DNA of 52,487 nt from Tricharina praecox (GCF_024521635.1 NW_026250462.1:1-52487); one strand, 5' to 3'; shown: positions 1 to 52,487, numbered from the stretch's first letter. Notes: generated from the sequence alone by a model not told the origin. Made by a program: numbers and translations.

Positions 1-1298
1 CTCATCCGCATCAAGGAAGGTAACAAATGAAAGACAGCTTTCCGCTGTCGATACGGACTATTCGAGTTTCTGGTCATGCCGTTTGGGCTGACCAACGCTC
101 CAGCGAGGTTTCAGAACATGATTAACCACATATTTCGGGATATACTGGACCTGGGACTGGCCGCGTACATCGATGACCTCCTCATCTATGCGAAGACGCA
201 GGAGGTGCATGACTAGATAGTCATCGAGGTACTAAAGAGGTTGGAAGAAAATAAGTTGGCAATCTCACCAGAGAAGTGTGTCTGGTCGACAGGGAGAGTC
301 ACGTTCCTAGGATACGTGATATCCCAAGATAGAATCGAGATGGCTAAGGACAAGGTGGAATCTGTACTCTCGTGGGAGGCGCCGCGGTCCCTCAAGGAAG
401 TACAAGCCTTTCTTGGGTTCGCCAATTTTTACGGGCGCTTCATCAAGGATTTCTCAAAGATCACGAGACCCTTGACCGAGAGCACAAAAGAAAAAGGCAA
501 ACATTGTAGATGGACAAGGGAGATGGAACTGGCCTTCGAAGAACTGAAGTCCAGGTTCACCACGGCACCGATTCTCGGGCTCTTCAACCCAGAATTACCT
601 GTGGTGGTGGAATCCGACGCTTCGGACTTCGCGTTGGGCGCGGTCCTGTCTCAAAGGGCAGAGGATGGGAAGTTACACCTGGTTGCATTCCACTCAAGAA
701 AGTTTACCCCAGCCGAAATAAATTTCGAGATTTACGATAAGGAACTACTCGCGATAGTAGACTCTTTCAAACGCTGGCGGCAATACCTTGAGCGAGCAAA
801 ACACCAGATCCAGGCGTACAGCGACCACCAGAACCTTGAGTAATTCACAACCACGAAGGTACTCAATCAACGGCAAGCAAGATGGGCACAAGAACTGACT
901 GGCATCGACTTCGAAATATACTACCGGCCCGGCAGCCAGAACGGCAAGCCGGACGCATTATCGAGGCGAGCGGAGTACCGCCCTGAAAAAGGCGGGGGTA
1001 AAGATCAGCCGATTACCACGATCCTGCATAAATCACACTTCGCAGACGGCGATTTAAGAGTAGTATCAATCAGCACCGGAGGCGAGAGCACCGTGTTCTT
1101 GGTTTCGTCAACCCGGCTATAAACAATCCCCATATCAAAGTGGAATGAAGAATTTCTGGGTTGGGCCACGAAGGCAGGAAAGGAAGATACTGGGTATCAG
1201 GAGGCTCTGAGTAGCATCATGGACACTAACAGGGACGCGGGTCAGAAGGACACTGAGCCGGAGGGCCGAAAGGCCTGAAAACTGGCCGTCAAGAGTAG
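1..1298 (+). mobile_element. Ty3/Gypsy copy A, degenerate pol fragment (RT, RNase H), cut by window start and by insertion of copy B
   Basis: [37 protein letters not shown] motifs; in-frame stops (e.g. 213-215, 841-843); colinear with copy D pol up to 1298. Confidence 0.95.
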
Positions 1299-1918
1299 TG
1301 TGAGACTGTAACGAGTTTGTGTCGTCGGAGTCTATGGCATTATCGAGTGTAGAATAAAAGTCAGGGATTTCGATAATTAACAACGGAATAATCTGAAGGG
1401 TGTTTCTTCGATGGTTTGTTCGGTGTAATGATTTGTGTTTTTGGTTCGGTTGCCCGCTTGGTTCGACTTATAGCCGTCCCGATCCTCAGCAGGTGATTCC
1501 TCTAGAGTGCGGCCTAACGTAGCTCCGTTGCTTCCCTTGGATAGGAATTCCGTGGCCTAGCCCTGAGTCGTCGTCAGCTCTCTTCGGATAGTCTTCTTGA
1601 CTAGGCAGGTGGTAAACACCACGCGCCCAAGATAGATCGGAGTTTCCGAGCATTTATCTTCCTCATGCGCCGGCAGAGTTCTTCGCTCGGAGTTCTCTGC
1701 CCCCGTAGGTCGATGTTCGATTCTCTCGTCATAACAGTTTTTCCCTGGATCGGAGTTCCTACTGCGAGGCCCCATGAACGGAGATCTCAAAGTCCTCTGG
1801 ACTGTTATCCCAATCACCCGCATCTGCGATGACTGTCTAGACTCTGGTATCCGTTTGCTTCCTCCTTCCTATCTTGTCCTTGATCGCTTCTAACCATCCT
1901 TCCGGCTCGTAACTCTAT

Positions 1919-2324
1919 TGTAATAAAGTACACTGGGAAAGTACTATACCACTTGACCAAAAGGTATTTTGATGACTGGCCATCATCCCAGTAGCTACTT
2001 AAGGTCAGGATTTCTGAACTATGACAGTATCCCCTCTTTAGGGGCTTACTACAGCAAGCCTTCAAGTAGTCAACCCCCAATGAGTGATATTTCATGATAC
2101 GAATCATAAACCATCACTCACTGTAAGCCATGCAATTCCTGAATAACGCTGCAGCAGAGGAATGTAACTGCTCGCAGTGAGAATTGAACTCATGACCTTG
2201 GCAGCCATCAAACAGTAATAAAGTACACTGGGAAAGTACTATACCACTTGACCAAAAGGTATTTTGATGGCTGAGGGCCCTCATCCCAGTGGCTGCCTAA
2301 GGCCAGGGTTGCTGAACTGTGACA
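1919..2324 (-). mobile_element. TRIM-like miniature non-autonomous LTR retrotransposon (406 bp)
   Basis: Direct repeats 1919-2026 and 2214-2324 (TG...CA; one terminal base mutated at 2214), perfect TSD TCTAT at 1914-1918/2325-2329, PPT AAAGAGGGGATAC (minus, 2027-2039), 187-bp non-coding interior. Confidence 0.93.
2169..2254 (-). promoter_or_regulatory. Putative split Pol III promoter: A box TGGTCAAGTGGTA (2254-2242) plus tRNA 3'-half with B box (2202-2169)
   Basis: Minus strand GCCAAGGTCATGAGTTCAATTCTCACTGCGAGCA has variable loop, T-arm (TGAG-TTCAATT-CTCA), 7-nt acceptor strand and discriminator A; resembles 3' half of eukaryotic tRNA-Ile(UAU). Confidence 0.6.
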
Positions 2325-2350
2325 TCTATTCCAATCACCCGGACTATCTA

Positions 2351-3705
2351 CATTGCTCTCGCCTCCGGTGCTGATTGTTAAAATTATCGAATCGCCGCCT
2401 TCAAAGTGTGATTTATGCAGGATTGTTGTAATCGGCTGATCTTCACCCCCCCCTTTTTCAGGGCGGTACTCCGGGCGCCTGGATAATGCGTCATGCTTGC
2501 CGTTCTGGCTGCCGGGCCAGTAGTAGATTTTGAAGTCGATGCCAGCGACCTCTTGTGCCCATCTGGCCTGCCGTCGATTGAGTACTTTCGTAGTTGTGAA
2601 GTACGCAAGGTTCTGGTGGTCGCTGTACACCTGGATCTGATGTTTTGCTCCCTCGAGGTATTGCCGCCAGCGTTTGAGAGCCTACTATCCCGAGCAGTTC
2701 CATATCGTGAATCTCGAAGTTGATTTCAGCTGGGGTAAACTTTCTTGAGTGGAATGCAACCAGGTGTAACTTCCCATCCGCTGCCCTTTGAGACAGGAAC
2801 GCGCTCAACGCAAAGTCCGAAGCGTCGGATTGCACCACGGCAGGTAATTCTGAATTGAAGAGCCTGAGAATCGATGCCGCGGTGAACCTGGACTTCAGCT
2901 CCTTGAAGGCCAGTTCCATCTCCCCTATCCATCTCCAATCTTTCCCTTTTTCTTTCGTGCTCCCGGTCAAGGGTCTCGTGATCTTTGAGAAATCCTTGAT
3001 GAAGCGCCTGTAGAAATTGGCGAACCCAAGAAAGGCTTGTACTTCCTTGAGGCACCGCGGCGCCTCCCACGAGAGCACAGATTTCACCTTGTCCTTAGCC
3101 ATCTCAATTCCATCTTGGGATATCACGCATTCTAGGAACGTGATGCACCGGGTACTGGTGACGCAGATTTTCTGTCCTTCATTCTTCCAGAACCCTGTCG
3201 GTTCACGCTTATCCATCCACCAATACGGGAGGTAGGCATCGCAGTCGTCTAAGGGAGCCACTTTGAAGGTTTCGTTGGTGTAGTGTCTCCGGTGTTGGAG
3301 GAGCATCGGCATTGTATAATATTCCCCGGCTCCTTCCACTATGGTTCCGTGGAAGTCCTTGATTTCTACCCGCTTGGGTCGTTGAATGAGGGGCAACCCA
3401 AGTTCTCGTGCCAGGCTTCGTTTGACGAGCGGAATGGCACATCCTGTGTCGAGGAGTACTCGGATCCGTCGTCGCTTGTGCTTGGACCAGAGGAGCATCA
3501 TTTCTATGATTGGTCGTGGTCCGCTGACAAGTTTTGGGGGCTCACAACCTGTGGCGCTCGGCTCGGTTGGACTCGTAGAAATCGGGTGGTCCGTCCGACT
3601 TCGCTTATCTCTGGATTGGCTATCGATATCCTGAGGCCGTGGTCTCTTCGTTCCGGAAATATATACACCTGGCTGCCCAATCTGCGGAGTGCTGGGGCCG
3701 TTCAA
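2351..3705 (-). pseudogene. Copy B pol remnant: aspartic protease fused by deletion to RT C-terminus/RNase H
   Basis: LLDTGCA protease motif; junction STRC|ITFL at ~3140 lacks RT core present in copy D; frameshift near 2680. Confidence 0.9.
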
Positions 3706-5361
3706 AAATCCTCTGGCTCGCTCTCATTCCTCTCCCAGAATGGAGGGGCCTCTGTCATTGCTACATCCACTACCATAACCGCCACAGCCTTGTGTTGATT
3801 GGACCTCAGTCGAGATGGTTCGGCATCCTGGGTGTCCCGCTTTCCCTTTGTCACGGACAACACCTTTGGACTCTCAGGTAGTCCGGTACCCGCGGCTGTT
3901 TTCCTGGCGTAGCATTGGAAGGTTCGGTGGCTGTCTTGTCCGCAATGCCAACAGTCGCACTTGGACGCTTTGTGCGCATCGGTCTCCTTCTGGTGAACCC
4001 ACACCAGAGCCTCTTTTACTACCGCGTAGATATCCCCTTCCCTTGTTTTCCCCTTCCTGGCCCTTGTTGCTTCCTTGGCCTTTCGGCCCTCCGGGGACTC
4101 CCCACTTTCCTTGCGGCCCCCGGGGTTTCTGCCCTTTCCTTGGCCCTGCCGGTCGTTGCCAGGTCTTTTCGGGTCGCCGCCGGAACCCTTGCTACCCGAT
4201 CCCCCTTTCCTCATTGCCCTTGCCTTTTTCAGTGCGCCCCGTCGTTCCACATGGTTCCCAGCCCTGAGCGCCGTTTCCAGGAAGTCTTCATCGTCTTTGT
4301 AGGGTTCGGTGTGCTGGTTAAAGCACATGTCGAGGATGTCGGTGGTCATCGCCTGGTTCACTATATCTTGTAGCGGTTTGCCGATGGCGCGAGCGACCAT
4401 GTTGAGCGATCAGAAGGAGGTAATATAAGCCTGAATGTCCCCTTTGTATTCGAGGGTCCACATCCTTCTTAATGCGTTCGCTCCTTGCTGCGTGTCACAG
4501 TACGCCTCCTTGAGTGCCTCTGGGTACGCCTGCCACGTATCTTCCAAGTGTAGCTGCCTCAAGCTTTTTCGACAGGCCTGGTGCCATTCTGCCGCTGTTG
4601 CTTCCAGTCGGGATCCCACCCACGCTATCTTCTGCTGCCCGTTTGTCCCTCGGTGGAACTCAAGATATTCTTCGACTGAGTCCCACCATGGACGGAAGGC
4701 TGTCCTCTGTTTGCCATCGAATGGCTTGGGCTCTTTCTTCTTAAGCTTGATGGCCCTCAGGTTCGATGCGGAGACAGCAGCAGCGATGATCCGAGCGAAG
4801 CGACTCTCCTCGTCTTCACCGTCTTCTCTTGATAGCGGGGCGTTTGGTGACGGGGCGGCAAACAACAAACAAGGGGATGCAATCGTCATCATCCGATGGT
4901 TCCTCATCCGAGGGATCACCTCCAAGCTTAGTCACCAGACATCTTGGGGGTGGAGGAGGAGGGGACATCCCTGCCCCTGCCGGAGTTTTCCTAGTTGCTG
5001 ATCTTTCTGCCCGCAATCCTCCTCTTGGGGTGGTGTTTACCCACTCTGGGGCCTTTTCGTTCGCCTTCCCTGTCCTTACCTCTACAGCCTTCAATTTTTT
5101 CTCCGCTGGAGCGATTTTTTCCAAGATTCGCTGTTGCTCTTTGTAGAGGTATTCCGCCTTCTCTTCCTGTTTCCCTGCCCAAATTTCCACGTTGCGGTTG
5201 TACACCGCTTGCTCCCTGCGGTGTTCGACTGGAGCGGTTTCGAGGGATACGATGGCGTCTTGTAGCCGAGCGTTTGCGACGCTTTGCAGCTCGCGGTTGT
5301 CTTCGTCCTTCTCGTTACATTGTCGAATGACTGCCCATACGTCGCTACTTAGGGCCTGCGT
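3702..5361 (-). pseudogene. Copy B gag (frameshifted, 5' truncated), CCHC zinc knuckle
   Basis: CWHCGQDSHRTFQC knuckle; ORF pieces 3702-4400, 4410-4925, 4816-5205 match gag of D and F. Confidence 0.9.
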
Positions 5362-6190
5362 GTTTCCCCATGTGGTTTTCTGAAACTCACGCAGGTAGTA
5401 GGATGAAGGGGATGCAGGGCTTCATCCACAGTTATCAAGTCAGGATAAAGGCAAGGACTTGGGCGCTGCGGGCCGAAGGCTCGTGGGAGGATAGATGGTG
5501 TGACACCCCGGTAGGTATCGGAGGACACGACGGTCGTAAGAGATGTGATCAGATAGTTTGGGTGATTAGAATAGAGTTGCGAGCCGAAGGCATAGTTAGA
5601 AGCGATCAAGGACAAGATAGGAAGGAGGAAGCCAACAGATTCCAGAGTCTAGACAGTGATCGGAGATGCGGGTGATTGGGATAACAGTCCAGAGGGCTTT
5701 GAGATCACAGATCATGGGGCCCCGCAGTAGGAACTCCGATCAAGGGAAAAACTGTTATGACGAGAGAATCGAACATTGACCTATGGGGGCAGACAACTTC
5801 GAGGGAAGAACTCTGCCGGCGCATGAGGAAGATAATTGCTTGGAAACTCCGATCTGTCTTGGGCGCGTGGTGTTTACCACCTGCCTAGTCAAGAAGACTA
5901 TCCGAAGAGAGCTGACGGCGACTCAAGGCTAGGCCGCGGGGAACTCCGATGCAAAGTAAGCAAAGGAGCCGCATCAGGCCGCACTGTAGAGGAATGACGT
6001 GCCGAGGATCGGGATGACTATAAGTGTCAAATCGAACGTGCAACCAAACCGAACACAATCATCGCACCAAACAACCATTGAAGAAACACTGTTAAGATTA
6101 TTCCGTTGTGAATCATCGAAATTCCTGAGTTTTATTCTATACCCAATAATACCATACACTCTGACGTCCCGAACTGGTTCCAGTGTCACA
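5362..6190 (+). mobile_element. 3' UTR, PPT and 3' LTR (5499-6190) probably of copy A
   Basis: Matches reverse complement of copy D 3' UTR; PPT GGGAGGATAGATGG before TGTGACACC at 5499; LTR ends GTCACA at 6190. Confidence 0.9.
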
Positions 6191-7082
6191 TGTTCGCATG
6201 CGGCATACATCTGGCGTAGGCGGCGCTGCGCAAGCTGGTATTGTTACAGTATCATTTTTAACCCGGCAGGGGTGTTTGCAATCTCAATCTTTGCACCGGC
6301 CGTGTGCCTGGTGGAGAGTGCCACGCCTGGCGTGTGTGGGTATACAAGGTGAACCATGTCAACGTTGGAGGATGACATGGTGGTTTCTCGTTGCGAAATT
6401 GGTACCTTATAACTGTTAAGATTATAGTGTCTGACTGGAATGGTTTCGAGACGTTGGAGTCTTTGATAGATATAGAGTATAAAATAACAGTCAGGGATTT
6501 TGATAATTCACAGCGGAATAGTCTTGAGGGGTATTGCCGGTAGTGTTCGGTGTTCTGCTTGTGCTGGTGGTGGGATTTCCCTGACGACGGTTGAGTGGCC
6601 ATCTAGTCTACCCATACACCTTAACACGTGATCGGAAAATTCTGTAGTGGGAAACTCGGTTTCAAACGCCCTTTGAGCTGTGCTCTCGCGTAAGCGCTAC
6701 GTGGTGTCACCCACTGAGCCTAGGCCGTAGACTTGTCGTAAACTGTCCGGGGATAGCCGTTTGAACTACGCAAAAAGTGTTTACCATTTCCACCGGAGTG
6801 TAGCTCAGAGTAAGCAGTACATATTTTCATGCTGGCACTGAGAAACGGCCCAGTTTTGAATGCTTTCATTTGTGGATACATTGGTGATTGCACCTTAAAA
6901 CAGGTTCCATCAACAGCGTGCTTTTATACAGGGTTCCATAATACACTGCCTCAGACCGTCTCGGCGCTTGCTCACTCCTGCTCAACTTGTCTCTGTGCTA
7001 TTACTATCTATCCCTGTGTTCCAATCCCTTCTGAATGAACCGCTCTTGCTGTGACTACCCGAGATTCTATCAGGGTGGGACA
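6191..7082 (-). mobile_element. Older related Gypsy copy C: 5' LTR (~6428-7082) and gag N-terminus (ATG 6378)
   Basis: MSSSNVDMVHL...YQLAQRRLRQMYAACEH aligns with gag start of F (MSSSNLDMLRL...YQTAQRDLRQLYQACDQ); same CTATAATCTTAA post-LTR motif; LTR ends resemble family termini. Confidence 0.75.
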
Positions 7083-7635
7083 CTACCTCCCGTGCTATCC
7101 AATTCCTGTTCTGGTTCTTTCTTGGCCATTCTGTCCTGAGCCGTGACAGGTACTGCGGGTAGTGTGAGACCGACGACCAGATACAAGAAATGTAGGAAGT
7201 GATTCACTTGGTAAGAAAAGAAAAGAGTGCCATCTTTGAACTTTTGGTAAATACTGTGGTGTTGAACTAACGAGGACCGACCATCACAACAGAAATGCAG
7301 CAACAGAAAACATTTTAACATTCAACGTCCACGTCGGCTCTCCGCTTCATAACACTTGGTCCCACCGGGTCCCAGCAAAGTCTCTCTCCCCGAATTCAAG
7401 GTCGCACTCAGGTCCCACCGGGGTCTCTTCTCTTCGGCGCTCAGCGATGACGTCAAGCCGCATCCACTCCGCGTCCCTCAATACGAGCATGTAACACCAT
7501 CCTGCCGATGGTCCATTCCGGATCTATTTCTCTCTTCTCCGTTGCACCTCTTTTGCCCTCTTCATTGCACCTCTTTCACCCTCTTCTCCTTCCAGCTCCG
7601 ATGCAGGCCATTGCCACATCTTTACCACGCTGCCT

Positions 7636-10600
7636 ATGTCATCTCTAGCTTTCACCGTTCCTTGGTGGCATCATACACCCCTCCACCTGCAAGCAACGAC
7701 GGCCACCCAACTTTCGCAGCCTAGACGCCGCCCTACTTCTGATGCGTGCCCACACTCAATCACAGGCAACCGACTGTTGTTTGAATGGAGGAAGCTGTCC
7801 CAACCCAGGTCTGCTCCGTGTCCGGCAGACGAAGATACCCGGTTCGATCAGGGAGGCGGAGCAACAAGCCTCTGACATCGCTGCAAGCCTCTGTACGCAT
7901 TTCGGGGTGGCGTGGGTTGCATGGCTGGTTCTGGAATGCTGCGCATTGCGGCTCCGGAGTTACAGCCGTCCCTACTCCGCCGTATGGCTAACCGTCAGCC
8001 TGCCGAAAATCTTCACAGAACTGCCCAATGGGCTCGTCCATGGCCATCCAACACCCCAGTACGTACTGGTACTGCCCGCTTCAGCTGCACGTCAGCTTGA
8101 CGTGAACTACTTTGCATTAACGTAAGCCACCTTAGAAGTGACTGCACGTACACTGCGCGCGATTCCGAAGGCTCAGCTGAAACGAATGAGCGGGGCTGTG
8201 AATGCAGCCTGGTCGGAATATGCATCATCGTACACAAATAAGTACCATACAGAGTGTGAATACCGGTATCACTTCAACTATTATTCAAAAGTCCGTTCCC
8301 AGCGCCCCTTCAAACAAACCCCCGTGGAGATTCCATCACATGATTCGATAGCGAGCTTGCAGCCCCAGGTAATAGTATCATATCCCCAGCCCCAAAATGC
8401 GGCTAACCGTAATAGACCTGCATGCTATGGACCCAACTCTGCCACACGTCACCCTCGCACATCACCCTACAGCTAAGTTAGATAACGCCCGAAACTGCTC
8501 GACAATCTTCCTTCGGTACCCCAAACCGCAACCCTCCAGCTTTGTTAGGCTCGATGCGTTAACAGTCGCCATTCATCATGACGTCGCATTACCGATCCGG
8601 GAACAGGCAGGTAAACTTTCGTGGAGGCTCAGGCGCTTTCGAGATCCTCGCTGTTTGGCCGGCTGACGATGACTTACCTACACAGCGGTCGAGTGAGCGG
8701 CACAACTCTACCATCGGGCCAGGTGCCCAACAGACTTACTTCAACGACGCAAGAGACAGCGGCAACACGAACGGCAGCTGGAATACGACAATCCGCAACA
8801 ACACGGAAAACTTTAGTAACAGAGTGAACAATTTCCGATCAGAAGGGCTGACGGTCGTTGGTTTGCGGCTAACTCGTACTCCTGAGCTGCCACATCGTGC
8901 AGGGCAACCGTTCGACTGACAGTCCGGCCCGCACCCGTTCAGGAAACGCCACAACGGTTGACTACACTCCACTGAACAAATCCACAGAGAAGGGTGGTAA
9001 GTAACATCCAAACGCTGACCTCCCTAAAACACTCTTACAAGGGCTAATCGGGTAATCTATGTACCAGTTTCCGGACCCCTCTTCAAGCCACCCTTGTGGG
9101 CGAATCCGGGCTTCGTCAGGAGAATGGATGCCCTAGGCCAACTCAGATGGCTATTAAACAGGGGAGGGCAACGACGGGCTGCATTATACGGGCTGGGAGG
9201 TGTTGGGTAAGGTCCCATTTCCAGAGACTCGGAGGTGCCAGCATGGGTGGCCCTGCATGCATGTCTGTCGATGTATGTTGTCAGATGGCAATCTAACTCG
9301 AGCAAAGGAAAACTACGATTGCGGTCGACTTCTGCCACCAGAGAAAGAAATTACAGCCTGACGACCACATCTTCTGGGTGCACTGCGACTCACATGAGGC
9401 CTTCAAGCACGGCTATCTGGAGATTGGGTGTCAAGCCGACATCTTAGGTGATCCGGGCGCCACTCGCGGTGAAAGCGGGTTAATGGGCGTCAAGAATTGG
9501 CTGGACAATCCTGCCAGCGGCAACTGGACCATGGTCATTGACAACTTCGACGAGGTCGACTCCTACCCGACGAGGTACCTTCCCGTCGACCGAGGCGCGA
9601 TCCTGTTTACAACTCGCGACGGAACCCTCGTCGGAAATCCTGCTGGGTATGTGCCCACTGGCGCTGGTGTCGACGTCAACGAGATGAGCGGCAGTGAAGC
9701 AATGGAGATGTTATCGAAACTGCTGGGCCTCGTTGGAACCGATGCTTCACTCTACTCTTCGGCTGCTTTCAAGCACATAAATATCTTACAGAAGCTCCCT
9801 CTGGCGATAGCGCAAGCGGCTGCGTGCATCCGAGCAACCCGAATGACCATCCCAGACTACCTGGAGTTGTTCCAGAGATGCGATCGCCACCAGCACGAGC
9901 TCCTGGAAGTATCCCGCGAAGAGCCCTTGGATCCTGCCGATCAAGGCTACGCCCGCCGGGCCTGCCCCCTCCCGGTGATGACGACTTGGAAGCTTACCAT
10001 CGACCGAATCCAGTGTAACAACCCTCGCTCCGTGCAGCTGCTCGAACTCATCAGCTTCCTCAGCCTCGACGACATACCGGTGAAACTACTGCGGGACACC
10101 CTGCACCTCCGTGACCAGAGCGACGTGCAGTTCCACATGGCCTTCGCCCCGCTTCTCAGTTTCTCGCTGATTCACCGCCTCGAATCGTCGAACTTTCGCA
10201 TGCACAGTCTCGTCGCTTTGTGCATCCGCAATCGAATCGCGTCGGACAACATCCAGCGGAGGGATTGGATTCTTGGTAGCCTCTATGGTCTATTGAGCGA
10301 TGGTTTCCCGCGGGGCATGCTAGGCAATCACATTCAGTATTTGCACCTGGCCACGCATGCGGCCGTCGCACTCGGGCATCAACAGAGCAGTCGCCATAGC
10401 TTCGGGTTCAACACGTTGCTACCGGATATGCTAGCCTTCTTTCTAATGAACATTGGGGATGCCGCGGGTTGCTTGCTATGGTATCAGCGGATACTAGACG
10501 GCGAAACAAAGGTCCTAGGAGCCGGCCACCTGAAGACTCCAGATACCGTCCACAACATCGCCGTCCTCTTCGAGATGTAAGGGGGTCATCGCACCGCCTT

Positions 10601-11344
10601 GGAGTGGTCCCAGCGAGCGCTCGCCAGGAAAGAGAAAGCGCTTGGGATGGACCACACCAACACACTGAACACCTTCGCCTGCATGGGGAACGCATTTGCG
10701 GGTTTAGGAGACAACCGCAGCGCCATGGAGTACTACCAGCGCGCCCTCTTCGGCTACGAGCGGACCCTTGGAAAAGCCCACCCAGTTACCCTCGAAACTG
10801 TGAACAAAATGGCACTTGCCGAAGCTGGCCAAGGGGAATACGGCAGCGCCCTGGTGTGGTACCAGTGTGCACTCGTCGGCAAAGCGAAGGCGCTCGAAAA
10901 AGACCACCCTATCACACTCAACACCGTCACGTGCATGGGTGCCGCTTTTGCGGGCTAGGAGACTACGGCAATGACAAGGAGTTCTACCAGCGCGCACTTG
11001 GCGGCTACGAGACGGCCCTCGGAAGAGACCACCCCGTGACTCTCAACATAGTCAACAACATGGCGCTTGCCGTTGCGCTCCGGGGAAACTATGCCGGCGC
11101 CCTGGCGCGGTACTAACGCGCACTTGACGGCAAGAAGACGATCTTTGGAAGAGACCACCCGAGGACTCTGGATACCGTCTACAACATGGCCAGCGTCTTT
11201 GCGAAGCAAGGCGCGTACGGCAAAGCTTTGCGGTCCTACCAGAGAACCATCGACGGCTACGAGGAGACTCTTGGGAAAGACCACGCCAAAACTATCAGCG
11301 CCGCTCAACAGGTGGATATCTACAGCCGGAGTATAAAACACTAG
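7636..11344 (+). pseudogene. Fungal NLR-like STAND gene (NB-ARC + TPR), disrupted; 5' boundary and N-terminal exons uncertain
   Basis: P-loop GLGGVG|KT split by intron 9207-9307; Walker B-like MVIDNFD; LPLAIAQAA; 42-aa TPR repeats; stops at 10578 and 11114, frameshift ~10950; terminal TAG 11342-11344. Confidence 0.88.
10470..11344 (+). repeat. ~7 tandem 126-bp TPR-coding repeats
   Basis: Recurring YQRAL.G.E..LG.DHP.TL.TV.NM units. Confidence 0.85.
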
Positions 11345-12960
11345 TAATCGGGATGCGAGACGGAAACGCGGCCAGAGTTGGTGGGAACACGGCCTCGAGT
11401 AGGTGCCACCGGCGGGAGTTCAACGACAGCGACGTTTATCGACGAGGACGATCCGGGAATCGAGAAGCTGAGATACCGCATTTGTGCGGATGTATTCCGA
11501 CGTTACGAAGCGCGATGAAGATTAATCACGATCACAGGTGGGATGGTTTCATCGATTGCTGCTGCAACCTGTGGGAGGCTGCATATGTTGCGATCACACG
11601 AGCAGACAGCTGCAATTTCTCATTCGACTCGGCGGAGACCCATCTACCGAGATGGAATAAGACGGCAGATGTTCCTCCAAGTATCCGAGGAGTCTGCCTT
11701 GCAGTAAGTATTGGAAGGACGGTTACGGGGTAGGCTTGGTTACGACTCTGTGATTCTGGCGGAACATGAGACGCATGTGGCAAGTGGAAGGCGCTTCCGA
11801 GTCAAGGGTTCCAAGGTGTTATTCATTACATCTTGGAGGCGTACTCGGTTGCCTGTGTGCGTCCATGGGTTTCCGACGGGGTTTTACATGATTACGGGGT
11901 TTTTCGTGAGGCACTGGCGGGGGTGTTGGTTTTCGTTTATTATTTGCCGCTATGTAATGGCTAGTTTGCTTCATCCTCTGATTTTGTGCATGTTTCGTCA
12001 TAGGTTAGCTGTCGAAGTTGGAGTTTGGGAAGTAATGGGTAGACACAGTCTGTAGCAGCTGAGAATAGCCATATCAGATGGCACTCCAAAGTTGAATAGA
12101 ACATGAACTTCTCCATCATTCTTATTTTCGCCGTTGCCTTTGCCGGGCTACGTCACTGGGACTCGAGGCAGCAGTACGCAAGATGCCTTCCCGTAGAGAG
12201 ATGGAAATTTTGGCTTCTCCGTACTGGAGCCCATGGACATGATGAATCCAAGCCGCCGTCACTACCAGCTGCTACATGGTTGTCGTGCAGCGCCTCACAC
12301 GGCGTCACTCGACTGCGAGTGACATCTCATGCGTTGACGGTAGCAACCAGCGTCAATAACGACTCTCAACGGCGATGCAGTTCCAAGCACCGAGTGCGTT
12401 TTCTCCACTCCTCTTTATCTCTCTCTGTCTCTCTCTCAATTGTTTCTCCCACACCATCAATGGGGCGAAAACCCCCCACCGCTCAACAAAGCCGCGACTG
12501 AAAACAGGCGAACCTACCACGACAAATCACAACGGAAACTATGGCTGCCACCACTAGCGCCCCCTCGGCGAAAGACCCTCGAGTCCGTTACTGATTATCT
12601 CGACGCCTTGGCCTTCCTGGCCGAACCCCTGCCGGTGATAGAATCTCCAAGTGTCCCGAATGCCAAGCGCGGAGTGATAGATAACGACATGAATGACGAA
12701 TGTGTTGCCTTCGGGTGAGATAGAATGAAGCCAGACATACGATGAAATTGTATGCTTCTGTCCTCAATTGCCCGTCTTTTCTGTATCCAAGTATCAAGTC
12801 TCTCTTTACACGCTGAATTGACTGTATCCGTCCGCTTATCTTTTGGCTGGGACAAAAGAACTTGACACACGACCACGAAGGGCTCGGCACGATCCTTAGA
12901 ATGCGTCCATAGTCCCCGACGAGTCGGCGCTCACGTCTCAAACACCGAAGGACCTCTGTA

Positions 12961-14801
12961 TCTCCTATATATGTAAGAGTATTGTGTCTTGAATTGGACG
13001 AGGGTGTACACACTAGGGGGGTTTCGCGGTCCCAGAGGGATCTCTGTGAGGCTGGTTGTTAGCGCGCCGAGCCCTCAGATGAAAAAAAGGAGGACCTTTC
13101 GCAACTCCAGGGTGCGGGCTGATCGAAACGGGACTACGCTAGGAATTAGCGGCTTAACTAGTGAAAACTCAGTAAAATTTCTCCGGGAGAACGGTTTGAT
13201 TCTACACATACATACGACAACTATGAGCGACAAGATTCTCCAGCAAACGGCAGCGGGCGCAGCGGGCGCGTCGGGCACAGCGCCTCCATGCGAGGTGGTG
13301 GTGGTGGAGAGGAGGGTTCCGGGCGCGGCGTATGGCGGCGGCGCCGAGAGGAGAGCGGAGTATGGCAGCGGTGCCGAGAGGATAGCCGAGCACAGCGGCG
13401 TGAGGAGAGCGGAGTTTGGCAGTATGGACAGGACTACACCAGCTGTCGGCCTTCCCTACCAGCCTTACCCACATCACCGCGCTGTCGATAGGAACTTCAA
13501 CAGATTTTCCAGGTCGGCTTTTCATTCTGCTCGCGACGGCATTCGCCAACATACTGATTGGTGTCAATCCAGCGTCAGCCACTCGTCACCCGGTTCAAGT
13601 ACATCATTGCCAGTGATGATCCCGTCCAGCCCGCCTATTACTCCCGGTCCGGAACTGCAAATCATCATAGAGAACACACCGAATCACGCAGCGAAAAGAA
13701 AAGTTCAGCTGAACGACGAGTTACGGCTGTCACTGGTTAAGTTGTGCCTTGCAAATCAGTCCGAGCATGTCTATGGCGGCAAGACGAATTTTTGGAAACG
13801 GATGTCGCATCTGCTAGAGCAAAAGACCGGTGTTAACCTCCGCGATCCCCGGAGTACTGTACACGATCTCGTTGCAGTGCGTAGGAGAGACATGGCAAGA
13901 GGCGGCAAGGAGTCGGAAACGGTCCAAGGGCTGAGCCAGGCGGTGGATCAATGGATGAAACATATCGATATCGAACAGCGGAAAATTGAGGATACGCAAA
14001 AGAGACTTAGGCAGTTGGCGCAGGAGAAAAAGGCTTCTGATATCAGGAGACGGAATCTGGTTTCAACGTTGTCCATGAAGCGAAGAGCGAGACCGGACGA
14101 TGGGGAATCAGAGGTGGAGATCATGAATGGTGATGAGTTTTCAGCGGGGATGAGGGCACAAAGGCTAAAGAGACGGAAGCAGTGTACAGCGGCTGCACCG
14201 GGTGCTAGCAGTACTGGGCTTGATCCCAATGTGCAGGCAATTCTGGGAGGTATGGCAGCGCTGGGTGACAAGATGATTCAGGCAATCGGTATCACTCAGC
14301 AGATTCAGCAGCGAGATTCGCAGATTGAGCAATTGCGGGCTGGACAAGCTGAGATGATGACAATGCTACGGGAGTTGAGGAATGAAAGGAATGAAAGGAA
14401 TGAAGGGAATTTGTAACTGGGCAAGCTGAGATCAAGGCAATGGGACGGGAGTTGAGAAATGGAATTATGGAAGGAATGAAAGGAATTTGTAATATAGGTA
14501 ATACATGGTGGAAACTGGGGGGTGAACGGGGTGATATTGCCATGATCTAGCTAGGTCGCATGCAATCAATGATTAGACAAAAAAAAAGGTACACCGACCA
14601 GATTTCGACACGCAGGAATGCGAAACTATAAGCAAGGTTTGTACTTACTCGGTATGACTGGGTGCTAAAAAACGATATGATATGGACAGCTATATAATAA
14701 CAGGGTGGGATAGACGAAATGTACTCAGAATAAGCTTAATAAACCCTTGCTCTGGTGCTGAGATCCCCGCCGCACCCAGCCGCGCGGGTGCACCACAACT
14801 A
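12961..14801 (+). mobile_element. Non-autonomous Helitron-like element
   Basis: 5' A|TCTCCTATATATGTAAGAG; 3' hairpin GCACCC-N8-GGGTGC (14772-14791) followed by CTA|T (imperfect CTRR); no TSD; no Rep/helicase ORF. Confidence 0.6.
13223..14416 (+). CDS. Intronless 397-aa protein with Myb/SANT(trihelix)-like domain and coiled coils
   Basis: ATG 13223 (MSDKILQQ); LNDELRLSLVKLC...FWKRMSHLL...VHDLV helical pattern; basic NLS-like stretches; C-terminal heptads. Confidence 0.7.
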   Translation: MSDKILQQTAAGAAGASGTAPPCEVVVVERRVPGAAYGGGAERRAEYGSGAERIAEHSGVRRAEFGSMDRTTPAVGLPYQPYPHHRAVDRNFNRFSRSAFHSARDGIRQHTDWCQSSVSHSSPGSSTSLPVMIPSSPPITPGPELQIIIENTPNHAAKRKVQLNDELRLSLVKLCLANQSEHVYGGKTNFWKRMSHLLEQKTGVNLRDPRSTVHDLVAVRRRDMARGGKESETVQGLSQAVDQWMKHIDIEQRKIEDTQKRLRQLAQEKKASDIRRRNLVSTLSMKRRARPDDGESEVEIMNGDEFSAGMRAQRLKRRKQCTAAAPGASSTGLDPNVQAILGGMAALGDKMIQAIGITQQIQQRDSQIEQLRAGQAEMMTMLRELRNERNERNEGNL

Positions 14802-15120
14802 TGCGATGCCTCAACTTTAATTGTTAATAGTAAATATTGCCTAGAGAAACTCTCCAGAGGACGATGGCTCAAGATCTGATTTGGCCACGTGGCATGTGAT
14901 ATCTTTGAAAAGGTTCTACTATTGGAGGAAACGAGGGTGATGACTAGCCACACTTTGATGATCATTGATGATTGCTGAGACCTACACGAGTCTCCCGAAG
15001 TCCTTCGAAAATTATCACAACAGTCGCCAGTCCCGAGAAAAATTACCAACAGCCGAAATCACAATACCAGACCATTATTTCCGCCCCTCAAACTATATCA
15101 TGACTCTGACATTCAACCTC

Positions 15121-17552
15121 TTATCCAGCAGCCGTCAACAACCTCGCCTGCTCCTACGTTCCCACGGGTTAGAGTAACGTCCCCCACCACCGTCATGCAC
15201 GGGCCAGTGTACTCACCTCAACAGCGTCTCGGTACTTCGCCATGATTCTCTCGCGATCAAGGGTCCCGTCCGAGCGCCTCAACGCCTTCCCCCACGTGCC
15301 AAACTCGATCACCACACCCCCGACAAGCTCGAATCCAACAAGACCCAGCAAGGATGCCTGTTTGCGGAGATCTTTGACGACCTCCAACTTGAGCTCCTGA
15401 AACTGTTCAAGTTCTTCTGTAATCATCGTGGTCATGGCTAGGGAGAGGGTGGGGATGTTCATCGCTAACCCTCGGAGGGTGAGTTCATCAACCACTGCGA
15501 TCACGTTAGAAACGTCCCAGCCAGTGGAGGGTAACTTACGAAGTATCGCGATGGGTTTGACGCATCTCCAGGAGTGGTGAAAAACGCACTCCGTTACGTA
15601 AACGACCTCCTTGTAGGTAGCCTCCAGTCGCTCAACGGGAATGTAATCGGCCAGGTATCGAGAAGTAAGGCTAGCAATCAAGTGGCCTACAACTCGAAAA
15701 GATTGCTTGTTCGAATTCCACTCGCCGAACCTCCCCGTTTCGATCCAGTCGTCTTCGGAAGATGATTGTGCAGCCAACGTGAGGTTGTAATTTACTCCCG
15801 ATCTGCGCTGTGGAGTCTTTGCTCTCGCTATGGACGGGCCGCGGATCATGATGAGGCCGCGGTAGATATGTCGGCTCGTTTGAGCGCCTTCGTCTTCCGA
15901 GATGGCAACCAGCTTTACCTCGACGCTCGGTAGTGGGCGCCCGATTCCTATCCTCGTGTGGTGCTGCGGCGGCATGAAGCATATATCGCTTGCTATCATT
16001 TAACCCTCCATCATGGAAGGAATGCGGCTGGGACACTCACGAGTTCATATGCGGAAGTCCCCAGCCCTCGACCATGATCCCCCTTGTACCACCAAACACC
16101 AATCCGAGGAGTTCCCTTTTTTCGACCGGCATCATCGAACATATGCTTCCGATCCATCTGATCCTGTTGCCGAAGAACGATTCTCTAATCTCGGCGATGT
16201 GTCCCCACTTCTCAAAAACGTGCACCATGGGCGCGTACCGGCCTCCAATGACATCACGCTTCTTCTCCAGCCATTTCCAGAACTCGTGCTGCTCCGCAAT
16301 TGGACGCAACGCCAGCGCCTTCAGCAACTTTTCGTGTATCCCCTCCCAGAATACCCTTGTTCCGAAGAATATCGATGGATTGAGCGATTGCACGTCCCCG
16401 TAACTCGCCGGACAGCACCTGGGATTGTGGGGTGCCGATAGAAGGAAAGTCTCCACCTGCGTCCCGAAGCCGATGGTGACCCCCAATAGGAAAAGCGCAT
16501 TGACGAAGTTGTATTCGCAACGGAAGTAGAGTGGGAGGTACGAGAGGTATATATCGTCTGTTGAAATCCCGTCCTGGAGTGCGTAGTGCATTCCGGCAAC
16601 TGAACGCGGTCAGCCATTAATTACTCCCACTAAGTTAGGACAGTTAGGACAGTTAGGACAGTTAGGACAGCACTCCCGCGCATTACCTCCCGCTGCAACT
16701 TGCCCGTTTGTCAGAGCATCCGGGAATGGCAGCTCGTACTCATTCAGAGTCCTCGCATAGATGTGGCCCCATGTTCCGCCAGCGTCTTTTGGTTTATCGA
16801 GCGTACAGTTTTCCATGACCTCCAGTCCGGTTCTACACAGCTCGTCAACACTGATGATTCTGATCCTTCCTTCGAGCCCGTGTTTCAAAGTCATAACATC
16901 CCGGTTTATCGCCTCGAGGTCGGTATCGACCTCTGATGCCGTCTCGTAAATGATGAGTCTGATGTGGGGACATTCGACGAGGGGAGTGAGTAGCCTCGAG
17001 AGGTAACTACCCTCCACGAACACCGCCGTAGCGGGAACATGCGTGAGGGTATGCGTCAGCTCCCGCTGGCCGAGTAGGTTGTTGAGGCAGATGAGCTCGA
17101 TCGACACCATCTCTGCTGCATGGGAGAGCATGAACCAATTCGCACTGTTCTTCGTCAGCACACATACACACTCACCATACGCACTCACTCCCAGTCACCG
17201 CCGTCCCCAGAGACCTATTTGAAGCAGTCATATGCAGCCTTTGAATCTTCCTCCCATTGAGCAACTTCTTCAATCCCGCGCCCATCTCTCGAATCCGCTG
17301 CCCAACCTCGGCGTACGTGAAGTACTGCCAGTCCCCGAGTAATCTCGTCTCCATGACGTGCGCGATGATCTTCCGCTGGGCGAGGCACCGCTTGTCGCCA
17401 TGCGTTTCAATGGCCCAAGTGAGGAGTGCGGCCGGGGTTTCGAGCCCGTGGAATTGGGATATCGGGGCGGCGAGGTCGTGCGAGAAGCGGATGATGGGAC
17501 TTTCACGGTCGGAGGGGGATGTGCGGTTGAACGATCTGAGGAAGTCCGCCAT
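15121..17552 (-). CDS. Long-chain fatty acyl-CoA synthetase-like (ANL superfamily) protein, divergent, multi-exon
   Basis: RCLAQRK, YFTYAEV, DDIYLSYLPL, IMIRGPSI, YIPVERLEATY match Faa1/Lcf1-type layout; GT-AG introns; stop 15121-15123. Confidence 0.85.
16634..16669. repeat. (GTTAGGACA)x4 intronic minisatellite
   Basis: Four exact 9-bp units. Confidence 0.95.
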
Positions 17553-17815
17553 CGAATGAGGGGGGAGGGTGAGTTGTAGTTGTTTGAGGAATGGTAATGG
17601 ATCACCGCTGAGTGTACGAGTGCTGTGGGTATGCAACACACCCGAATTAGACGGGGCAGGGTGGTTCTCACCCGTTTAGTTACACGTGCATTGGTTTGGA
17701 GTAAATGAAGATCCTGTCTTTCTCAATTGACAGAGCGTTCAGAGAAAAGTACATATGGGAGCGCGTGAATCGAATATCAATAAGAGCAATTGTAGTGACA
17801 TAACCTTCCGTCACC

Positions 17816-18357
17816 CTACAACAGCTCGAGCAGCTCTTGCCCCTCGCCCAGCAGCCCACTTTCCGTCAGGGCCCCCGGCAACACATACAAGAAACCACCC
17901 TCACTGCCCTTGGCCGGTTTCTTTCCATTCACGCCCTTATACTGACTTTCATCAAGCATGTAAGCCACGATGACTTTACATCTACCACACCTCCAGATAG
18001 CGCGCTTCTCGAACCCATCTTCGCGCGTCACCACCTTCGGCGCACGATCGCGCCGCAGCAGCGCCAGGAGGAGCGTGTAGCCTGCGGCTTCGGCGGCTGC
18101 ATCGTCGTCTTCATCGCCGGAATCTTCGGCTGATGCTGGCTTGGGTGTTTTCGGTGGTGGAGGCATCGGGACGATGGTGGCGGAATCGAGGCCTGGCCCG
18201 CGACGGGTGGGAAGCGTCTTGAAGTTGTGCGTGGAGGCGAGGAGGAGGTGCGAACATGCTGTGCAGTGGTAGGTGTGGACTCTGTGAGAGGGATTAGCAG
18301 CTATTGTGCAGACGAATGCGATGGTAGATGGGCGGGGTGGTACCGTGGGGTTGTCAT
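17816..18357 (-). CDS. STEEP1/CXorf56 (UPF0428)-like zinc-binding protein
   Basis: VHTYHCTAC...LPTRR..LD...EDGFEKR..WRCGRC...FLYVLPGAL; ATG 18357 with short intron ~18342-18283. Confidence 0.8.
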
Positions 18358-18631
18358 TGCGGTGGTGGAAGGTAAATTCGTTGCTGTACGCTTGGGGTGA
18401 CGTGGGGAGAACGTGAAGAACCTCACGACTTACGCGAAGGCGAAACGCGAGGACAGGGATCAACCGACTAGCGAGAGCCGATGGATTAGATACAGGTAAC
18501 CGGACACACTGAGTGATGTCTCGTGAACATCGTCATTTAACGGTCATAGGAACCACGATTCGCCATCAACTTCGCAGCAGAACACCAGACTACATCCTTC
18601 AAATCTCACCGCCACCGAGAAGCAAAACAAA

Positions 18632-19343
18632 ATGACCCCTACCGTCCTAGATGACAGAGAGGGTCTCGAGAAGGACCACCGCCTCTTCCCTCACGAAACC
18701 TTCACCGAAAAGGTATCCCTCGGGCAGTGAGTACACCCTGCCCGATTTCCGCATTCATCCTACCAGCTAACCATCCAGCACCGCCGACACGACGACTACC
18801 AACCTCCGCTACGCCGCATATACGCGCAGCCTCCGCACGCTCCTGCTGACTACCTACCGCCACGTCGCCCCCACCACCCCCATGGGCGCCTCCTTCCATC
18901 CCGCCACGCACCCCTCACTGATCTGCAACGCCTACGGCATTTCGTGGGCGTACCTCCTCATGGACGTCATGAACGAGGGCTGGCGCGCGTACAAGCGCGA
19001 GCACCCCACGCACCCGTACCTGGACGGAAAGACCGTGGGCTACCATCCCGTCTCGCCACTCGAGGACTACCGCACCGTCGTTGCGGAGCGTGCGCTGTTC
19101 CACGCTGTTGCGTCGGTGGCCCTGCCTGCTGTTACGGTCCATGGTGTCGTCAAGTACTCAGGACGTGCGCTGAGAGATGTCGCGAACGTTGCGGTGCGCA
19201 AGTGGGCACCCGTCTGGCTCGGACTGTCGGTGGTGCCGTTCCTGCCACGGATGTTGGATCGGCCCGTGGGGCAGGCGGTGGAGCGGCTGTTCGAGTGGGT
19301 ATTTGATCGGAGCGGCGCCGGCACAGATGGGAAGAAACTTTAG
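18632..19343 (+). CDS. Mitochondrial 18 kDa protein (MTP18/MTFP1)-like, divergent
   Basis: LRYAAY...AYGISWAYLLMDV...ERALFHAVASVALPAVTVHGVV...WAPVWLGLSVVPFLPRMLDRPV; one intron ~18728-18779. Confidence 0.85.
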
Positions 19344-20242
19344 TCTATCGAGGCACTACCACCGTACATACTTTGCTACTTGAAACTTTTGCAACTTTGT
19401 GCAGTGATTTGCACCAGTGAGGACAGCTGAAGACATCGAAACACCAATACTCATGCATTGCGGTAGCTAAACGGCACGGCCACTGTGCCACCGCATTCGA
19501 GCCATCGCTAGGGAGCATAAGGAGACCAATAACTCTTCTCGTCGAGTATTAACGTCCTCCGTATATCATACATTCCGGAGTCCTTAGTTCCGAATTCCGA
19601 GTACTTACTTCCACACGTGGCGTCCGCGTGGCAAGCCCGCTGGTAAACGCTATTTATACTCATATTCTATATCCTGAGTAAGTGCTGTATCCCGCGTGTT
19701 CAGGGCAGTTCCGTGCGAGCCTACGCACGTTCTTCAGGGATTTCGAAGAGAACCCTGAGGGAGATTCACGCCGAGTAACGTGACCTTACAATCTCCTGGC
19801 CGTGTGAGAGAGAGACTGTGGGACGGCAGGTACTCTAGAGAAGATGTACGCTACTATTTCAGGACAGAAGGCTTCAAGTTTTAACAGTGCGGACATTCTA
19901 CGTGACGAGCCAGTCGAGTGATATATTCCAACGCTAAATGAACATCTTGACGCCTGTTCACAGTTCAGCACACTAAGCATAGTTGGGAACTTGGAATAGG
20001 TGCCGCACACTGTAGTAGGCCAAGCCTTGGAAGTTGGCTCTGACGAAGCCTAGAAATTTCAAAACAAGGCTTTGTGTATATATGTGCTCTAGGTATACTC
20101 ATTGACATGAATACGTGAGAGTGAATGGGACATTGCAGACAATTGGTGAGTGAAAGTTAGACTGAATGGAACTTTGCAGACACTCGTGCTGGGTGAGTGA
20201 ACATGAGAGTGAATAGGACGTTGCAGACACCATCGTCACGAC

Positions 20243-20244
<2 letters not shown>

Positions 20245-20274
<30 letters not shown>
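20245..20274. repeat. Poly-C tract (30 bp)
   Basis: Direct reading. Confidence 0.95.
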
Positions 20275-21331
20275 TGAGTACACGTCCACGCCGACCGGAC
20301 CGACCGGACGACGCGTCTCAAGACTGCGCGGCGCAGCACCGCAGACGGAATTCATCAAGACTCACGAGCTCGGCAAGCGCATCCTTCTTCCCATAACTAT
20401 CGGACCGATCCGTTCCGTTCCGTTTGCGAGTTGCAACGACAACTACAATCTCGGAATCTCGGAATCCATGTGATTCGTGCTGTACCTAGTCTACCAACAT
20501 TTCCTACCGGTATCCGGTATAGTTATGGGTACCTATGCGAGGTATCCGCGCCGACCGAGGACCTTCCTTCCCACACCGCCGCACCGCCGCATTGCCGCAC
20601 CAACGTACTGCCGACCTTCCTGCACCAGTGCGCAGCGTGGGGTGAGGGGGTGATTACTCACCCCTCCTGCTCCAGCTCCTGCTCTGACACGAGGTGCAAA
20701 CATCAGGGCCGCACCCTCCTCCCGGATACAGCCCACCCCGGTCCCCCCGGTCCCAGCAAGAGCAAAATCAAAATCCTTCCAGAAGAAAAAGGAACCCAAA
20801 ACCCGAAACGTGAAACGTGAAGCGTGAAACCTGTGCAAACCTGGGTTAGCGGTACTATAACTGTGCTCCGCCTCCTTCGCCTCCCGCTTCCGAGCGTCGT
20901 ATCCCTACCTATACCGTAATACCACGGACGGCACGGACACCGGGGTACACGGCTGGGGTCTCGGCTGGGGTACGCGGCTGGGGTCTCGGCTGGGGTACGC
21001 AGCTGGGGTCCTCGGCTGGGATAGGGAGATGATATGTGGGGGCTGTTGCAACTTGCAACTTGCTGTTGCGGGATGAACTTTGAAGGGGTGATCAGTTGGG
21101 AGGTGTAAGCAAGTCAGGAAGTGGGTACTTAATCCCCCCTCGTTCTGCCGTTCACGGAGGCCACACACCCCGTCACCTGGTCGGCCTGCCGCCTACACAC
21201 TCCTTTGTCCTTTGTCCGCTCACACGCACGCTCACTCCTCACTCCCTCGAAAACCCACACTCGTTTCACACACGCACGCTCACTCGAAACGCACACTCCT
21301 TCGCCATACCTTCCCACTTCCCAGCGCCGCA

Positions 21332-21856
21332 ATGATCAGCACCTACCCCACCACGCCGACCCCCGCGGCGCTACCGTCAATCCTAATGCGCTCCTCCGTC
21401 ACCTCAAAGCCCGCGCGGCAATCCCGGCAATCCCGGCTATTTCTCTCTCAGCCTCCCGTAGCGAGCGACTTCCACCTTCTCGCGACACTACAACTAGCAC
21501 TGCACACTTTATCCTCGACGGAGCTGGCGGGGGGCCGTAACACATCGCGGCTGCGCGCGCAGGGGAAGCTGTGCATTACCTTTGCGCTGCGGGAGCATAC
21601 GGGTACGGATGTGGAGAAGCTAAGGGTTGCTGGGGAGTTGGAGGCGTGCGTTGATCGGGTGTTTTTTGGTGGGGAGTATAGGCGGCGGGTTTATGAGTTG
21701 GGGGGAATACTGGCGGCGGATGGGAGGTTGCTACGGAGGATGGTGGATGGAGGGGTGGGGGTCGAGGGGGTCGCCCTGGGGACGGGGACTGGGGCGGGGA
21801 CTGGGACGGGGACGCGGTTGCACGGGGTCACGGGAGAGTGGGTGAGTGAGAAATAA
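21332..21856 (+). CDS. Hypothetical protein (174 aa)
   Basis: Open ORF from MISTYP, coding-like composition, convergent with methyltransferase; no recognised domain. Confidence 0.55.
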   Translation: MISTYPTTPTPAALPSILMRSSVTSKPARQSRQSRLFLSQPPVASDFHLLATLQLALHTLSSTELAGGRNTSRLRAQGKLCITFALREHTGTDVEKLRVAGELEACVDRVFFGGEYRRRVYELGGILAADGRLLRRMVDGGVGVEGVALGTGTGAGTGTGTRLHGVTGEWVSEK

Positions 21857-21900
21857 AGTGCTTTCGTTCGTTCGTTATGTACACATTTTCTTCTCGTTTG

Positions 21901-23322
21901 TTACTCGGTTGGCTTCCGGGCCACGATGAACCACCTGTGAAATGTGTCAGCGCTGGGACGCGAGAGATGCGGAGGCGGGGAAATTGCATCTTGTTGTACA
22001 CGTGTGTCTTGGTGCTGCTGGCGTCGTCCCTGGCGTCATTGCACAGCTTCGTAGCCTCCTCGGTGGTGAACCCGCAGACGCGGGTGAAGAGCGCCATGCC
22101 GTAGGCGTGGTAGCCAGTTTGTACGTTCAGCAGATTGTACCTGCCCATCTCCTTGAGTGTTTTATCCTTGGGCCACGGCGAGAGGATCTGTTTCCTGTGG
22201 TAGACCTTGACGTCGACGAAGCCGGCGTCCTTCAGGAACTGTGCGTAGTCGGCGTCGGTGGGCTGCTTGAAGTTGAGCGACTTCTCCATCGCCGGGATCC
22301 AGTGCTTGTAGTAAGTGCGCAGTCCGCCGTTGGGCTTCAGCGTGCCGTCGTCGCAGAAGTTGTCGCCGAATAGCTCGACGATCTCGACGTACCCGCCTGG
22401 CGCCGTGTGCTTGTACATCTGCCGCACGTAGTTGGGCCAGTCGCGGATGCTCTGCGCCATCGTGCGCGAGTGGATGAAGTCGAAGTGGTTGTTGGGGAAG
22501 GTCCAGGTGAGTTCGGCGTCGTCCTGTGGGTGTTAGCAGTCAGGCTTCTTCCGAGAGGCGTCGGAGATAACCACAATTTCGAATCGGCAGTTGGAAAATG
22601 TCCAGCTGGGCTGGATAGGACTGAGATCGGTCCCAATGACTTCCGCTGACGGCCACGTTCTGAACAAACAGCATCAGCTCCCGTCGCGCCATACAGGCAT
22701 GTAGGTAGAACCTACTCGGCAGCGTCGAGTGCCCAGATACCAGTGCCGGTACCCACGTCCAAGATACGGTGGGGGTCCTTGATCGGCGCAAAGGTCAAGT
22801 TTCCGTCTGCGGCGAGCAGCCAGACGTGGTGGTGGAGATCGAGCCTAGAAGGTGAGCGTGCTGTTCTCGTTGAGTGTACGAGGATAGCAGGTCCTACCGA
22901 TCTTGTTCATTCTATGCGGTGTTAGTACTTGGGAGTGGGGAATCCGTGACGGAGACGTACCTCGTCGTTTGGCAGGACGTATTTGCCCTCCTGATATCTG
23001 TGATATCTCCGGCCTTGTCCATGTCAGCCTCCTGGGTCCTCCTTCTTTATTCGATGGCGGGCTTACCGTTCTCGAATATGTAGTCCCGCATCGTCGATTT
23101 CAAGCTGGTGGTGTCGCTCTCCCTGTTGGATGTTGTCAGCGCGGATCGGAGGCGGTTGGTGAGGGGCTAAAGGTATCGTACAAGCTGGAGGCGTAGCCGT
23201 CATCCTGACACGGTCAGTTTCACAGTCCACCGAGGTGAAGGAGGTCTCATTCAACTTACATCGGAGGGGTTGGGGTCAGCCTCGAGCGGACCGACTTCGA
23301 AAGGTTTCTCTGCGGCGGACAT
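21901..23322 (-). CDS. SAM-dependent methyltransferase (LaeA-like family), multi-exon
   Basis: DYIFENG, ILDVGTGTGIWA, VIGTDLSPIQ, FDFIHSR, PWPKD; ATG 23322, stop 21901-21903. Confidence 0.92.
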
Positions 23323-25363
23323 GATTGGGCGTAAGTCGTATAACGGAAGTCGTGAATCGGGAGTCGTATATCGGTGGGGTGTGTGAATGGCCGTCTTAGC
23401 AGTGAGGGGTGTGAGGGGAGGCAGAGCGAGCAGACTTATGTGTGAGGAGAAGCAGGCTCCATAGCAACTGCTTGCCGTGTCGATCCAGCCATCGCATATT
23501 CCAACTAACCAACTAATCCGTTCGCGAGTTGTCGTGCAGCCGCCGCACTCTGCAACGATTAACCTCTGATGGACGCTTCTTACTGGCCGGTGATTGCCTG
23601 CACCCCACACCGCACGCCGCGCCATCCCTGGTTCCAAGCGAGCGAGACCCGCTTGGCTCGGGCACTGCATGTCACCGGATACCCGGTGCCAGCCCGCCGG
23701 CGAAAGGGAAGGGGAGCCTTATCTTGGAACAGCCACGTTGTCGAGCATCCCCGCTAACTAGAGCAGATTTCCCACGGCCCATTCGCCGGTTGTCGACGGT
23801 CCAGACCGTAGTCGTCGATCGCGCAGAACTAAACTTGGTCGCGGCGTGGCGAGCCGTGCCGCGAACGGAAGGCTCGAGCCACGATCATTCGAAGCCGTCG
23901 TTAGTACAAGTGATATAAGTGCGCGGGAAGCCGTCGTTCGATATCATACGATACAAGTGCAAGTGCAGCTACAAGTGCACTCGCCTTCGAAGCCGCCCTT
24001 ATGATAGCGGGGAAGAGAATTGACTCCCCTCAGTTCCCTCAGCAATAACCAACAGAAGCTACATACACACCCCCACCAGACTGCCTGCCTCATATGAACA
24101 CTTGCGCATATCAGATGGACATTACAAGACATACCCACATACATCCTGTACCTACAAACCTTAGGATTTTTCCACAGCTCACCCCCACTTTATGCACTCG
24201 GGAGCCGCGCATAACCTAGGGGCCGACTAATGCCAACTACTGGGTTCCCGCGCTAGTAAGTACTTATGCAGCGCGGTTCGGTCGATGGCCGGTGGGGGCC
24301 GCGTTGGCGCATGCGCGTGATGATTGGTCAAGCGGTGATGGATGTAGGTACGGATGTAGTTATCGCGACTCTGGATTGTGGATTGTGGATCTGGGCTAGC
24401 AAACGGAGGGTTGTGGGAATGGGAATCGCTGTAAGCACTAACTACGGGTTGTGCCTGGCATAACTGCGGCTATTTGCCACACATGGCTGTGAACATCGAT
24501 ACCGCCGTACGTTGTCACTCGGTTGCTACCACTGATCGCCTGTTGAAATCAGAGTAATGTAGTCGTGAACCAGTGTATTGATTGAAGTGTAAGATTGTAG
24601 CCCCTTGAGAGACACGGGAATAGGTGGAAATATATGTGCCTTCTACCATAGCCAAGTCACATGGATAGTGCAACAGTGCCGCAGTCCTGCGTTTTTCCGA
24701 GTTGCATCGGGAGAACGGAAGAATGCGCCGCTGGTGACTTATGTGTGGTAGATTGGCCGAGAGTATGCCGATCGTACGGATAGGTACCGGTATACCGGTA
24801 CTTTGGTATGCCCAGGTAGGTATACCGGTAGGTATATAGCCTCTATATCCTTCCCCAGTTTCCCAACACGCTGAGGTACCTTTATATGATCTTCGGTCAC
24901 CAGGCCAAAGTAGGTACTATATTACAATCCCCATTGACCCTCTGCATCGTTTCAGAAACCTCCGGAACGAGAGCGAGAATCCCTGTGCGTTGGTACGGAA
25001 TACTAGCCGCAAGCAAGTAATCGATGATCCGATGATTCGACGACCCAGCCAAACCAAACCAAACCAGACCGAGCCAAGCCCCCTTCCAGCGCAACGAGCT
25101 AACGATCATCGTGAAGGAAACGACGGGACAAAGCTAGGCGTCTTCGGCATCTCATACTACCTAGTAGTACTAGTACTGTAAGCGCCGCCAAGCGCTATGT
25201 GGAGCAGAGTACGGTACCGACGGAACGGAAAGAAGCTGGACTATGTAGATTTCCATTCTACTTTGTCACTGGTGGTCGCTGGGGAGGGGTGATGACTCAT
25301 GATCTGGTTGACTGCTTTTCCATCCATCTACCATCCCACTCTAGCACCTGTCTACACCTCACA

Positions 25364-27090
25364 TCAAACTTGACACAACCTCCCATCCTCCACTTCCCAC
25401 TCCTCGCTCCCCACTCCCTTCGTCGCATAAAACAATCCCGTCGGATCCCACGTATGCTTAACCTGCAGCAGGCGTTCATAGTTCGTCCCATGGAACGCAG
25501 TCTGCCAGTCCGGCTCCGTGAGTGCCGCTTCGGACTCTGTCACCCATTAGCCACCACCCATCACTATTTAAGGGAGGGGGGAGACGCACGATAACATCCC
25601 GCGCCCTTCGTCGCGTCGCGCACGGGCTGAAACACCTCATTCGCCCAGTCCCTCTGCTTTACGACCTGGTGCTCCGTCGAGTTCTCGGGAATGAGGTAGC
25701 CCGCGAGGATATGCATTCCGGCCCTCCTCCAGGCGGGATTGACCGCGTTGCCCTGTTCACCCTCGCTGCCGGGTGGCGGCGAAATGCCAAACACGGCGAA
25801 GTAGTACAGCTCGTCGGTGGCCGCGCGATACGCGTCCATGAACGTATCTAGTGTCGTGGAGTTCGTGAGCACGGCCGTCGGCACCAGCCGCGACACGCTG
25901 CCGGACATTATTCCCGCGACTTCGGTCGGGAAGGAGTTCCGCCAGGCGTCGAGGAAGCGCGGGTACTCCGTCGCGTTGGCGGAGTACGTGATGTTGTGTT
26001 CCCGCAGCGTGGCGTATAGCGGCGCGAGCTCGGTGTAGAGCCCCGCCGCGCTCATGTTCGGCGCCAGCACTGGCGTCGAGGAGAAGCTACCCGGCATGAT
26101 GTTGTTGTAGCTGTACACGCCCAGCGCACCCAGCCGTGGCGTGAGTGCAAAGAACTGCCGTACGGCCGCCCAGAACGCCTCCGTGTCCTCGGTCGCAAAC
26201 TGCAGCGGCATGGTGGTAACCATGCCATCCGCATGCGTCTTAACAACGACCTCGACGACCACGGCAAATACCCCGCCGCCCCCGCCCCTCAGCGCCCAGA
26301 ACAGCTCCCCATTCTCATCCCTTGCGCAGCGCCGCACAACGCCGTCCGCCGTAACCACCGTCATCTCGAGCACCTGGTCCGCAGCCATCCCGTACCTGCT
26401 CGTGAGCGGACTATGTCCTCCACCGGCTACATACCCGCCCGCGAACCCAACACTCGGCTGCTCACCCCCCACCACCACGCGCCCAACCGCCGCCGCTGCT
26501 TCGTATACAGACACGGTACTGACCCCCGCGCCGACACGCACCGCTGGAACCCCGGAGTACGACTCGAACTCGATACTACGCAACCAGTGCGTCCACAGCG
26601 ATAACGCATCCCGCCCCGTGCTCTTGCCGAAGAAGTCATGGCCAGTGTTTTTGACGACGAGGCGCAGGTCGTGGGCGCGCGCGAAGTTCACGCCGGCCTG
26701 CACGTCTGCTACGCTACTGACGTTGAGGACGTAGGCGGGGTAGTAGCCTAGTGTACACTCCCCCTCTGCGCCGGTGGACGGGGTGGATGGGAGGCAGGTC
26801 CGGTTGGTGAACAGTGGGGACATGATGGATGACGGGTGGGATTGGTGGGTCCATGCTGATGACCAGGCGGCTTGGAGGGCGGCGCAGGCGGTGCTGTTGT
26901 AGGAGCCCAGGGGCCCGTGGTGGCAGACGGAGGCGATTGGGATGGTCGAGAGGAGCCGGCCGGAGACGGTGCTGTTGAGGCTGGACCATTGTGCGGTGGT
27001 TGGCCAGGAGGCGTCGGAGGGGGAGGTTTTGCAAGAGGTCGCACTAGCGCCGAGCAACAGGCTCGCGAGGGAGAGGAGGTGCGGGAGCAT
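25364..27090 (-). CDS. Secreted FAD-binding PCMH-type oxidoreductase (berberine-bridge-enzyme-like)
   Basis: Signal peptide MLPHLLSL; VKNTGHDFFGKS; GGGHSPL; LFWALRGGGGG; BBE C-terminal exon WDP. Confidence 0.93.
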
Positions 27091-27498
27091 TGTGTTATGC
27101 TGCTGGTACCGTGGGATTTGGTGGAAGGGAAGACATGTCTTATACCTACCGCACCGCACCGCTTACACTGAGTACCGTACACCTATGGCAGGCAGTGGGA
27201 CGCGTCGCGATATCTCGATGTGGAATGTGGAATGTCAGGCACAAGGCGATTGATGAAGGCACGATGCACGGTGCTAGCGGGTTTCCAATAGCTGGTCGGA
27301 TGCCCGGCTAATCGGGTCGGGGATTGTGTTTCCCGGAGGTTGAGCTTGATCCCGGCGATGTCGAGTGATATATGTGAGGGGGTATCAGAACTCCATTCGT
27401 AAATAACACAAATGTTCACTACCGTACAAGTACACTCCGCATACATATAAAGAAAAAACACCCAACGCCCGTCTCCCACTCCATTAACCCCTCTTGAA

Positions 27499-30125
27499 TC
27501 AAGTATAAATACTCTCCGTAACAGCATTAAACGACAACCCCGGTTCCGCCATCTGCTCATCCTTGAGGAAGTCCAGCGGCATCCAGACGAGGTGACCGCG
27601 GACCTTTGCCATCTGATCCTTGATCTGCTGCGCCGTGTACTTGTCCATGTCCCAGATGTGACCGGCGGGCACCTGGTCGCGCTTCGGACAGAAGCTGTCG
27701 TAGTCTTTCCACGTTTTGACTGTGCACGTGTTAGTGAGAGGTAAGAAGGACAGGGGGAGGGGGGAGGGAGGGAGGGAGCGTACTGCAGTTGTCGGGATCG
27801 ACGTGGAAGAGGTCGTGGTACACTTTCGTGTTATCCGTGGCTTGGGTCGTCCACAGCTCCCACAGCTCATCGGACATGGGGTCCTCGACGACCGGATCTG
27901 CGTCGAGGCGGTTCGCGCCGTCACCTGGGGGCTGGGCGTTGGGATCGTCGCTGCCGTCGAGTAGTTGCGGCTTCAACAGACCGAGGTGCTCCATCCAGAG
28001 GTGTTTTCGCATCGACGAGACGGTGGGACCGTGTTCGACGACGGCGGATAGCTCCGAGTCGTGGTCGCCCTGCTGGCTGCGGTCGTTGATGTTGCTCGAG
28101 CCGACGACCATGACCTCGTCATCCGCGATGAGCACCTTCGCGTGGATGTACAGTTCCTCCTGGAAGAACCCCATCTTCTCGTGCTCCTCGCCGTCGTCCC
28201 ACGGTTCGTCGGCGATATTTGCCGTGCCCGCCATGGCGTCCTCGGCGACCGTATCCTTCGCCGGCGCATTCCCCTCGCCGGCCTGGACCTTCTTCCGTTT
28301 ATCCGCCGCCTCCTCCTCGTCGGACGAGCTCTCGGAGTCGTCGTGGCCCACCAGCATTGCCGGCGTGTGCGAGAGGATGTCGGGCCTGCCCTTGGTGCCC
28401 GCCACCTGCTCCGTATGCCCCGCCGTGGCGTCGTTGTACGTGACGCCCGTCTCCTTCTCACGCTTGCGCAGGCCCTCGGTGGTGTGCAGCCTGTCGTACG
28501 TGCGCAGGTTGAACACGAAGATGTACTTTGTCGGGTCGATGCCCTGGGCCTCGAGCTGGCCGTAGATGGAGTGTTCGCCGCGGTTGATGGACTTGTACTG
28601 ATAATCGATGATTGCTCTCGTGCCCAGCGCCGAGTCCTCCCTCAGATCGCCCGGGAAGCCGGGGATGGCCGGGATCAGGATGATGATGCGGAACTTCCTG
28701 TCCTCCTTGTGCGCACGCACGATCGCGTTTACGATGGCCCTTCCGATCTGGTTGTGCACGGGCTTCTGCTGGTCGCCCGTGGCGGTGATGAAGAACTGGT
28801 TCTCGATGTAGACGAAGTGCTGCGCGTTCTCGATGATGGACTTGTATGCCGTCTGGATGCTGTCGTCTTTGGGGAGGATGCCGTGCGACCAGTCCGCCGA
28901 CGAGCGCACGAGCTGCACCTTGCATGGCCCCCGGTTCTCGAGTGGGTACGAGCCCGCTTCGTGCAGCGGGTGCTGGATGTAGCCACCGAGCGGGAAGGAC
29001 GGGCGCTGCACGCCGGCTAGGCCGTCGGGGATCCCGCGGAGCTGCAGCCATGGCCGCCGAGTGTTGCGTTTGTACTTGTCGCGCTTCAGGAAATTCCACC
29101 GCTGTTGTCCTAAATTGTCAGCCATGACCACGACCATGATGATCCCGCGACCCGGAACCACCCCACGCGCGGAGACGTACCCCGACGAAATGATCCGCAA
29201 TACTCATCACGGCCGGCCCGACGATGCCCAAGCCGACATCGTGCCACGGCATGCGGCCATACTTTGTCTTGTCGAGCTGATTCGCCTTCCACTCCTGGAC
29301 GTTCTGAAAGTCCATGATGCGATTATTGTTAAAGTCCTGGCCGGGCCAGACCTGATCAGTGACGTCCTCTGGATGAGTGTCTGCGAGCGGGTGCTGATGC
29401 ATATCCCAACGGCCGAAGCAGAGATCCAAGCCGCCGATGAAGGCGACCTTGTGGTCGACGACGACGAACTTCTCGTGGTGCGCCCAGAAGAACGTGGGAT
29501 CCGCGCCGTGCAGGAACGGATCGTGGTCGGGGTGGCGGACCACAACGATATTCCCGTGGCCCTTGGTGCCATGCGGACACAGACTCTCGAGCGCCTTCTT
29601 CGTGTGCGCGCTGTTGCACGTGAGCGAGTAGGTGATCTCCTTGTAGACGGATACATAAATCTTGACGCCCTGCTCTGCCTTCCGCTTCAGCAGGCGGTCC
29701 AAGCGCCACTCGCTCTGCTCCGCCGGCGGCCTGCGCAGGAACAGCTCCGGCGACAGCCACCAGTCCTCGATGTAGACGCACTCTGTCGCGCGCTCGAGGG
29801 CGACGCTGACCGCCCAGAAGTAGTCGCGGCCGTCGACGTACCACTTGACGTCGTTCCCCTGGGTCTCGGGCGCAAACGACTTGTAGCGGTGCGAGTTTGC
29901 GATCTCCTCGCGCCGCCGGTCGATCGCTTGCTCGTGTGGCTCGTCGTGTCGGTGGTTCGGGTTGAAGATGTTCGCGAGCTTCCCCCAGGAGTTCTTTGCG
30001 TGCACGAGCTTGACTTTCACCGCGAAGAGGTGCGGGTGTTTGCTGTGACCGTCGTGGCCGGAGAAGTGCCCGTGCGCGAGCGAGGAGTCAGCCGCGCCGA
30101 AGCGCTCTTCTTTGTCGGCGGACAT
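27499..30125 (-). CDS. Phospholipase D (two HKD motifs, no PX/PH domain)
   Basis: HHEKFVVVD and HAKVLIAD...GSSNIND; YIEDWWLSPE; PWHD; YIENQFF; two introns. Confidence 0.96.
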
Positions 30126-31207
30126 GGAGGGATGGGGTGGGTGCGAATTGAGTTGCTGTCGCTGCCGACGAGGGGAAGGGGGAGAGGAACCAAGATATGT
30201 GCACGTCGTCGTCGGCAGGAGGCTGGGGAATTGACAGCCCCTAATTTACTCTTGCTGGTTGTGATTGAACGGCAAGGGGGAGACGCAATGACATCATCGG
30301 TGGGCAGCACAAGCTTTCAAGAACCCTGGGAGAGCACTGCATGCTTTGCCTACTTTGGTGCTTCGGTACGGGGGTCAGTGACGATCTGCCGAGACAACCG
30401 GAGATGGAAGGCGACTTGAAAGAGCGGTGGTGATCGGCGAATACGTATGCCTCTAGTGACTGCTCTAGAGTAGCCCACGGAGGTCCTCACGATGGGCGCG
30501 GGGAGGAGGAGTTTAGCCAACCATGCATGGAGGATCACTCGGCTTGGGAGCTTGGAACTTGCGTATGCATGTGCGTGCGCCCAGCCTTCCCCAGACCCGA
30601 GCTTCCAAGTTCCCCGCCGTCGTACCCACGGTTAAACAAAAACACAAAAAACAAAAAACGATAGCAGCTTCCCCGCCGTCGCACAGAGTCGCAGCCACCG
30701 TCAGAATCCCACCATGTGCATCCCGAATCGACAGCTGCAGTGTAACCGCCGTTGGCAATAGTAAATACCAGTAATGGTCCGGCATCTCCATCCAGCTTCC
30801 AGTGTGCAGTGTGCAGATTCCTGTGTCAGTGTCAACCCCACCTGCACGCCTCCATCCAGCCTCAACGCTCTCGCTCTCGTGGTCCGATAATCGAAGGTGC
30901 TGTGTGAGAGTACTCAACCCTCGTCGCGTGCCCCACGTTGCCGAATCGTCGATTCGTGGGGTCGCTCTAGATACCACTCCACTTGCTATACACGCTCACT
31001 CCACTCTACTTTCCCATAGCCATATCTAACGGGAAGTTCGCTAACAGCACTCCAGCACCCCACTGCACTCCACTCTACCATAGTTGCCCAAGCACTCTAC
31101 CGTACTTACCTTAAGTGCTAATACCGATACCCCACCGCCCGTTGTGCCGTTGTGCCATTATGCCATTCCCTCTCGTGACGCCCAACGGCCAATCAACCCA
31201 CAACGTG

Positions 31208-31295
<88 letters not shown>

Positions 31296-31298
31296 TGT
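31208..31298. repeat. Compound (CT)n(GT)n microsatellite
   Basis: Direct reading. Confidence 0.95.
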
Positions 31299-31584
31299 GA
31301 TAATGTTTTTCTTGTTTGTTTGTTATCTACCTGCCTGCCTGCCTGCCTGCCTCCTGCTCGCGTGAAAGCTCCATCCGTCCAGAGAGTAGAGTAAAGGGAC
31401 ATCCAAGGAATGAAGGAAAGGTGGCCGAATGGCTCAGCCAGACAAAATCACCCCCTCGTCGCGATCGTTGTCCGGGGAAGGGAGCTCCCCCCACATGCCC
31501 CGCCCGCTCGCCCCACATGCAAAAGAGAAACACCAGTGTTGGTCTCCTCAAAATGAAAGACTGGCGATATTTCGCCAGAGGGAA

Positions 31585-31644
31585 GAAAAGAAAAGAAAAG
31601 AAAAGAAAAAGAAAAGAAAAGAAAAGAAAAGAAAAGAAGAAAAG
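31585..31644. repeat. (GAAAA)n microsatellite
   Basis: Direct reading. Confidence 0.95.
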
Positions 31645-31798
31645 AACACACACGGGATAAATCAGCGACACCCGAACCAGCGCCCGACAGAAGGGAAAGA
31701 GAAGGACAAAAAAGCCGACATTTCGGAAAGCAACAAAACTCCCTTTGTAGCATAGATAAACCAAAAAGAAAGGGCGGAAGGACAAACCACAATCCCGC

Positions 31799-32416
31799 CT
31801 ACCCGAGGCGACCATAGAACCCCCAGCGACTCGCCTTCCCCTTCCCCTTCTTGCCCTTCCCGTTCGCACTCCCACTCCCCTTCTCATGCCTCGCCTTAAA
31901 CGCCTTCCAGCTAACCTGCCGATGCTCCCAATCACTCATCTGGGCCGTAAAGAAATCCCAGCTCCTGCTCTCCATCCTTAGCGCATCCTCAAAGCCCACG
32001 GCATCCCCCTCCTCCTCAAGCATAGCATCCAGCCTCGCCCGACTCGCGCCTGCCGCCGACCCCTGCCCCATCCCCATCCGCAGGGCGCGCCGCACCGCAT
32101 CCGCCTCGATTCCCGCCTGCGCCTCTTCCTGCGCCCGCCGCGCCCGCCGCGCAGCTACGTTCAGGTACGCGCGCGACTGCGATTGGTTGGAGAGAGACGG
32201 CCACGACGCCACGTTGTAGGCGTGGTGCGCTGGGATCAGCTCTGGCGTGCTGCTCATGTGCGCCGGGATCAGGGAGGTGTAGGTTCGTGGGGAGTAGGTG
32301 GGTGGGAGGGAGGAGGTGTAGGAGGGTGCGGCGCTGCGGAGGGAGACGAGGTCTGTGTCTCGGTCGAGGTACGACGGTGGGGCGTGCTCGGGGTGGTGGG
32401 GGTGGAAGGTCGTCAT
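31799..32416 (-). CDS. Hypothetical fungal protein (205 aa)
   Basis: DLVSLRSAAPSY.S..P.Y start and E.RSWDFF.AQM.DW.HR..SW..F block; TATA-like AAATATATA upstream. Confidence 0.8.
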   Translation of the reverse strand: MTTFHPHHPEHAPPSYLDRDTDLVSLRSAAPSYTSSLPPTYSPRTYTSLIPAHMSSTPELIPAHHAYNVASWPSLSNQSQSRAYLNVAARRARRAQEEAQAGIEADAVRRALRMGMGQGSAAGASRARLDAMLEEEGDAVGFEDALRMESRSWDFFTAQMSDWEHRQVSWKAFKARHEKGSGSANGKGKKGKGKASRWGFYGRLG

Positions 32417-35400
32417 CGTGAAGGTGGCCGTTGGGCCGTGGTTGTGGGGTTGTGGTGTGTCGTTGTCGTTAGGGCGTGGTTGTGGGGTTGTGTTGTGTCG
32501 TTGTCGTTAGGGCGTTGTAGTGTGTCGTTATTGGAGTTCGTGAATCGTGCAGCGGTCAGGCGTGAATGGGGCAGACAAGAGGCGGGGCGGGGGGGGGGGA
32601 GAGGGTGGATATATATTTTTGCTTGGAGGGGGTTACGATGTGGGTCGTGTGCCGAGCCAAGAGCCAAGAGCGAGCTTTGCAAAGCCCGTGCGGCGTGCGC
32701 GGATAGTTACTCTATGTATGTGCAGTCCGCCAGCTAAGCTGCCATTCTCTGCTAGCTAACCTAGCTAGCTAGCTATTCTAGTGAGCTTCCTTCCTATGTG
32801 ACCCTATGTAACCCACGCCAAATCCATGGAGCGGATGGGATGTCGAGCATAGCAGGCAGGCGCAGGCAACGCAACGTAACCTAGGGTAGAGCAAGGTAAG
32901 GTACTCTACTTCGGTGCGTCTTCTGTTACTCTGCCCCTCATACCTGCCTCGTTACTGGCAGAATAGCATTGAATGGTGTGAACCCTTGCGGCGTCGGCGG
33001 CGGGTGAGTGGGGAATGATGTGTGCGTGAGTGCGTGAGTGCGTGAGGTGTGTGTGTGCGTGCAGATAGATGCAGGCTTATGGGCTTCCTTCTTTCGTTGG
33101 TTGGTTGGTTGGTTGGTCCTCGACTGTCGCCATCGCCGCGGGAAAAAAGGGACGGTCTCGGGTGCACAGCACAGGACAAGTGGCGGGATGCCAATCGCGA
33201 AGACTGGAGAGTGATGAGCGGAGAGTGTGCGCTGTCCCGTGTCTGTGCTTCTCGCCATCCACCACTGACCAGTCGTAGGTTAACAAGGTGCACTCCGGCA
33301 CTCCATTGCAGCACAAGCACAAGCACAAGCACCGTTCACTTGCGAGGTGCCGGTATGTATCGACGGCTGCAACCGACCGCCCGTCGCTCGCTCGCTCCTC
33401 GCTCCGGGCGCGATAGCCGATAACCAGTAGCATAGACAGCATTCCTTTTTTTCTATTCCTTTCCAACCTTCTTTTCTTTTCTCTCTTTTTCTTTGTCCCG
33501 ACGGAAAGCTCCCGCATCCTCGTCGGCTCCGCCCTCCTCCGCGGCTTCCTCCTCTTAAAGTTGAGGCTTCGTAGCTTCCCCGCTCCTTGGCGGATGATAG
33601 CACGTGCATGTGCCAAGGCCGATGCAAAGGCCAAGACCACATACCGCCGTTCGGCGTTCACGGCATCACGGCGTCACTTTGCACCCTGTAGGTGGTGACT
33701 GGGAAGTAATGACATGTCTCTTGGAACCCAGTGTTCTAACTTTATCCCTTTGCTTCCACGGACGTGTGAACTGTGCTTAGAGCAGGTATAAACAACCGAC
33801 GAGCTCGCGTGCATCTTCCTCTTTTTAAAACTTCTTTTAAGCTTTGCCAGCCTGAACTTCGAAGCCCACAGCCCGAGGACTTCCGGCCGCCGGGAGTACT
33901 TGCTTTGTTCGCTTGCAGTGCAGTGGTGGTGGTGGTGAGCATCGCGCTTGCGACTACAGTCTACAGTCTGCAGCAACTAGGCTCTGCTAGCTGCCTGCAC
34001 CAGAATAGTTGATGACTTGCATCTTCGATTTTCTATTTAGGCCTCAGGGAAGGTTTTCAGGAACAGCTTGCTGTGATCAACTCTACATACTCCACTCTAC
34101 ATAGGTAGTAATCCAAAGCTTTGCATGGGCAAGAGAGGCAAGTGGGGCAAGTGGGGCTCCCTTGAGATCCCAAATAACCACAGCCACGGCCCACCACCGA
34201 TGCGAATAAAGCCCAGAGCATCGATCGATAGGATAGATCCCCACTTAGTACCGTACCGTACCGTAGATAGCCCGCACTCCACCGGGCACCCCCTCCCCCT
34301 CACCCCAAAAAAGAAGAAGAAAAAAAGCGGGGGTTCCTGACTTCCTGTGCCTGATTGACACCCTACATACGTTGGTTCCACCTTAGTTTCCACCTGAGTT
34401 TCCACGAATTGGAACGGAGCGCCGGAGCGACGGGCGTCGGGCGGCGGGCGGGCGGCGATCTCGGCAGGAGGGATGAAAGGAAAAACATGGGCCCGGTATC
34501 TGTCTAAATTCTACCTAGATGTGTTGAAGGCCTGGCCTGCGGGCTGGACTGTGGGCTGTGGGCTATGGGTTGTGGCTCGTGGTTAACTCTATTTGAACGC
34601 CCACTGGCTCCCACCGAGCGCTTGTCGAAGGAAACCTCTGGAAGGCTGGCGCCGGGGGTATGATAGGAATGATAGGAATGATAGGAATGATAGGTATCGT
34701 CCAAGCCAGCTCTCTCCTAAGCCCGGGAGTATGATATCGCCCAAGACAGCTCTCTCTATCTCTCTCTCCTCAGTAAGCTCGGCAGTGGGCTGTGAGGCTG
34801 AAGCTGCGGATGCGAGTATTATGTAGAGTACATAGTCAGCGGAATTGAGTAGAGTAAGGTGAGAGTGGGTGCCAATTATTTCCGTCCCAAAGCGGTAGGT
34901 GGAGACTACCGGTAAGAGTCATCCAAGAAATCCATGTGTCTGGGCTCGAGTATACTTACTAGGATGGGGTCTTGGTTGTCGATGATAGTGCTGCTGATGA
35001 AGATTGTGATGATGATGTCGATATGTGATCCGTCATACATACATAAGTAGCATCTGGGCGCGAGCGCGGCGGTTGTCTGAACTGCTAGTATGTTTGTTCC
35101 GTCCATCCGTCCAAGCCGAATGATATGTATGTTTCCAGCGCCCGGCCGGTTTACCGTTTCTTGGGATAAGTGCGTTGGTAAGTAGCAGACTCGGCATGAC
35201 GTTACCGGATCACGTATGTAGAAACCAGGAACTCTCGAGTCTCACTGGAGCATGCGCATCGCCGAGACATCCTACTTAGGACTTCCCGCCGTGACCGGGA
35301 TCGGGATCGGGAACGGCATCGCTAATACGGTAACTCTCCCCCGCCCTCGCTCGTTGGCTCGATAAAGTGGACGATTCACGTTTTCGGTTGTCGCGGATTG

Positions 35401-38063
35401 TGGATAGATGCGGAATATCGGCCGGCAGACTCCGGTGGGCTTTTCGGACTGTCGTAGGTAGGTCAGTGAAAGGTACCCGCGAGATTGGGGTGGTGGGTGT
35501 GAACGAAGAGAGGAAGAAGGAGGAAGAAGGAGTGGAAAACAAAAAAACAGAAAAAGGGGGAGAAGGGGAGGAAGGTATACAGACAATCCGACATAGACAA
35601 TCCGACATCTAACCAATCGCCCCAGGTCCGTCGTGGTGCAACACTGCTACTCTACATGCCCTCAAATTTCAACAGCTGAATGTTCACCACCAATCAATCG
35701 GAAGCACTCACTGAAATCTGCACAGCCACAATCGCGCCTGCGCATTCCCGTCGCCATAGCACTCGATACGGAGACATGGGGCCCATGTGTCGAGATTGTA
35801 GAGACAGCCGCCCGCCTGGTTCGAATGATGTTGATGTTGTATCTGTGTGCCTTCCGATAACTCCTCCAGAGCGACACCGACGCGGAAAGGTCTCAAGGCA
35901 CCAATGTCGGCGCATCCTCCGTCAACGTCTCTGCACACTCGTATCGGTCGCTATCGCAATGGCGGTCAGCCGACAACTTCATACGGTAATATACGCAATG
36001 CCGTATCGCGATGATGGGGCGGGGAGAGGTCCACCTACTTCTCAATCCACCTTGGGGTACATACAATATCAACACATGCGCTCTCCCGGGACCGCCACGG
36101 TTACCGTCGGCGAGGAAGTCCGTCTGCGAGCCTTGAACCCAATCGACGGGGCGGTGGTAGAAAGGCTGTAGATTTCGTGTCGCACGTCTGTCTACCGTAT
36201 CCCCACGTGATCGGTGAGCGTTGGGGCTGCAACTCTTTCTCGTGAGGTCTTCGTGAGATTCTCGTGAGGGTAAGCAGCTGAACGGCGGGGAAAGAAGCCG
36301 TCAGCCTTGGAACATGGATGGGTAGATTGGGTATGCATGCATGCATGCATGCATTGGCCCGATGCTCAGCCTCGTCCTCCTCCGCGGGCGTCTGCTCACT
36401 CGAATGACCCTGTGGAGGCCTGGATGTCGTAATGTTGCCTGACGGGGCGACCCCATGAACCAAAAACCATGCGCTTCGTCGGGCCGGCCTGCGTGAATAC
36501 CCCGCGTTATCTCACTTCAGCCGCTGAGCGCTCGCACAGTTATCAGTCGCACTCTTGTCGTGTCGACTCGAGTGACGGATGTTGAGTCGCCATCCTGTAT
36601 GTACTCCCATCGCCAACAGCCTCGCCGTATCCAATTCGGCGCACCCCGGCGCACTGCAGGGCGGCAGAAAAAGATGGGGTACAGTGAGAGTTCGCTATCA
36701 AGTCTGGATAGGCTGCGCGCGAAATAAATTGACGTTCTCTCTCTTTCTCTCCAACAATCCGGCGCACCCCCGCGATCGCCCTCCGCCCCAGACCCAGAGT
36801 GCGCACAAGCGCGTGTTGTACAGTAGAGTCTGTAGGAATGGCTGGGAGTGAGATGATCGTCAGCCGTGATTCCCGCGTAACACCAGCGCCGCCGTCGCCG
36901 TCGATCTCACGGTGGACGGGTTCGGTGAATACTGGGGGAGCTCGAGTGGAAAGACTCCGCGGAGCAATCCGAAGGAACAAAGTTGACCCCAGCAAACAAA
37001 ACATTGCTAGGTGGTTGTACTAACCACAATGGAGTCGCTATGACGTCGAGCGAGCACGCGGTCACCTGTGTGCCGAGCCGTTGGTTTCGCCGAGCACGTT
37101 CGCCGAGTCCTTGCTTGCGCCGAGCCCGTGGTAATATCCCGCTCATCCGGACGATGCCGACCCGCAGCCCCGCAGCGCGGAACTCCCAACGGCACGTTGC
37201 TGCCGTGGGAGAGGCATCGTCGTCAGCAGCGAATAGTGGTATTGGTTACCCCTCATATGTGCTCGTCCGCGGGTGAGGCATCATCTTGTAGTTAGTAGTA
37301 GTAGTAGTAGATACCCCTCATCTGCGAGCGCAAGATCAGTATTGTATTTCCATCCCTCACGCCCTTTCGACTTCGTCGCCATTAATACTCCTCTATTTTT
37401 GCTCGATCGTACGATGCCTCTATTTCCATTTCCAGTCCCATTTCCCTTTCCGCTCGCCGCCGATATGAGGCACCGACGATACCCGCGAGGGATTTGTCGT
37501 CTCACTGGTTGACTGCTTGTGAGTTCTGCAAGTGCAAAGTGAGCTCTCACATGTGTCTCACCCACCCCGACGAACGTTTGTGAACATTATCGTCATCACC
37601 GCGACTAGCGTCCCCAAAGCTTTCCAGAAGCTTTCCCCGGATGGCGGTCGAGCAGGGGTGTAACCAATCAGCGCACCGTATGCACACGGTGAGCCTTACT
37701 CGCTAGTTCTAGTTCCTCTACTCTAGTCGTCTTTTTGATCGGGCGCAGCGCCCAGGATGTTGGCGGGGTGCGAGAAGCCCCCTCGTCTTGGAGGACGCGA
37801 GGGCCAATAGCCACCGACGGAACGGCGGTATGCCTTGGACCCGAATGACTCGGCAAAGTGGTGGGGACCGCACAAAGAATAGCGAGACGCAGATGGACGG
37901 GGGGTACATATAACGCCGCCGCTCCTCCCGCTGTCTGCTGAGGTCCGTCTACATACCAGAACCTGACACCGACGACACCCCAACACCTAAGGTATACCAA
38001 CGCGCCGAACACACACCAGATCAAAGACAGAGAGAGGGAGAACAACAAGATATCCTGTAATAG

Positions 38064-39783
38064 ATGCACCCACTTCGTCGTTTGTCCGCTTGGGGAGGCT
38101 CAACCACAGCAGTCCCAGTTCTCCCGGAAGGGAGGGAGAAGGATCAACAGCACCGCCACCGTCATCGCCTCCACTCGAGCGAAAAGAAATACGACACTCT
38201 CCCGCTGGGAGGAAACCGGCCGATCGTGACCACCGCCGTGAGCAGAATCACCACAGCCGACGAGAGGGAGAAGGAAAGAGAAAAGAGGCACCGCCGTCGC
38301 CGCCGCCATCAGCGCTCAGCAGACGTCTCGTCCGCTTCGTCGGTGGCTTCCGGATCGACCGGCAGCAGATCGTCCAGGTCGAGCAGAAAGTCGTCGCACC
38401 CCACCGAAGAACCGATCACGGGCGCAGTCGAGAAGCGCAAGAAGAGGTCATCTGCTGGCTTTGCCGAGACCGAGATGGATGCGGGGGTGTCGATCGTGTA
38501 TCCATACTCACCCACCAGCATCAACTCCACTCCAGCGTCTTCGCCTACAGAGCCCATAGGATTCTCGGCGGAACCACGACGGAGAGGAACGGATGGAAGT
38601 GGTGCGTGCATATACTCTTCTTTCTTTTTGTGATCTGTCCGTGACTGATTTTCGTGTAGTCACAAGTACTCCTGTCATCACCACTACCCCTCCGACGCCT
38701 ACTTCACCACTCGAGCAGGCACGGAAGAGAAATTCCCACAACGTAACCTTCCTCTCATCATCGCCATCCGAACCTCCGTACCCCATCACCCCGCCGCCCG
38801 CCGACTACAACATGGACTCGCGCTCGCGGAGATCTGAATACCTCGCCTACTCGCCCCCTCCCCTGAGCGACATCCACCCTGCCCTACGCCCCGGCTCGCC
38901 GAACCCGCCTCTGAGCCCGTCCTCACCTAACCCACCCACTGTTCTCCCCCTACGGCCACGAGCCAATACCACCCCCGGAGGTCCGCACATCCCCCCAGCC
39001 GGCTCCAATTTCCCGCCCCACCGCTCCACCTCTCATGCCTCCCATGCCTCCACCCCCTCCACCTCCAGCTCGTTGCCCCACCGCCTCCTCTCGCGAAAAG
39101 AAGACGCCTACCAAATGCTGCAGCGCTTCGACACCGTTCTCGTAGTGGACGACAGCGCCTCGATGACCGAGCACTGGGACGCGACACGCAAAGCGCTCGA
39201 GAGCGTCGCGACGGTGGCCTTGAAGCACGACCAAGACGGTCTAGACGTGTACTTCATGAACCACCCGGAGCACTCCGCATGGAACGTGCGGAGCGCGGCG
39301 CACATCCGCCGGCTATTCGCGCTCGTCGAGCCCAGCGGCATCACGCCGACGGGGGAGTGTCTCGACGATATCCTCCGCGACTACCTCGACCGCTACGCCG
39401 CCAGCAAGAACGCCTACACCCCCGCCTCCTCGCCTGTCTCCCCGCACGCACCCGCGTTGAAGCTGAAGCCGCTTAATATCCTGGTGCTGACGGATGGCGA
39501 GCCCACCGATGATCCCGAGAGCGTCATCGTCGACGCCGCCAGGCAACTGGAGAGGTTGAACGCCCCGCTGCATCAGGTGGGCATACAGTTTTTGCAGATT
39601 GGCGATGAGCCCGGGGCGAGAGAGGCGCTGGAAGAGCTCGATGATGCCCTGGCCGCTGTTCATGGAATCAGGGATATGGTCGATACTACTAGGTATTCGG
39701 CCGAGAATGGCGAGATCAGTGGAGAGGTGCTGCTTAAGGCTATGCTGGGCGGTGTTAATAGGAGGTTGGATCGGAAGGGGTAG
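38064..39783 (+). CDS. von Willebrand factor A domain protein with long S/P-rich N-terminus
   Basis: FDTVLVVDDSASM (MIDAS DxSxS), TPTG, LVLTDGEP, VGIQFLQIG, RDMVDT; intron ~38603-38659. Confidence 0.92.
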
Positions 39784-40227
39784 TTTCTTTTTTTCTTAGC
39801 GGTTTTGTTGCATTGTTGAAGGGTGGCTTCTTGTTTTTTTTCTTCTCTTGGAGTACGGATGGATGGGTGGACGAGTGATTTATCAGGTGTTTTGCGGTTC
39901 TGTTTTGGTTCTGTTTTTGGTGCGGTTGGATGATACGTTATGACTTTTACGTCTCTCTTCTTTACGAATGAATGAATGAGTGGAATGAGTGGGGCTTGAT
40001 CATTTCATGGTATTTATTGGCATTACTCTAGTAAGGTTAGATATGAGCAGATGCTACGTTATGACTTTTATTTGACTTTTCTTTATGTACGGATGAGTGG
40101 AACCTGATTTCATGGTACTGGGTTAGATATGATTAGAGACGTAGATATAGCAACGAATACCGCTCACCCCTCATCCGCTACTCAAAGTGCACGGAGTCGG
40201 AGGAGTGCCTGTAGTCAACCTGTATTT

Positions 40228-40312
40228 AACCCATCCTCGTAAACTCCTCCTCATAAACCCATCCTTGTAAACCCATCCTCGTAAACCCATCCTCGTAAAC
40301 CCATCCCGTAAA
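40228..40312. repeat. Degenerate 14-bp tandem repeat AAACCCATCCTCGT (~6 units)
   Basis: Direct reading. Confidence 0.85.
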
Positions 40313-40872
40313 CGTCTCCGAAGCCGGGATAAAATTATCATCGCAGCGGATGTTGCGAATGTCTCGCCGAGCTTCCCCTCGGGAGACACCTCGGATAGGA
40401 CTGGAAGCCCGCCCAAGCTCGCAAGAAACGAAGTAATAACCAAAAACCGAGCAGTCCAGCAGCAGCGACAATACTTCGCGATAAGTACTTAGACAGCGTT
40501 TGCCAACAATCAGCAGTTTTAGCCTGTCGGAGATGACTCTAAACGATGGGGTAGTCAGGCACAGTCACGGGCACATGCACGCGGTATCACTCGCATGAAA
40601 ACCCATGTCGGTTGTTGATATTATGCGTCTTCTTGCCTATTCCGTCGGTGTCAGTGGTTCTTTCTCCATTCTTTGTCATTTTGCATCGGCGCATAAGCAG
40701 CCTTCATGGCCACTGTGGCTTCTCTAGTACATGAGCTGGTTTCCTTTATGTAAGGGCAGGCTTATTTTTTGTCTGTCTCATGTTATCTACAGCAAACAAG
40801 CAAGTCAAGGTTTTCTCTCAGTTTCAACGGGTGAAACGGTGAAACGAGTGATGGGCTGTGAATATATTTTGC

Positions 40873-41031
40873 TGTTATGAGGACAGGTTGGGTCTATTAG
40901 GACATCGTGTAGCAATCTTGTTGGTTTCCCGGATTCACTTACTTGACTATTTCATCTGCACAGAGCAAAAATAATCAACTGTTTCCCCCCCACTCACGGA
41001 ACGTTGGCTACTCATCACTCAGGTACCAGGC
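40873..41031 (-). mobile_element. Probable 3' end of Gypsy copy E (pol C-terminus, PPT, possible LTR remnant)
   Basis: Joining across TSD CAGGC gives ...DYRLVPE* (cf. copy D RDYWLTDE*), then PPT-like GAGTGGGGGGAAAC; LTR extent uncertain. Confidence 0.5.
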
Positions 41032-41725
41032 TGTGAGACTGGAACAAGTTTGCGTCGTCGGAGTCTATGGTAGTATCGAGTGTAGAATAAAAGTCAGGGA
41101 TTTCGATAATTCACAACTGAATAATCTTAAGGGTGTTTCTTCGATGGTTTGTTCGGTGCGATGATTGTGGTTTTTTTGGTTCGATTGCACGCTCGGTTCG
41201 ACTGATAGGCGTTCCGATCCTCAGTACGTGATTTCTCTAGAGTGCGGCCTAACATAGCTCCGTTGCTTCCTTTGCATCGGAGTTCCGCGGCCTAGCCTCG
41301 AGTCGTCGTCAGCTCTCTTCGGATAGTCTTCTCGATTAGGCAGGTGGTAAACACCACGCGCCCAAGATAGATCGGAGTTTCCGAGCAATTATCTCCCTCA
41401 TGCGCCGGCAGAGTTCTTCGCTCGAAGTTGTCTGCCCTCATCGGTCGATGTTCGATTCTCTTGTCATAACAGTTTTTCCCTGGATCGGAGTTCCTACTGC
41501 GGGGCCCTATGAACGGAGATCTCAAAGTCCTCTGGACTGTTATCCCGATCTCCCGCATCTCCGATCACTGTCTAGACTCTGGAATCCGTTTGCTCCCTCC
41601 TTCCTATCTTGTCCTTGTTCGCTTCTAACTATCCTTTCGGCTCGCAACTCTATTCTAATCACCCGGACTATCTGATCACATCTCTTGCGACCGTTGTGAC
41701 CTCCGATACCTATCGGGGTGTCACA
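41032..41725 (-). repeat. 3' LTR of copy D (694 bp)
   Basis: TG...CA termini, adjacent PPT. Confidence 0.97.
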
Positions 41726-41867
41726 CCATCTCCCCTCCCACGAGGCTTCGGCCCAAAGCACCCAAGTCCTCGCCTTTATCCTAACTTTGATAACTGTGGA
41801 TGAAGTCCTCCATCCCCTTCATCCTACTACCTGCCCGAGTTCGAGAAAACCACATGGGAAAAAACTC

Positions 41868-44800
41868 TTACTCATCTGTGAGCCAGTAGTCCCTCGGCGC
41901 ATCGGGATTTTTGCCATGAAACTCGCGTAGCTCTTCCCGACCGCCTACTGAAAAGTTTTCGAATGGCTCGTTCGTCCAGTCCCGTCGTTCGGGGTAGTTG
42001 AGCCATTTCACGAGGTAGAGCACTCGTCGACATTTCTTCGAGCTGCCCATAACCTCATCGACGTCGTATTCTTCGTTGCCTTCCACATCATCGGCCGGTC
42101 GTAAGATTTGCGAGGTATCCGGTGGTGCTTGGGTGCCGGCTCGGAACGGTTCAACGAGCGAGACGTGAAAGACATTATGAATCTTCCACTTCCTTGGCAG
42201 AGTGACCTTGACAGCGAGCGGCGATACGATCTTCTCGATTTGGAAGGGACCATGGTTCTTGTGGTCCAACTTCCGCGAGGGTCGGCGGGTTTGAATGTTC
42301 TGCCCGTTGAGCATTACCAAGTCTCCTACTTGATAAGCCGGTGCCTCCTGACGATGTTGATCTGCATACTTGCGCATTCGTTCCCGCGTTCCTTCTAGGG
42401 TCTTGATGTTGTCCTCATGGACTGTATGCATCCAGTGAGCGTAGACCTTGCTGGCGGAGTTGAGAGAATTTGCCGCAGCAGGGTTTGTCGCCGACGGGTG
42501 ATATCCGAAATTCGCATAGAATGGTGACATTCCAGTTGCCGGTGTAACCGAGTTGTTGTAGGCAAACTCAGCCATCGGTAGGAGATTCACCCAACCGTTC
42601 TGTTCGTAGTTGACGAAGGAGCGGAGGTATGCTTCAATCGTGTGGTTGAGGCGTTCCGTTTGTCCATCCGTCTGTGGGTGGAACGCTGTTGACATCTGGG
42701 GCTTAATGCCTAGCAGCCTGATGAATTCTTTCCATGTACCCAAGGTAAACCTTGAGTCTCGATCCGACACTATGTCTGCTGGTAATCCGTGAAAGCGCCA
42801 TATCTCCCGGGCGAAAATCTTCGCGAGATCCTCGGCTATCTTTCCATCCTTAGGTAGGGGGATGAAATGCGCCATCTTGGTGAAGCGGTTGACGACCACC
42901 CATAGCTGGTCGCATCTGTTGGATTCCGGTAGGTCAGTAATGAAGTCTATGGCTATTGATTGCCATGGGGTGTATGGTAACTCGAGGGGATTGAGTAGTG
43001 CATACGGCTGGTGCCTTGTTGCTTTGTCCTTCTGACACTGCCCGCAAGTCCGGACGGAGTCTATAATCTGCTCGTCCATCTTTGGCGACCAGAAATTGCG
43101 TCGGATAAGTTCGATAGTCTTGTCCTGGCCCATATTCTCTGCGGATTTCGTATCGTGTTCCGACTCGAGGATGTGTCTGACGAGTTCCTTGTCGTCTGGT
43201 ACCCATAGCCTTTCTTTCCTATACAGGCACGCCTCTTCTATCCTCAAAATCCTGGCCTTTCGACCCATCCTGCTGGAGTCCCTACTCTCGGCGGCCAGTT
43301 CACAGGCCTTTCGGCCCTCCGACTCAGTGTCCTTCTGAGCCGCGTCCTCGTTCGTGTCCTTGAAGCTACTCAGAGCCTCCTGATACCCAGCATCTTCCTT
43401 TCCTGCCTTCCTGACCCAACCCAGAAATTCTTCATTCCACTTTGGCACGGGGATAGATTGTAGCCGAGTTGACGAAACCAGGAACATGGTGCTTTCGCCT
43501 CCGGTGCTGATTGATTAAACTCTCGAATCGTCACCTGCAAAGTGTGATTTATGCAGGATCGTCGTAATCGGCTGATCTTCACCCCCCCCTTTTTCAGGGC
43601 GGTACTCCCGGCGCCTGGATAATGCATCAGGCTTGCCGTTCTGGCTGCCGGGCCGGTAGTAGATTTTGAAGTCGATGCCAGCGAGTTCTTGTGCCCATGT
43701 CGCCTGCCGTCCATAGAGTACTTTCGTAGTTGTGAAGTACTCAAGGTTCTGGTGGTCGCTGTACACCTGGATCTGGTGTTTTGCTCCCTCGAGGTATTGC
43801 CGCCAGCGTTTGAAAGAGTCTACTATCGCGAGTAGTTCCTTATCGTGAATCTCGAAGTTGATTTCAGCTGGGGCAAACTTTCTTGAGTGGAACGCAACCG
43901 GGTGTAACTTCCCATCCTCTGCCCTTTGAGACAGGACTGCGCCCAACGCGAAGTCCGAAGCGTCGGATTCCACCACGACAGGTAGTTCTGGGTTGTAGTG
44001 CCCGAGAATCGGTGCCGTGGTGAACCTAGACTTCAGCTCTGCGAAGGCCAGTTCCATCTCCCCTGTCCATCTTCAATCTTTCCGTTTTTCTTTTGTGCTC
44101 TCGGTCAAGGGTCTCGTGATCTTTGAGAAATCCTTGATGAAGCGCCCGTAAAAATTGGCGAACCCAAGAAAGGCTGGTACCCTCCTTGAGGGACCGCGGC
44201 GCCTCCCACAAGAGCACAGATTCCACCTTGTCCTTAGCCATCTCAATTCCATCTTGGGATATCACGTATCCTAGGAACTTGACTCTCCCTGTCGCTCAGA
44301 CACACTTCTCTGGTGAGATTGCCAACTTATTTTCTTCCAACCTCTTTAGTACCTCGATGACTATCTTGTCATGCTCCTCGTGCGTCTTAGCATAGATGAG
44401 GAGGTCATCGATGTATGCGACCAGTCCCAGGTCCAACATATTCCGAAATATGTGGTTGATCATGTCCTGAAACTTCGCTGGAGCGTTGGTCAGCCCAAAC
44501 GGCATGACCAAAAACTCAAATAGTCCGTATCGACAGCGGAAAGCCGTCTTCTACTCGTCACCTTCCTTGATGCGGATAAGGTGATAGCCATTCTTCAGAT
44601 CAATCTTGGTGAAGACTTTCGCACCCCTGACTCGGTCTTGCAACTCTGCCATAATTGGGAGTGGGTAGCGATTGACTACGGTAATCTTGTTGATACCGCG
44701 ATAGTCGACACACAATTGGAGACCCCTGCCGTGCGCCTTTGGTACAAATAATATCGGCGCCCCGGCTGGTCATTTTGGATCTTCGAATCTTGCGTGTTTG

Positions 44801-45679
44801 GAGTATCTGCTTGAGCCACTCCCTGAGGGACTCAAGTTCTTTCTCTGACAGCGCATAGATAGGACCCCATGGAGGAGTCTCTCCTTCCTTGAGATCGATT
44901 GCGTGGTCGTAGGACTTGTGGTCGGGAAGCTTATCGGCTGCTTCCTTGCTCATGATGTTGGCATATCGTCTGAACTTCTCCGGAAGCAGATTCATGGGTG
45001 GATCTGATTCCGGGCCAGCTGAGACGTATCCAATAATGCGAGCCTCCGAATTGTGAATGACAGACGTGTCAAGTTCCATCGGAAAGCTGGTTGCTTGTTG
45101 CAAGGTGCATTGTTCCTTGCATCGGGTGCTGGTGAAGCGAATTTTCTGTGCTTCATTCTCCCACAACCCTGTCGGTTCATGCTTAGCCATCCACCAATAC
45201 GGGAGGTAGGCATCGCAGTCGTCCAAGGGAGCCACTTCGAAGGTTTCGTTGGTGTAGTGTCTCCGGTGTTTAAGGGGCATCGGCATTGTATAATATTCCC
45301 CGGCTCCTTCCACTATGGTTCCGTAGAAGTGCTTGATTTCCACCGGCCTGGGTCGTGGAATGAGGGGCAACCCAAGTTCCAGCGCAAGGCTTCGTTTGAT
45401 GATCGGAATGGCACATCCCGTGTCGAGGACTACTCGGATCCGTCGTCGCTTGTGCTGAGACCAGAGGAGCATCATTTCTATGATTGGTCGTGGTCCGCTG
45501 ACAGGTTTTGGGGGCTCACACCCTGAGGCGCTCAGCGCGGTTGGACTCGTAGAAATAGGTTGGTCCGTTCGTCTTCGCTTTTCTCTGGATTCGCTGTCGA
45601 CATCCCGAAGCCGTGGTGTCTTCGTTCCGCAAATATATACACCTGGCCGCCCAGTCTGCGGAGTGCTGGGGCCGCTCAA
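41868..45679 (-). pseudogene. Copy D pol (PR, RT, RNase H, integrase, chromodomain), with stops/frameshifts
   Basis: VLDTGCA, YIDD, ESDASD, IDFITDLP, VSDRD, GQTER, GPF, YLVKW motifs across five ORF pieces. Confidence 0.96.
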
Positions 45680-47677
45680 AAATCCTCCGGCTCGCTCTCA
45701 TTCCTCTCCCGGGATGGAGGGGCCTCCGTCATTGCTTCATCCTCTACCACAACCGCCGCAGCCTTGTGTTGATTGGACCTCGGTCGAGATGGTTCGGGAT
45801 CCTGGGTGTCGCGCTTTCTCTTTGTCACGGACAACACCTTTGGACTCTCAGGAAGTTCGGTACCCGCGTCTGTTTTTCTGGCGTAGCATTGGAAGGTTCG
45901 GTGGCCGTCACGTCCGCAACGCCAATAGTTGCACTTGGACGCTTTGTGGGCATCGATCTCCTTCTGGGGAACCCCTACCAGATCCTCCTTTGCTCCTGCG
46001 TAGATGTCCCCTTCCCTTGTCCTTCCCTTCCTGACCCCTGTTGCTTCCTTGGCCTTTCGGCCCTCCGGGGACTCCCCGCTTTCCTTGCTGCCCCCGGGGT
46101 CTCTGCCCTTTCCTTGGCCCTGCCGGCCGTTGCCTGGTCCCTTCCGGTCGCCGCCGGAACCCTGGCCACCCGATCCCCCTTTCCTCATCCTCCGTGCCTT
46201 CTTCAGCGCATCCCGCCGTTCCACATGGTTGCTAGCCCTGAGCACCGTTTCCAGGAAGTCTTCATCGTCTTCGTAGGGTTCGGTGTGCTGGTTGAAGCAC
46301 ATGTCGACGATGTCGGTGGTCATGGCCTGGTTGACTATGTCTTGTAGCGGTTCGCCGGTGGCGCGAGTGATCATGTTGAGTGATCGGAAGGAGCTCATGT
46401 AAGCATGGATGTCTCCTTTGTATTTGAGGGCCCACATCCTTCTTAATGCGTTCGCTCCTTCCTGCGTGTCGCGGTACGCCTCCTTTAGTGCCTCTTGGTA
46501 CGCCTGCCACGTATCTTCCAAGTGTAGCTGCCTCAGGCTATTTCGACGCGCCTGATGCCATTCTGCCGCTGTTCCTTCCAGTCGGGATCCCACCCACGCT
46601 ATCTTCTGCTGCTCGGTTGTCTCTGGGTGGAACTTAAGATATTCTTCAACTGAGTCCCACCATGGACGGAAGGCTGTCCTTTGCTTGCCATCGAACGGCT
46701 TGGGCTCTTTCATCTTAAGCTTGATGGTCCTCGGGTTAGATGCGGAGACGGCAGCAGCGATGATCTGAGCGAAGCGACTCTCTTCGTCTTCGCCGCCTTT
46801 TCTTGGTAGCGGAGCGTTACGGCGACGGGGTGGTGAACGACGCGGCAAGGGGATGAAATCGCCATCATCCGATGGTTCCTCATCCGAGGGATCACCTCCA
46901 AGGTTAGTCACCGGACGTCTTGGGGGTGGAGGAGCAGGGGACATTCCTGCACCTGCTGGAGTTTCCCTTGTTGCTGATCTTTCTGCCCGCGATCCTCCTC
47001 TTGTTGGTGTTTGCCCACTCTGGGGCTTTTTCCTTCGCCTTTCCTGTCCTTACCTCTACAGCCTTCAATTTTTTCTCCGCTCGAGCGATTTTTTCCTTGA
47101 TTCGCTGTTGCTCCTTGTAGAGGTATTCTGCCTTCTCTTCCTGTTTCCCTGCCCATATTTCGACGTTGCGGTTATACACCGTTTGCTGCCTGCGTTGTTC
47201 GACTTGCGCCGTTTCGTGGAACACGATGGCGTCTTGTAGCCGAGTGTTTGAGACGCTTTGCAGCTCGCAGTTGTCTTCGCCTTTCTGGTTACGTTCTCGA
47301 ATGACTGCCCATACGTCGCTGCTCAGGGCGTGCGTCACGTTCGCTACCGTTGACAGCTCGGTTCGAAGTCATCCTGTATTCATTTTGGCATTGTGAGCGT
47401 GGAGGTTGTACACATACTTGACCCCATCGCAGAGTTGTTCGTAGTTCCTTCTGATTTCCTGCATTCGGGAGTCCTCTTCGTTGAACTTCTGACCGCATGG
47501 TTGGTAAAGTTGGCGCAGGTCTCTTCATGCCGTTTGGTATTGGTGGTTCATCAGCCTGAGCCAGGCTGCCGGGTTTCGTACTTCGACGGTTTCGGATGCT
47601 TGCGGGATGCTAACGAGCGCATTGCTCAGGGTCTGAGGAAGTTCGAGGCGGAGCATGTCGAGGTTTGAAGAGGACAT
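45676..47677 (-). pseudogene. Copy D gag (premature stop ~47526, frameshift ~47005)
   Basis: ATG 47677; aligns with open gag of copy F; zinc knuckle first Cys mutated. Confidence 0.93.
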
Positions 47678-47715
47678 TTCGATAGAAATCTGTGACTGTA
47701 ACCTTAAGATTATAG

Positions 47716-48355
47716 TGTGAGACTGGAACGGGTTTGGGTCGTCGGAGTCTATGGTAGTATCGACTGTAGAATAAAAGTCAGGGATTTCGATAATTCACAA
47801 CTGAATAATCTTAAGGGTGTTTCTTCGATGGTTTGTTCGGTGCGATGATTGTGGTTTTTTTGGTTCGATTGCACGCTCGGTTCGACTGATAGGCGTTCCG
47901 ATCCTCAGCACGTGATTTCTCTAGAGTGCGGCCTAACGTAGCTCCGTTGCTTCCTTTGCATCGGAGTTCCGCGGCCTAGCCTCGAGTCGTTGTCAGCTCT
48001 CTTCGCATAGTCTTCTCGACTAGGTAGGTGGTAACTGGCAGAGGTCTTCGCTCAAAGTTCTCTGCCCCCATAGGTCGATGTTCGATTCTCTTGTCATAAC
48101 AGTTTTTCCCTGGATCGGAGTTCCTACTGCGGGGCCCTATGAACGGAGATCTCAAAGTCCTCTGGACTGTTATCCCGATCTCCCGCATCTCCGATCACTG
48201 TCTAGACTCTGGAATCCGTTTGCTCCCTCCTTCCTATCTTGTCCTTGTTCGCTTCTAACTATCCTTTCGGCTCGCAACTCGATTCTAATCAGCCGAACTA
48301 TCTAATCACATCTCTTGCGACCGTCGTGACCTCCGATACCTATTGGGGTGTCACA
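47716..48355 (-). repeat. 5' LTR of copy D (640 bp; 54-bp internal deletion)
   Basis: Matches 41032-41725 except deletion near 48034. Confidence 0.97.
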
Positions 48356-49769
48356 CAGGCGGTAATCAACGTCGTTTCCTCTAAGAATCAATCGATTTGG
48401 GATTGCGGTGGAGCTTGACATTGAAGCTGCTAGTGGATTATTGTAACGGGACGGTCGAGCAAGGCTCCAGGTAGCCAAGCCGGGCGGGTGGTTGGGTACT
48501 GGGTCCGGCAGAGGCAAGACTGGTTCTGTCACGGCACAGTCGGGCAAGGCTCCAGGTAGCGAAGCCAGGCTGGGGATCAGGTTCTGGGCTTGGTAGAGGC
48601 AAGACTGGTTCAGGGGACAAGGTGAGGCAGGGCTCAGTATGGAGGTCCATCCAGGGGATTCCGAGTACAACGGGGTAGTGGCCTAGTTTGGTGAAAAACA
48701 TAGGGATTTCTTCGTGGCGTTCCTGTATGGACAGGGTGGTGGTGGCAACATGTGTGATGTCACCTGACCCGATGGGACGGCCATCAATGACTTCGAGACT
48801 TCGCGGGGATTTCAGGGGTGCGAGGGGTAGGTGGTGATGGCAGGCGATGTCTTTGCCTACAACTGCAATTCTGGTTGCCCCACAGTCGATCAGCGCATGC
48901 GTGCCAATGGTTTTGTCACCAACGAAAGGTTACACAATACAACAAGATGTTTTTCTTCCTTTGATGATTCTTCCACAACCATTCCTGACACTGAGAGACT
49001 AGACAAACGAAAAATAGGGGACATAGGAGACAAAGACTTATCCTGGGTACGATCAACCACAGTGCCATCAAGCAGTTGTCGGTCTAGGCTTTTTCCGACT
49101 GCTGGGAGGTCTCGCCGCAATCCTGGTTGCAGTTGTGATAGGTGTGAGCCGGGGTGCTGTTGGTGGGCTCGGCTGACTCTAGCCGGGCAACAGCTGCTCG
49201 GAAGGGATTTTGATTCTTGTTGGGGCAGTGCCTGGCCATGTGGCTACTTCCCCCACAGTACAGACAGCGGCCTTCGCGGAGCCGGGCGGCACGCTCTTGG
49301 TCTGAGATCCTGCGGCTGTTTGCACTCAAGTCCATGGCTGCGGGGGCCGTTCCTGTGGCAGTGGTCGTCGCCGGCATGGTGTTCTTGGTGGTGTGCCTGA
49401 GCGGCGCCGTGATTTGTGTAGCGCTTCCCTGCCGAGCAGAATTGGTGGTGCGGTGTCTTTCACAAAGTTGGAGGGCACGCAGCTCGGAGTCAAGGCGTTG
49501 ACAGAGGGGCACAAACTCATCGTAGTTGAGGCCCTGAGTACGGCCCACAAGTTGCCAGTGGAGTTCGATGGATACTCCTTCTCGCAGCGCGTCAAGCTTC
49601 GCATGCTTGTCCCAATTGAGCTTGGAGACAAGCATCTGGAATTCCGCAAAGTAGGAGGTGAACTCCTTATTGCCTTATTTCAGGTGGTGCAGCTTGGCTC
49701 GAGCGGTGGCCGCTGGGTCATGATCACCAAATGCGTTGTCCAGCAGTGTGATGATCGCATCAGCGTCGG
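48356..49769 (-). mobile_element. Different-family Gypsy copy E remnant (gag C-terminus, protease), host of D and F
   Basis: AMDLS...RLREGRCLYCGGSSHMARHC knuckle; HALIDCGAT protease; TKLGHYPVVLGIPW; ~85-bp tandem duplication 48459-48620. Confidence 0.9.
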
Positions 49770-50461
49770 TGTGACACACCGATAGGTATCGGAGGTCACG
49801 ACGGTCGCAAGAGATGTGATTAGATAGTTCGGGTGATTAGAATAGAGTTGCGAGCCGAAAGGATAGTTAGAAGCGATCAAGGACAAGATAGGAAGGAGGG
49901 AGCAAACGGATTCCAGAGTCTAGACAGTGATCGGAGATGCGGGAGATCGGGATAACAGTCCAGAGGACTTTGAGATCTCCGATCATAGGGCCCCGCAGTA
50001 GGAACTCTGATCCAGGAAAAAACTGTTATGACGAGAGAATCGAACATCGACCGATGGGGGCAGACAACTTCGAGCGAAGAACTCTGCCGGCGCATGAGGG
50101 AGATAATTGCTCGGAAACTCCGATCTATCTTGGGCGCGTGGTGTTTACCACCTGCCTAGTCGAGAAGACTATCCGAAGAGAGCTGACGGCGACTCAAGGC
50201 TAGGCCGCGGAACTCCGATGCAAAGGAAGCAACGGTGCTACGTTAGGCCGCACTCTAGAGGAATCACGTGCTGAGGATCGGGACGACTATAAGTCGAACC
50301 GAGCGGGCAACCGAACAAACTACAATCATCGCACCGAACAAACCATCGAACACAACACCCTTAAGATTATTCCGTTGTGAATTATCGAAATCCCTGACTT
50401 TTATTCTATCCTCGATTTTACTATAGACTCCGACGACACAAACCCGTCCCAGTCTCACACT

Positions 50462-50473
50462 ATAATCTTAAGG
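50462..50473 (+). promoter_or_regulatory. Self-priming PBS ATAATCTTAAGG
   Basis: Exact complement of LTR 50359-50370; same pair in copy D (47702-47713 / 47805-47816). Confidence 0.8.
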
Positions 50474-50498
50474 TTACAGTCACCGATTTCTATCGAAA

Positions 50499-52487
50499 AT
50501 GTCCTCCTCAAACCTCGACATGCTCCGCCTCGAACTTCCTCAGACCCTGATCTATGCGCTCGTTAGCATCCCGCAAGCATCCGAAACCGTCGAAGTACGA
50601 AACCCGGCAGCCTGGCTCAGGCTGACGAACCACCAATACCAAACGGCACAAAGAGACCTGCGCCAGCTTTACCAAGCATGCGATCAGAAGTTCAACGAAG
50701 AGGACTCCCGAATGCAGGAAATCAGAAGGAACTACGAACAACTCTGCGATGGGGTCAAGTATGTGTACAACCTCTACGCTCACAATGCCGAAATGAATAC
50801 AGAATGGCTTCGAACCGAGCTGTCAACGGTAGCGAACGCAACGCACGCCCTGAGCAGCGACGTATGGGCAGTCATTCGAGAACGTAACCAGAAAGACGAA
50901 GACAACCGCGAGTTGCAAAGCGTCGCAAACGCTCGGCTACAAGACGCCATCGTGTTCCTCGAAACGGCGCAAGTCGAACAACGCAGGGAGCAAGCGGTGT
51001 ACAACCGCAACGTGGAAATTTGGGAAGGGAAACAGGAAGAGAAGGCAGAATACCTCTACAAGGAGCAACAGCGAATCAAGGAAAAAATCGCTCGAGCAGA
51101 GAAAAAATTGAAGGCTGTAGAGGTAAGGACAGGGAAGGCGAAGGAAAAGGCCCCGGAGTGGGTAAACACTACCCCAAGAGGAGGATCGTGGGCAGAAAGG
51201 TCAGCAACAAGGGAAACTCCGGCAGGTGCAGGAATGTCCCCTCCTCCTCCACCCCCAAGACGTCCGGTGACTAACCTTGGAGGTGATCCCTCGGATGAGG
51301 AACCATCGGATGATGACGATTTCATCCCCTTGCCGCGTCGTTCGCCGCCCCGTCACCGACACGCTCCGCTACCAAGAGAAGACGACGAAGACGAAGAGAG
51401 TCGCTTCGCTCAGATCATCGCTGCTGCCGTCTCCGCATCGAACCCGAGGGCCATCAAGCTTAAAATAAAAGAGCCCAAGCCGTTCGATGGCAAGCAAAGA
51501 ACAGCCTTCCGTCCATGGTGGGACTCAGTTGAAGAATATCTTGAGTTCCACCCAGAGACAAACGAGCAGCAGAAGATAGCGGGCGTGGGATCCCGACTGG
51601 AAGGGACAGCGGCAGCATGGCATCAGGCCCGTCGAAAAAGCCTGAGGCAGCTACACTTGGAAGATACCTGGCAGGCGTACCAAGAGGCACTCAAGGAGGC
51701 GTACCGCGACACGCAGGAAGGAGCGAACGCATTAAGAAGGATGCGGGCCCTCGAATACAAAGGAGACATTCAGGCTTACATGACCTCCTTCCGATCGCTC
51801 AACATGATCGCTCGCGCCACCGGCGAACCGCTACAAGACATAGTCAACCAGGCCATGACTACCGACATCGTCGATATGTGCTTCAACCAGCACACCGAAC
51901 CCTACGAAGACGATGAAGACTTCCTGGAAACGGTGCTCAGGGCTGGCAACCATGTGGAACGACGGGACGCGCTGAAGAATGCAAGGGCAATGAGGAAAGG
52001 GGGATCGGGTAGCCAGGGTTCCGGCGGCGACCGGAAGGGACCTGGCAACGGCCGGCAGGGCCAAGGAAAGGGAAGAGACCCCGGGGGCCGCAAGGAAAGC
52101 GGGGAGTCCCCGGAGGGCCGAAAGGCCAAGGAAGCAACAGGAGTCAGGAAGGGAAGGACAAGGGAAGGGGACATCTACGCAGGAGCAAAGGAGGCTCTGG
52201 TAGGGGTTCCCCAGAAGGAGATCGATGCCCACAAAGCATCCAAGTGCGACTGTTGGCGTTGCGGACGAGACGGCCACCGAACCTTCCAATGCTACGCCAG
52301 AAAAACAGTCGCGGGTACCGAACTCCCCAAGAGTCCAAAGGTGTCATCCGTGACAAAGAGAAAGCGGGACACCCAGGATGCCGAACCCACTCGACCGAGG
52401 TCCAAGCAACACAAGGCTGCGGCGGTTGTGGTGGAGGATGAAGCAATGACGGAGGCCCCTCCATTCTGGGAAGGGAATGAGAGTGAG
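50499..52487 (+). CDS. Gag of copy F (open to window end)
   Basis: ATG 50499 MSSSNLDMLRLELP; no stop seen; CWRCGRDGHRTFQC knuckle; absent from ORF track because stop lies outside the window. Confidence 0.88.
   Translation, partial: MSSSNLDMLRLELPQTLIYALVSIPQASETVEVRNPAAWLRLTNHQYQTAQRDLRQLYQACDQKFNEEDSRMQEIRRNYEQLCDGVKYVYNLYAHNAEMNTEWLRTELSTVANATHALSSDVWAVIRERNQKDEDNRELQSVANARLQDAIVFLETAQVEQRREQAVYNRNVEIWEGKQEEKAEYLYKEQQRIKEKIARAEKKLKAVEVRTGKAKEKAPEWVNTTPRGGSWAERSATRETPAGAGMSPPPPPPRRPVTNLGGDPSDEEPSDDDDFIPLPRRSPPRHRHAPLPREDDEDEESRFAQIIAAAVSASNPRAIKLKIKEPKPFDGKQRTAFRPWWDSVEEYLEFHPETNEQQKIAGVGSRLEGTAAAWHQARRKSLRQLHLEDTWQAYQEALKEAYRDTQEGANALRRMRALEYKGDIQAYMTSFRSLNMIARATGEPLQDIVNQAMTTDIVDMCFNQHTEPYEDDEDFLETVLRAGNHVERRDALKNARAMRKGGSGSQGSGGDRKGPGNGRQGQGKGRDPGGRKESGESPEGRKAKEATGVRKGRTREGDIYAGAKEALVGVPQKEIDAHKASKCDCWRCGRDGHRTFQCYARKTVAGTELPKSPKVSSVTKRKRDTQDAEPTRPRSKQHKAAAVVVEDEAMTEAPPFWEGNESE

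Follow-up and report, generated by a model that had tools for sequence, protein, structure and literature searches.

TRIMs, in the definition quoted in PMC6934838, depend on a helper and have a PBS that is complementary to a tRNA; in published accounts they are routinely annotated as a class in ascomycete genomes. In Tf1, by the description in PMC7175516, the PBS is paired with the first 11 nt, and the RNase H cleavage falls between nt 11 and nt 12. The structure is drawn as a 'pretzel', in which the central primer-PBS duplex is joined by duplexes of the PBS-adjacent sequences with the LTR downstream of the primer, three duplexes in total (PMC10085805). Self-priming is also reported for Tf1/sushi elements of ascomycetes, such as Maggy, Skippy, Cft-1, Boty and Afut1 (PMC6934838). 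Helenus carries a whole tRNA-like sequence with both boxes inside each LTR (Kojima 2024, PMC10886601). The passages on its priming state that the PBSs match tRNAs, in fungi mostly at anticodon loops, and that LTR and PBS show no complementarity; its fungal members are given as Pucciniales and a few Agaricomycetes (PMC10886601). Cassandra and Ajax have a 5S rRNA-derived promoter in the LTR, and the same source speaks of an internal Pol III promoter that has been proposed or shown for them (PMC10886601).

The window analyzed here, meaning the whole stretch of 52,487 nt, contains an LTR element of 406 bp at 1919-2324 with TG..CA ends and its sense on the minus strand, as seen by direct reading of both strands over 1880-2360 and by a repeat search (Table 1). 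The original prediction had proposed a mini LTR element of this size with LTRs of ~110 bp, the TSD TCTAT and a PPT, and all of these are present at the positions it gave. On the minus strand the order is ATAGA (2329-2325), 5' LTR, a single G, PBS, internal region, 3' LTR and ATAGA (1918-1914), and 3 nt separate the PPT from the 3' LTR. Aligned over 110 columns, the LTRs are 89% identical and differ at 12 of them. U3 is only 51 nt long and has no TATA. The internal region (2027-2201) is predicted to fold with an MFE of -64.8 kcal/mol (z = -4.43), a stability that 0 of 200 shuffles attained. Direct reading of the element found no ORF and no coding capacity, and the 52-kb window holds neither a second copy of the element nor any similarity between it and the other repeats of the window.

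Table 1. Positions of the element, its parts and its insertion site in the window
Feature	Position	Strand	Basis or remark
Host sequence: part of an older Ty3/gypsy-type element's ~693-bp LTR (TGTGA...TCACA)	1296..1918	+	resumes at 2325-2353 past the insertion
TSD TCTAT, left copy	1914..1918	.	a single TCTAT at the same point in 4 uninterrupted host-repeat paralogues
3' LTR, 108 bp (TGTCA...TTACA on the minus strand)	1919..2026	-	repeat search, direct reading; contigs from other loci break at 1918/1919 and 2026
Self-primer copy in the 3' LTR, mutated here (CAGTCATCAAA)	1968..1978	-	repeat search
Non-coding internal region, 175 nt, three predicted stem-loops	2027..2201	-	fold against shuffles
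Polypurine tract AAAGAGGGGA, followed by TAC and the 3' LTR	2030..2039	-	direct reading
T-arm-like hairpin TGAG/TTCAATT/CTCA with B-box-like AGTTCAATTCT (2190-2180)	2177..2193	-	direct reading, fold, motif counts
CTGCGAGCA, after the T-arm-like hairpin	2193-2169 together with the hairpin	-	direct reading
Putative PBS TTTGATGGCTG, 1 nt past the 5' LTR	2202..2212	-	complementarity search, shuffles
Single G between 5' LTR and PBS	2213	-	direct reading
5' LTR, 111 bp, starting TGTCA; presumed layout U3 2324-2274, R-U5 2273-2214	2214..2324	-	
U5 stem-loop AGUGGUA.AGUAC ... GUACU.UAUUACU, inside the primer-PBS duplex	2214..2248	-	predicted fold
A-box-like TGGTCAAGTGG, overlapping the U5 stem (TGGTCGAGTGG in most other copies)	2244..2254	-	direct reading, motif search
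Longer A-box match TGGTCAAGTGGTA	2254-2242	-	direct reading
Putative self-primer CAGCCATCAAA, presumed first 11 nt of the RNA	2263..2273	-	complementarity search, fold, shuffles
TSD TCTAT, right copy	2325..2329	.	direct reading, paralogue comparison

The element shares with TRIMs a length below 1 kb, the lack of coding sequence, terminal direct repeats of ~110 bp, an internal domain that starts with the PBS and ends with the PPT, a 5-bp TSD, many solo LTRs and a presumed dependence on a helper. Its repeats of 108 and 111 bp fall in the range of about 100-250 bp, the total of 406 bp is below 1 kb, the internal region is 175 nt, the PBS opens and the PPT closes the internal domain, and a TSD was made on insertion. 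It departs from the TRIM definition in that its PBS complements its own LTR and not a tRNA 3' end.

The sequence into which the element was inserted is itself repeated. Four further copies of the ~693-bp host repeat lie in the window, adjoining Ty3/gypsy-type RT/RNase H fragments, and all four paralogues (4/4) read AACTCTAT followed directly by TCTAATCACCCGG, whereas the occupied copy reads AACTCTAT, the element and then TCTATTCCAATCACCCGG. Because the four paralogous empty sites are uninterrupted, the 5-bp duplication is proven. At about 2353 the occupied copy of the host repeat gives way to an inverted RT fragment. Elsewhere in the window, one gene resembles ascomycete FAD-binding/BBE proteins, and the window looks ascomycete.

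To look for other copies was a check that the original prediction had proposed, and many copies and solo LTRs, breaking exactly at the LTR ends, were found in contigs of public runs. Ten public runs share sequence words with the window (best share 0.21). For four runs, X1, X2, X4 and X8, which come from three studies, 156, 10, 409 and 8 contigs, respectively, aligned at a likeness of at least 80%. The other copies are known here from contig tables and not as aligned full sequences; contigs drop rare variants, and variants were counted at a share of at least 10%. In X1, contigs split into unlike flanks exactly at 1918/1919 (9), 2026 (6), 2215 (7) and 2324 (6), the break-off points at 2215 and 2324 belonging to the 5' LTR, and the flank agreement of ~0.5 corresponds to many different loci. 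This divergence of contigs into differing flanks at the LTR ends shows that the LTR boundaries are genuine and that the family has many copies and reaches beyond this locus. Moreover, LTR depth is several-fold higher than internal depth in X1 and X4, which points to solo LTRs. In X8, which is labelled as another organism and is possibly an RNA run, the element is present and the host-repeat flanks have zero depth; the X8 contigs show neither a transcript start nor a strand. The uninterrupted host site was also found in one contig of X2 and two contigs of X4. It is thus evident that the element belongs to a multi-copy mobile family, whose LTRs and internal region occur in differing flanks in contigs of four runs from three studies. 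A separate search of metagenomes for the pattern of LTR end plus PBS gave 47 loci, and these were discarded as no real copies, BLAST with the element yielding only 20-29-nt matches, in 4 of the 47.

The PBS is where the element resembles Tf1. As the original prediction had claimed, TTTGATGGCTG (2212-2202) is the exact reverse complement (11/11 nt) of CAGCCATCAAA (2273-2263) within its own LTR. An 11-nt complement to the 15 nt past the LTR arose in 0 of 20,000 shuffles of the LTR, and a complement of at least 11 nt was present at 11 of the 14,962 mock junctions taken over the window. TGG is absent from the PBS, in agreement with the claim that it is not a tRNA CCA complement; the 3' end of a full-length tRNA is therefore not the primer. 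Furthermore, in the four runs, with both sites covered, no variant at a share of at least 10% was listed in 2202-2212 or 2263-2273, while 23 variable places were listed across 2027-2262 in the same runs. At position 1975, in the primer copy of the 3' LTR, the majority letter elsewhere restores the match to the PBS (depth of the restoring letter 220.4 of 227 in X1, 101.9 of 133.1 in X4 and 16.8 of 16.8 in X8). Conservation of the pair, which the original prediction had named as a check, is thus borne out by the lack of listed variants, but covariation is not: none was found between primer and PBS, as neither side varies in the public-run contigs. With both of them simply invariant, there is no compensatory change to prove the pairing.

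The predicted fold of the leader agrees with this layout. In the 79 nt of 2273-2195, an 11-bp duplex encloses the U5 stem-loop (z = -4.61; 0 of 200 shuffles as stable), and the inner 50 nt alone have z = -2.52, with 4 of 200 shuffles as stable. Of the three duplexes described for the Tf1 'pretzel', two have counterparts in the predicted folds, the central one and that of U5 with the LTR end; the third (ACCUUUUGG with CCAAGGU, -5.7 kcal/mol) is no better than shuffles, being matched by 36% of 2,000. The effects of family variants on the stems, taken place by place and not as haplotypes, are mixed, some keeping pairs and others breaking them. Considering the complementarity, the fold and the absence of listed variants, a Tf1-type self-primer, as originally proposed, is the best reading of the PBS. 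Since the anatomy, the TSD and the other copies come together with an exact and invariant primer-PBS match that encloses a U5 stem-loop, the element is a genuine TRIM and its reverse transcription likely starts by Tf1-type self-priming. That the present copy is old and probably dead follows from an LTR identity of 89% and from mutations in the primer copy of its 3' LTR and in the terminal CA of its 5' LTR (CT here, CA at the same place, 2214, in other copies).

The likeness to Tf1/sushi chromoviruses (Tf1, Tf2, Tj1, Maggy, Skippy, Cft-1 and Boty), as far as their published leaders are described, includes both an 11-nt stretch in the 5' LTR with complementarity to the adjoining PBS (PMC7175516, PMC4600332, PMC10085805) and a duplex enclosing a U5 stem-loop that is formed with the PBS-adjacent LTR end. 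Unlike these elements, the present one is without gag-pol and measures 406 bp against about 5 kb, and its RNA start and its RNase H cleavage site are presumed. Having no ORF, the element is at most a non-autonomous dependant of the chromovirus clade.

These results are probably best explained by a non-coding TRIM of 406 bp that sits in an older Ty3/gypsy-type LTR, and most likely primes itself in the Tf1/sushi manner. Directly observed in this account are the anatomy and the TSD, the existence of a multi-copy family, the primer-PBS complementarity and the lack of listed variants. An integrase would have inserted the element into the LTR of the older Ty3/gypsy-type element in an ascomycete-looking genome. 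Its RNA would start at about 2273, and the first 11 nt would fold back on the PBS, 1 nt past the 5' LTR, so that the two enclose the U5 stem-loop. A presumed helper's RNase H would then cut after nt 11 and leave a free primer. The proteins would be those of an autonomous self-priming chromovirus, absent from the window, and Pol II is taken as the default polymerase for the element RNA. No autonomous partner was found within the window. The Ty3/gypsy copies of the window were considered as helper and rejected, as they have different LTR ends and share neither PBS nor internal sequence with the element; between their PBS region and their own LTR no complement of at least 8 nt was found.

The sense strand also carries an A-box-like and a B-box-like motif. 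The A-box match that the original prediction had placed at 2254-2242 is present, and TGGTCAAGTGG within it starts 19 nt downstream of the first base of the primer, also as predicted. The B-box-like AGTTCAATTCT has two mismatches to the 11-nt consensus GGTTCRANTCC and lies in a T-arm-like hairpin. The segment 2202-2169 had been taken for the sense 3' half of a tRNA with a B box; the hairpin and the B-box-like motif are there, whereas the tRNA likeness did not hold up with ARAGORN and Rfam.

We consider it about an even chance that the likeness to A box, B box and T arm is accidental or a structural by-product in a dead relic, the hairpin and the U5 stem serving reverse transcription or packaging only and nothing being tRNA-derived. 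The single motifs recur in the window, with 12 T-arm-like hairpins (4-bp stem and TTCRA loop) and 24 A-box matches (at most one mismatch) per 105 kb in the window. No model reports a tRNA. ARAGORN at default settings finds none in the element or anywhere in the window, and the Rfam tRNA model gives no match at E <= 10 on 6 kb, 441 nt or 103 nt. With the ARAGORN threshold at 80% and introns allowed, two calls fall in the element, and 99 in the 52.5 kb, a background of 1.9 per kb. One of the relaxed calls, a 'tRNA-Ser with a 45-nt intron' at 2299-2170 whose anticodon stem would be the primer-PBS duplex, was rejected because such calls number 99 in 52.5 kb. Near the boxes, direct reading found no pairing of the acceptor, D or anticodon kind. 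Taken as a whole, the internal region is strongly structured, and in its fold the B-box letters pair with 2140-2126 and no T-arm hairpin forms. The differences between the LTRs of this copy, at 12 of 110 columns, also agree with a relic. Two observations argue against chance: the two boxes rarely occur together as they do here, both on the sense strand, spaced as in a tRNA gene and rightly placed relative to the primer (2 of 300 shuffles), and the majority letter of the family betters the B box while weakening the hairpin.

The same two observations also speak for the full model of the original prediction, which we regard as tentative and rather unlikely to be right, namely that the same self-priming TRIM is transcribed by Pol III from a split type-2 promoter with its A box in U5 (2254-2244), its B box in the internal region (2190-2180) and its start at 2273. 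With one box in the LTR and the other internal, such a promoter would be complete only at the 5' LTR. The rarity of the pair depends on how the motifs are defined. Strict motifs (TRGCNNAGTGG and GGTTCRANTCC, at most one mismatch each) give 24 A and 4 B matches in the window and zero pairs, because the B box of this copy has two mismatches, a level at which B matches number 75 per 105 kb. Relaxed motifs, TRGYNNAGTGG followed 30-90 nt on by GTTCRANNC, give a single pair over both strands of the 52-kb window, that of the element, and any pair at all appeared in 2 of 300 block-shuffled windows; these motifs, which loosen tRNA position 11 and the final C, were chosen after the sequence had been seen. 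The pair is thus rare under the relaxed motifs and absent under the strict ones, and this is the result for the Pol III promoter that is the criterion of TRIMp3.

In yeast tRNA genes the expected distance from the start to the A box is 19 nt, the same as that from the first base of the primer to the A-box-like motif, which favors the split promoter. The short U3 without TATA is consistent with it as well. Fission and budding yeast Pol III terminate at five or more T. The claim that the sense strand has no run of this length is true and speaks for Pol III, although it has TTTT at 2257-2254, 16-19 nt past the proposed start at 2273 (+17 to +20), and again in the 3' LTR. Since at least five T are needed, TTTT would be a weak terminator; by the same rule there is no terminator inside the element. 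The position of TTTT in both LTRs nevertheless counts against Pol III. TRIMs with tRNA- or 5S-type Pol III promoters are on record, fungi included (PMC10886601, as far as its survey is described). The sole nearby Rfam match, a weak one to Plastid-ycf2 on the plus strand (16.8 bits, E = 0.24), is also in favor, the Plastid-ycf2 consensus resembling an antisense tRNA 3' half. On the other hand, the tRNA searches described above, with relaxed calls at background, and the lack of tRNA-like pairing near the boxes weigh against a tRNA-derived promoter, as does the pairing of the B-box letters elsewhere in the internal-region fold, and it is hard to see how a piece derived from a tRNA would come to straddle the LTR end and the PBS.

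The original prediction had further named conservation of the two boxes as a check, and the family variants give an ambiguous answer. At 2180, the majority elsewhere gives the box the end CC and so the canonical B box GTTCAATTCC (…TTCC), even though the same letter turns a pair of the hairpin stem into A·C and weakens the stem. The variable places 2249 and 2250 are N positions of the A box, which is as expected for a promoter, but they are also unpaired between two helices, and the U5 stem explains the A-box letters equally well. In a diverged LTR variant the invariant A-box G at 2245 is lost, yet the stem pair improves from G-U to A-U. We therefore regard the split Pol III promoter as a coherent hypothesis with some statistical support, and one whose truth is doubtful.

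It is very unlikely that the TRIM is instead primed in the manner of fungal Helenus and of Copia-type elements with a PBS that fits the anticodon-loop region, by a cleaved host tRNA with ...CAGCCAUCAAA in its anticodon arm, the LTR match being incidental or inherited from a tRNA-like piece: the PBS complement can putatively be read as a 5-nt stem strand and a loop in which U takes the invariant position and CAA is the anticodon, and without TGG the 3' end of a full-length tRNA is excluded as primer, but it is very improbable that chance placed an exact 11-nt complement in the LTR of the element itself and at a sensible U3/R position, the LTR letters past CAGCCATCAAA close no anticodon stem, and the layout is unlike that of Helenus, for which Kojima's description states that no LTR-PBS complementarity was found (PMC10886601).

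With Helenus the element has in common its fungal setting, its TRIM nature and size, the 5-bp TSD and, on the sense strand, motifs like an A and a B box, and hence a possible Pol III promoter. Unlike Helenus, its LTR has only the A-box-like motif and no GGTTC, the B-box-like motif being internal; its PBS complements the LTR, and the window looks ascomycete, features which set it apart from Helenus as published. As there is no tRNA-like sequence with both boxes in the LTR, and as the PBS layout differs, the element is not a Helenus. With Cassandra and Ajax it shares the miniature LTR form and a candidate internal Pol III promoter, whereas in those elements, by the published description, the LTR contains the whole promoter and the PBS has a tRNA as its match. 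Rfam gave no 5S-like match in the element at E <= 10, and because it has no 5S piece it is neither Cassandra nor Ajax. The claim that the layout differs from those of Cassandra and Helenus agrees with their description, in which both carry the small-RNA piece wholly inside the LTR (PMC10886601).

TRIMs and self-priming are each known, and a self-priming miniature non-coding LTR element is apparently undescribed: in the full-text literature searched, no description of a self-priming fungal TRIM was found, and one paper mentions self-priming in its discussion. A TRIM that joins Tf1-type self-priming with a Pol III promoter split over the boundary of LTR and internal region, its B box just past the PBS, is a possibility that we hold to be improbable. 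If true, a full copy would have a working transcription unit at its 5' LTR only, a solo LTR would be silent, and the Pol III start would coincide with the first base of the primer. It would then add to Cassandra/Ajax and Helenus a third TRIMp3 architecture, the first one from ascomycetes, so that Pol III-driven TRIMs would extend to this group, and it would represent a new way to restrict the transcription of an LTR element to full-length copies. If the split promoter is not real, the element is a warning that look-alikes of A and B boxes can arise from the RNA structures of a reverse-transcription leader. In addition, the element would be a compact natural substrate that has all the cis needs of self-priming in about 115 nt, and it may be useful for dissecting the mechanism of self-priming and for finding the helper chromovirus.

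Most of the differences between the two LTRs of the TRIM, the 406-bp non-coding element on the minus strand, fall in the U3 half (1978-2026 vs 2276-2324): the 51 nt of U3 differ by 8 mismatches plus a gap of 3 nt, the 59 nt of R-U5 by a single mismatch. The changes private to the left LTR are G-to-A and C-to-T, and repeat-induced point mutation may lie behind them. Variant copies of the TRIM also occur as joints in contigs from X1 and X4, two public sequencing runs: one variant has an internal deletion from 1970 to 2102, another carries 11 letters in place of 2099-2205, and in a third 2029 connects back to 1919, giving an LTR-LTR junction in which just 4 nt separate the repeats.

The Ty3/gypsy-type element that surrounds the TRIM carries gag-like ORFs, the domains RT_RNaseH_2 and RT_RNaseH, and an LTR of ~693 bp (TGTGA...TCACA), and its copies in the window share 80-97% pairwise identity. 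Because the orientation of the LTR relative to the internal part is not uniform among these copies, rearrangements are suggested. The host LTR contains a 15-nt direct repeat (TATTCCAATCACCCG at 2327-2341 and TATCCCAATCACCCG at 1806-1820), one copy of which adjoins the right end of the TRIM; this repeat belongs to the host repeat and not to the TRIM. The near-perfect hairpin in the leader of a host copy gives weak, chance-level matches to miRNA models on both strands. Ordinary fungal-type genes are also present in the window.

Features of the window by position
Feature	Position	Strand	Remarks
Ty3/gypsy-type copy cluster	1-6190 and 41032-52487		nested, partly inverted, truncated copies of one element
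Imperfect hairpin, 21 bp	2078-2123	minus	among the three predicted TRIM stem-loops
Near-perfect hairpin, CCTGCGTG...CACGCAGG	5346-5404		in the leader of the host gypsy copy, whose LTR lies immediately upstream
ORF with DUF7779	9297-10580		
Tandem or near-tandem repeats	10591-11287, 14340-14492, 48442-48611		
FAD_binding_4 (BBE-like) oxidase ORF	25564-27162		
PLD-like ORF	27731-29203		

The internal region of the TRIM (2027-2201, minus strand) is predicted to fold into three strong stem-loops, and this modelled fold might serve as a packaging or dimerisation signal.
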